DNA of 64,000 bases from contig CM114271.1 in assembly GCA_050084515.1 (NCBI GenBank), positions 34,968,001 through 35,032,000 on the forward strand. Reading direction: 5' to 3'. The position numbers and the translations under genes are program-made. This stretch comes from Blasia pusilla. Lineage: Eukaryota. The notes beneath the pieces are model-generated. The model did no database searches, was not told the DNA's origin, and saw only the letters and a program-made list of their open reading frames with translations. Positions 1 through 64,000 of the stretch are shown here, one piece after another (within the stretch, counting starts at the first letter, position 1; every line of letters begins with the position of its first letter).

Positions 1-315
1 GGAGTTCAGAAAAGGCGAAATTCCGGATGATTTCAGGACTTTCTTTCTTGAAGACAGTCTTTAGGGTTCAGTCATACCGTTTGGCACCTGAAGTCCTACT
101 CCTCTCAAACTCGTGCACTCATGAGAAATTCAAGTGTTAGATTGACTACCTGAAGTCCTACTCCACTGCTGGCTCCGACGATCAAAACCTTCACCATCTC
201 GCTCGGCCCCTCTTCGTCTCTGCCACTCAAACCGGGAGCAGCAATGTGAGGAACGTTCGGAATTGTGAAATGTACAACTTGTTCATCACGTCTAGTTGAG
301 CTTTTCCGGTCTCAC

Positions 316-413
316 ATTAAAGAAACTGCGAGTCACTGGTCATGTAGATCAGGAAAGTGTGATCCTATTAAAGAAACTGCGAGCCACTGGTAATGTAGAT
401 CAGGAAAGTGTGA
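316..413. repeat. Tandem duplication, 51-bp period (two ~47-bp copies)
   Basis: ATTAAAGAAACTGCGAGYCACTGGTMATGTAGATCAGGAAAGTGTGA at 316 and 367, with 2 mismatches. Confidence 0.9.
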
Positions 414-2327
414 GAACAGGAGCAGTACTTCGGCCGGACAATTGTAGGACTAGGAAGAATGCACAAAGAGAGACGAGAGGAAATCCACTACGAAATTTCT
501 GCACCAAGCCTTGATAATGGATTTCTGCGTTACAATTGGTAGAGTTGACGATCGGGAAGAGGATGCAGTACCAATTGTAATGCAGAACCGACCGTTTGGG
601 ATACAGGTTCACTCCGTCCGCAACATTCCTGTTTAGCGAGAGAGCTATGGCCGGATCGCGCGGAGCTGGCAGGTAGTAAGTGACAAATGTGCTCTGCTGA
701 CGGTGTTTACTCCTGGCCGCAGCAGAGGTGAGAGATGTCAGGCAAGGGCTGTCCTCGGTTCGAGGAATAGACAGCGTCGTGCGAAGGGGTGACCGTCGTG
801 AATGTGATGCAACTATACCTTGCCACTTTCACAGAATGTGAGCGAGAAATCTTCTCAATTTTTTCAAGGACACTGAAAGTGACCGAGAATCGAACGGGGA
901 TGCATGCTCGTGCCAACAGAAAGCAAAATTACTGTACCGCAGCTTATCTGTTGGATTTCCTCCACCCGATCGAAACGCTTCTCCCTCGAGCTCCTCGAGC
1001 TGCGACAAGCCACACAAGCAGAGAAAGTGAGGGCAATTAGGCTGGAGTACGTCTGGCAAGCAATCCTGCGGATGTCCGATTGACCAGACACGGGAAATCG
1101 AAGGCCGTTGCAGGACATTCACATCTAGCGAAAAGAAAAAAAAAATTCAGGGAAACAAGCGGATTTTCGGGTCTGTTCAACGCACTTCTGCTCCGTCACA
1201 GTGGCCACGTTACAGTCGTGTTGAGGAAACCTCTTCACGTAGGCGTTCTTCAACGCCTCACGTCCAACCAACCCTAGAGATTTCAATTTGGGTAGCGTAA
1301 AGCATTATGAGCTTTCTCCTTTGGGATGGAGTCCACCGAACGTATCTATCGTATGGTCGCCCTGTGAGCAAGCACATGATTTCCGGGCTTGACTCCTTCC
1401 CTCGGAATGCTTTGGATGATGTACGGATGGACTATATCCAGACCTGATGTAAGGCTGTTATTGAGACGTCGATAATGAGGAATCTCATCATGGATTACCG
1501 CAGCGTTAATCTTGGAGCCAAGACTGATGTGAAGAAGTAGCCGCCGATCTTTACTACGTCGAGAGAACCGTATGAGCCAACGACCTGAATGGTTTCAGTC
1601 ACAACCAAAGAAGGTGGGCAGCGACGAGCTAGCACTTGGATGCTGAAGATGTTGAGGGGCTCGTCTGCAGAACCTCCAATCGCGGGTTGTGCAATTGTGA
1701 GCGTTACCCTCCACTTCCAGCATCTGTTTCCTTACTCTTCTTCATCATATTCTTCTTCTTCAAATTTGTATTGCTGTAGTATTGCAGTTGTATCGCTTGT
1801 ATTTCCTGTATTGCTATTGTCTTGCAGTATATTATTCTGAATCTTCGATTCGAGCTTTTCCTGCTTGAGCTACGAGTTCTGTAAGTTTTCAAATAATCGG
1901 GACATGTTTGGCGTCAGCATGCGACGTCATCGGATTTGTAGTTTCGCTTGGGTCCTGAGGAAGATGCAGGCTTTGGATTTGAGATTCGGCTCGGCTCCGC
2001 TACTAGTTCTACCACACGGGGTATGCTACGAACGCCTACTCCTTGCACAAAAGGTTCCCAAGTACGGTGGGAGATTTTGACTCACATGAAAACTACCATT
2101 TGACACGTTCCAGCAATTCGGACGGGCACAGATCCCATGACTCTTCACTTGGGAGGCAAACAAACTCCGTATGATGAGAGGATGGGTTTAGGTTCACTCC
2201 TGCCGGCTCTTCAATAAATGAGGAAATTGAGGCCGTTTTGGCCCCATCCCCGTCCGTTGGAGGGATGGACGGTGGAGAGACGGACGGCGTCGACTTGCAA
2301 CGCCGTCCGGACTGCCTTAGTCGGACG

Positions 2328-2495
2328 CTCTCCGCCATGTCGTCGCCGAGCTTTCTCCGCTTTCGGCTCTCTCTGCTCCGCTCTCGGCTCTCAAGCTCTC
2401 TCCGCTTTTGGCTCTCTCTGCTCCGCTCTACGCTCTCGAGCTCTCTCCGCTTTATGCTCTCAAGCTCTCTCTACTCCTCTCTCTCTCTCCGATCT
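2328..2495 (+). repeat. Degenerate CT-rich minisatellite (GCTCTCTCTGCTCCGCT-like units); related tract at ~3055-3170
   Basis: Repeated CTCTCCGCT / GCTCTCTC units visible directly. Confidence 0.75.
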
Positions 2496-3484
2496 TCGAT
2501 TGCAATCGCATAAGGATCGATCTTCTACCGCTTGTTGTTTGCTATTGTATGCTGCGACTAGTCTAGATCTACGAGGTATGACGATGTGTCTCTTGTTAAA
2601 AGAGAATTTACAGTAGTCCTTACTGGAAGTCTTGACTATTTAATTGCACACTGTTGCGCGATACTTTGCGGAAAGTTCATTGTTGTCAGCGAACCTTCGT
2701 GGGATTCCTTCATTTTGGTGCCGAATTCTTTGCGTCTTACTTGAGACGGTGCGAAACTGCGTCAATTCATTGCAAGTCTAAGCTAAGTCGAGTATGCATG
2801 ATCGACATACATGTGACTCGAGCACTACTTTCGTTAACAATATTATGCGTCTGAGGGCTCCGATCGCGGCGAGCAATAGGACAATCGGTTGTGCAAGAAA
2901 TCTAGCACTTACGGAGTCGGTCTTTTCATTTTAAGTGGTATCTAGTGGGTCAAGGCTCGAAAATGATGGTTATAGCAACTTCCATGAGTCTCTATTTGGC
3001 ATCTGTCATAGTTAACATTGACGTGCTCACAGATGCATCTGGATATATTTATTGATCTCCGCTCTCTTGTTTGCTCTCTCTGCTCCGCTCTCTCTGCCCC
3101 GCTCTCTCATTCGGTCTGTTCGATCTGAGAACTCCGTTCTACTGTTCTGCTCCGCTCTCTCGTTCGATCTATTCGAACACTTCAATTCGATCTTATGTGT
3201 TCGATCTGTTCGAGGTTTGAGAACTCCGTGGTCGCGGGTTGGGGTTTTGCAGTGGGTTCAAGAATGGTGGGGTTTCTTGGGGAGCAGCTGGTGCTTGCTT
3301 CTCGCCTTTGATTTCGAGACAATGGGTTTTTGAAGGATTTTGGGTTTTGGGTTTGGGAGAAATTGGGTTTTGGCGATTGAGAATACAGGTTAACTTCTTT
3401 ACTCGCTTGGATGTATGGGACCATACCACTACTAGTTCTCTTGCCGTTGGACATTTTGGTCTTAGTCTGGTCATTGTCTCCAGC

Positions 3485-3792
3485 ATGTTTTTGTCACTTC
3501 GGTTCTCCGATCGTCGCATAGCTTTACTGCCTTGAGTAGCCCTAATTTAGGCGTAAAGTTGGGTTCCAATAATTTAACCAAAATCTTAACCGGCAGGGCA
3601 ACATATTTACTCAAACACAGTGATAAGAAGCCCACATTATTGCTATCTGTGGGCTTATTATCAGAGATGGCGATATTGTGGTCATCTGATAAGTTATCGT
3701 TGTTCGGCAGGAGTGAGTATGATAGGGAAGTCCACGCCTTTTCACCATAAGGACGACTGTTTCAAGTCGAGTATGTTATCGAAACTATTAAG
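3485..3792 (+). pseudogene. Captured fragment of a 20S proteasome alpha5 subunit gene (degenerate exon 1, intron, exon 2)
   Basis: Exon 3711-3792 is bounded by AG/GT and reads (R)[26 protein letters not shown], matching the alpha5 signature [27 protein letters not shown] with an in-frame TAA. ATGTTTTTGTCACTTCG|GT at 3485 resembles the MFLTR first exon. No further proteasome exons were recognised. Confidence 0.85.
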
Positions 3793-4341
3793 GTACTGAT
3801 TAAATCTGTCAAGAAGCTCTGTTAGACTCTCAAACTATTATTTTGGTCATTTTCCGGACTTGTTGTTGGACATCTCTCCACTCCTAAGTTTGGTTCTAGG
3901 AGGATCAGTCTATCCATATATATCCGAAATTTTTGAATTTTATTCTGGACTCTATTTGAAGCTAGACTTTCTGATGCTTGCATCCTTATTGCTGGTTTAT
4001 CTCGAACTTCTTCTTTCATCATCAAATTAGGACTGTTGGGACTTACGAGGTTTTTCTATGAATAGGGTTTACTTTTCTTTGAGATCAATTTGTGCATCAA
4101 TCGTTACTCATGTTAATGTTTGTGCTCCTTTGTGGATTGTGGAAACAAGCTGCTAGCTAGCAATTCGGACCATCTTGGATTAGGATAAATCATATTTAAC
4201 TTGTCGCAGCTCATGCACAGGAAGGATGGGCCTTCTCTAGTGTACAAGAATGCCAGATTGTTGTTTGTGAGTTGTGTAGGTTACTTGTAAGTCGGAAACA
4301 TCAACTCTGGATTTAATGTTGCATTCTCACCCAAGGCCCGG

Positions 4342-7322
4342 TTGGTGGGGGACCATGTATGGTTAGATTCTTGTTACCAGAAGAAGGGATTGACACAATT
4401 TCTACTGGTGGAAAACCAGGGAGGTAAGATGAATGTTGTCCGAATTAAAGACATCAAACATTTGATGGGGGCATCCAAACAGAACATGCTTGCCAAGATT
4501 GTTTGTACAATCCGGTTAAATAGGAGAGTGTCCACCTGTGAGGAGAAGGAACCTGTTCCTTGGGTTATCAGAGTTACTCCTAAAAGTATCTACCTTATCG
4601 ACCAGACTGATGTGGATGACAAAGCATATTTCAGATTTTTCCGAAGTATTGAGTTCCATGGCCCTTCTGAATTTAGCCCGGGGTATTTCTCGGTACCTTG
4701 CTTCCTTCTGGATTTATTTGTCAAATGGAGTTTAAGATTATTACCTTTGCAGTATTTACATGGTACACCAAAATTCCTCACGCATGTATCTTATTGCCCA
4801 TTGCCACGGCTGACCAATTCGAGTCTTTGTCTTCGTCTTGTGTGTAGGTAGTGGAGGCTCCTCTAGACCTTGACCACCTGTGCCATGTTATACTTAGGGT
4901 AGAAGTAAGTTTTCTTATGTTTATGGCCTCGGCACCAATACATAATTCGGATACCGGGTGAGAATACTAAAGCCAAAATCATGAATTCTCTTCAAATGGA
5001 ATTGGGAGAGATGTATCCTACAAATTTTGGTAAGAGTAAGGGGTATGGATGTGGCAGGAATTCAGTAGCTAGATTAGTTTAGATCTTTAGAAGTATGTTC
5101 TTACATTCCAGCCTTGCATTGCAATCGTTGTGGGACATGTGAAGCTTTTGGTTCATTTGGGTTTAGTAATACTCTGAGCAGCACATGTATGCTTGTATAT
5201 GTTGATGCGTAGGCGCATGAGTGTGAACTCGTTGTGGATACACGCTAGGTTGAAGCCCAACCAGCAAACATGTTTACTGCATTTTTGGGCAAGAGTGTAA
5301 GTTCTCCAGACAAACCAGCCTTTACAAATCTCTCTTTGGCGGGACCCGATGGAGTGGGTTCATTATTGCTACTCAAAGGAGCATAAGAAATTTGTGTGCC
5401 TATGCTCCAAGTGCATTGAGTACTTTCGCGGGTCAAGAACTTTTAACTCACACATTGCATCACATTGGTTGAGGTCGGTGCCTGGAACACCAAGGGCGAG
5501 TGGTAAGAAAAAGATGGAAGCAAACAATGACCGAGTTGACATAGAGGATGAAGATGATGGAAAGGGTGATGGAATTGAACTTTCATATGCAACAGTTGAG
5601 ATGGTAGCAATGAATGGTGCTCCGATTTCAAGATAGCCTTCCTTCATTGATTTATGTTCCGCTTATGGAGGGAACTAGGCTATCCCATCTGCAGCCAACT
5701 TACATCTGCGAGGCACCGTATGTTGCTTGGTTTCGGCTCCAGCATTCCATCGGTATGGTTCTTGTCTATCCATGATCCATATCGCAGTTAAATGGTGGAA
5801 AAGCAACTAGGCATCTCCAATACGTGGATCGCTGAGTTCTATTTACAGGGATAGTGAAAGAGAGAAGCTTGCGGTCTGATTCAATCCATCCTCTCACAGT
5901 GATGGTAGGGCATGCAAGTGCACCCTCTAGTTTTATCGGACATTCTCATGTTCATCTATCGTAGCCAAACCTGCTCAAGAAGTATGATTGTGTTCTTTTG
6001 TCCTATAACCCTCAAAAGCAATCAACACATGTGGCAAAATGGGCATAAGGACAAACGAGCCCGTCGCCCGTTTGGAATGCTTCTTGACTTTATTCAAAGA
6101 GCGGCCTTCTTCTGTTTTTTGTAATTAGCCCAACGTTGCGAGGCACCGTGCCAGATCTGTTGATTGCCTTTGAGGACTAAAGGACAGAGGAACACAATCA
6201 TATCTCTTGGGCAGGTTTGGCTAGGGTAGATGAGTGAGAAAAGGTCCGAGAGGACCTAGAAGGTGCCCTACCATCATTGTGAGAGGATTTATTGAATCAG
6301 GCCGCAAGTTTCTCCCTTCCACTATTCCTATAGATAGAACTCAGCAGTCCACGTATTGGAGATGCCTAGTTGCTTTCCATCATCTAGTTGCGATATGGAT
6401 CATGGATAGATAGTAACCATACTGTCGGGATGTTGGAGCCGAAACCAAACAGCATCAGGTTGAACATACTGAGCATGTTCTAGACGAAATGCGCCGAGCA
6501 CAAAAGCATGCATGATATATAAGCGAGGAGTACTACCTCCCACGCTTTAAGTTCAACTACAAGATTTGGAAAGATAAGAATAAACCTAGCATTCTTGCCA
6601 AGTTCAGGGATAAAGTCTCTCGAATGTATGTGCACGAAGTTGGCTACTCCCTTGCTGATGCGGTTGTCCGGGTATAGTGCTGCTTCATTTCATGCAAATT
6701 TCTCAATAGGAATTGTTGTGAGTTAATGATTTCCCGTCGTACCCCTCTAAATCCGCATTGTCTTTAATAAGTTCTAGATGTGCAAGGTGGCCTGGATGTG
6801 GAAATCATAGATTCTAGTGACTCTTACGGTAGTGATACACATCTCTCAAGTCCCCATCCCACCACGCATAGGACTGGACGTCATGTGATACAAGAGGACC
6901 AGGCACGAACTGAGGGTGGTGAGGAGGGTAATGCGGGAGTTTATGTCGAGGAAAGTGAGGAGGATACTATTCTGATTCAAAGGCGGAGGAGACCAACAAC
7001 GCTTCGGACACGTCATGTGCGTGGTGAAAAGGTGCAGAAGCGATGGAAGGATGCGGCAAGATCTCGAAAAATCCCACCGACTCAACCTGCAGTTGACGTG
7101 GGTGATTCTAGCGCGGTTATGGAGAGTCATGGGCCAGGTGATGATGGCCCAATTGAAGACTCGCATACCCTTGATAAAATGGTCTCGCAGGAGGATCCAC
7201 AAATTATGGAGACTGCACCCAAGGGCATGACTAGAGAAGAAAAAGTCCGAAGGAGGAGGATGATGATGGCTTCACAACATGTGTCTTGCATTAAGCTCAA
7301 TTCTGTCGATGATATTTTTTGA
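4342..7322 (+). pseudogene. Degenerate multi-exon accessory gene of the MULE with a C2H2 zinc finger and acidic tracts
   Basis: ORFs at 4342-4851, 5349-5636 (CSKCIEYFRGSRTFNSHIASH = C-x2-C-x3-F-x5-F-x2-H-x3-H) and 6780-7322. The 5349 frame continues through TAG stops to 5719 and resumes at 6149. Membership of the outer ORFs in the same gene is inferred. Confidence 0.55.
5720..6455. repeat. Long inverted repeat (arms 5720-6036 and 6149-6455, ~112-bp loop)
   Basis: Arms align end to end as reverse complements at roughly 80% identity by eye. Each arm is preceded by the same 13-mer, TGCGAGGCACCGT. Confidence 0.95.
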
Positions 7323-8835
7323 TTGTATGTCTTTGGACCATTTCCAGCAATTGCCCTTGTGTTGATATGTTGTAATGTGTTCTGAATCCTGCAGTTGGGA
7401 ATCTCAAGGATCGAGGCAAGGACCAAGAAGACCCTTTGGTCTTACTTTCATGGGAGGATATTGAAGGGTTTAGTGCCGACGAATTCCAGGCCACACCTTT
7501 ATCCGAGTTCTGCACTCCAGCATTGCGGCCTCTTGATGGCATGTCTCAAAGTCCTTGACCACCACATGGGATGACTTTTTTGTGAGTGTGTAGATGTATC
7601 ATGTGGTTTCCAAGTTGCCTTCTCCTTTGATTTGGTGAATGGCATCTAGTATCTTTTTGCATCAATGTTCTTGCATCTTGGCGGATGCTCATATCATCAT
7701 TTTGCAGATGTTTAGGACTTAGTTCATGACCAGGGCGCATCTTTAGAGTAAGTATAGGAGAGTACCTACCAGGAACATAGGCTTTGAACTTCCCTCATTG
7801 TGCTTTGGACTTCTCGTTAAACGGGCAAATTTCTATTCTTCATGTCTTCACTGATGGTTCTTATTTTTTGTGCAGGTGCAATGCTAAACGTTTAGTGTCA
7901 AGCTTCTCGCCCATATTTTCCCTTACCATGTTGTGTGTTATGAAGGTCTATCCAACAAGGTTAGGTTACCTTAGTTGGGCTATAGGTCATGGTCTTCTGA
8001 ACTATTCTGGAGGAAATGGTATGGACCAAAAAGATATCATTGTCAATAAAATTCAACACACAACTCGTCAGTGGATTTTTGTTCTTTGTCCCTAAGATTG
8101 TACTCTTGGATCATTTCGCAAAAAATTCCTCCTTACCTTATTCTGATGTGTCTTAGATGTTATGAATAATTACATGTGCTTCCACCTGTATTTGTTGGTA
8201 AACTTTGTAATCCATAATGAATTGATGTATGAAAACCAAGCTTGTCAATTCCAAAATTTTCAAGAAAGTAAATAACTCATGTGAAATCAACTCATAAACA
8301 CATGGAGTACATGACACCCTGGTCAAAATATAAGACAATTGTTCAAAATACTCAGAGCAAATACAAGTTTAGGGAACAAAATTGCAGTGGCAAGAAAAAT
8401 GTATGAAGAGCGAAATGGAGGTGTTTATTCATGAACACCTCAAAGTCTGTGTTTCAAAGTCATTCGTCTCATACGTTGGACTTTCAATTCTAGCCTTCTT
8501 GTTGTCTATCCCCCTCTGAAACAATTCTAAAGCCACTGTGACAATTCCGGTTAGACACGATTTTAATCATGCCCTAATTAGGGGAAGCTCACCTCGCACC
8601 GCTAAATGTTTACGAAGAGGCACGACCCTCAAGGGTAGGGTTTGTGGGCCTTCTGAGGTGTTTTTTTTTTAGTTACGACTATGGAGGTAGTCATAACTAG
8701 AATTACAGAAGTTCCCTAAAGTTGACACAAATGCGTGGCGATGCCGACTTCATGTCCCTAAACGTGAAGCTCACGGTGTTGCGATACCTCCCGTGGTTCG
8801 AGTACAAACATACTATCTAAGCAAATAGTACAGAG

Positions 8836-9000
8836 TTACTATGGTTTAGTTCCATAGTAAACTGACTGTGATTACTAAGGTTTGGATACTTCAATATTAA
8901 CCGAACTATGGTAACTATGGTTCAGATACAACTATACAATACCGTGAAGACAGGGTTCCTATGGTTCACAACTTAACCTACACGATGGTTACTATGGTTT
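8836..9000 (+). repeat. Cluster of ~8 ACTATGGT(T)-like motifs
   Basis: Copies at ~8838, 8851 (inverted), 8873, 8905, 8914, 8958, 8982 and 8991. Confidence 0.75.
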
Positions 9001-9449
9001 GGATGCTTGCGTACTATCACATGATTGCTCACCGTACTCAATTTCAGTGAACATGAGACATGATCTTCTGAACATATTACTCGTGCGTAAACATCAGGGT
9101 CTTATATAAGGGCTACATTTTTTTTCTATGAACATCATATTTCTTGTGTTCCGTGGCTAATATGTGAAATTCAAAAATACTTCATCAATCTTGAATCTGT
9201 GAGTCCTGGACTACATACAAATTATCGGCTCTTCTTACGCATTTATATATTTGGCTTCTGTGTGCAACATATCGCTCTTCATCCAACATACTATCAAGTA
9301 AGACATCTACAGTGGTTCTCTTAGTAGTAGTGCTGATTTTGTAGTTATTATTTGGCCTTCTATCTACCAGTGGCCATTCTGACTATTGAGTATTCTGGTT
9401 AGTTGCCTCGCTTTCATATTGGCTCACAATAGCATCCAAATCGAGATGA

Positions 9450-12400
9450 ATACATGCATCAGCTTCCAATTTCGCCTCCACATTCAGATATTTTGATCGT
9501 TTCGCTCACGGAAAGGACTCCACCTGGTTCATTATTGTTTGAGGTTGATTCCTCCCTTTGGAATGTGATCTCCTTCTTTGATGCAGCCGCTCTATCCAAT
9601 CCATCTGCCAACGCAGCCAACGATCATGAGACTTGCCTCCAACAAAGTGTTCGGGGAAGTGTTGTCCAATGTTAATTAATTTTTTTGGAAGTTCCATGTT
9701 CGTCTCTATCCGCCCTTCAGGTTCAAAAGTGAGTCCATATCCTTGTGCAAAAGTACATACAAATGTTCAAGAAGAACATTGCAGAATGGGACTCCAATGG
9801 TTGTGGCCAAGCATTTTTCCACCATCTCTCGAACATCTTTTGGAGTTTTTGCTTGTAATACAATTGTAGGTGTAGTAGCCTGCACCTCTTCTGGATAACC
9901 AACATCGTCAAAAATTTCTGATTCGACTTGTGTGCCTCCATGTTGCTCGTGTGCATGCCTTTGCACCATGTTTTCCAACCCACCGGCTTTGCTACCAAAA
10001 CGTGTGCCAAGGAAAGACAACAACTCTACTTCGGAGTGCCCACTCAACAATAAGCACTTCACCTGATACAATATAAAAAGTCTCAGTATGTTGCATGTAA
10101 AATTCTCGTACATCTAGTGCAGAAATAAGACATACTATCTGATTTCAGCTGGGACTATAACTTAATCACCAAATCCGGGGTGAACAAACACACCTGATGC
10201 TCACACGTGAACCCTTCATTGGCAGAGGGCATATACAAGCAACATCTTTCTTGTCATAGTCAACCACATCATGCCAATAGTCTGGCTTGGAGCAACTCTT
10301 CACCATTGCGCATTTCCTCCCATCTACCAATTGAAATGTGACATTGTTGTTTGGGATATCATTTGCCCTTCTTATAGCCATGAGCATGACTTTCTGGATT
10401 TCCTTGTTCCTCACCATACCCTCTCGTTTCAAAAATCCCAAGTACCAAAAGAAATCTTCTATTTCCCCGCATAAGATCTGCACAAGCCATATGAGCTCCC
10501 TGGTGGGTTTTGTAGGCATGCTAGAAGTGAGATGCATTTTCAGAGTGTGGTGCCACCTTTCTGTCGCAACATTCGTATCTTGGTTGGATCTTGCATGCTT
10601 ACGATAGCCCTTTGCCCAAGTAACAATCTTAGGATGCCAATAGTTTAGAAAGTACTTCACAAAGTGGCGTTCAGTTGCAGTCCACTTACGCATGAAACGA
10701 TATGAGACGTCCACATGATCTAGGAGAGAAAACCATTGCTTAATTAATATGTGGCCTACTCCCACACACATAGGACAAGGGACATAGCTGAGAAGCAATG
10801 AAACAAACTACTATTACTGACGAACAGAAAACATACCTTCTTCACGAGAGTACATGACACCACCCAAGTCTTTGTTCATGTCAGCTTTTGTAATTGGACA
10901 GCGGACCCGTTGGTGCAAATGTTTTAACCAATTCTTCCTTACATGCCATAAACACATGTCTATAGGAACATCAGGGAAGACTTCTCTTATTGCAGATTGT
11001 TCCTCTTTGGAGTCGTCAACTATGAAGCATGATGGTTTCCAACCGGGGCTATCAAGCGACGCAAGATCTCTTGTCATAAATGTATATGCCCACTCCTTGA
11101 TATGGGCCAATGCATCCACTAGATCCTAGTGTTGATGCCTGTGTAAAATGGCCCATACTAGAGGTAATCCATTTTGAAACTTGTCAAAACCCTGCAACGT
11201 GAATAGCTGATATTGTGAACATAAAAAAGAATATGTTCAGGATTCCGATTATTCATGTACATAGCTATTAAAGTGAACACAACATTCCAAATGTTCATAT
11301 TTCTACCAGATCGTGGAGCAACCGTTAGATGACACCACAAAACTTATTTAGCCTAGAGACTTCTCTAAGAGAATGACATTATGGTCGTAAGGCCCTAAAA
11401 TTACCTCAAATGTGTTTGTGCCATGAGTGGCATTCATGGAGATGGCTCCACCGTTACCAAGATGCAAAAGATTTTGAAGCATCCAAGGTGTAGAAATGAC
11501 AAGGCTGAAAGGTTGGCCTAAACTAGAAATGGCCTCCCTATAGTGTATGACATTTTCAAGATGAGCTGCAACCCAATGTTGGATTGTAGTGGCATCATCA
11601 ATTCCATCATACCCCCTTCACGTCTTCGCTTTGAATGTTTGATATTAAGGATATCTTGTGGTTTTAACATAGCATCCCTGCCCCAAGCTTGTTCCTGATT
11701 AGGAATATTGCGAATGTGTTTACGGATCCATCTCTATGCTCCTTCATGATATTTAAGGGGCTCACGTTCACTCGCAATAACCGTTCAACAAAATCCCTAC
11801 AATGAGAACTCAACTTCGGGGCAACAATTGCATTTGCAATGTCAGCAGTCGTGTCTAAGTCCCCATGGCATATACAACCTGCTTTATCGACATGCTTGGA
11901 ATGCATATGCCTCAACATAGAACACCCAGGGCGGTCGACCTTTGAGGTTACAACGGCAAAGTGAAATTGGCATCCACGTCCCTGAGATAGCCAAGCCATG
12001 TACTTTGGCTTTGTGGCCTACTACCCTTGCCTCCTTTGCAACGCCGGTTGGAATCAAATACCTCACGGTTGGAATCAAATACCTCATCTTGGCATATGAA
12101 AAGAGGTAACATGTATGTTCCCTGATTTGTTGATATTCCTTTTCCTATGATCTTGGGGTCTTCAACCCCATATGAACAAGAAAGGACCAAGGTATTTCTA
12201 TGAGTCCATTGTAACATGTATGTTCCCTGATTTGTTGATATTCCTTTTCCTAAATGTGGTGTGGAAATGTGGTCTTTGTTCTTCACCATGAACGAAGTCT
12301 TCAACCCTATCTGAAGGAATCCATGTCTCTTTTCTATTACCATACCAAATCAAGTGTTTGCTCAAGAAAGGACCAAGGAGAGGGTTTCGGATAACATCGC

Positions 12401-12590
12401 ATTCAAATGCACCATAATATTTGGTGAATTTCACCATGGATACAAGCTGCTCAGGGATGAGGAACACAGAAAGAGGATGGACGATTGCATCTCCAATTCA
12501 AGTGGAGGCTTCAAGTGTGAATTCTTTACATTCCACCTGGGCAAAACCAGACAATACATAAACGGAACACCAAAATTAAAGTGCACATAA
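9450..12590 (-). pseudogene. MULE (MuDR-type) DDE transposase with SWIM finger, disrupted by stops and frameshifts
   Basis: Motifs in order: SQGRGCQFHF...HVDKAGCICHG (WRKY/GCM1-like), GAISMNATHGTNTFE (first catalytic D motif), PSCFIVDDSKEEQSAIREVFPDVPIDMCLWHVRKNW (second D and CxxH), DTNVATERWHHTLK (E), and CICP (SWIM start, frameshifted). Confidence 0.9.
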
Positions 12591-13608
12591 TGATGGACAT
12601 GTTTTGCTGGACTACAAACCAAGCGCTGTATCATTCACCATGCACGAATGTGACACCAATAGCTACTTCTGCAAATTAGCAAATGATATGGATTACATTG
12701 CTACATTTTCTGGAATACTCAATGCAAGTTTTCTGCCAGACTACGCAAATAATCTCACGTACAAACTTTGGTTCTTACATGAAAAAGTCTCAAAGTGGAC
12801 ACCATCCCCTAATCCGGCTTGTAATCCGTGGTCCCGGCTCATAATCAAGTTTGAACAAAATGCTTGCTAATGCTCGTGATCAAGTGCAAACAAAGCGATT
12901 GCTAATTGGCTCGTAATCCGATTCCAATCTCAGTTAATAATCTGATCTCTCCGCGCAACAAGCAAATCACGTTTCTCCCGCTCTTCTGGCTCCGTTCCAC
13001 GTTTGAACTAAACCCACTAATGCTGCCCTAATCCTTGCCCTAATCCCGACTGAACCCTAAGCGAGAAGCCTAATCCCATCGGCTCCGTTCCTGGCTCTCC
13101 ACCATCCAACCGTACATCGTCCGTCCCTCCAATAGACGGGGATGGACCCCAAACGACGTTGTCGCGACCTTCCCTCCCTCTTTTCCGAACTTAAAACCCA
13201 CGCCCAACGGAGCTCGACGTAGCCTCTACCCTACGCGACTTCAATGCATTTCCAAGACAAACTATGGGCTTCGAGTCTAGCTAGGTCATTCTAAGTCTCG
13301 AGTAGTGTACCCTGAGCACCCTATGCGAAGAAAATGAAAATGCGATTTATTAATGTTTTGTACTTTGGTGTGTGAAACCAAAAACTACACATATTTCCAC
13401 AAAATGTAAAATATGTGAAAAGGGAACGATATCAAAATGACATTCATACCAAAATTATTAGTTGGTTTATGTCATGCATAATTTTGAATTAAATTATTTT
13501 AAGTTATCTTATTGGTTTAGATATTGAGCAATTTTATTCGCTAAAAAAAATAGATATCAAAAGGAAAGGTGATTTCAAAATAAAGAGACATTTTTCAATA
13601 ATAATGCA

Positions 13609-13767
13609 CTAATAAGATACCCATGCAGTGCACGGAAATTAAAAAAAAGTGTTTGAAGAGCTTTTGTTAGTGAAAGAATTAATAATGATACACAAAAACT
13701 CAAAATTTGTTCTTCCTGCCCATAAAACGTGAGACATTTTTTTTCTTGTCCAATTACCACATGTCAA
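13609..13767 (-). mobile_element. Truncated copy of the ~200-bp non-autonomous Helitron family
   Basis: Aligns to 59104-59320 (ACTAATAAGATACCCATGCAGTGCACGG...GTGTTTGAAGAGC...GTGAGACATTTT...CCACATGTCAA). The 5' end is missing. Confidence 0.7.
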
Positions 13768-14649
13768 TACGGCCTTAAAAAAGAGTGTCAACAATCTTTT
13801 TTTTAAAGCCCTATGTTTTAATTTTAATTTAAAAAATTTAAATAATTTTAAATCTTAAAAGAGTAAGAAAATTTCACTTTTAAATAATACCCATCTCTTG
13901 TAAATAATTTCACTCCTCCGTAAAAGCTCAAACTATAACTATTCTTCCCCTTTCATTCTTCCCACCAAAATAACATTCACTAACCAAAATCTTAGTTAAT
14001 TTTTATTGACAAAATCATTTTCCTTTTCCATTCAAATTCATTTTCCTTTCCTGAAATATAATATTTCTATTTTCTAAAATCTTAGAAGAGTAATAATATT
14101 TCACTGTTCTTAGTAATTACAATCTTCCATTCAAATTTAAATGATATCCCAATACACTAAGTAGTTTTATCTTTCCATAAAATTTAAAAAAATCTATTCC
14201 TCCATTAAATTTTTAGTTAATTTCTCCATCAAATATGAATTGAGGTAAAAATTCTAAAATTTTGCTTACTTATCATATTAATTATATTTTATTAATATTT
14301 ATTATCATCCATTATAATATTAAATTAATTAATATATATTCCATTCAAATCTTTATTTGTTTCCTTTGTTCTATTTCTACACATCTGACATGGCTAAGGC
14401 AAAAAAATTCAAGAGTGTTAACTATTTTGTCTTATTATCTCACTATCTTGCATATGTGGTTGCCAATTATTATAGAGATATTATATAGACCATGATTTTG
14501 ATGGTCATACCTCAAACCCTATGATTTCGGCCTTCCTAGATCATCTTGGACTTCAAAATTCCAAACCAATGCATGAACAATTCTTCTCTTGTTCTCTTGT
14601 TGTACTAAACCTTAAACAACTCTTCTCTTTTATTTAATTTTTCAAAGGT

Positions 14650-14811
14650 CTAGTGGGCAACTCTTGCCATGCACGGAAGTGAAGGGACCAATCATGTTGG
14701 ACACAAAATATCTTCTTGCTTGTAGAGGAGGAAACATTTTCTTGGGGTTGCCACATGTCAAACAAATAGGTGTTAACAAATCAAGAAGGCACTCTCCAAT
14801 AATAGTATAGA
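14650..14811 (-). mobile_element. Internally deleted copy of the same non-autonomous Helitron
   Basis: On the minus strand it starts TCTATACTATTATTGGAGAGTGCCTTCTTGATTTG and ends CTAG. Confidence 0.7.
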
Positions 14812-15305
14812 TTATTCACAATCTTCAAAATTATGATATGAAATAAAGAGTAATAATTTTGCAAAGCCTATGTTCAAATACGCTTAGGAGAAAGAAGGAG
14901 AGGAAGAATGTGGACAAAGAAAAAAAATAGTAGGGATGATATGTACTTGTCCCAAAATCCACAAAAATAATTATTATTTTATCCCAAATAAGGATTCATG
15001 CACAAATGTCACTTTCTCATATGGAACTCTAAATATCGTTGTATTACACTACTTTGATTTAGACCCTTGAGCTTGCGTAATATCAAACTCTACCAAAACA
15101 CACCCTAAATGAATTGGCCCGATCTGAATATCATAATTTTTTTCATAGATAAAGAGCAACAGACATGGAGCATCAAAATGGCAACTTATTAATTTTTTTT
15201 ATAAATGTCTTATAATTGGTAAATTCAAACATAAACTAACATAACTAAACTTTTGGACTTTGAATCGTAATAGAGATGCATGTGAGGTTTACATGGTCTC
15301 TCTTA

Positions 15306-15518
15306 GGGCTTCATCCCATGAGTGAAGAAAGTCTCCAATATTTTCTGTGCCCAAAAATTTTGGGCGCGGAATTGGTCCAACGTCGTGGTAGTCATATTTG
15401 ACGGAGGACCAAAAGTAATAAGCTAGGACCAATTTTTTTGGCTCCATCAATCGTTGGATAATCGTTTAGGGTGCAAAAAATGGCCACGACCTCCACATGT
15501 GTTCATGGGATCGGCCCC
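15306..15518. mobile_element. Tourist-like (PIF/Harbinger) MITE, 213 bp
   Basis: Imperfect 16-bp TIRs GGGCTTCATCCCATGA / rc GGGGCCGATCCCATGA, flanked by TTA on both sides. Confidence 0.6.
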
Positions 15519-16132
15519 TTAATGTCGCTCATGCCGTGACAAACTCATCGCGATATAATACAATGATATCTCATACACACGCATCAGTAAGCATGCCCAT
15601 GCGTTGCCCCGACATCAAAACTTAACTTTAAAAGACCCCACTTCCTTGGGTTCTGAGTTGGAAAATACATAGAAACTAAGTTTAGTCGTTACCTTTGCAA
15701 CCCTGGAAGGAATAATTTTGGATATTATGATTCTCGCAATCTCGCCAATCCCACCTCGTGCGCCTACTCTCCTTGAACGTCAATCTCTAGTATTGCAGAA
15801 GCGTACGTTCAGTAGGACACGCTCTTATCTCCGACCTGCACCCAAACGCACTCACATTAGTCTGGCTTTGGGTTAAGCGGCCTTCCAACCCACCGAGTCC
15901 TCAACTCGGCATCTCAATAAGCTCAACCTTTCTTACTTCCTAGGTTCCCAAGATGGCAAGTCCTTCAAGACTTGAACATACTTTTTGGTTAGTCTAGGAA
16001 CCTAAAATGGCAACTGCACGCCTAGCGGTTCCAATTGTTCAACGGACCTCGTACGAGTTCCTAACCGGGACTCAAGTAATTGAATCGCGGGTTGGAATCC
16101 AAGAGGCATCTCTAAGAATCACCTCAATAGAC

Positions 16133-16745
16133 TTAGTATAGGTTTTCAAGCCCAACTCTAAACTCCGGATCCGTTCCATGCTCTTGAGCCGCCCTGTAGC
16201 GCCCAAAGTGGAGTTCGAGTCCCAAGCACCCTTGGAGACCTTCCCCCTTACTAGTACTTTTGGGGATCTCCAAACAACCCCTACCTTTGAAAAGAATGGT
16301 CGGGCCCTTCATTGTGGCCCTCAACCCGACTCTACTTACAGTCATTTTTGGGTTTTTTCTCATCCGCTTCTAGTGCGTTTTCAAAGATCTTTAGTGCGTA
16401 TGAACCGGATTTTTATAAGCTTTCCAACGCATCTTATTAGTCCCAAACGCATCTTGGCTCTAAAAGTTATGGCCATAAATACAGTCGGAAACTCTCAAAC
16501 GCTAGTGGCATCCCAAATCCGGATTCCTCCCTTTGGCAACCCACTTCCTAGACTTGACTCCTTTCAAGTCTTGATTCGCGTTTGGTCCAGGTTTCTAATC
16601 GTGACCATAACACATCAAACGCGAAGCCTTACTTGTGTCTCGTCTCTTCTCTGAGACCACTCCAATGCGCAAACCATCTTAGCATGAGCCCGCTAGTGTT
16701 CCGATGTTTCGCTTTGGCACTCGTTTGGTCATGAGGGTCGCGACA
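16133..16745 (-). mobile_element. LTR-like fragment, family 2 (starts TGTCGCGACCCTCATGACC on the minus strand); may extend further left
   Basis: Reverse-complement similarity to 19257-19875, and a TG-initiated terminus at 16745. Confidence 0.55.
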
Positions 16746-16989
16746 TCCCAGGTATTATCTTCCAATTAATCTCCACTCCCTCCTTGTACCAGATTTCATG
16801 GTGCTTGTGTCTCTCACGACATACGAGTTCTGGATGAAGTGCAAGTAGGAGTGAGATACCTTGGCTCCTAGGCTCCATCGCAAGTATGAGATTAGAAATC
16901 CAAGTTGAAAATGGTGATCAAAATCGAGGCGCTTGGTAGCAAACATAAGTGTCATTAAGATAGAGAGACATTTGAAAGCACCCTGGTCC

Positions 16990-17346
16990 TATCTCACACA
17001 CAACAAGAGAGGTGCTCCAACGGCCCAACATGAGAAAGATGGCTTGGGAAAGCCATCTTCCTCCCTTATATAGGGTTGGGAAGAGCCAAAAGGCTCTTGC
17101 CCTAAAAATAGCTATCCTCCTTGTAACTTGCCCGCACAAGTTACCAAGAGCGGGTGACCTGCTCAACAAGTCACCCAACTGTGAAAGATCTCAATAGGAA
17201 AGTTTTCAGAAACGATGTTTCTCACAAAATGGACCTATCCTCAATCTCATCCGACACCTCGGGACAAAGTTACACTCAAGATAGTCTGTTGGCTCTTATG
17301 CCCTATCCACGATAGATCTCGCCCTATCAACTACTCAGATGTGACA
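16990..17346 (-). mobile_element. Partial Ty3/gypsy LTR related to the LTRs at 46782 and 49060
   Basis: Shares CAACATGAGAAAGATGGCTT..AAAGCCATCT, GGGAAGAGCCAAAA.GCTCTT, CATCCGACA..TCGGGAC.AAGTTACAC and the AGATGTGACA terminus. Confidence 0.8.
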
Positions 17347-18100
17347 CGTGTTTTCTTATAAATCTACCTACTACTTTTGACAATGCACGATATGATACAA
17401 AAATTTCAGAGAACGCAGCCCCTCTACAATGCAATCACTTCCCCTCTCTGTAGCCGCACTTAGAGAACTGCCTTCTGTCGCCTCTTCCATGTCTTTAACT
17501 TTTCAATGAAATGAATTAATGAATCATGTGCGTAATGCAAGCTCTCTACAAAGAATGGAGTCGGTTGTCTCCACTACCTCGCTTGCATAGCTACCATCAA
17601 TCTCCCCTTCCACAACTACTGCTTTTCAATAAAGTGAATGAGCTATGTAATGAGGACCCTTGATGATACAATCTGTCCCTTCCAACACCTCACTTGCTCG
17701 CAAGACAAATAGGAGAGCGCATTCAAGATCATAGAGGGGAAGTGACTCCATTGTAGAGGGGCTTCCTTATGTGAATTTTTTGTATTATATTGTGCATTAC
17801 CTAAATTAGTAGGTAGATTTATAAGAAAACATGTGTCATATCTGAGTAGTCGATAGGCCGAGATCTATCGTGGATAGGGCAAAGGAGCCAACGTATTGTC
17901 TTGAGTGTAACTTTGTCTTGAGGTGTCGGATGAGGTTGAGGATAGGTCTGTTGTGTGAGGAACATCATTTCTGACAACTTTCCTATTAAGGTCTTTCACA
18001 GTCAAGTGACTTGTTGAGCAAGTCACCCGCCCCTGGTAACTTGTGCGCGTAGGTTATCAGGAGGATAGTTATTTTTAGGGCAAGAGCCTTTTGGCTCTTC
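17080..18100. repeat. Palindromic duplication: arms 17080-17450 and 17730-18100, 279-bp spacer
   Basis: Gap-free reverse-complement alignment at ~85-90% identity by eye. Confidence 0.95.
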
Positions 18101-19256
18101 ATTGCTGCCGATCCACAATTTTGACCATGCAACATTGCAAGCTCAAAATGCTTCACTTTTGAAAATTCCTGTGATTAGATGGCCGAGATCCTCGTGCCGG
18201 GAAATGATAGGTCCAATATTTAAAACCTCGCTTGTTCCAATCTTATGAGTTTACATTTGTGAAAGTAGTAAAAAATCTCTGATCAAACTGTGAGCATCTT
18301 TTCCGAAAACTTGTGCATGGGCATCAATACGATAGGCACAACGTTTGCATCACTCAGGGATTCATCGGAGAGGCCCTCGATCTCTTGGCTATGGCGCGGC
18401 GTTGGATTGTGCTAGAGCTCGATTAGATCCAGAGTTGGGAACGCAAATGGCTGCTTAATGCAAATGGTATCTCCTTGACCAAGAATATACTTCTCAACAT
18501 CTGTCTGAGAGATGAATCCCCGATGTACTTAATGTCTGCCAGAGGGATGAATTGCTGAAATAGTCAATGTCTGTTGGATTTATTGTGCATCTGTTGAATT
18601 TTCTACGTGTGTTGGATTTAGTGCGGGGTGTGTGATGAATTGCTATATCAGCGAATCAAAATTTTCACCCTCATCACAAAGACATAGACAGAGAGGGGCG
18701 CCACGGATCGACTGTGAGATTTCATGGATCAAACCAAAGAGGCAAATAGGAAGAATCATGCATCAATATGCAACACCCAAGGGACGTCTACTTGGTAATG
18801 CAACTTCCTCTTACTATTCACAGTATTAGAAATATAGTGTGAAACAAGAATCTAGCTTTGCAGCGTGGTCTATGGGAGACGATTGAAGAGCTTTGAGATT
18901 CCTTTCTAACAACACTATGAGATCCAAGCAAGCATATTCTAAGTCCAAGCAAAAAGGTGGTAAAAAAATCACCTCCAACGTCGTTGCCAGGCTCCAATGT
19001 CCCTCCAACCACGCCTATTCACACAAAACTCCACACTTCCAATTCTCACAACTCCACCTTGCAATTTCGACTTCTTTGACTCCAACTTTGGCCCCAAATT
19101 AGCTATTGGAGGAGTCTGAGTTATACCAAAGTTAATTTATGGACTATTACACACCTATGTGTGGATACAGGATCTCAGTAATTCACATCTAACATACAAA
19201 AATATATGTGGTCGTAAAGTCCCTTTAAACCTCCAATGAACACACTACAGGCATTC

Positions 19257-19875
19257 TATCGTGACCCTCATAACCAAGCGTCAAGCGGAACATGCAAACT
19301 CTAGCGGGCTCATGCTAGGATGGTTTGTGTGTTGGAGTAGTCTCTTGGAAGAGATGCTAGAGACACAAGAGATGAGATGCGAACAAGGTTGAGCATTTCA
19401 TGTGTTTAATAGGAAACATGGATCAAACGTGAACCAAGACTTGATGAGGAGTTGAGTCTAGGAAGGTTGGTTGCCAAAGAGGTAAGAACCGGATTTGGAA
19501 CATGACTAGAATTTGGGGTTTCAATTATAATTTGGACCATAACTTCTAGCCTTGAGATGAGTTTGGGACAAGTAAGGTGGCTTATGCAAAGCCACTTCCA
19601 ACGCACGAAAGATATCAGTAAACGCAAAGGTAGAGGCTGAGATATTGGCCAAAAAATTTGTTTAGGGAGTTAGGTTGAGGGCCAAAATGAGGGGCATGAG
19701 GGTCTCTTCCCCAAAGGTAAGGGGAGGGCGGAGATCCCCAGAAGTACTAATAACAAGGAAGGTCTCAAAGAGTGCTTGGGACTCGAACCCCACTTTGAGG
19801 CGTTGTAGGGTGACCCAAGGGTATGGAATGGATCGGGAGTTTTAGCGTTGGGATTCGAAACTCGAACAACCTACA
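19257..19875 (+). mobile_element. LTR-like fragment, family 2, in opposite orientation to 16133-16745
   Basis: TATCGTGACCCTCATAACCAA...CTAGCGGGCTCATGCTAGGATGGTTTG...GTGCTTGGGACTCGAACCCCACTTTG matches the reverse complement of the 16-kb copy. Confidence 0.6.
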
Positions 19876-19886
19876 TAAAAGACAAA

Positions 19887-20085
19887 TCTATATTATCATG
19901 GGAGAGTGCCTTCTTCATTTGCAAACACCTCTATGTTTGACACGTGGCCACTTGGTAAGAAAAAAACGGTCACACGGTATGGACAGCAAGGAAAATTTGA
20001 ATTTGTTCGCAACATCATTAATCTTTCCTTTCACGGGCTATAAACTTTTCAAACACATTTTTTATTTCCATGGGCACTTTACTAA
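19887..20085 (+). mobile_element. Non-autonomous Helitron copy (3' hairpin partly deleted)
   Basis: A|TCTATATTATCATGGGAGAGTGCCTTCTT ... CATGGGCACTTTACTAA|T shows a 5' TC, a 3' CTRR and an AT target site. Confidence 0.8.
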
Positions 20086-20792
20086 TAATTGATGCTAGTG
20101 AGGTGCTCCGCACATGTAAATTTCAAATTTAAAAATATTCATCATTAGCTCTCCTCGACCATAAACGATTAGAAGTTTGGAGAACGGAAAAAAAACCCAC
20201 ATACATATATTTTAGGGAGAAAAAAAAATTCGAATTTGATTGACATGTGTCGAACTAGGAGGAGATCTAAATCAAGAAGGGTTCAATAATAATAATAATG
20301 TCCAAATTTGCCATCCATTTCCAATGATAATAAAGCCATAAAATTTAGGCGCCGCCATAAGGTGGGCCCCTTACTGGTCAAGTTTAAAGCAACAACTTTC
20401 CGAAGGATGTCCCGAACTTCGTAGATGTTCTGCCGGCAATAGAACGTTCACGCGACATTGCTCTTACGGAATTTCCAAGCATCCATGAAATCCCGGAATT
20501 GACACCCCCATTAAATCGCTCACTGCACCAGGGTCCGGGGAGTTTTTGGTGACAACCGGTAAAACCGAGCGGCAATTTTCGAATTTTTCTTCATGCCGGC
20601 CGGCTAAATAGATACAAATACAAAGGAAACCGGTAAGTGAGAAATCGGAAATTCTCAAATTCTTCCGACCAGCTCAACACGTAACCCCGGTAAAGGTTCA
20701 GGGCTTTGCGCACTCTCTGGTGCAGGCAGTCTCTGAGTTTCCCTCCGAAGTTGTTGCGGTGGAGGGATAGATTGAGTGCGTGGGCTGTGGAG

Positions 20793-23000
20793 ATGGAGAT
20801 GGCGATGGCGTTGAGTTGGCCCTCGGGCCCGTGTTCAAGTCTCTCGTTCTCGTCCTCTCTCGGCGCGTCCGCGAGTCGATCTGAGCGCTCGCGCCACGGG
20901 AGGAGACTGCGGGCGGACGTCTGCCAGAAGCTGCGGAGAATTGCAATTCCTGGGGCTTGGGATTCGACGCGGAGCCAGAAATCGAAGTCACGGGGTTTAG
21001 CTTTTCGTCTTTCAATAACAGCAGCCACCAAGGAGGCTCCTCAAAATGTGGACTTGCCTTCCGTGCTCCCCAAAAGAAAGAAGAAGCCCAAGGCGACGTC
21101 CAGGAAAATCAAGAAGAGCAGGCGTCCGGCGTCATGGGTGGAGCCTATTCCGAAGGCGCCTGCGAATGGTATGTTGGTTCAGTCGCTCATCCCCGTGGCT
21201 CATGAGGTGATGCGCGCGAAGGCGATCGTGGAGAACGGTGTCAATCACCTCATGGAATCTATACCTGTCAAGACTTGCAGGTACAAGCAGAGGCGTTGTG
21301 GCCGGATGAGAGTCTAGAGCTGTCGAGGTAGGGTTTTTAGGGCTGGATATTTCTTTCGTGCTGGGCTGGACAGAGATAGCCTCATGGCACCTGTGGGACG
21401 GACGATTCGCAGTTTATCGGAATTATCAATTTCCTTCGTGTGATCTTGTGGTGTTTGCAGGTACTGCACGGAGACTCATGTTGGACCCATTGGACATAAT
21501 CTGGCTACCTGTCGTGGCCCGAGTGCTGATCGGCGACATTCTCGCCATGTTTGGATAAAAGGGACTGTTGACGACGTCATTGTACCAGTAGAAGCGTACC
21601 ATCTTGCAGATAGACTGGATGCACCCATAACTCATGAGCAGCGTTTTGATGTCGAGAGGATTTTAGCTATCGATGAACTTTGCATACAAGCAGGTGTAAA
21701 TGTGCCCGAGTACCCGACAAAGAGATACACGGAACCTGTTCTGCCTACCACCAGAAAGAAACGGGAGGATGCCGAATGGATGGGAGACGGGAAATTTATG
21801 GGATACACAATTAATAGAAGCAGGCTTTCAAGCATTGAACCTTCGAATTCCTCGTATGGGACTGGCTTTGTGGAAGAGGTGAACACTGTTGATAGTCGTT
21901 TAGAGGAGTGGGCTGATGAAACTCTATCTACTGTAGTAACTGACACGGATATAGATTCAGGAGACGTCTCCTATGACTCTGAAGCTTCCTCCAGCTTCAA
22001 ACGCTCGGAAGACGAAGAAGAGAAGAAGAAGAAGAAGAAGAAGAAGAAGAAGAAGAAGAAGAAGAAGAAGATGATGATGATGATGATAACGAAGCAGATA
22101 CCAGTGGGAGCCAGGATAATGGGGAGAGTCGTTATGATACTATCAATAAATCTGCAATTGAAGTAGAGGCAATGCCTTTGCTTGAAATTTATGATGAAGA
22201 CGACCTACAATCTGTCGCAGAGAAAACATTAATAGCATGGGATACTATGCGAGGAGGCGCAAAGAAGCTGATGACCAAGTATCGGGTAGTCTCCTGTGGG
22301 TGAGTCTGCCACCTTTGTCTGTTCTCGATTTTGGTCATTTTCCGCCAATTATCATTGTGACTCGTAGCCTGTCATTTCCTGGTGCTTTTCTTCTGCAGTT
22401 CTGGTATGATCAGTGTTCTGCAATTTCTGATCATTCCAAGACTGTTGCCCTTCACCGAAGGACTGTCAATTCGACTCTTACCCCCTGTACTTGTACGTAG
22501 TTGTACTGATGTTCCTGAGTTATAAGGGAATTCGGTTTTTCTCGCCCAAGCCGGTTCTCTCTTTTTAAGATACGGTCTAAGATGTCTCATACGCACAGTG
22601 CAGATGTGTCCTATGCATATTTCCAGGCAGAAACCCAATGAAGATGCCCGTCTTATTTAATTAGTTCTAATCTCTGTCCAGGTACTGTCCAGAGGTTCAC
22701 GTAGGACCAAGAGGCCATAGAGCGAAAAATTGTGGAGCATTCAAACACCAGTGGCGGGATGGTAAACACGGATGGCAAGATGCGCCTTTGGATGAGTTCA
22801 TCCATCCTCAGTTTGTCTGGCATGTTCGAGATGTTGATGGACCCCCGTTGGAAAGTGCACTTAAAAGGTTCTACGGGAAGGCTCCTGCGGTGGTGGAACT
22901 CTGCGTCCAAGCAGGTGCAGCTGTGCCGGAGAAACATAAACCTTTGATGCGGCTGGACATAGCAATCCCTACTCTTGACGAGCTGGAGCACGTTGTGTAA
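20793..23000 (+). CDS. APO: APO (Accumulation of Photosystem One) family zinc-binding RNA-binding protein; exons 20793-21280, 21461-22299, 22682-23000; 1-bp frameshift at ~22021
   Basis: Contains PQNVDLP..PKRKKKP, PANGMLVQSLIPVA and two APO domains (CRYCTETHVGPIGH...ELCIQAGV; CGYCPEVHVGPRGHRAKNC...FYGKAPAVVELCVQAGA). GT-AG junctions are in phase. Total 1646 nt, one base short of 549 codons. Paralog number not assigned. Confidence 0.92.
22014..22087 (+). repeat. (GAA)n(GAT)n coding microsatellite
   Basis: Direct observation. Encodes poly-Glu/Asp in the restored frame. Confidence 0.95.
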
Positions 23001-24472
23001 CAGGACAAATCTGTGTATCTTACGAAGACCGACACGGGCTATGAGCAAATGGCCTCTTGCTGCAGTTCACTTCTCGTTTCAATAGCAAACTCAGGTCACC
23101 TTGGACATCATTCCTGTACTTAACAAGCATCTTCAGTCTTGTTTCTTGGTTTGGACTAGGTAACTGAATCCCATCAAAGTAGTGTTGGATAGGAATAAGA
23201 CGTTACACGACAGAAGTCTCACCCTCTGTTCTATTGCTAGGGTCTCTCAACCCCAAAACATTAATAGAATCTATAGGAACGGTTCACAGGTTCGGGAATT
23301 GCAGAAAAGCTGCCATGCCCATAAATTCAGCACCGGTAACACTGACCACTCCTATGGATCACGCTGGACATCCTGTACTCATAGTAGAAGAAAACGCTAT
23401 CAGGTGTAAAGACTATAGAGGTCATTACTGAGAGTCTTCCATTCTCAGCAGGGTGACCCTTATGTACAATCTAGAGCATGGATGAATACGACAACGATGG
23501 TTGTGATGGGGCAGTTTGTCAAGTCCCATGACAAACGATATGGAGCTATGGTCTGTTGGCGTCACCTGCATCCGTAATGAAGATTGACGACGCAAAAGTT
23601 GTGTTCTCTATGGTCGTTTTCGGATGTCACCTTTTTCGCTTAAGTTGTGACACATCCACAGAGCTCTTGTTGAAACAATGGCAGTTTCTCTGTCACGATA
23701 CACATATACCCACTCACGTCAATTCTACTGAAAACTCAAAATCAGTGGCTTTCTTTGCTCAGGCACACCTGTCGATAGCTCTCAGAGCGGGTGGCCCAAC
23801 GCGCTATGGTGGGAGCATCCATTGACGAAGAGACCCCCCCCCTTGAGAGTACTTGGAGGTTGCGCAGAACAGTGGCAACAATTCTTCCCGATTGCTGCCC
23901 TGTGGAGATTTCAGCAGAGTCGAGATTTTCAGCTCGAGATTGGCTCTCTGGTTGGTTCCCGGCCTCTTATGTTAGGACATCTTTCCTCGGGGATTCCTGG
24001 CCTTCATGGTTCCTTCGTGTTAACCGTTTATGTTACCACAGGAGAAAAAGAGAGAAATAAAAGGGTGATGGAGAAAGTGGGACTAAGGAGTGGAGTTGGA
24101 GGCCACACATGATGGGTGAAAGAAAAAGGTGTGCCTTCCAAGTTGAATCCCACCAGCAGTAGGAGACAGTATTGGTTGTATCACGAGAAACATTATTACC
24201 ATTAATAAGATATGTAATAGTGGTATCTTCCAAGGTTTGAGCCCGGCTCTAAAACCAGTTGGTTGGGTTTGTTACAAAGTTATGAAGACATATTGTCTAC
24301 AGGAAAGGGTTGTAGTAGTTGAGGACAATTGACTCCTTGAATGCAAGTGATGAGTGGAGTTGGTGACGAATGGGTCAAACCTCTTCCCCATAATCCCATA
24401 CATCTTTATAGTTCATAACCCCATACATCTCTACGGTTAGGCAGATGAATTGATGTCCTTCGCGAAATTAGT

Positions 24473-24825
24473 TTAAAGATAGGCCTTCTTTGCCACGGTG
24501 ACTCCTTGTACCACATATGCTTGTATAGACTCCCGTGTAGGATTCGTCACTACAACATTGACCATCACCACCTCAACCACTTGGTCATATACATCAACAC
24601 GAAGAAGAGAATCCCATTTGGAATAGTGCCCTTCTCTTTGTATGCGGAAGCCCCTCTTGTGAACAATACAAAATATGATATCCCCCACAACATTATGAGC
24701 GACAGTCCTCTCACCCTTTATCGAACAACATGTCAAATGCACACTAAGAGAATTCAGACTATGACGTGCGACATGGTGTGACGAACCAACCACTGACGGT
24801 TGGGGGAGACCCACTTGAAACCAAA
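24473..24825 (-). mobile_element. Remnant C-terminal CCHC/restriction-like endonuclease region of a CRE-like non-LTR retrotransposon
   Basis: GLPQPSVVG..HLTCCSIKGERTVAHNVVGD...GFRIQRE...RVDV...VNVVVTNPTR resembles the HLxxC..GER...HD..RD / RxD / DVxxxDP pattern of RLE domains. Confidence 0.65.
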
Positions 24826-27108
24826 GATACTCATTCCACTCTTTCTTTGTAGGGCACTTTGTTGCACTTTATTCATGAGGTATGGGGTTTGGCATACTTT
24901 CCAAAGTACGCGCCATTTGGATCAAGGTTTGGGGAGTTCTTTCGGAAATCAGAATATTTTTGATATCCTACAACTAGAAGGGTGATTCCATGTTTTGAAC
25001 CGGTTTTCAGACTAGCCAATTTCCCTCCTTCCGAAAATAAAACTAAAATTTCTGATTTTAGCTGGCTATGTTTATTTATTGGTTGGAATTTTATTTCAGC
25101 TAGTTTGGCGGCCTCATGCGGTGAGGCTCATTCTCCTATGATGTTAACATTTGGTCAACACATGGTATTTTTATGATAATTTCATGCCTTATTATTATTG
25201 GATCAACATAGTGAGAGTTTCTTGATTTGAAACACCACCTTTACTTGAAAATAAAATAACATTTCCATATCATTTCTTATTTTTATTTTCACATGCACGG
25301 AGGGTCTCGATGTTAGTACATGTCAAGTGCACAAAGATTTTAGGCTAATAAAGCATGAGAGCATAATTCGTCAAGCTTCTCTCCTCCTCGCGCAAGTACA
25401 TGTTTTGTTGAGTTCGCTTCTTCTTACCATGTGAAAAGCATACTTCTTTCACAACTTTCTGCCATTACATTTTTCTTTCAATTGTTTTTTAATGTTTTCT
25501 TAAACCAAACTAGGACAAAATGGTTAAAAAAATCATCAAACTTGACTTTTTAGTTTTGTTAAACTATCTTCTTTACTCGTTTTCTTTTAGCTTTGTAAAA
25601 AAATATAAGATTCACTCTTTTGTTCTAAAAAGAGTGACTCTATTACTTTCTATTACTATTTCCCTTCTACTACGTTTTTTTCCCATCTTGTAAGAAGAAT
25701 ATATATATCCATAGAAAATTTTATTTATATTTTAGAAAAGAACGAAAATATTGCACCAAAATATTGGAGGAAGAGGAGACTGGCACCAGATTTTTTTAAA
25801 TGAGGAAAAATTTTAAAAATTGTAAATGGAGGAGAAAAGGGAAAAAGGATTCTCTTTGTCAAAACAAAACATGGAGAAAATTCTCATATTCAGTAGGGAG
25901 GTCAGATTTGCAATGAATACAACATTCACCCAAAAGTTTTGTATGCCACATTTTCGTAATAACTGAAGTCCTAATAGTAATTTCATCTCAATTCTCACCT
26001 GAACAACCAGCAACTAATACTAGTTAACATGCCCATGTGAACTAAAACAATTTTTTATTAAATATAAAATTTCATTTCAAAATTTATTTATACATTTTAT
26101 TTTTAAAACTAAAGTGAATAATAATACTCCATTCTTCTAGATGATTTCATTTTCTGATTAAAATTTAAATAGTTCCCATTCCCTCCAATAATTTTATTCT
26201 TTCATAAAATTTTAAGTAATTTTTTTCCATGCCTTTGCTTCTCCTACCAACATAATATATATCAATTAAATTACAAATTAATTTCAATTGACTTACGAGA
26301 GAGGAAATTAAAATAATTTATTTTCCTTTCACTTTCCCATCCCAAAAATAGCAAATATGAATGAAACGACAAAATTGAAAATTTATTACTATCATGGCTT
26401 TTAATTTATTTGCATTTAAGGTCCCCATTTACAATATAAAAGATAATTCCAAAAAATAAGATTCCACAAAGGCAAAGTAACATTATACCACACCAAAAGG
26501 AGAAAGGAAATGCCATTTGAACTCCACTCATGTACTAATCTTCACCCTCCACTCATAATCATGTTGCCCAACATTTAAAAAAAAGTTGTTGTCAATAATA
26601 CTAGAACAGTTTTTCCTCCCCATACCAAATCAAGAAGCCATGGCACTCACTACACGAAGAACCATGAGCGCGAATCCACTCGTAACCACGGCAATCCCCA
26701 CTTCGCACAAGACAGAATTTGCTGCAATGTCGAAACACATCTGTTGCACAAAGCCTGGACATTGCTTCGCTTATAAATAGAACAAAAATAATATACATCT
26801 GTCATCAAACTTGACATGCGTGCCCGATCGGCAACAGAGTAGGATCAACTAAATTACAGATGTCAATAAGCCCATCCATCCACAGCGATCTTCGCACCGC
26901 TTGCTTCCTGTACAACGTATACCTCCCCCCCGATTCATTTCATTTCGCTGCAGCTTTCGCCATTCATTCATTCATTCCTTCGAGGCGGATCTGACGTGGG
27001 GGGGGGTGCAAACCCCATGATCATGATCTGCGCATTACAATGCTCTTGTTCCCGCACAAAAAGTCGGCACCTCTCCAACGCAGCTTGGCAATCCCGTGCG
27101 AGACGAGG

Positions 27109-30100
27109 CTACGTTACCCTCAAGCGGTTGAAAGTGGTGGCCAAGGATGAAGTGCGAAATTGTGACGCTTTTGGCTGCCACAGCTTCCAAAGTCGATCGT
27201 GGCTGGCTGTGACTAAAAATTCTGCCGTAGGAGACCAGGCAGCGTCGAAGACATGATCACTGTGCGAGCTGTTCAACAAACATGCCGACCGTACAGCCAT
27301 CAGCCAACGGATAGATAAGCATGGATAAACAAATCAGGAGTCAACGCATTTCCCGAAACAGATAGCTCTCTGTTTGGGGTTCAACCACCAGCGGTGTTCT
27401 GTGCTTCTGGTTGCGAGTCTCCTTCCGTCTCCTATGTTTCATGTGGCGCCAGCCTTTTGAGACCGTGATGGGGAGCCACCAAGATCGAGATACGAGGGGC
27501 ACGAGTTCATGGCACGAACTGTAGAGAGGCTTGGACCATGAAATCCGTTTTCACCAGTCGAAAGACGGCAAAACCTGATCAAGAGCAAAGGAGAGGCCAT
27601 AATTACCTCAGAACGTTGAGGCACTCAAAAGTGGCCGTATTGAAGAGTCGAACAGTTGTGTCTCCGGAGGTTGTGGCCAGCAATTTTCCAAATGGTGAAA
27701 AGGTTACCCTTTTCACCTCTCCGGAATGTTCTTGCAAAACAGCTAGGAGGTTCCCCATTCGCAAATCCCAGACACGGCACGTTTTATCGTCACTCCCAGT
27801 AGCGAGAAGAGTGCCAGAGTCATCAATATCCACTCCAATTACATCTTCCTGGTGGCCCCGCAGTGTTTGGACATCCTCTGCTGATCGTGGATCCCATAGC
27901 TTTGCTGTAAAATCAAAGGAAGCGGTTGCAACAAGGTGTCCGAAGGGTTGAAAGCAGACTCCATAAACCCCATTCCGATGACCCTGTGGATTCAATTCTA
28001 AACATGTTAGTCGACATGGTATCAGCAATGACGTTCCAGGAGTGCTCGTTAAATTGATAACCGTCTTGCTGTTCTGGCCATTACATGATTCTCAAGTTAC
28101 ACGGCTCTAATGCCACGGAGTGTATTTCTGGCTGTAAAAGAAGAAACAGACGCAAAGATTTGGGTTACTACAGTACACATTTGAACATATCAACCAGGTT
28201 TTATCTCATGTCTGCTTGTAAGCATCCGTGATCTCATAGAACGAAAAGCTTGGTCAATTCAAACCATACCAGGTAATCCCAACTACATTCCTTGGTTGGA
28301 ATTTTATTCATTCATATTTCATGTAACATATGCTTTGGTTGTGTGATCCACTGGCGAAAATGCAATATCATTACATGAGAGATCACACGGATACGGAGAA
28401 GTAAGAAAGATTTGACGTCAAACAACATACATTCGGGTGATTTTCTTCAGAGTCCCCTACGTCGACTTTCAAATTTATTGACTAGCCCCATCTTCTGATC
28501 GATGATGCACCTCAAAAACGGTTACCTTGGCCAGGAGGCAACCATTCTGAAAGTGAGGGTCATGGCAAGACCAAACATTGGATACTCGCAGTAACAGGGG
28601 TGAAAAGAAACCGCTTCATTAAGCTACCCCATGTCGGATCCACAAGACTGTTATTACCAGCTAACTCGTGGTGCAGAGATGTACAGCTACACGAAGAGGA
28701 CACTAGATTGTTCGTGCACAATAGATTGAGGAAAGACTTACTTTTAAGGTTATAACAGAGATGCCTTTCTCTGCATCCCAGATCATGCTGCACTTGTCAT
28801 CTGATGCTGTGGCAAGTAGATGCGTTCCCTGCTTGAAAGAAAGCCCATTGACCTACGAACGCACACAAGCCAATCCAAGATTGTTAGTACTGACCATTGC
28901 TAGCATCCCACAGAATTTTGCTACACAAAATGAAATCTAGCCTTACCGGGCATCACAGGAGTCGGACCCCAATAGACCACCGAAGGCATTCCACAGAATT
29001 TTCTTGAACAAGGCAATTGCTTCCAGACTTCTCTTCATCCAAGTAGCCATAGCACCCTACCGCTTTCTTAAGTATCTATCTAAAGGATGAAACACCAAGC
29101 CTATACATTCCTTGTTGGGCCCAACTAAGATATTCTAACATGCACGTAGCTCTTCAGCTAACTTCATGATACTACTCGACAAAAGAGACCCAGGTAAACC
29201 ACAAGGTCATGAACAAGTGCAAGGTAAAGAGAATACTATCGTATTGCGATCATGATAAATTACCTCATCAGTGTGACCTTCAAGGATGCGCAGACATTCC
29301 CCTGTATCTGTATTCCATAAGCGGCATGTTTGATCGGAACTCACAGTACCCACTAAATCACGCTTGGCAGGGGAAAACTTGACTGCGTAAAGACCTAAAA
29401 GATGCCCTGATAGCACAGATACTTCCTCTTCCAATTGAATGTCGTACACTCTGCATGAATGGTCCCAGGATGCTGTAGCCACCAGATTCCCAGACGGGCT
29501 TACCGCAATACCATGTACCGGACCAGAGTGCATGGAGAATGTATGGCCTAGTTCCCATTTTCCGGCTGCTAACCTCTCTTCCACTTTCAAGGGCGGCCGC
29601 CTTGGGCCCCGTGCCAAACTTAATCCTGTCTCAATTGTATTACATGACAACTCTGCATAGCTCACGCTAGGATGATATGCAGTCCCATTGCTATCTATGT
29701 CTACATCAAAACCTGGAAATGTCCCTTCTCCACCGTAGGTCATGTCATTCTCAACTTCCCAAACAGTGTTGCTCTCTGGGATGCTACTCCGAACATTTGG
29801 GCGGAGCCTTACATCTAGGGCCTGCTTCAGTCTAATATTTTCTTCGGAGAGAGACTGTACTTGAGCGGAGAGTTCTTGTTTCAGTTTCTCCAGCTTCGCC
29901 ACCTGAACCTTCAGCTTGGCTCGTTCAACTACGACTTGTTGCCAACGCTCTGCCACTTTTCCAAGCACAAACTTCACCTGCACATCTTCCTCATCACTGC
30001 CACTTTTTGGCAGGCAAGTGGGTACCCCTGGCCTTTCATTACTGATACCCTCGCCAGTTTTTTCTCTTTTAGATTCGGACCTTTCAGTGTGGTCGCTATT

Positions 30101-31608
30101 TGCAGAGCTTCCCTTCTGTATTGCTCCTTTCTGCTTTCCACCGATCTGGGCATCTCCAATTACACTGTCCTCAGTTTGAAATCCCAAACTGCACACCCAA
30201 GTTCAATCCCCGTATTACAATTTCAATTCCACCCACAGACTTTGACATATGAGATTCATCAGGAGTTCAGGCCGACGTTAAGAGCCGTCTTGAGATAATT
30301 CAATCGCATCCACATCTCAGTCAGTTATCTCCCTATCATTATAGACCTTAAAGCTGCTGGCTTCATGTTCAACGACCAAAGCTTCATGCTCGAAGAAATG
30401 ATGATCTACAAGCTGAGATTCGTTGTCCGAGGAAACCCAACATACATGGCTGGCAGGCTAGAAATCAAATCGAGACGTGTATCTAACGAAGGAACTATTA
30501 AGGTGAACCAACTTCTTTGACTACTTCTGATACTTCTCTCCTTGGCTTCATCCTTTTGATCTCGCGTCTCTTAGACACGCTGTGAATAAAATCAAAATCA
30601 AAACTGAAGTATCACACGTCTGGATGTCTGCTCACAAACGCTACGGCAGTTGCGATTGGGAGTAGTACATAGCTCCAAGCTGTCAGACCAGTTGCGTAAA
30701 CCAGACGCAGGCGAACAAGAAAGAAGAACTAGGTCATTAATTCGCATCTCAAAGCTCCAACTTGTCCATTTTCCTACCCTCATAGAAAATGTCCAAACAA
30801 AGAGACGTTAGTGGTACTAAGACGCCTCAAAAACGGATAGCTTCGCGAGGAGGCTCATCATCAGTGCACACGAAATAAGCCCACAAACAATCCACATCCC
30901 TCCATCCCCGATCTCTCCCAGTTGGGTGCTCCCGTCTGACTAGGCTAATTCAATTCCTCAGAATCCAATGTCCTCCTCTAAATGGTTATCTATCTCATTG
31001 GCCTTCAGAACGTGTTAAGATTTCCCCCATGTCGATCGAGTTCGGAGTTCGATGGCACGGGTACCATTGAAAGGCAGCCTCAATCCTAGGCGTAGCCGAG
31101 TGGACATCCCCCATCTCAGAGCCAAATATCAACTCTGCTTTGGTGGGTCGTGGCCCGTGTGCTCACCTTTGCTCCGCGCTAAGCGTCTAAATCTACTTTC
31201 TGACACAATCAGCCCAAATTCTGTCATGGTAGACTTTTCAGGCCTCGACGCTCGTGATGAGATATTTCCACACTCACTGGACTGCAAAATCATGTCGTCA
31301 GAAACTCTCTCTGTCCATACATACCAAGACGACAGCAAATCGGCCTCCCCACTCTCAAGTTTGTCATCGAGAGCGTACGATGGAGATTGGATGCCCGAAT
31401 CGTGGTCGTAAAGAGGTATTAGAGCCGACGGAGTGGAAATTGAATGTCGGCAGACTGGGCACGGTGCATCACTCCGAAACCAAATCGCAGCACACGGAGC
31501 GCAGAAAACATGGCCGCAAGGGGTTATTCGAGCCTGAGAGCCACCTTCCTGATCCGACGCGCGCTCAAAGCAGATTTTGCAGGTGAGGCCCATGATCGTC
31601 AATTCCAT
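27109..31608 (-). CDS. RING(C3HC4)-coiled-coil-7xWD40 protein, putative E3 ligase; exons 31608-31325, 30188-29264, 28852-28742, 27983-27607, 27268-27109 (618 aa)
   Basis: Seven canonical H..WD repeats over four in-phase exons, coiled coil ERWQQVVVERAKLKVQVAKLEKLKQEL, and RING CKIC..CGHVFCAPC..CPVC. The TG|GTATGT donor (phase 2) fits the GTGCAG|T acceptor at 30188. The WD40 part is secure; the RING join and any extra small exons are inferred. Confidence 0.75.
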
Positions 31609-32118
31609 TCAACCTTCATCAAAGCAGTCGCCTTTCCCCGCCAATTTGACCCACTGACGCTACCGATCAATATCCTTCGCCTCCATCCCCAAAGAACGAA
31701 TGAACTCTCATTTCGATCCCATCGCTGGCGCATTTGAACCTGCGACGACAACCTAGACCTCCTCCCTCAAGTCCAGATAGCCAGATTCTGCCCCAGAGCG
31801 CGCTCCCAATAACCCATGCACACGCAAAAACCTCGCAACTCAAACTTCAGCGACCCGCCCGCCTCCCCACACCAAACGAATCGAGAAGGCCGTGATGTGC
31901 ACCACTGCAACGGCGTGCAACCACAGACCCACACAAAGGAGGATCCATCTCCCTCCCCATCCCTTCCGACGCGGCAATGACACAAATTCAAGAGGCCCAC
32001 AAGCATCACAGTTGCCTGGAGATCAGACCAAGTCGTGAGCAACGACCGAAAGCGTCAGACCCAAGCCATACTACCCCGGAACGCAGAGGTGGCAAGAGGC
32101 GGAACATTCCTCGTCTTT
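30972..32118. repeat. Segmental duplication copy 1 (RING exon, upstream region, start of intron); copy 2 at 42116-43268
   Basis: Collinear same-orientation similarity over ~1.15 kb, for example TAGCCGAGTGGAC, GCATCACTCCGAAACCAAA and CATTTGAACCTGCG. Confidence 0.9.
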
Positions 32119-34063
32119 TGACGACAGCACAAGTAGTAGGTCAGGCTGAAATCCGGGCGGGTTGGATTGAAACAGGACTTGGAGCGTCGGCTGTCTGCTT
32201 GGGATGCGGGCGGGAGAAGAATGTTGAATGGGATGAAGAGATGCGTTGCGGGCGGGGCGGAGAGAGAGAGCCGGGGGAACATTGACAAGAAGATGGAGGT
32301 GGTGGTCTAAGACGATGAATTGGCGACGAGTGCAAAATGGAAGCACACTATTAGCTAGTAGTCAAGGTGCGTGACGCTCCAGAGTGTCCACACACAACCG
32401 ACTCCTCCAAATCATGCACGTTTTCGCCATTTTGTTCGTAGCCCCTTCCTTGCCCTCTTTCCTGACTTTCCTTCCTTTCTTTCTTTCCTTCTTTGTATCT
32501 ATCTATCTATCTATCCATCTACCCACAAGGCGGACAGCAGCAGGCGAATCTCCACCAGTCCGAGCTTCCTCTCCCCAGCTCTGTCTTCTCGGCTGGCTTC
32601 GTTACACGCATCCATCCCAGACATCGCCTTCAGTCTATATACCTGCTCCCCGAATCAACAATGCGAAAACCATTTGTGACACGCAAAGTGCAGTACAGGC
32701 TCGTCCCTAACAGCCGGGTCTCGGCTTACACTGTCGTTAAAGCACTAGACCTTTCGGCACTTGTTGGGGCCCGGTCTATCGATCCGCCTGCGTTTCAGAC
32801 TAGCTGCTCTGCAAGCAAACCACCCGGATTTATATTTATCACATACCATGTATCCGTACTTCGGCTGCTTCCTCTCCACGATCAGGATTCTCAAAATCCA
32901 CCACCGATTCCCAGGCAGACTTGGTGAACTTTTTTCCCATGCAACCCTTTACGTCATGACCTGGTGTGGCCTTTTTAGTGTCGGCGGATGCAGAGTATGC
33001 AGATCCGACATGTAGTGCTTTGTTGTTAGGCCCGTTTTGGTCAACATTCAATCCTTTTCCTTGATCTACCTGCCTTGTCATCTAGTTACACGGATTCCCA
33101 GGTCGGCCTGGGCCTTTCCAAGCGTCGTGCCCTCCCTCTATCTGTCTGCTGTCTTTCTCGACAAAGTGGTTAGACACCGCACTTGGCCGGTGGAGTGTGC
33201 AAAGCGCATTGACACTGCATATGTTTGGCCATTTGGAGTTGCACCAGGTGTCTACATCTTGCGTTGGGAAGACCGAGCTCCTAGATTCAGGGCCACTTCT
33301 CCGGTATTCGTTGGGTGGATGGTCCCGACTCGCTATGTTTGGCCCCTCCATGCAGGGAAAAGTTCCCACAATGGTGCAATATTGCTCCACAATGTGACCC
33401 AAAACATGTGCTCCACAATGTGACCCATAACGGTTTGGTTGGGGCAATGCAGCCGTCCGATGGCTCACGGGATTGTCAGGCCTCGAAAACTCTGTTCTCT
33501 GAAAGTTTGCTTTAGCAGTAATGGCACAATGAGTGGGGCTTTCTTCCTGAATCGCTGTAGGTCTCACTGAAAATGGAACCCCTTTCTTTGTCTGATCGCA
33601 CTTCTAATTACTGCACGCAAACTCTTGCAGCCCTCCTGGCTGCGGAACACCCACGAGTGTCATTCGATCAGTACATGTTCAGAGTTGTTACCTTCGTTTG
33701 GTACGAGTTTGGCACGAGTTAGGAGGAACCCATGGCAAAGGAGGGAATTTGGAAGTCCATCCTCAAGACACTTGCCACACCCATATGAACGAACCAGTTA
33801 CAAAGAGGGAGATAGACCGACCAGTGTACTAGAATCGGAGTTTACGAAAACAGCTAATACTTCACAATGTCATGAATGCCTGACATAAGTTTTGATGCCC
33901 GAAAACGCAATGCATGTTCCAAGTACTGCGAGATAGAAGGCATGATGTGGTACTCCGTGAAAGACTTCATAGGAAGAAAGGTACATGTGTGGAGGCGTCA
34001 TCTATCCGCTGCTGAAAACCTTATATTCGACATGTCCGCAGACCTGATTTTTGACAGTTACCA

Positions 34064-36787
34064 TTATGCATTGTTGGAGACCTGTGGCATATTGTGCAGG
34101 TGCCAGCCGAAACCGGATCCAATCTGGTGATCTAGTAATGACAAACACCAAGCCCTTTCTTGGGCATCTGCAAGTACAGGACCTTCAATTGTGAGCACAA
34201 ACAGAAAACAAGTCGGGAGGAATCATGACGAAGCACACAAGAAGACACGGAAAGTATCTCAGTTGTAAGATTGTCTTTGCGGTCTACCCTTACAACCCAA
34301 GAATACATCGCTGTAGCAGTCTATGCACTTGCGATCCATCGTTGCTCCAGTTCCGTATCTATATTATATTAGAGAGTGCCCCTTCATTTTTCAAACCCTT
34401 CTCAACCAATCATTCAAAATTGCTTTAAAATGCCACATAACCATTTTGGGAGCTAAGTAAACATCAGTCATTTAAACCCGAGTACCCACAGGCGTACACT
34501 AGTCTAAATTATGAGAAACATCTGGCAAAAGACATGTGTGATATTAGAAAAGAGGTCACCTTTGCTGTGTTGGCATAGTTGACACGACCAATCTACACAA
34601 CAATTGCTGGAGGATACCTCCGCCGTTCTTTCTCCAATGGTTTTCACATAAGATTCAAGGAGAGAACATTCCGCTAAAGCCGCTGCAAGAAGTATGGGGG
34701 CTAGATTCCACCATAAATTCTTCTCTTCTTCCAGCAATTTCTGCAGGTAACCTTCAACCTCCTCTTTTGTGTTCCGGGACATAACTCCTTCAGGCACTGT
34801 CAGCTGAGGTGCCTCCTTGCCCTTCCAGCAATCTTGAAATCTGTTGGGCATACCTTCTTTGGATTTCTTTGAAGACTTGCAGTGTGGATGCAGGAGCATC
34901 CTAGGTATTTCCTTCCATCTAGGTGATGCCAAAAACAAGCAGCAAAGCTCCTGTTTGGATAACACCATCCACACAAACCAACCCCCTCATCTTAAGCAAC
35001 ATCTATTGAAGAAGGAAAAGGAAAGGTCCGTGGAGAACTAGTAGTAGTTCTACCAATAGCCTTGCTGATAAATTCTGCAGTAGTGACGAACATGAGGGTA
35101 GTGAAGATAAGCACACATGATACCCGAGAGCGAAAGTATACTCACAGCAACCTGAGTCTTTATGCCAGTTCGACCTTCTGTTTGAAAGCGATTTTGCAAA
35201 GAGTCAAGTACTTCAGCCCATTGTGGCTGACTTGAACTGAAGATTAAGGTTGCTCCAGATAATTTGTGAAGTGTTTCTGCAGAAGTGATGTACATGATGC
35301 CTTTATTGGCCCATTCTTCCAAAACACAGACTTCAGAACCTGACAGTGCAGAACCACCTTCAGTATATAGACATTCAAAATGGAATGGGCAAGGACTCAT
35401 GCATTCACTCTGGGAATCAAGAAGTGTGGTGATTGTGGCTCTGAGTTCTGATACGACATTTCCTTAATCAAAGAACAAGAGATAAATCCATGCCCTTTGA
35501 TAGACACAGATCAGCAAAACTGTGATCTAAGTGTATACTGTTTTGGTGAGTGTACAAACAAATACTAGCTGCTTCAAAACATTATGGCCATACCTACAGG
35601 CCCTGACGAATCATTCCATATGTCCACTTTTGTGGTCTCGTCTTCACATATGGCGGTACTCGACCAAGCTGCCACATTGGCAGCCTCCTGGAGAGACTTC
35701 ACACACCCAAAAGCCAAACATCTGACAGACATTTCACTTATAACTATCTCCCATAGATCCTCAAATTCAATCTCGTCTGAGTCAACGACATCGGCAAGCA
35801 GCCAAGCATTCTGCGCTGGCACTGCTTGCACAATCATTCGCACCAATAGGCTCCTTGAATTTGCCAAGACTGTAGATGATATTGTGGTGATGCCCTGATT
35901 GAATTTGACAAACAAAAGTAACAATAAGAAACTGGGATATTCCATTCTTAGCCTCACCCTCGTCTCTCCATCACAATGGGACACATTCATAGAGTTACAT
36001 TTAACTCGATTCCCTCATATTTTCAGGATCACATCATAGGCGACCATTCCGTCATCTTCTCAGTCTAGCAAATGAATTTCATAGCTTGAAAGGAGGACCA
36101 CCTGTCTTACAATAGATCTACATTAGAAATTTTGCAGATGTTGATGTGGCATTCAGTGACTGCGGCTTCAGAAAGCAGCAACATATTAAAGAGCCATGAA
36201 ATAACAAGCCTCTGAAAAGCAAAAGGCTTTGGCTATTTCACAACTTCTACAAATCTTCTTCTAATTTGGTCAGAACTTGAGTACTTTCCATAACAGATAC
36301 ATACCGGAGGCAAAGGAACATTCTCAAGAAGCTCCACTAAGGCCGAATCAAGTGCCAGCCTTGATTCATTCCCATCATCTCCAAGGGGCAGAGTGTTTAG
36401 AACCTGTGGATTTAAAACACATGTCAAGAAAGTAGAAAAAGGACATCATTGTAGTTACATCACATCGTAAAGAGAAATCAGTTTCCTGCCTGTTCAGCAG
36501 ATAAAGGCTCAGTTCACAGGCACTTCAAGCTGATTCAATTACTTTTGCAGCTACCAATCACAAATCCAAATTCTTTGTCCTCAAACAACAATGGCATAAA
36601 GCACCATGAAGGCCCACACCTGTTCCAAGTAAAATGCCCACCCAAGAGCATTGTGCAAACTCCGAGAATTCCACTTTGCTGGGATTCCATCAGACTGAAA
36701 CCCCGAGGCCAGAATCAGCATGTCAAGAAAAGCACCCACTTGCTGAACAAATTGCCCAAGCCCCACAATTGGATGAAACCACTTCAT
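34064..36787 (-). CDS. FANCF: Fanconi anemia group F protein homolog; exons 36787-36620, 36403-36305, 35894-35594, 35462-35146, 34950-34560, 34167-34064 (459 aa)
   Basis: The N-terminus MKWFHP..FLDMLILASGFQSDGIPAKWNSRSLHNALGWAFYLEQV, the internal LSGATLIFSSSQPQWAEV and the C-terminal ERAWCL match plant FANCF motifs as recalled. All six exons join in frame at GT-AG. Confidence 0.85.
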
Positions 36788-37849
36788 CTTAACTCAGTGT
36801 AGCTCGATTTCCCAATCAGACAACCGACCTCATCCTCAATGATAGCCCAAATGAAAAAAGACACCAAAGGAGGCTCTTTATCACTCTCAAAGCCAAAAGT
36901 CACATCCATCGTGTAACATTCTAGAACAAACAGCCTGCAACGATTCCAGCAGCAGAGCAGCTTCGATGGATGGTTCCACCCTACGCGATGGCATTTTCCA
37001 GTCCAATGCAAAGCCACCCACTTCTTACATAGAGCCTCTCTCCACCTTCATGCACAGACTCCGTCTCCAGTTAATTGAAACCAGAAAGGGGTTGGCCTCC
37101 AGAACCTCTTCCTTTTGAACTGCATTGTTGCCTGAAGAGACTGTACTCATGACGTAGTGCCTGTCATCCCCTGAAGAGAAAGCGAGAGCAAGACAGAGAA
37201 TGAATCATTGAAGTGATTTATTATCAATTGGGAGACCCAAAAAGACCTGGGATTTCAATTTGCAAAAGTGGAACAAGGTATAGTTCAACAAGGCAAGAAC
37301 AAGGCATAAACTGTACTCATTACGTAGTGCCTGCTGTAGCCTTGCAAACATAGACCCCGCCCTGATTCGATAGCACTAAAGACTGAGAGTGAACAAGGCA
37401 CACTATGAGATGATGGAGAGTCTCTCATTTAGTGTGAGTGCCGACCATACAAAGGATTGGTGCAGAAGTTCCAAGTATCAACCAAGGAGCTCTTTACAAC
37501 ACCATCTACCTTACCAGATTGGGAACCCCAATACATGTTACATGCCAGTGCAGTAGGTCTGGGCAGTGAAACTAGGCTACTGAACATGTTGAACATTTCT
37601 GGTGTTTACCAGGTTAGCAATATCAGTTAAGGCTCTTGCTCTTTGTGTTATGAATTTTTCAGTGTCAAGTAGTGACTCGACGTTTCACCCCAATCATCAC
37701 AAAAGGTTAAATATTTCAGTGGTGTTCCCATCATCTTTCTTTTATGGTTCAAGGGCCTCCACCTGTCCTGAACTTGAACCTGAGGCAGATTCTAAAACAA
37801 GGGGTCACCTGCAAATAGTTCTGCTGGTTAAGCATATACCGTCAATAGA

Positions 37850-40800
37850 GAAAGGTTTGAGATTTTCATGGATTTCTCAATGTTGTTTTACTGTGAGTGT
37901 TCTCCCACTGCTTTCGCTGTAGTGTCCACAAACAGTTTATCTTCATCCTCCCAGAGTTCAGGCCCTGTTGGAAGCCTTGTCGCTTGCAACATCTCTTGAA
38001 TATTTTCATCCATGATATTGGCTTGCTTCACTGGCATTCTTTGGGTCCATGTGGGGGGATGGGGATCCATTCCCTCCAGCTACCTCCACCGCTTGACATT
38101 GCCAATGTCACGTTTATCCTCCAGAGGTTCCACTCCAAAGTTCTGATTTTACACCAATCTTGGCAACTAGTGGGGAAGCCAACATTCAATCCAAAACGCT
38201 TTCAGCTGCATAGCTTCAAGCCTGTCCTTTTGTTTGGTGTTGCCATTCCACACACCAGCACCATGTTCTAGTGAGGGTAGAATGATATGCAGAATGACAG
38301 AGTCCTTCTGATGTGAAGTTGCAGCTATGTAGGAGCCTCATCAGATAGTTCACCCTGTGTGACCTTTCTCAGTAATCTTCTAAATGTTAGCGGCCCACAC
38401 CAAATCTTCTAAAAATTCCATGTCCAAGTAGGTGTAAGTGGGCACTTGGAGGACCTCTGTTCTCCTTAGTACTAGTACTTGTCTTGATCCTCCTCCCTTG
38501 CCATTCAATATCATCATACCACACTTGGACATGGTTGCCGCCATGCCCCACATTTCACACCAGACTTTGGTGAGGGATATCATCTCCTGAAGCTTCTCTC
38601 CCGTTTCCTCTAGGCTGTCAAAGTCATCAGCAAACATCAGAGCAACAACAGATCTGTTGCCCACCTGGATGCCTACTCCACTATCCTGTAATTCCTCCAG
38701 TAGGAAGTTGGCAAAGGGTGGGAGAGGGAGTGGGCATCCTTGGGCCACTTCCTGCTTGATGTCAAACACTCCACTGTCAGCCATTTACCAGGACAGTACC
38801 TATCATGTTCTGGAAAAGTTTCTCCACCAACTTCCACATTTTTCCTCTGTGCCCCACCTTCCAAAAGCTCTAAGACAGACCGTCATGCCATACAGTATCA
38901 TCTGCCTTCTTGAAGTCCAAGAAGAATCAGTCTGTGGGCTTCCCTTCCTTTTACCTACCTTGGACAACCTGACTGAAAGTAAAGATGTCATCCATGCATA
39001 CTCTGGACTGTTGGAAATCTGCCTGGCTTTCCTTGACAGTATTCTCCTCTAGGTACAAGGAGATCCTATTGTTAAGTACGCACCTTAGGACCTTCTCAAC
39101 CACGTTCAACAATTTGATCCCCCTTAAAATTACCAGGGTCTTCACATTCACCATTCTTGAAGAGGTTTACATCTCTACCCCACTGCCACGTTTGTGGAAT
39201 GACTTATGCCCGGAAAACCAAGTTCAAGACTAACTAGAAAACAAGCTATGGCATCATCTCCACACTTCAACAACTCACTTACCACCTCATTGCAACCACC
39301 TACTTTGTGGTTCAAAAGCTTGTCAAATCTCTCCCACCTTAGCTGGGGAACCATTCATTGTACGGTTTGCCCAACTCAACCTCATTGTTCACCTAGTCCC
39401 ATAAGATCTTACCAAAATCCTCCATCACTCTCTAAAAAATCTGTTTTTCAGCACATCTTGGATGTGGCTTCCTGACCACCTCCTCATAATTATCTTCCAA
39501 CACAATTCGAATCTGTTAGGCAGCAGTAATCATCCCACCTCCTTTCCCCTTGAGGAGCTTTCCATCATTTTTGTCCCTGGACTTGCTCAATTTCTGTGCT
39601 TCCATCCAAAATTTCTTTTGCTTGTCAGACAAGTTGTCTTTGATAGATGTTTAGGTCGCTTGGTTCATTTGCAGTAGTGTATCTGCAGCATAAGTCAATT
39701 TTCCCCACCACAGCACCTACAAGGTTGCATCATTCTTGGCCTTTGCTCATACAACACACAAACATGTCTCATTGTTTGGCAATTGCTGCCTTGGGTTCCA
39801 GGGACCACAATTTGACAGCTCTACCACTGGTGATAACTTCCCTCCGACAGCAGCCAGCATCTTTCATTCCAGGCTCCCACCATGCTAGTACCATGTCCAC
39901 AGTAGTTCTTCCAGACCGAAAGATCTCAACAGTAGATTGAATAAAAGTGTTAAATGCCAAGAGATTTTTCTCCAGCTTACGAATGTACATCTTCTTGTTC
40001 CCCTCATCTTTGGAAGTCCTGAAATTTCCATTTCTTAATCACTCTCTTTGCTGGTCAGGAAAGTCTTAGACTCTGCTAGAACTCTTTCAAGACTAGAAAA
40101 TGATCAGATCTTTCAATATCTGTGGCGTCAACCATGACTGTCACCCCACGTGTTTAGAGTTCATCTTCCACCGCTATCGAATCCACAGTTAAACTTTCAT
40201 TTTCCTTGAAATTCACAGTAGTCCAGGCAAGAGAGCCCAACTCATGCCCAGATGTCACTGCCAGTAGTTGAAGTTCCCTCAACATCCTGATCAGCCGCAT
40301 GCCATTCCCATTCATTCTCACATCTCTGAACATCCCAATCTATGCATGGGGGCATGTGCCTTGGCCCACCCAAATATTGAAGTCTCACAGCAGGACTATG
40401 TTCCCCTTCGTCTGAAACTGAAGGCCATTGGTTTTCATATTATCAAAGGTTTCCTCTGCTACAGCAACAGCTTCCCTGCTTGTGGGGATTTAAGCACATC
40501 CAATGTACATATCTTTTGAGTTGCACTCAGCTCAGACGATGACTCATACGTTACACATCTTTGCAAACCAAAAATAGCGTGCCACTAGAGGTATACGTTT
40601 CCTGACCACCACATATATGAATCTGACTTTTCATCAAAACATCAGCAATCTCTAGCTGCTTCCTTGGATGAGTCAGTCAGCACACAGATATCCTAGTTCC
40701 CCAAGCAGATTCCTGTTACAAGGTGGGCTGGGGATTTGTGAGCACGCTTTAGGCATTGGCATGACTGTTAGCTACCTGGAACCTCTTAATGGGCAGGATC

Positions 40801-41560
40801 TTCATCACTGATTGCTTGGAGACCACTAAAAATGTTGGTTGTGTAGATCATCAGCTGCTTTGTGGAGCCGGGCATTGCTTTCAAACAGGATTCACCCTTC
40901 AGTACCACAGCCCTCCAATTGTAGGCCCTTTTCGAGTCCTGAAGCTAAGTATTGGCCTCTGCACCCCTTGAAATTTGCCTTGAAGACACATTTGCAGCTG
41001 TTCGTTATCCAAGTAATCCCAGCAGTAGCTAGCCAGGAAATCAAAGCCAAAAGCTGTACAGACAATCTCACATGGTGCTAAATCCACTGACAGACGTGCA
41101 ATGAAAATAATCATGTGAGACAGTGGCCTCCTCCTATAGACCAACTGAAACTCTGTATTCAGACCGAGGATACATGGTGCCATAGGGCATCTCACATAAA
41201 CATATTGGGACTCTCCGCCTAGCTTGTGGGTCCTGAGCTTCGGTAAAATCCTTTGATACTTGAACTCAAAGTCCTCACAAGCTTGGAAGGATGAAGATAT
41301 ATTGGGCTCTGGGTCACTGGTTATCTCTATAGATTTGGTGAAAAACTTCTTTAGAATCTGGGGAGAATCTTTAAGCTCCCAGTCAGACTGTGCAGACCAG
41401 CCCCCACTGTCCTATTTGTAACATGGGGCCGCCTCCAAGCAGTAGGCAAAGAGAGCCCGCTTGCTACCCCCAAAGATCATCACTAACTGCCAAGGTGCAC
41501 AGCCCTGGCGTTAAGCTGCACAGGAAGGCCCGTGGGTCCAGCTTCAAAACCTTTGTGCCA
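37850..41560 (-). mobile_element. Degenerate LINE (ORF1 remnant, APE endonuclease, reverse transcriptase); ends approximate
   Basis: VDATDIERSDHFLV (APE SDH motif, ~40100), RGIKLLNVVEKVL..VLNNRI, ESQADFQQSRVCMDDIF, and QEVAQGCPL...LMFADD. Many stops and frameshifts. Confidence 0.88.
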
Positions 41561-42464
41561 CTGCTGGCACAGGTCACATCGACAGAATAGTTCACAATTC
41601 CCAACCAGGCGGACGATATCGTAAGCTCACAACATGTTCCGCCAACAACAGATGAGCAACTCTGTGAGGAGTATTTCTATATTGCGGACTCAAGGTTTGC
41701 TCGTTATAAATAACCCTCGAGCAGTGCCTAAACCCGACATACAAGGCCTGCCATTACTGGTGGTTCTGGGGTTTACACCCAACTAGGCTGAGAGAAAGAG
41801 TGAATGAATTGATTTGATATCCACAGAGAGCCAGCCGGCCATGGGACTTCAATTTGAAAAATCTGCAAAAATTTAAACAAGAAAGAGCATGGTCAAGAGG
41901 GTCCAAGTGATCTTCAGAGAATGAATGAATATATTTGTAGTCCACGGGGACCCCAGAGGGCCAAGGGACTAAGTTCTGCAGTTGTGTAGAAGTTTGAGAG
42001 AGAAAGAGCGCGACAGGAGTACACTAAAGTTGAGTTAAGCTGTCCCGATCCAACAATTTGCCTCTTTCGTCCGCTTCTCTGCTTTGACTCATCTCAACCC
42101 ATCTGTATGAAAAGCCTCTTCTGAATGGTGATTTTTCTCATTGACCTTTAGGACGTGCAACGATTTTCCCCATGTTGATCTAGATCTGAGTTTCAATGGC
42201 ACGGATACCATTGGAAGGCACCCTCAATCCCAGCCCTAGCCGAGTGGACGTCCCCCTCTCAGAGTAGACTGTCAACTCTGCTTTGTGTGGGTCTTCGCCC
42301 GTGTGTTCACCTCAGCTCCGGGCTTAGAACTAAATTTATTTTCTCGCACAATCAGAGCAAATTCTCTCGGAGATTTTCAAGCGTCTTAACGCTTCTGATG
42401 GGAGAATTCCACTCACTGAAATGCAAAAGCAGATATTACAAAAACTTCCGCTGTCCATACATTC

Positions 42465-42747
42465 CAAAAGTACGGCTAATCGGCCTCCCACTCTCAAGTT
42501 TGCCAGCGAGAGCATACGGTGAATGTGGGATGCCTGAATAGTGATCATAAAGAGGTTTTGGAGCCGAAGGAGTGGAAATGGATAGTCGGTAAGCTCGGCA
42601 CGAAGCATCACTCCGAAACCAAAGCGCAGCACACGGAGTGCAGAAAATCTGACCGCAATGCCAGATTCGAGCCTGAAAGCAACCTTCCTGATCCGACACG
42701 CGCTCAAAGCAGATTTTGCAGGAGAGGCCCATAATCGTCAATTCCAT
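42465..42747 (-). pseudogene. Pseudogenised duplicate of the RING exon
   Basis: MELTIMGLSCKICFER..CGQIFCTPC..CRAY has lost His and Cys ligands, carries a 1-bp deletion, and its splice donor changed from GTATGT to GAATGT. No WD40 exons follow. Confidence 0.88.
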
Positions 42748-43318
42748 TCCTCCTTCATAAAAGCAGCCAACTTTTCCCCGCCGATTCGACACACTGTCAC
42801 TACCAATCAATTTACTTCGCTTCCATCCTCGAAGAACAAATCACCTCTCCCGACAATCCCATGGCTGCCGCATTTGAACCTGCGTCAAATCAGAACACGC
42901 CCCAACGACCTAGCCCTCCTACATTCTCTCCAGATAGCCAAATTCACCCACAGAGCGCGCTTCCACCAACCCACGCACACCCAAAACCCCTGCAACTAAA
43001 ACTTCAGTGACCCGCCCGGCTCTCCCACCACACGAAATGAGAAGGCCCCGATGGGCACCACTGCGACGGAATGTAGCCACTGACCCACACCAAGAGGATC
43101 GATCTCCCTCCTCATTTCTCATACGCGGTAATGTACCAAATTCAAGAGCCCCACCACCATCACAGCTGCCTGGAAATTGGAGGAAGTCGTGGACAACTAC
43201 CAAACCCGTCAGACCCCATGGCATACTCCCCGCGATGCACAGACTAGAAGCGGAACATTACTCGCCTTCCTAGTAAGCAAGATTCCTCGTCCGAAAGCTC
43301 CTCCTTTTCGACTGCATT

Positions 43319-43354
43319 GTAGAGAGAGAGAGAGAGGGAGAGAGAGAGAGGGAG
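43319..43354 (+). repeat. (GA)n microsatellite
   Basis: Direct observation. Confidence 0.9.
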
Positions 43355-43959
43355 ATGTTGGTAAAGAATTAAATGAACGAATCTGTCTGAGAGTTGAGTC
43401 AGATTTTACCTGTTTCCTCTGCTTCTCCAACTCCTCAGGTCAGCCATAGCCAAATCCAGATCATAGTAAAATTAGACCTCCGCGAATACTCCTTCCAATG
43501 GCGCCAATCCCTTCTCGAAACGAGACCACGTAACCCGGACACGAAAATCTGCACAACCAAAGGATCCGTTGCCGCCTCGATCAACGGCAAGTACCTACAT
43601 CATCGTAGTCATTGTCGTTGCACCCATAGCGTTAGCTCGCTCCGAGAGCGCTACGTTTGTTCTTCCATATCGATTTCTTACAATCCATGAACGTTCGTCA
43701 TTTCTCTTCAAATTTTGGAATCATATTTTTAAATCTCATATGTGCGGATGTGTTTAAGTGTGCGGGACACATGCCCGCACACTCGTCTCCACTCCATGCA
43801 TCTCAATGCTTGTCCCCGCAATAATGAAGCTCCCCGTTACCGGAAAAAACATCCACCTAGGCATGTCTTTCCGTGGGACTATCCATTCCGGGAATGTCCT
43901 CCGCATGTGTGCTCCTCTCCCCGAATCCTTGTGATCAACTAACACCATTTGTGAATGTT

Positions 43960-46400
43960 GCCAATGTGGTCACCGTATCCTCACGTGGTCGATCATCACT
44001 ACTCGATCATGGCTCACCCGTCCATCACCTGATCGCCACCTTGGTCGATAAGAAACCGTCTCCTCCCAAAAATCCAGAATGAACTCAAAGGGATACAACA
44101 CTCTACTCCCTACGAACACATCATACGACTTTGCCGGTGTCGTAATCGCCCGAGTGCGCACTATCGCACCATCGCACTAACCACCAACTCCTCTCGAGTC
44201 ATGTATCACGTAGTTGATACGCCCCCAATAGAGGTCTGTATCTGAAAGGGACAACGCTCGATGTCGCCTTTTCGTAAACCCAACGCTAAACACGCCGCCT
44301 TCCCTACCTTCAAGGGCTGCGCTCCGTAGGACGTATTGCGGATGGTACACCGTACTTGTGGGACTAACCAAGCGAGCTCGGTTATCCAACAACACCACAC
44401 CTAGTATGATCATGGCTCGCTCTATCGCTGGTCTAGCTGGCTTATCTACCAGTTTCGCCGCCGCAGCATGCCATGACTCAATGGGGGACGCCCCGAGCAC
44501 CTACTCCAAGGGCAAGTCCACCACCTCCTTAACTACCTCTGAACGAAAGGCAGTCACCTCTCCATGCTCACACAACATGACGGCCAGCCGGAACACCTCC
44601 GCTGGTCCAACTCCCAATGTTGCCAACTCCATGGCAGAAAACAACGGAGTATGGCTCACCCTAGTGGCCACCTCCAACATCGTGGTTGACGCGGGCTCCT
44701 CCTGAGCCGGCATAGGAATCGTCTCTCCAACTCCTCATGATGTCGACACACCTCTCTCACCCGTGGGTACTACCTGCCATCGACGCACCATCGACAGTGT
44801 ATGTAGTGCCTGCAACAACGTGAACGAATGGAGAACCCTGGCCTGCCGCCCTTTGGTCCCCTCCTGTGGGTCAATCTCAATCCCACCTCTTGATGGCTTG
44901 GTTGATCTCGCAGCACCCGAATCACATTTGCAGCAGCCTCAACCTGAGCCGCACTACACATAAATCCCATCCTCGCAGAATCCTCACTAGCATCGTGGTA
45001 AGATGTGGAGGCTGGCGCCACACTAGCTACTCTCAGCTCGTGGCCTGCTTGTAGTTGCATCATCGTCATGGCAGCAATCCTCTACTCCAACTGATCAATG
45101 CGCGTAAGGAGCGCTACATTTGGTGCACGTCCTCCATCTCTTGTGACTGGTGATGGCACTCTACCACAATGATCATTCACCTCTCGATCTCCACCAACTC
45201 TCTCGCCCCCAAGTCCTTTGCCTACCTCTAAACGTACCTCTCGGCGAAGATCATAACACCTATCCCTAGTGTGACCATATCGGTGACAATGATCACACTG
45301 CAACTGTGGTAGGGCCATCCTCTTGGGCTCTTGAGCAATCGGAATCACACGTGGCCCTCTTCCATGCCGTGGGCACTCCCTCTGCCTATGTGACCCACCA
45401 CATGTCCAACAAGCCAACGGTGGTCCCTACTAGAAAACATATGTCGGTTTGGGCTGTTGCCTCATCGGCTCACGATACCCGCCCTGCTCTTTGGACCCAC
45501 TCCCGTGGTACTAGTGCATGTTGGGACACATGTGGGTCTACTCCTACCAGTCGACCCGTCGAATCCCGCAAAAATCCCGTCGTCACCACCTACTCCTCAC
45601 TCATGTTGAGCTCTACCCGCTCATACAACTCGAAGACCACCTTCAATGTGGGCTTCGCCGTGTGAAGCAACATCGCATCCCTCTGTAGCTCCTCATCCAG
45701 CACCCCGTACCAATACTGCAGTGACTGCGCCTTACTCATCCCATATGGGGCAACGATCAACCGTCGTATGTGCGTGCACGTGAAAGCCTCCCTCAGACTC
45801 TCATCCGATCTTCGCTGAAAATCCTATAGACTCTTCAACTTCTCGGTTCACACGCCCTAGTAGCTCCTCCCCAACTGTTGGAAGAACTCCACCGTAGGAC
45901 TGAAACTCTATGGTCCACGACCACGAGAGCTCGAGCTGATGGTGTAGGTCTCTTTGCTGTGACTATCCCATCATACGCCTCGCGGCAACTAGTGGATGCA
46001 TACCCTGGAGCTCAATACACCCTCCAAGCATCGATCTCTATAGAGTATAGAGATCGGAACTCCATGTAGTAAACCATCGGTGGACCCTCCAAGTGCTGGA
46101 ACAACTCCTTCCATGCCAAAAAAAGGTTGAACCGCGTAGGAATCCGTATCTCCTGGAAGTCGCACTACCTGTCGAACTCTTGGATGAAAATTTCAAGATC
46201 TATGGTGCCTAATGTATCCAAGAAACGACACATGCCTCGGTGTCCCATGTCGTTCATCTCTCTCCACGTATTACCGTCCCGGTATGCAATCTTGTCACCA
46301 CACCCACTGTCTAGTGATGACGATCCAGCCATGGATGGTAGTTGGGGTGGTTCCTCACTCGAAACCCCTCGATACCTCACACCACTCCATGTCACTCCAC
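43960..46400 (-). mobile_element. Ty3/gypsy gag-protease remnant, truncated before RT
   Basis: FIQEFDR*CD..FLAWKELFQHLEGPPM (gag), two CCHC knuckles CWTCGGSHRQREC and CDHCHRYGHTRDRC, and protease-region SYGAQPLKVGKAACLALG..CPFQIQTSIGG and SYDVFVGSRVLYP..LDFWEETVSYRP. Confidence 0.85.
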
Positions 46401-46781
46401 TACCACTACTCGCACTACCTCGTTCTTCTGAACCTTGGAAGAACGTCGTGATGATAACCTTGTCTCACCCGCTCAAGCACTCAGACTCACCAAGAGTCTC
46501 CCACACTCCTCACTAGCTCACCTACGATAATGGTAATCTCGTGATGACACACTCGGCCTCACGCATACTCAACACTTGGGCTCACCATGAGCCTCCCAAC
46601 TAACTCACCTAAACTGCTAACACTCTCTGGTCATACACGCGACCCCTACTCGGCAACTGCCGTATATCCACCAACATGCTATACATGAAAGGAGTCTACG
46701 CTCGTCACCATTACTGCACCCATATAGCACCAAAAACTACCCAATACCCAACACTCTCAATCACACAAGATAACTGAAGGA

Positions 46782-47392
46782 TGTCATACGCATACACATC
46801 GCTGGTCACATCTACATACCACATAATACTGATCTTCCCCAACATACGGGTAGATCCACTCATAAATGAAACGTACTCACGCATATACACCAGGACCCCA
46901 CAACAAAATCAAGAGTAGTAAAATTGGTTCACTCGGCCTAAAACTCCACTCTTGAACCTACATCGGCATATCAAACCACATCCACCCTCTGCTATGAGGG
47001 AATCCGAACTCTAGCACCCTAACTCCTACACACCCATACACGTTTATGCAAGAGAGGCGCTGCTAAGGCTCAACATGAGAAAGATGGCTTGAGAAAGCCA
47101 TCTCTCTCACTCTTATACCCTTGGGAAGAGCCAAAAAGCTCTTCCCCCAAAAATAGTCCTACCAACGGTCAACTGCTTGCACAGGTTACCAGGTGACCTT
47201 TGACCCGGTCAACACGTCACATGACAGACTAAAACCAAAATGGGGAAATCGCCATAAACGACGTTCCCGACACAACAGACATGTTGCTAATCTCATACGA
47301 CATCTTGGGACGAAGTTACACCCAAATAACCTTCTGACTCTCTATGTCGTCGACGCGATAGAACTCTACCTACGTCGAAATAAGATGTGACA
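46782..47392 (-). mobile_element. Complete Ty3/gypsy LTR (611 bp, TGTCA...TGACA)
   Basis: Inverted 5-bp termini and TATAAG on the minus strand. Both ends are confirmed by related copies at 49528 and 60292. Confidence 0.85.
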
Positions 47393-49059
47393 GGGAGAAG
47401 GGACTCGAATGGGTAACCTAAACACGCCCTCCAACCTACGGAACCGTCAATGGTCACTCCTCCATGTGGTGGGGCAACCTCCACGGCATGACACTCTCCT
47501 CAACCAATACGTCAAATCTCCCATCAACAGATACGGACTACCTGTCGACATTAGCATACTAACACTCCGTCGGCAACTCTCCACCATAAACTGTCAGTGT
47601 GGATAACTCATCTCGCTCGCAATAAAACATGGTCAGTCTGCCTAACCAAGTAGTGACTCCAACCATAACCATGTAGGTGCTTATTGGGTAGCCCCCTTCC
47701 AACCGCGTTCATCCAACTCTGTCCGGTCTCACCACGTAGACCACGTCAACCATATCCGCTACGCAACTAGGTAGGATGCCTACCATGTCCGACATCCCAA
47801 CTTCTGCTATATCCGCCCTTTTGTCTAGTTGCGCCCCTCTCTCTGCTTGGGCATGGCGCCCTATGCGGGCGCACCTCCTTGCTCCTTTCCCCAACCAGCC
47901 CGCGCCTCCACCTCGATTCCTCTTCCAATACCTGCTCGGCACTAGCCAAACTCCATAGCACACGGCCCTATGCAAGGCCTCCCACCTTCCTCCATCTTTG
48001 GAACTCGACCTTGCCCGCAACCCGTCTCTTTCATGCCCGGCGCACAGTGCCCTAAGGCGCCATTAAGGCGACTCCCACCTTCTTGGCTACTTACTCTCCT
48101 TCTCAACCAACCTCTCTACGCGACCAGTTAACGCACATATCCCTATGCGACCGCGGCGTTGGCCCTTACCTCCTGCCTTCCGACCCCTGAACCTCCCTCC
48201 TTTCTTGGAGCCATACAGGCTTCCTCATCCTCTCTTCAACTTTCGGACCCCAACTCTAGGGCACGCGGCCCTATGACTCACGCATGCGCCTACACTCCCA
48301 CATCCCGATCCTGACTGCCAATGCACTTCAGCTACCAGCTTCACTCGCAACCCTCCCACCTTGAGCCAGCACGAGACCCTATGTGGCTTCGTCTAATCCC
48401 AACTACTCTCCCGGGCTACTCACCCGGTTCGTCGACGTCGCCTTTACTGCCCGTACGTGGTCCGGTGCAGTTGGGTTGCGTTCCAGGGTGCGACTCTTGT
48501 TACACCCATTCCCCAACTTGGTTGTGACTTGGCGCCATAGTTATCCGTTGCTAGGCTCCTTCACCCTGCTCCCGCTCTCGAGTCTCTTTCCAGTTGACAC
48601 TCAGTGCGCTCTTCCCCCCTTCATTTGACGCCTTGTCCGCCAACTTCCACCCTACACGCGGATGTCTTCTATGTGGACGTATATGGTCTGCCCTAGCTCT
48701 ATCCCATCCCCAACTGAACTTAGGCACCTACCCCTATAACCTGCGCGACCTAACCTTAGCCTACATAGCCGCCCTTTACTTGACAGCCCCCGATGGCTGC
48801 AAGCCCTAAAGCTCTTTTCTCCTCTTTCTCGACACACCTCCTCGCATACACCTTGACGCCACACTTCCGACTACACTCTGCAACTGTCCTCCGTTATTGT
48901 GCATCAACAGAATCTGAGAAAACAGCTAGCGCTTCCGCGCACACCCTCCCAAACAGAAAAAAATGATGACACAACGCGACACGCGTGTCTCTAGGGGCTC
49001 CCCACCAAGGAAACTCACTTGCCTACCTGCAACCAACGAATTTCCTCACATCTTTCTCA

Positions 49060-49528
49060 TGTAAAATCAATAGTAGTAAAAATGGCTCACCTAGCCTAAA
49101 ACTCCACTCCTAAATCTACGACATATCAAACCACATCCACCCTCTGCTATGAGGAAATCCGGACGCTAGCACCCTAACTCCTACACATCCACACACGTCT
49201 ATGCAAGAGAGGCGCTCCTAAGGCTCAACATGAGCCATCTCTCTTACTCTTATACCCTTGGGAAGAGCCAAAAACCTCTTCCCCCAAAAATAGCCTTACC
49301 AACGATAATCTGTGCACATGTTACCGGTTGACCGTTGACCCAGTCAACAGGTCACCAGACGGACTAAAACCAAAATAGGGAAAACGCCATAAATGACGTT
49401 CCTGAATACAACAGACATATCGTCAACCTCATCCGACATCTCGGGACGAAGTTACACCCAAACAACTCGCTGACTCTTTATGCCGTCGACGCGATAGAAC
49501 TCTATCGATGTTGAAATAAGATGTGACA
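49060..49528 (-). mobile_element. Second, 3'-truncated copy of the same LTR
   Basis: Direct repeat of ~46905-47392 at roughly 80-85% identity by eye, ending GAAATAAGATGTGACA. Confidence 0.88.
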
Positions 49529-51174
49529 AGTTGGAGAACCCCCCATCTAAATGCAGCCGGTGTTACAATCTATTATCTAACACAAGAACATTTGAGTATT
49601 CTGGAATTGAAGCACCCGGGAAAAGAACTCCCCGACATAAATAGGAGCCCTGTGATGATGATGTAGCTTTGATGTATGTTATGCAATATGTTATGGGCAT
49701 GTACCCTCTACCTATTATTATTCCGTAGTACTGCCTCCCTGCCCGGCCCTGAGGGTATACTCTTCTATTGCTACTACTACTTCTACTGCGCTCCTTCCTT
49801 AGGGGCGCTGTAGAAGTAGCAGAAACTTCATAAAACTACATCACAAATTTTATTTGGTCGCAAGCTGCATATGATACAAATCCTACGATAATGATTTCAC
49901 AGACCAACGAATGGTCCTTGGTACTTCCGCACCATAAAAATCGTGACGTGGAAACGGCAAGGATGGTCCTTGGGTTGGGGAAGGACCCCTTGTTGATATT
50001 GGGTTGATTACGATTTTGGCTACGGAGCCCAATAGTATGCAAGACAACCTCCATCTGGTTCCAGACGTTGGAAATCGGCACACTTACTTGACCACGGGTG
50101 AAGTCATGCCATCTGTCAAGTGCCAGACCTCTAGGTTAGGACCCACGTGACCTTTGGCGTTGGGCTCTATGGGGCCCTACTCTAAAGGGAGAAATTGCTC
50201 TCATATTGGAGATTCTAGAGACTTGAGAAGATAATCTCAATGCCTCACGCCATTGAGATTTGAAGAAGAAAGACAAAGAAGTTTTTTGAACTTTTATAAG
50301 GGGTTTACAATTCCATTTAAAGTCTTACGCGTTGGCAATCGATTGAGTGGTCTTCTTGTTATTGAGGATTGAACCTTGAATGAAAATGATTTGAATGGTA
50401 AATTGCATGCCGAAATATATTTTATTTAAAAAAAATTAATTTTATTATGAATCTCGCGTTTTCTTTATATATCTAGAGTATCCACGTGTTCTATATACGT
50501 ATGTATTAATTAGTTTTTCCTACCCCGTACCTGGGGCTCAAACTTATCCCCACGGGTACCGGCGGGTTACGTCGAAGTTACGTCCTTGGAGGTACGGGGC
50601 TTTTGAGACCCCTTACAGTCCCGTAGCAGGGCATGGCAAGCTTCGAGGGACACGTATTGGCACAAGGCCGTCGGCTTCCAAGTGTGGATTTTGTGCTGAC
50701 TGAAAAGCTTCGCGAGTGCACGGCATCTCCTTCATCACCGCGAAGGGTTGGGAACTTGGGAAGCTCGCGGTCCCACTGCGCAGTCGGCTAGAAGAGAACA
50801 GTTGGCAAGATGAGAACATTGGCGATCGAGGTCACAGTCGTGGGCCCGGGTTCCTCTACTGAATCCGACTGGTGGTTCGTTTCGTGCGCGGAGGGCCCCG
50901 ATCAAAGCGATTGGTAGGAGGGGAAGGATCCATGGGTGTCTGATTCCTTCGGGGATTTGGGTGGGGTTGAGATGTGTGTGTCTGTTCTGAGTTTGGAGGA
51001 GTACAAAGGAAGGAAGGAAGGAATCAGGTCGCCGCTGCATTCAGGAGCCGCAGCGAAGGGAATTGGACGTGACGGAAAAGGGCTGTGGGAGGTTTGAAGG
51101 ACGAGCCTGTTGAATTTGTTTGGAAAGCTTGGATCCGGGGCTGGGCGTCGGTCGGACGGTGTGGAGAGCGACCA

Positions 51175-54100
51175 ATGATAGGCTCGTTGGGAACCTCTCT
51201 GAGTTTCAGCCAAGTTTGTGGATCACGATTTGCGCCCAGAATTTGTGGATCCTTCAGCTGTCCTAATTCTGTGCGCAGTTGCAGGGGAGTGCGTATTTTC
51301 TGCCCTTCTTCAGCTGCAGCGTTTCCTCGCCATGGGTTTTGTGTGACGGGGCCACAGCGACTGTGGCCTGCCAGACAGAGACGGAGGGCCGGAAGAAGAT
51401 GTTTTTTAGATATCAGAGGCGTTTACTCCAATGGAAAAAATGGTCTTAAAAGTAACGCGAAGGGAAAGTCTCCAGATAGTTCCTTAAGCGAGGATGAACC
51501 TCTCCCCCTGCCGATGACTTGGCCCAATTCAGAACCGGATCCAAAAGAGAAAGTTGAGGCTATGTTGAATTGCGACGTCGAGGTGCAGGTGGGACTCCTC
51601 TTCTCTTGAGGATCTTGTTTCGAAATTCTCGCTTATAAGAACCAAAACGTTGGACTAATACATGTGTACCTATCCTTAACTTGCCAGCAGCAGGAGCGTC
51701 ATAGAGGTCCACATTTCGGACCGATATTGCGGTGAATTGTGTCTATGTACAAATGGGGCAATTGGCGTTACCAGTTGCGTATTTGAAAATGAGAATATCG
51801 CCCCTTATGTTCAATTAGCGAGTGCGAGCAGCCCTTCTAGACGCGGGGACTTCTAGCTGACAGTCCTTGTGGCTGCCTCAGCAAAATCACAGACCCCGAG
51901 GCGCGAGGGGGAGGGCTGGGGGAATAGAAGGTGTGCAGGTGGTCGATTACTATGAACTCATTTGGCCGCTGACGAATGTCTCTGCATAGGCAGAATTGTT
52001 ACATTCAAGCGAAAGTGAGTGCCATGGATAGTGGCTCAGACTAGGAGGATTTTAGTCTTTAGAACTACTGTTTCTATTGGGATGGGCTGTTGCAAACGCG
52101 GTTTTTAACAAACACTACATATTGGTGGGGTCTCCAAATAATCTATACTACTAAAAGCACACAGTGCAGGCAGCTGCACGAGCCGGGGAATTAGAAAGTT
52201 TGCAGTTGAGATCGACCACACTCCTGACTAGTACATGGAGTTAAGTTGACCATGTCAAAAGTGTCAGGTGATCAGGAATGCAGCTATGGACTGGTCTTTA
52301 TTCTGAGCCTGTGGTGCACTTCTGCTGTCATTCATCCTTAGTGACACTTCAGACGAACCTGATTCAAGTTCACCTTGCATGAATTGGAAAAAAGAAAACT
52401 TGGATGAAATCCTAGAGTGGTGGAAGTTCATGTTTATTTCGACGTAATGGATCGGAGAGCACCTGCTTTTCCATTCTGCAGAGGCAGGGGACAAGGAATA
52501 CATTTCATGAATTTCTCTGGTGTACCAAGGGTTGAGCTTCTTCAGGATCATAAAAGTAGAGAGTTTTTCGTTCTAGCAGTAGCCTTGAATTTGTTGCTCT
52601 TTGTGCACTTGTCGCGGGTGTCAGTGTTGATTTATTGTTTGGAAACTGTTTGTAATTATCTTGCAGGATTGTAAGGAAGTTGTATATCAATGGACAGGAG
52701 AATGCAAAGCTTGTCAAGGGACGGGTGTGGTGAGCTTTTATCGGAAAAGACATGAGGTTATCAGCACGTGTGTCAACTGCTTAGGATTAGGTACGTCGCT
52801 CCACGTAACGTCCTTACCGCTTAGGAGTGCTAAGATTTACTTGACTGGTTCACATGTGAATGCCTAGTTTTCTGTACTCGGGATGTATGCCTTGGTTTTC
52901 CTTGTTCAATTATATAGGAATTTCTGAGTGGATGCTTCTATTATTTATGTGGTCCTGAAGTATATTGTCACTAAAACTGTAATGTGTATGGTGGTCTGGT
53001 GGAAAGATCCACACCACTTAGGAAATTCTGGAATCAGTTTAGTAATACTTGGTTTCACATCTGCTCCCATTCTGCTGGCTGCAGACCCCTCAACCCACAG
53101 TTTGGTTTCGTTCATCTTCTGAGAAGATGGGACTACATACCAGCGACTTTTATCAACTAACAATCAGCCTTTGTCAGAAACTCCTGGAAGGACTGTATGA
53201 ACTCCTTCGCAGGTATTAATGCTATGAAAAAGTCTTGCTTCTCTTCCTAAGGATATGGGGATATGGCAGGCCTTAAGTAGCAGGCCTTTGCCTATGGACT
53301 CAATTTTCTGGTATATCTGGCCGAGTTCAATTGAATCAAAACTTTTGCCTGTGGTTCAATGAGTGTTTGCACTTTGGTGAAATCAATCTTCGCCTAAATA
53401 TTATGAAATCAACCACTGGTGCCCACCACATGTTGTAAATGGGCAGGTGCAACTTGTATTCCATTACCTACTACAGAATAGGATTTGTGGAAGTAAAAGA
53501 ATAAATTTGCTTTCACCAGAGCACCTTTCCACCACTCAAGTTGCAGACTTCTCAGGAAAACTTTTTAGGAGCCATACTAGTATGGTTGTTTCATCTCTGC
53601 TCTCAGCATTCTTTCATTCCATATCATAGTGTCGATTTGTCTCCCAGGAGCTTGCGACAGATTGGGTGTGGCGCAAGTGTCTAAGCAATATCTCTTTTCA
53701 GAGGATGAAAATCTTTTAGTGTGATTGAGATCCACAAAAGTTAATGTACCTCATTTAGGAAAGAATCCTCCTGTCTATGTCCTCAAATGATCCAGAAAGT
53801 GGTAATGGATTGCTCGATTCCCAGCCGATTATGTAATGTGGCTTTCTAATGAGCATCTCCTGCTTTGATGGTCTACTGGATGTTTTAGAGACGGTTTGTA
53901 GTGATGGAGCTCCTATTTGATTCATTTGGTTCCCACTCAGGTCCTTTTCACCATTTTGTAAGTGATGCCAAACTGAGACTAATCTCTTACACTCAGTACT
54001 ACTTAATGTCCAGTGGTTATTTCTTTCAGATTTATGGTTATGCAGACTCAGGTCATTACGTAGGATTTGATCTCATTCCTTCAACAGTTCACAGCATTTT

Positions 54101-55450
54101 GCCCTGAGCATGGAGAAGTCTCTACCAGAGCCCAATGCACCTCCCATTGGGTGGTCTGTTCACTCTGCTCCATGGGTCTCTCTTGGGAGAAACCTTCATG
54201 TGCCAATGTGTTGGAGTGGGGAAAGCAACAACGTCAGATCTGATCATGGCAGGGTTAAGGGTGTCCCAATGGAGATTCATGGTGTCAAAAGATTGATGAC
54301 TTTTCTGAAGCTTTTTCTGAAGGAATGATGATGATCCTATGTTAATGTGCAAAAGCTTCCAAGGAAATTGCTCTTGTTAGTGCATAAACTTGTACAGTGG
54401 CTGCAAAGAATGACTTCACACAATTTGCCAATCCATGTTCTGCCAATAAGCACTAGCAAAGATCTGATGGAAGAACCGCAAGTCTGTATCAGATGGGACC
54501 CTCATCAGAAGAGTTGGTTGAGAGGGAGCCCACAGAGCATGAGGGTGCGGGAAATCACAAGAAGATTCTGCACCTTCAAAAATGTTCAAATATCAACCAT
54601 CGTCTGAATAAGCTTCAGACATTTCAGCCTCCATATTTATTTAGCAAGTGTGGCGGCACTCGAGGCATTCTGATGTAGCTCATTAGACTGATTGTAATGG
54701 GGAAGTGCAATGTCTACAGAGTATGTAGACATTTCGTTTCAGGGGGACTGGATGATGAAGAGTCAACTATGAGAGCATAACCCTCAGCAGAACCTCAGAG
54801 ATCTTGCCAGATCCCGGGTGAGTGTGACCCCATCCTTGGATTTGGCGTCCCTGTTTAACTCCTACCATATCCTCTTGCTTAGTATTGATTATTAAAAACT
54901 TTTAATGTTGTAGAATTATGCACAGTTCTAGCGCTGGCTCACCCAAAATCTCTATCAGAAATCAGTCTTTTACAATGGACAGATATGATGGAGTTCTCAG
55001 CATTCTTGACGCTGAACTTGAAGAATTCCGTGCCATGGAGTCAACCGCCTATGGCCTGAGGAGTGCTTTCTTCAAGGCACATTGTCCTAGTCTAGTGGTA
55101 GAGAACAAGGTGCTTGTTGATGTCAGCTCCAGGTGGTTGGAAATGGCAGGGTTGTTGACTGGTCTCCTGGAATGATAGTAGACAATGGTGGAGATTTTGA
55201 CCTTACATAATCGCTCTGTTTCTTGGTTTCCCATCTGAGGTTCAGTGCGTAGATATGTGGAACTTACCATGGTATATGACCTGTAATGACCAGCAGATCG
55301 TCACTACACACTCTTTTGATAAGCATCAGTTTTCAACATGCAGGGTCTGTCCATAAAATCACAGCTAGGGCTGATATCCAAAATATGGATGGCTTGAATG
55401 GGAGTGTGAGACGGTCAAATGGGAGTGCTGGAGCTGATGACGAGGCATGA
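51175..55450 (+). CDS. SCO2: SCO2/CYO1 chloroplast DnaJ-like zinc-finger protein disulfide isomerase; exons 51175-51588, 52667-52790, 55344-55450 (214 aa)
   Basis: Transit-peptide-like N-terminus, then PLPLPMTWP...NCDVEVQ|DCKEVVYQWTGECKACQGTG...CVNCLGLG|SVHKITARADIQNMD, matching the SCO2 signature. Junctions are in phase. Confidence 0.9.
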
Positions 55451-57899
55451 TTCAGTAGGCACATCCAGCATCGTGTTGGTTTGACAGACTCACATGTCAC
55501 AATAAGTCTTTGATGGAGTAACCAGATTCCCAATCTTTGAGCAATTGTCTGGTGCTGGAGAGGACTCTCATGCAAAGATCCTGAGAAACAGAGTGATAAA
55601 TGGGACCATGGGTACCGACTCCTGATGGCTGTCCAGCTTCAAGAAAGTGATCTTTGTCTTTGATTCAGTTGCAGGTAATGAACCTGTCCAAGCTGGTCAA
55701 AGTAGCCGATGCTCGAGTTCAATAAATATTGGATATGGATAAGCTTTGTTTTCCATTTTTTAATATCAGGTAGTCTGAATGCGAAAGTGCTGAATCTCAC
55801 CCTAGCTTGTGACTGACATCATCACACCGACCACAGATGCTTCATTGTACCAAACTTTCCCAGGCGACAATCATGCCATGTTTGTTTCAGGGCTTCTTTT
55901 CCTCAACTGTAACATCAATTATGCTTTAGAGCAGAAAATTTCTCCAGAAATTTTCCAATGCTATCTATCACCATGAAATCGGCACGGAGAGCGGATCCTA
56001 CACGGATTGATGCTAGCGCTCTATTCTTCTCCCTATTTGGAACTCATTAGAAATGTACAGGTTCAAAATTTTCTGGGTAACCATAGGAGACAGAAGCGAA
56101 ATGGTTTTATCTGAAGTCTAAGGCGGCGTTGCATTGAGAGAACGGTCTTAAGAAATAAGAATCAGTGTCAGAGGGCCGCGAGGGCATTTTGAAAGCTTAG
56201 GATGCACGGATAGCTCCAAACTGGAAGTATACTTCCTTGAGCTGGAAGTAGATGTGGGACTAGGTCATACCCAGGGTTTTTGGCCTTTGAGGCAGGTATT
56301 TGCATAGAAAAATGACTGATTGGAACAACTCCCACGTGGAAAATAGCAGGCACCAAAGTAGGAGAGAAATAAAACATCAATATGCTTGACTACTCCATTG
56401 ATTTGTAATATTTGCCATGTTATGACATAACAGGAGATGTATTCCCGTGCATTGGAAACCAATGTTCCAAAACTCAAAAAGAACTCTGCTTTTAATAGAG
56501 GAAATTGAAAAAGAGAGAATTTAAGTTTACTTATAAAGTTTAATTTTTTTTGTTCCAAGTTAATTGCTGAATCAAAATAATTTTAATCTCCTTAATATTG
56601 TCATATGTACTCATTATATTTTTTATCCTAAAACTAATTTGACTTTTTTCCCAAATGTTAAGTTTCCAATCTTAGGTCCTCCCATTTTCAGATTTGTCCT
56701 CAACTTATTTAAATGTACCTATTTGAAAATTTCAAAATTTAGAAATGTAACCTTTTGTTGGGAGGGAAATTTGTAATTGGATTATTGAAAAAAAGACTTG
56801 ATTTTGGATATCAAGAATTACTCTTCCAAAAGAATCTTTTTATACTCCAATTTCTGCGCCACTTTGTTTGGCTCAATGAGGAGGGGAACCAAGGGCATAG
56901 GATTGGATCTCCACATTGTTCGAAATTTGGATCATTCTTAATTCCACTACTCCTTTCGTGAATATACTTATAGATCCTTAAATGCAATTTCACAAATGGA
57001 GATGTTCATGGTTACAATTAGATCAAAGGGTTCCTATGGTGTTACCTTGATCTTTTGATACATGGTGGGTTCAGCATTATGTCATCATCCCTTCATCCTT
57101 CATGTTAGTCATGGATGGATGACTTTCATTTGCTTCTCACATCTTCTTTTGTGCGTTTTCAATTCCTTTAGTTACTCTTTTCAAGTATGAGCTTTTTATG
57201 ATGCCGAGCTAGCTCTTTCCATATAAAGAGGGGCTTCGAATATTTCTTCCTTCTCCATTGGTGTTTATTTTTGTATGCAGATCTGGTTGTGTTTATTTCT
57301 CTCACGCGCTTTTCTTTCTTTTTTAACAATGATCCTGACTACTTTGCTTCTGCCAATATATGCTATCTTCTTCAAGGCTTTTAGATTCATACTCTTGTGC
57401 CAGTTTTTTGAAAACATATATGGCACACCTTTTTTTCTTCCTATGAGGTTCAATTCCTTCTTGTTGTTTTTAAGTGATTTTCAATCATAAACTCACTTTT
57501 CTTAACCCCAATTTCCTTGATTTAAATCTATTATGGATGAGATACTCCCTTTATATTGGCTCATATCCTTCTAATTTTCATATTATTATGCTTTATGATG
57601 TTCCCTCTTCTCTTGAATCTCAAATATCATGTCTATATTGGATTCTATTGTCATGGAGTTGGACGATCCATCTCCTTGTTTATTTGATCTTACATGTCCT
57701 CCTTTAGGCTTAACCTCTGCTCATTGAGGATCTCGTTGTTTACCTTTTGATACTCTCATTATCCTCCCTAAATTTCTTTCCTATCCTTCTTTTAGATCCT
57801 CTCCCTTTTTTCCTACTCTTGATAATCTCAATCTATTGTTATTGAATCTTTCCATCATTACAGCATTTCCATAGAATCTTCCTCGTCATTGCATTCCTA

Positions 57900-58800
57900 T
57901 TGCTCTTTGTCCTCTCATCCAACCAACATTGCTTTTCCTATTAAAAAGGTTAGTGCGTGATGCCAAAATTATCAATGTGAGGTGTCTTCTATTAACCTTC
58001 TTCCAATGGGTTTTAGCTCTCCTTCTAAGGGGAGGTGCCACGGGTTGTTACAAAATCTCCGTGTGTATTCAATGGTTTACATGTTAGGATTAGGTGAATC
58101 TTCAAAATGAGCACTTGCTTTGAGAGAAGGCATAAGCAATTGCTCATGCTACTAATTGTGGCCATTATGGGAGGTCTTTAACTCAAAAATGTCTTAAACG
58201 TAGTCTAATCTTAGGGCAGTTGGTAAGTTTTTGTGTATGGCTCAAGCATTGAATGAATTTGGGACCTCTTTTACATTCAATTCCAAGTGCAGATATAGAG
58301 ACGTTCTTAGAAGCTCTTCACTCTCCATCAAATGGGAATGCGTTATCTTTTGTGAAGATCATACGACAAATCTTGATTTGAAGGCTTTCACAAGGGAGTT
58401 CTTTCAGAATCCTTGCTTGTCAACAAGCAGATTTTAGAAAATTTTTGAACATTTACACGCTATTTCTTAATCTCAAAAAATTTTGTAAGTGGGTTTTTCT
58501 CTCATTATAAAGCGTGTGCACACATTGCGACATGTCATCTTTTGTATTTTATCTTCAAGTTGCTAGGTGCTAGTTGTTTATTGATTATGGATAAGCTTTA
58601 TTCTAGCATTTTCACTTTGCTGTTTTACAGAGACCATATTGGTTAGATAGTCTATCCATTTCATTGTATTTTCATTCCTATTTCCATGATCAATTATTTT
58701 TGCACTGGTTTAGAGTGGTCATACCTAATGGTTGTGAGGTAGTGATTCATGGGATTGGGTCCACTCTAAATATTCATCTAAATTGGATTATTTGGACACA
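57900..58800 (+). mobile_element. Highly degenerate RT-region fragment of a CRE-like non-LTR retrotransposon
   Basis: LLGASCLLIMDK and FRVVIPNGCEVVIHGIGSTLNIHLNWII resemble LLGASRLLALxK and QFGVxxxGGCExVVHGIRxxLDxHPDWV. Confidence 0.6.
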
Positions 58801-59103
58801 ACTTTATCTTGAGTGGCTGGATGAGGTTAGTTATAGATGCTTTGGTGCATCTGTAATAGTATTGGCATTTCTTTTGAACATCTATTTTTTGATTTTGGAT
58901 CAAGTAATTTGTTGACTAAGCCAAGGATCATCCAACAACATGTATGTGCACGTTCCTAATTTTGGATATGTTTAGGGGGAGATTTATTTCCTCATAGATC
59001 ATCGCATCAAGTCTAGGGATCATCTTGAGGGAGTTGGGTTGACAAAGATAGTAACACAGATGATAAAGAGAGTTACAAAAGTATGGTTTGTAATAATTAC
59101 ATA

Positions 59104-59531
59104 CTAGTAAGATATCCGTGCGATGCACGGGAAACAAAAAAGTGTTTGAAGAGCTAGGGTATAGCGCGTGAAGGGAAGAGATTAATGATGCTTCATATAA
59201 ATTCAAATTTTTTTTCTTGCTGCCTATAGCATGTGAGACATTTTCTTGCTGCCCACTTGCCACGTTTCAAATAGAGAGGTGTTTGCAAATCAAGAAGGCA
59301 CTCTCCCACAATAATATAGATAAGGTGCCCATGCAATGTGCGCGAAATAAAAAATTGTTTGAAGAGCTAGTGTATAGCCCGTGAAGGAAAGAGATTAATG
59401 ACGTTGCACATAAATTCAAAGTTTTTCTTGCTGCCCGTAACATGTGAAACATTCTCTTGTTGCCCAATTGCCTCGTGTCAAGCAGAGAGGTGTTTGCAAA
59501 TCAAGAAGGCACTCTCCCATAATAATATAGA
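59104..59531 (-). mobile_element. Head-to-tail dimer of a non-autonomous Helitron (units 59531-59321 and 59320-59104)
   Basis: On the minus strand: A|TCTATATTATT start, CCGTGC-ATC-GCACGG hairpin ~9 nt before the terminal CTAG|T, and no TSD. Confidence 0.9.
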
Positions 59532-59759
59532 TGAGAGAGTGGAATCTATAATTTCCATGGTTGGCTAAGACCTTATGGGGTATCGCTTTACTCGCAAGAT
59601 ATTCTTAGCATCATTTTTATTGTATTTTTTCCTTTAGGGGATCTTGAGTGCTCGGATTACTTGCAACTCTTTGATGTGACATGGTACATGTGATGCATTG
59701 CTCGCATCCAAATATTTGGATGTGAGCATGTTCTAATAAGGAAGAGATTTTTCATTGAG

Positions 59760-60292
59760 TTATACCCACAATATCTTAGAACTTGGCTATTGCTCAACAT
59801 ATAGATACATTGACCAATCATGAACAAAGATAATGTCCAAATATTTGGAGATTGTATCTTAGAGATTATGTGTACTTACATCAGATCACACTGATGATGC
59901 TAAATATTAATCCAGGGCACATGATTTTGCGCGTGCCTGAGGTGTTACATATTGGAGTCCTCATGTTGGAGGGGCAACAAAGTATAATTTGGAAAGATCA
60001 TGAGCACAACTCCATGCCATGCTATCTTTTGAATGTGGATGGTATTAGAGTGTGGATTTTCTCATGGTAGAGGATGGACATGGCTTGATGACCATATGTA
60101 GATTCAAGATTGGAGTTGGATGTGTGTCATTTTTTACTTTGATTTTGTTGTGTGTTCTTAGTATACTTGTGTGACTGTATTTTAACTTTAAGTCTTTACA
60201 AACCTATCCTTGTGTTGGAAAGATCAATGGTGTCTTTTTAAGTGGATGTGAACAACAACATAGATTCTATAGCGATGTGTATACGTATGACA
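59760..60292 (+). mobile_element. Ty3/gypsy integrase C-terminal remnant fused to the 3' part of an LTR of the 46782 family
   Basis: LAIAQH.DTL, DYVYLHQ..GHMILRVPEVLHIGVLMLEG..IWKDHEHNSMPCYLLNVDG, followed by LTR similarity ending AGCGATGTGTATACGTATGACA. Confidence 0.75.
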
Positions 60293-61299
60293 CCTCCTTC
60301 TCAATTAAGTAGTTCAATATTATATCTATTTTCACTACAACGTCCATAAGAATTTTGCGAGTCTGAGAAGTTGTAAATTGGTCTTGCATAGCCGCAATGA
60401 GATCACAAACTTTCAAGTTCAAGACTCGTGGTATAGTAGCAAAGGTACTAGTTCGACTCACCTTTTGTGTCTCTTGCACAAGTCAAAATTTTGAATTTAT
60501 TTTACATGTTACATAGTCAAAATTAAGTTGTACTTGGTTCTCAATAGACTCGCATGGTACTTGAAAAAGATTGCTCAAATTTGGCATCTTTGCAATCCAA
60601 TTACATCTTTTTTGTATGTTTGATACATGTCTAACTTGAGAGATAGTCACAAGGTAATTGCAAAAAGCTTACGGGTTTACATTTCAAATTTCTTTTGGTG
60701 CGTGCGCAATTTCATACATCTGTACAAAAATACTAATGGTGCAAGATAAGTTTTTAATTTTTATGTAGATGTCAAATTTCACAAAATCAATGCGGAGTGC
60801 AATGAGTAGATGCTGGTGTGTACCTAATGTGCCTCATATGTGAGGCACCATTCACCATGTAAAAGGACTAGTGCTCGAAATTGCAAGAAAGTACCTAGTT
60901 AGTCATTTGAAGATGTAAAAGAACCTAACTAACTCAACGTTCATTCCTTGGGTGCTATAAGGTAGGAGATAATTGCAAAGGCATTTCAAAGTGCCTCATG
61001 ACCACCCTATCCAAAGGAATGAGTTCCCTTTGGCGTAAAGGCGTGAGGATGACTTCATTAACCTCTAGTGGTCCACTTGCTCTCTCCTAGGGGACTCTCA
61101 TGCTGGTGCAAGCTCCATCCTCAAAATATTAATCCATGATCCTACTATGACATCCGTGATGGGAGTCCACGAGTGTCCGTCTTGGAGTCCCCCCTCCCTA
61201 CCACTCACTACTCTTCCTTCTTCATAGTCCATGCCAATACGAGAAAAAATCTGAGAGGAAAATGACCTTGCAAGAGGATAGTCTCAAAATTGGACTCGC

Positions 61300-62280
61300 A
61301 AAGTAGTCATCTTGTCCCAAAAAAACTCTAAAAGGACCAGTGTCAACCCCTCCATCCCTAGTAGAGTTTGTGAAGCAACTCTCTATCTTAAATCTTCAAG
61401 TCCAATATGGTAGATGTCGGATATGGTCTCCTTTATGCTTTCCTTCAATATTCATCCCACCTAGTTCTGATTTTACCATCTATATTGAAGATGCTTGAGA
61501 TCTTGGTGCCCTAATTGGCTTTATCTACTATATGTCAAAGTTCTTGGATAAGACCCTTTTTAAGAGAATATTATCTTGTCTATAGGATCCTCAAGTGGCT
61601 TTTCCTAATTTTTTTAATGTCTTTTCTAGGTTTTTTTGGCACAAGTCCTCCTACCTCATAATTCTTATATTGGTTGGCTTCTTCCAATCCTTCTATCATG
61701 GCAACATTTAATCACTTCTTGGTCTTTGATTAAATAATTTTGATGGAGATGATGATACCTTGGATTGGTCATACGCTATCTTGCTTACTTCTTTTGGATA
61801 TGCAAGCCTTTGATTCATAATCACGAGAGCACTAACAAGGTTTTTTTTTGGGAGTTGGGCTTTGGTTACCCCTATCATGACTACAAGGTTTCTCCAACTT
61901 AAAGGAGACACATATCTTGTTAGATATCGATCCTGTGGCCCATATTCCAACAAAAATTGAGATCTTCCTATGCTCTTTTCCTATTTGTTACGAAAGAAAA
62001 ATTCTAACCCCTTTCAATCAATTGATTATAAAAGGGCTTAATTGATTGCAACTTACAAGAGCTTTCACTTTGAGAATTTACACCAAATCAAGTTTTTATA
62101 GCATTGTCTTTAAGGCAACCTCTTATACTCATCAAGCTTGTTTGCATTTATTGGGAATATGTCTTATTTCAAATCCTCTTATTCTTCCATTAATCTTTTG
62201 TGAATTATATTCTAAACTTCACTACAGTTTTTGCCTCGGACTTCCTCATCCTTCTCTTCTAGGTATGCCTAACTATGTAT
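61300..62280 (-). mobile_element. Possible very decayed LTR-retrotransposon pol remnant
   Basis: Only a weak LPKKNLVSALVI motif (cf. LKxxLxSAPVL, RT connection region). Confidence 0.3.
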
Positions 62281-63842
62281 GAAAGGAGCCTATTATTACC
62301 AAGGATATCAATATTCTTTGATGTGCACATGGTCGAGAACGAACGATGATCCATGATTTGATTAGAGAGGCAATATCATCACTGGCTCGTACGATTCCAC
62401 GAAAACGGACATGTGCATGAAGATGCCCAATGGGTCCCCCTCTTGGGCTCAAGACGCGAGAACGGGTGCAAGCTTAGATTAAGGAAGGAGGGCAAGAATC
62501 GGCCGGCACGAAGTCCACACAAGCCCGCGTAGGGCGAGCTTGGGCCCGAGTGAGGCGGGTTGTGGTCTGCGAAGGGTGGGTTGCGGTCCCGAGTCTGCCC
62601 TACGCGGGCCTATTGCAAGCCAACGCGACTTAAGGCACGCCGGTACGGACTACAAAATGGGCGACGGGTGCTTAGACTGGGTGCGAGCTCGCCGAGCCAG
62701 CCTACAACCAGCCTGTGCTCTGTGTGTGCCCCTCTTGCGTCTAGCCCGCACCCCTCCTATGCGGGCTAGATGCTGGATGCGAGTCCTCACAGCCAATGCA
62801 GAACAAACGCGGGCCAAGAAAAAAGAAAAGAAAAAGGGTCTAGCTTGTGCGAGCTAGGATTGCAGGAAGGATGCAATGTAGGATCTAGAGTGGGGAGGGC
62901 AGGTTCGAGTGCGAGATGTGAGCGGTTGGGCCCGCACGGACATGTGCGTCCCTAGGACAGACATAAGTCCGCATGCGACCTTGGGATACTCGCGCCTGCA
63001 TAGACATGTCCATCCTAGGGACAAACCTAAGTTTGCGCACATGGACATGTCTAATGGTTGGTCACATGTAAATGGACCAAGAGCAAGGTCATTATCCAAA
63101 ATTCCACTATTTGGATTTGCAGTAATTCTATAAATAAAATATCACGTTCAATTTTCAAGGTATTGCATTTTCATGATACAAAATATCTTATCCCTAATAA
63201 ACCCTTTCATAAAAAAATCCACCATTTTTTAATTTCCATCCCTCTAATTTGAGTGAAAGAAAAGAACTTCCGAACCTGAAATGCACGATTTTGGACGCGT
63301 GGGACCTATCGGCCGCGGTCATTCGCCAGAATGCAGGAAGTCGGGAAAAGACAGGCATCTGGAAAAGTATCTCGGCGGAGATCTTTTCCCGGACAGGGAG
63401 CAGACACAGTCTCGTGACGCGGAAGTAAGCCTAGAACATTCGGTGTACCTGCCCTATGTGTGTGAGCCTTTTGGCGACGTAACGGAAATGACCACTTCTG
63501 AAGTCGCCTTGCGTGCGTCTAACGAGCACGAGGAGGGAAGTGGCGAATAACAGTTTGTGACGTGCGGGAAGGAGGGAAAAAAAAAAAAGAAAAAAAAAAA
63601 GGAAGGAGGGAAACGGATCTAAACGTGTCCTCTCCCTCGGGACTCGCGCGAAGCTCATGCGTGCGGGAAATCGTCGAGAATCGAGTTATGACCAAATCTA
63701 ACGAGGGAGGGAGGGGTGACGATCATGAGGAGTGTCGCACCATTATGACACCGACGGGCAGACAGTAGTACTTCACTTATCCTCTTGTTTTCAAGAATCC
63801 AATTTCTCCCTCGCTCAGATCGGTGGAGTCCGGTGAACGTCA

Positions 63843-63868
63843 GGAGGAGGAGGAGGAGGAGGAGGAGG
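63843..63868 (+). repeat. (GGA)n microsatellite in a probable 5' leader of a gene continuing beyond the window
   Basis: The repeat is seen directly. The leader context is inferred from the GC-rich surroundings. Confidence 0.6.
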
Positions 63869-64000
63869 GGAAGACAGGAGCTTCTAAGATACCCGCTTCA
63901 GTCTCCAGATGTCCCGAGGGAGCGCATTCGGCAGCCTCGGCGTTGGGGACCGGGTCAGGGCGATCGTGATTCGTGATGTGATACCGTCAACGAAGTGCAT

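Follow-up and report, generated by a model that had tools for sequence, protein, structure and literature searches.

An inverted repeat lies inside the second, accessory gene of one MULE-type transposon copy from Blasia pusilla, in a stretch of 64,000 nucleotides (the window, to whose first letter all positions refer). The analysis confirms that this repeat is real. With a probability of about one half, we read it as an old inverted duplication in exon B of a dead copy of a high-copy MULE-associated family, which is predicted to be a minor hairpin source of small RNAs and at most a weak trans-silencer today. In plants, few natural loci are known to trigger transposon silencing de novo; Mu killer and two Ac killers are those named in the accessible parts of the literature (PMC3440606; bioRxiv 10.1101/2020.01.07.897926). 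The locus described here is a clean structural candidate for such a trigger: each junction can be resolved to the base, the family is expressed and has many members, and its normal copies are uninverted.

Results

The inverted repeat is composed of a left arm, the antisense copy of an exon segment named Z, and a right arm, the sense copy of the same segment, separated by a loop (Table 1). The arms 5720-6035 and 6150-6455 are 84-85% complementary. A repeat search of the window returned them as three collinear pairs, 5715-5801/6374-6460 (87 nt, 82%), 5800-5912/6264-6376 (113 nt, 89%) and 5936-6036/6149-6249 (101 nt, 81%). Global alignment of the left arm with the reverse complement of the right arm has 258 identical positions over 303 aligned columns (85.1%), with 35 transitions, 10 transversions and 16 gap columns. 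With stricter gap costs, 256 of 305 columns are identical (83.9%), and there are 38 transitions, 11 transversions and 12 gap columns. Over the two alignments the arm divergence is ~15-16%, transitions make up 35-38 of the 45-49 mismatches, and the K2P distance between the arms is 0.17-0.19.

Table 1 Features of the inverted repeat, the accessory gene and the surrounding element, in window coordinates.
Feature	Position	Strand	Remarks
Left member of bracketing inverted repeat (candidate sub-terminal MULE repeat)	2234-2287		54 nt
Exon A of second (accessory) gene	5301-5558	+	Open frame 5301-5636; RNA depth up to 158, + strand sense
Intron 1 of family	5559-5669	+	111 nt; contains TAG 5634-5636, which ends a 111-aa ORF
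Start of exon B (end of segment X)	5670-5719	+	In-frame TAG 5676-5678; 13-mer 5707-5719
Left arm, antisense copy of exon segment Z	5720-6035	-	316 nt; retains 10 bp at 5911-5920
Loop made of ancestral coding segment Y', inverted along with the arm	6036-6139	-	104 nt here, 105 nt in family
Re-copied last 10 nt of X	6140-6149	+	With TGC at 6137-6139, makes the second 13-mer
Right arm, sense copy of Z	6150-6455	+	306 nt; four stops, 10-bp deletion
Rest of exon B (W1)	6456-6671	+	Frame; RNA depth 81-112
Intron 2 of family	6672-6785	+	114 nt; begins GT
Exon C, long open frame, many charged residues	6786-7322	+	ORF 6771-7322, 183 aa; RNA depth 67-120
MULE transposase domain	10931-11233	-	PF10551; in-frame stop at 11126-11128
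Right member of bracketing inverted repeat	13102-13155		76% complementary to 2234-2287

The + strand RNA of 5700-6470 folds at -491.9 kcal/mol, while 20 shuffled sequences gave -219.0 +/- 8.5 (z = -32) and 0 of the 20 folded as stably, which excludes a chance origin of the stem. The - strand folds at -455.0, so the + strand is 37 kcal/mol more stable. The longest perfect duplex run in the stem is 29 bp (shuffle P = 0.10). This run was considered as a conserved miRNA-like core and rejected because its length is not unusual. Among the 299 21-nt windows of the stem, 11 are fully Watson-Crick paired; when G:U is allowed, 30 are paired for the + RNA and 13 for the - RNA. A bias of about 2:1 in favour of G:U over A:C pairs had been noticed by eye. 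Its direction holds for the + strand RNA, with 14:7 in the outer half of the stem and 23:12 overall in the global alignment, and 25:13 in the stricter-gap alignment, but the excess is not significant against 0.5 (p = 0.19, 0.09 and 0.07, respectively), nor against the C>T : G>A ratio within the copy itself, 78:69 (p = 0.17). Since this excess is non-significant and the longest run is not unusual, the stem has no sign of selection. A second long imperfect inverted repeat is found 11 kb away from the hairpin.

The 13-mer TGCGAGGCACCGT occurs ahead of the left arm at 5707-5719 and again ahead of the right arm at 6137-6149. Segment X ends with ...HLRGTV at 5718-5720, and PDLLIAFE follows from 6151 in the frame that joins X. 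The 10 bp at 5911-5920 are found in the left arm and are missing from the right arm. The stops on the coding path of the right arm, TAA 6178, TGA 6235, TAG 6411 and TAA 6414, correspond to TAT, CAT, CAA and GAA in the left arm. The pairing of CAT with TGA 6235 holds in the ungapped local alignment, which is favoured by the family reads, and a shared stop at 6235 (TGA/TGA in the gapped alignment) was dropped for that reason. On the codon grid of the arm alignment, the right arm has TGG and GAG opposite two left-arm stops, and a third left-arm stop, TAG, faces CTA when the ungapped translations are compared by eye. Under a gap-poor alignment no stop is common to both arms, which indicates that the exon was still open at the time of duplication. 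The reverse-complementary arms, the 13-mer ahead of each of them, the frame that ends in HLRGTV and resumes at the right arm, the 10-bp deletion confined to the sense arm, and the sense-arm stops that are sense codons in the antisense arm had all been put forward in the original prediction and are borne out.

Sequencing reads were placed on the window at 80% likeness, giving 691 DNA reads and 1131 RNA reads; there is one RNA run, and the sample is about 1 in 100 of the run. Joints between separate positions were listed when at least 3 reads carried them. The joint 5719>6139, on opposite strands, was present in 30 of the 691 DNA reads (28 start places), in 87 of the 1131 RNA reads and in one X1 contig. 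From this joint, normal copies read X-Y'-Z-W in one open frame, and the window copy reads X-rc(Y'Z)-10-mer-Z-W, where rc is the reverse complement, rc(Y'Z) is rc(Z) followed by rc(Y'), and the 10-mer repeats the end of X. Segment Y', which has about 35 coding codons, is now inverted and forms the loop. The frame that continues X and the frame that is open from Y' into Z are one base apart, and the family has one extra base after 6097 in 35 of 44 DNA reads and 28 of 28 RNA reads. The original prediction described an antisense copy and a loop inserted into one ancestral ORF. The inversion stands, but a contiguous X-Z frame interrupted by a foreign loop does not, as the ancestor was X-Y'-Z.

Most other family copies are without the inversion, as the 30 DNA and 87 RNA reads with the uninverted junction show. 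DNA depth is 54-59 over 5996-6123, 4-8 over 5740-5931 and 40-86 in the flanks. The orientation of the RNA reads is flipped over 5932-6123 (60 and 55 versus 8.7 and 27.5), as expected if this piece is inverted only in the window copy. The low depth on the outer left arm was rejected as a measure of the number of hairpin-bearing copies, because reads pick an arm by its neighbour (Y' or W) and the depth is uninformative on that count. At 18 listed sites where the right arm differs from the family, the left arm has the family state at 12 and the right-arm state at 6. These six shared differences favour an origin of both arms from one lineage, by duplication within it.

RNA of the accessory gene family comes from the + strand and is spliced; its two introns are seen in RNA only. 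The joint 5558>5670 was carried by 43 RNA reads and one X1 contig, and the joint 5535>5670, with 23 diverged letters between, by 24 RNA reads; neither was found in any DNA read. Within 5559-5669 the RNA depth falls to ~13. The joint 6671>6786 was carried by 82 RNA reads (47 start places), one X1 contig and 0 DNA reads, and the reading frame is kept across this splice into the following ORF. Family sense RNA is spliced and has a depth of 50-160 in the single RNA run, and hundreds of family reads match the right arm and its flanks. As the family is expressed and has many members, targets for silencing exist outside the window copy.

The translation of exon A has the pattern C-x2-C-x12-H-x3-H at 5403-5465, which agrees with the predicted C2H2 finger, but no curated zinc-finger model matches it: Pfam gave 0 families at E up to 0.1 for the accessory ORFs and 0 families at E up to 1 for the three read-through frames of 4200-7400. 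Atlas placed zf-BED clusters at 0.90-0.91 for the accessory protein, which is a lead only. A word-indexed search for longer proteins like the accessory gene returned 30 candidates, of which 0 scored. The sole HMMER match of this gene among 1.84 billion representatives (E = 1.5e-4) was rejected as chance; its Pfam rows comprise 4 families with 0 passing stretches each, and no zinc finger. Rfam gave 0 matches for 5000-7400 at E up to 1. In a search of sequencing runs, the best matches share 0.05-0.15 of the sampled words, with no RNA run among the matches listed.

The transposase domain was matched by PF10551 with E = 7.5e-8 and 33.2 bits (cut-off 27.6) over profile positions 8-99 of 99, as one stretch across the stop in a read-through frame. 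A word-indexed search for longer proteins with the transposase ORF gave 169 candidates, and 0 scored. The pair 2234-2287/13102-13155 is the only inverted repeat bracketing both genes. Its alignment is poor outside the 54 nt and no extension was found; neither was a flanking target-site duplication with matching termini, which for a MULE is expected to be 9-11 bp. The second gene is assigned to the MULE from its position only. Judged by its reading frames, the window copy is dead, with stops in both arms, in exon B and inside the transposase domain. Relative to the family reads it has changed towards A/T at 147 places and in the opposite way at 71, a pattern of long-methylated DNA. Only 2 of the 1131 RNA reads and 1 of the 691 DNA reads reach at least 99% likeness to the window, and most reads are below 90%.

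Over 5740-5931, the depth of RNA in the + strand sense is 9.5, 6.1 and 3.4, versus 4.6, 1.8 and 1.5 in the other orientation (one run, 80% likeness). This excess is the reverse of what is expected from mis-placed sense reads of normal copies. At position 5837, 8 of 8 RNA reads carry the window's letter. A contig from run X1, of 554 nt and depth 13.3, spans 5801-6352 with 22 differences and 2 gaps, and this run is probably RNA because spliced forms are present in it. An X2 contig covers 5761-5890 with 3 differences. These few RNA reads and the one probable RNA contig weakly suggest that + strand transcription runs through the antisense arm. In plants, long inverted repeats transcribed by Pol II give rise to siRNAs, according to the available portion of PMC10827316.

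Discussion

The structure can be described as the product of a template switch. A replication or repair strand would have switched template at short homologies, ACC near 5715 and TGC at 6137-6139, copied Z and Y' backwards, returned into the end of X and continued. The second, direct copy of Y' would then have been lost, in the same event or soon after, by deletion beside the palindrome centre, leaving the 316/306-nt stem and a 114-nt loop. Whether this was a single complex event or two steps we can only infer. Segments Y' and Z each start with GC after a T. Transposable elements of grasses change at 1.3e-8 per site per year. At this rate, which may not be that of the host, the K2P distance of 0.17-0.19 corresponds to an age of about 6.5-7 million years.

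In its present state the copy may still be read on the + strand at a low level, and RNA holding both arms would fold into a long imperfect hairpin. Dicer would process such RNA as it does for endogenous inverted-repeat siRNAs or young MIRNA-like loci, and the locus would thus probably yield, in minor amounts, small RNAs antisense to the family's exon B. Few of them would match their targets perfectly, because most family reads are less than 90% alike. When it was new and perfectly paired the hairpin may have acted like Mu killer, and it would since have decayed to a weak trans-silencer at most. Such a locus could illustrate the birth of silencing triggers and their decay after the arms diverge. 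As things stand, it is an ordinary result of transposon rearrangement, which adds an example and no principle.

A second reading, possible although we consider it less likely, is that of a neutral relic, in which a repair or replication accident in a dead copy left RNA without effect and small RNAs of the ordinary Pol IV type. The stops in both arms, exon B and the transposase domain are in accord with it, and so are the 15-16% divergence of the arms with its excess of transitions, the prevalence of changes towards A/T (147 vs 71) expected of long-methylated DNA, the missing trace of selection on pairing and the abundant family transcripts. The second long imperfect inverted repeat 11 kb off indicates that such structures are not rare here. 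However, the + sense RNA reads over the antisense arm exceed what mis-placed family reads would give, a probable RNA contig crosses both arms, and a transcribed 300-bp stem with perfect stretches of 22-30 bp is expected to be diced in plants, as far as the accessible text of PMC10827316 goes.

The original prediction went further and proposed a Mu-killer-like locus. The structural prerequisites are present, as the sense and the antisense exon segment both lie within one + strand transcription unit, but the repeat covers an internal exon only, ~3.4 kb from the nearest bracketing repeat, and leaves out the TIR/promoter and the 5' transposase-gene portion that Mu killer covers. The locus is a plausible source of hairpin siRNAs and is structurally analogous to Mu killer, while its killer activity is unproven. 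An active locus of this kind would silence the accessory gene in trans and heritably through its siRNAs, and the G:U skew would reflect selection for a + strand hairpin; we consider this unlikely. In its favour are the inverted duplication of element sequence inside a + strand transcription unit, the numerous and expressed targets with an inversion private to the window copy or to very few copies, and an exon that was intact when the duplication arose. The 37 kcal/mol advantage of the + strand fold, the G:U to A:C ratios of 23:12 or 25:13 and the 30 G:U-allowed 21-nt windows of the + RNA against 13 of the - RNA point the same way. On the other side, the very run that has left-arm reads with the window's letter also has abundant, spliced sense RNA of the family, the G:U skew is not significant (p = 0.07-0.17), and the divergence from most targets is above 10%. 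Moreover, Mu killer spans the TIR/promoter and the 5' end of the transposase gene and acts by transcriptional silencing in the parts of PMC3440606 and bioRxiv 10.1101/2020.01.07.897926 available to us, and here only an internal exon of the other gene is involved. The abundance of family sense transcripts indicates that there is no silencing of the family at the level of RNA and that strong silencing is improbable now. Together with the 15-16% arm divergence, the target likeness below 90% and the non-significant G:U skew, this abundant spliced sense RNA speaks against an effective killer today. There is little probability that a hairpin read from the accessory-gene promoter is a working natural killer, with siRNAs against exon B of an expressed family of several hundred copies and with the G:U skew and the 37 kcal/mol as traces of selection. 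If that were true, a killer locus directed against a gene other than the transposase would be seen here for the first time, with a readable origin as a template-switch palindrome followed by a central deletion.

The duplication could also have arisen by capture in two steps, a scheme to which we give slightly less credence still. A copy lacking Y' (X-Z) would have taken up 420 nt of rc(Y'Z) from another copy as filler in gap repair, with a target duplication of 10-13 bp. The X-Z joint at 6149/6150 is in frame, the inserted block has the 13-mer on both sides, and at 12 of the 18 listed sites the left arm, and not the right arm, has the family state. Yet at the other 6 of these 18 sites the right-arm difference from the family majority is also found in the left arm, favouring sister copies, and among the joints listed (at least 3 reads, in a sample of about 1 in 100) there is no direct 5719>6150 joint and no Y'-less subfamily was seen. 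Some long-read libraries are known to produce inverted duplications as artefacts, but a palindrome made by a chimeric fold-back read or a misjoin has a negligible probability and is refuted as far as the data go, since artefactual fold-backs are near-identical while 45-49 mismatches and several indels separate these arms, and since contigs of independent runs cross the left arm, loop and right arm (X1) and lie within the left arm (X2).

Like the present locus, Mu killer (Muk) of maize is a naturally occurring inverted duplication that involves part of a Mutator-superfamily element and from which a long fold-back RNA is possible, and in both the rearranged copy is itself defective, to judge from the sections of PMC3440606 and bioRxiv 10.1101/2020.01.07.897926 at hand. 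In the same sources, the Muk duplication comprises TIRA and ~1.3 kb from the 5' portion of mudrA, and it is driven either externally or from inside the locus. In contrast, the duplication described here involves ~0.3 kb within an internal exon of the non-transposase gene, its reading is predicted to come from the + strand transcript of that gene, and its arms are 15-16% diverged. Muk is a genetically proven dominant and heritable silencer, whereas the present locus is a structural candidate.

The Ac killers p1-ww-id1 and p1-ww-id4 of maize are inverted duplications of transposon sequence as well. Their dsRNA and 21-, 22- and 24-nt siRNAs are features of the Ac killers as described in the accessible part of bioRxiv 10.1101/2020.01.07.897926, where transcription of one of the two apparently starts from the promoter of the element itself. 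There they arise by alternative transposition with re-replication and consist of kilobase-long repeats in megabase-scale duplications, whereas the junctions studied here point to a template switch at homologies of 3 nt, within 0.75 kb. Both Ac killers are of the hAT superfamily, and their silencing is proven; the locus in the window is a MULE-associated candidate.

MuDR, with mudrA and mudrB, also has a transposase gene and a second gene on opposite strands in convergent orientation (PMC3440606, in the portion consulted). Unlike in MuDR, the second gene here is without similarity to anything in the libraries searched, and termini and a target-site duplication were not found around the locus. 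Young MIRNA genes that derive from inverted duplication of their targets are reportedly associated with the name of Allen et al. 2004. Small RNAs are the defining feature of endoIR-siRNA loci, a class listed in Table 1 and Figure 1 of PMC10827316, and of young MIRNA genes, while the present locus is known through its fold. All have in common a long fold-back that comes from a duplicated target and passes from perfect to imperfect pairing.

Arrangement of the inverted repeat

The region 5707-6455 is a long imperfect inverted repeat, for which a repeat search returned three collinear arm pairs in 5715-6036 and 6149-6460. In a global alignment of the left arm (5720-6035) with the reverse complement of the right arm (6150-6455), 258 of 303 columns are identical, the mismatches being 35 transitions and 10 transversions, with gaps in another 16 columns; stricter gap costs gave 256/305. 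The plus-strand RNA of 5700-6470 folds at -491.9 kcal/mol, compared with a mean of -219 +/- 8.5 kcal/mol for 20 dinucleotide shuffles (z = -32), and the minus strand at -455.0 kcal/mol (z = -40). The 13-mer TGCGAGGCACCGT occurs at both 5707-5719 and 6137-6149, while a 10-bp piece, 5911-5920, is found in the left arm only. The original prediction had described two reverse-complementary arms, each preceded by a 13-mer and differing by a 10-bp indel, and had proposed folding the region; its description of the sequence is accurate.

Reads and contigs of one organism, comprising raw DNA reads (X16), raw RNA reads (X19) and two contig sets (X1 and X2), were placed on 5100-7000 with likeness set at 80%. 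A sample of about 1% of the DNA run yielded 691 placed reads: one was at least 99% like the window, 12 were 95-99%, 201 were 90-95% and 477 were below 90%, so the sequence is one member of a large and diverged family. The flanks of the hairpin have a DNA depth of 40-86, and the one read of at least 99% likeness suggests a single-copy depth well under 1, from which we infer the copy number. Upstream of about 5228, DNA depth drops to 16 from a level of about 45, and 21 DNA reads share an end sequence before 5218 that is unlike the window. In most family copies, therefore, what precedes exon A is not the sequence of the window. This difference, at 5100-5227, would reflect a further intron, an insertion or the limit of what the copies share.

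The RNA run, sampled at about 6%, gave 1131 placed reads, nearly all with the first mate on the minus strand. In the usual stranded libraries this denotes plus-strand RNA, which is consistent with the GT at the intron start. The intron joint 5558>5670 is carried by 43 RNA reads, with 24 further reads joined from 5535 (23 diverged letters between), and the joint 6671>6786 by 82 RNA reads with 47 start places; each of these joints was found in 0 DNA reads. Both intron joints were also found in contigs of X1, which therefore looks like RNA. The TAG that ends a 111-aa ORF falls in the first intron, and the second intron preserves the reading frame into the 183-aa ORF 6771-7322. The family gene is thus real, spliced and expressed. 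Its product matched no Pfam family and had no relatives in the protein libraries searched. The gene has a C-x2-C-x12-H-x3-H motif at 5403-5465, and an Atlas similarity to zf-BED clusters (0.91) serves as a lead only.

We refer to the coding sequence up to 5719 as X, to the loop segment read from 6139 down to 6036 as Y', to the sequence present as an antisense copy in the left arm and a sense copy in the right arm as Z, and to what follows the right arm as W. The best-supported joint links 5719 to 6139 on opposite strands (87 RNA reads, one X1 contig, and 30 DNA reads that begin at 28 different places). Minor variants of it fall at 5716, 6118 and 6092; a joint 5719>6150 was absent among the joints listed. 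DNA depth is 25-59 over 5932-6123 versus 4-8 over 5740-5931, and RNA orientation is reversed exactly at 5932-6123, where depth with the first mate on the plus strand is 29, 60 and 55 versus 4.8, 8.7 and 27.5. Normal copies therefore have 6139-6036 directly after 5719, opposite to its orientation in the window, followed by the arm sequence in sense orientation. They are arranged X-Y'-Z-W, and the window X-rc(Z)-rc(Y')-[GAGGCACCGT]-Z-W. Other family copies thus exist and mostly lack the inversion, as had been proposed for checking.

In the reverse complement of the inverted block, the frame of X continues for 14 codons from 6138, while a reading begun at 6139 meets no stop in Y' and passes into Z in its coding frame; the two frames are one base apart. 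Family copies have one extra base after 6097 (35/44 DNA reads, 28/28 RNA reads), and the loose-end consensus, compared with the window by eye, has the same extra base at 6098. Y' thus amounts to 35 ancestral coding codons (105 nt). An antisense copy plus loop had been thought to be inserted into a single ORF; the antisense arm stands, but reads and frames identify the loop as ancestral Y' inverted, not filler. Likewise, the in-frame joint of X and Z is real, but it arose when the direct copy lost Y' without a change of frame, not through ancestral contiguity.

Origin and age of the duplication

Reverse-complemented, the start of W (…AACCTG) is similar to the end of X (…CACCGT), the final three letters of rc(Y'), TGC, are the first three of the 13-mer, and Y' and Z both begin with GC after T. 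Four steps of template switching would be the simplest reading of these junctions. A nascent strand arriving at 5719 would jump at the end of Z onto the complementary template, copying Z and Y' backwards; it would then switch back into the end of X at TGC, and copying would resume from there. The product would be a near-perfect 420-bp palindrome with a 10-nt centre, from which the adjacent direct Y' would be lost, either as part of that event or through a central deletion afterwards, giving the present 114-nt loop. Microhomology-mediated template switching yields palindrome-type products, and perfect palindromes of great length are unstable, with a tendency to be resolved by central deletion. 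A rival account is that an rc(Y'Z) fragment was captured from another family copy; against it, the left arm shares 6 of the 18 best-supported sites at which the right arm differs from the family (447 more are not shown).

The coding path of the right arm has four stops, all of which face sense codons in the left arm. On the same codon grid, the right arm has TGG and GAG where the left arm has two stops, and a third left-arm stop (TAG) lies opposite CTA in ungapped translations compared by eye. Under the alignment with few gaps, no stop in one arm is mirrored by a stop in the other, and the exon was therefore open when duplicated, as the original prediction held. The K2P distance between the arms is 0.17-0.19, which corresponds to about 6.5-7 million years at the grass TE rate of 1.3e-8, a rate that may not apply to Blasia pusilla. 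Relative to the X16 family reads, the window has A/T for G/C at 147 places and the reverse at 71, and the observed/expected CpG ratio is 0.52 and 0.38 in the arms and 0.65 in the window. TE DNA that is methylated usually decays in this way.

Possible transcription and silencing capacity

Over 5740-5931, RNA depth is 9.5, 6.1 and 3.4 in the plus-strand orientation and 4.6, 1.8 and 1.5 in the opposite one; the minority orientation in the flanks is only about 3-6%. Sense reads of normal copies misplaced on the left arm must show the opposite orientation, as at 5932-6123, and the excess is therefore best explained by plus-strand RNA from a locus arranged as in the window. At 5837, 8/8 RNA reads agree with the window. 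The left arm, loop and right arm are spanned by one 554-nt X1 contig (5801-6352, depth 13.3), which shows 22 differences from the window and 2 gaps, so the arrangement is present in an independent data set, probably as RNA. Coming from one run at low depth and 80% likeness, these data are suggestive, not proof, of plus-strand transcription through the antisense arm. A separate search of sequencing runs for the sequence listed no RNA run.

Of 44 DNA reads, 24 have G and 11 have C as the extra base after 6097; in the RNA reads it is C in 28/28. Only the C-type subset of the family seems to be expressed in the X19 run, and the hairpin-spanning X1 contig, to judge from its equal depth (13.3), seems to be G-type.

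Plant Dicer substrates include Pol II transcripts of long inverted repeats (PMC10827316), and Mu killer (Muk) of maize is the textbook TE case of inverted-repeat silencing (PMC3440606; bioRxiv 10.1101/2020.01.07.897926). If transcribed, the stem here would offer perfect runs of 29 and 22 bp, and 11/299 windows of 21 nt are fully Watson-Crick, or 30/299 with G:U allowed. A still-working killer aimed at the accessory gene is very improbable, with a probability of roughly 0.08: the X19 run is rich in spliced sense transcripts of the family, 1040/1131 RNA reads are less than 95% like the window, and the duplicated piece is an internal exon, not a promoter or TIR.

For plus-strand RNA, the ratio of G:U to A:C pairs is 23:12 (p = 0.09) or 25:13 (p = 0.07), and p = 0.17 against the copy's own C>T to G>A ratio of 78:69. 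A bias of about 2:1 had been noticed in the outer half of the stem; its direction holds (14:7) but it falls short of significance (p = 0.19; overall p = 0.07-0.17). The plus-strand fold is 37 kcal/mol more stable than the minus-strand fold, which restates the G:U skew. Evidence for selection on the plus-strand RNA is weak.

As in Muk and the Ac killers p1-ww-id1 and p1-ww-id4 of maize, an inverted duplication of transposon sequence lies inside a transcription unit, and the locus may act, or may once have acted, like this class, the likeness here being structural. What defines the class functionally is small RNAs from the hairpin together with heritable silencing in trans. Unlike Muk, which has about 1.3 kb plus a TIR and covers the TIR and the transposase 5' end, the present locus duplicates 0.3 kb of an internal exon of a non-transposase gene and would have arisen by template switching within 0.75 kb. 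We would therefore place it, as an unproven member, among the TE-derived inverted-repeat hairpin loci rather than call it a Mu killer. No title in the literature searched dealt with a naturally occurring hairpin directed against the accessory gene of a MULE, a title-level result that makes no claim of absence.

Genomic setting

An in-frame stop, 11126-11128, falls within the stretch matched by the MULE transposase domain, and the transposase gene is therefore broken. Three stops in a row, TAA TAG TAG, lie on the minus strand at 10808-10816 between two same-frame transposase ORFs; unlike the 11126-11128 stop, these could be an intron start rather than damage. The hairpin-bearing gene is on the plus strand, oriented towards the transposase gene, much as mudrB faces mudrA in MuDR (PMC3440606). 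The only inverted repeat bracketing both genes, 2234-2287/13102-13155, is 54 nt long and 76% complementary. No extension of this repeat and no target-site duplication for the element was found, so the gene is assigned as the MULE accessory gene by position only. The nearby APO and WD40 genes show that this is plant DNA in a gene-bearing region.

Features of the window and the evidence for them
Feature	Position	Strand	Evidence
Exon A	up to 5558	+	RNA joints
Exon B	5670-6671 (window terms)	+	RNA joints
Exon C	from 6786	+	RNA joints
MULE transposase domain	10931-11233	-	PF10551, 33.2 bits (cut-off 27.6), profile positions 8-99 of 99
Larger palindromic structure	16204-19797		arms 17080-17450/17730-18100, 371 nt, 87% complementary, 279 nt apart
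APO RNA-binding host gene	20694-22163	+	two ORFs, PF05634, E = 1e-14 and 4.6e-40
WD40 host gene	29210-30202	-	one ORF with WD40 repeats, E = 3.6e-17
Direct repeats	31348-31744 and 42487-42884		about 400 nt, 81-84% alike, 11.1 kb apart
Tandem copies	59108-59535		unit about 211-213 bp, 83-89% alike

The palindrome 17080-18100 is nested in the inverted pairs 16643-16714/19283-19354 and 16204-16289/19712-19797, and parts of the whole structure reappear as direct copies at 47049-47392 and 49119-49528; it probably represents a long-TIR or foldback element family. Between the two direct repeats, 38383-38784 has a weak reverse-transcriptase match below the cut-off (PF00078, E = 5.8e-4), and the whole is probably an old LTR retrotransposon. 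One piece of the tandem array also resembles 14748-14812.
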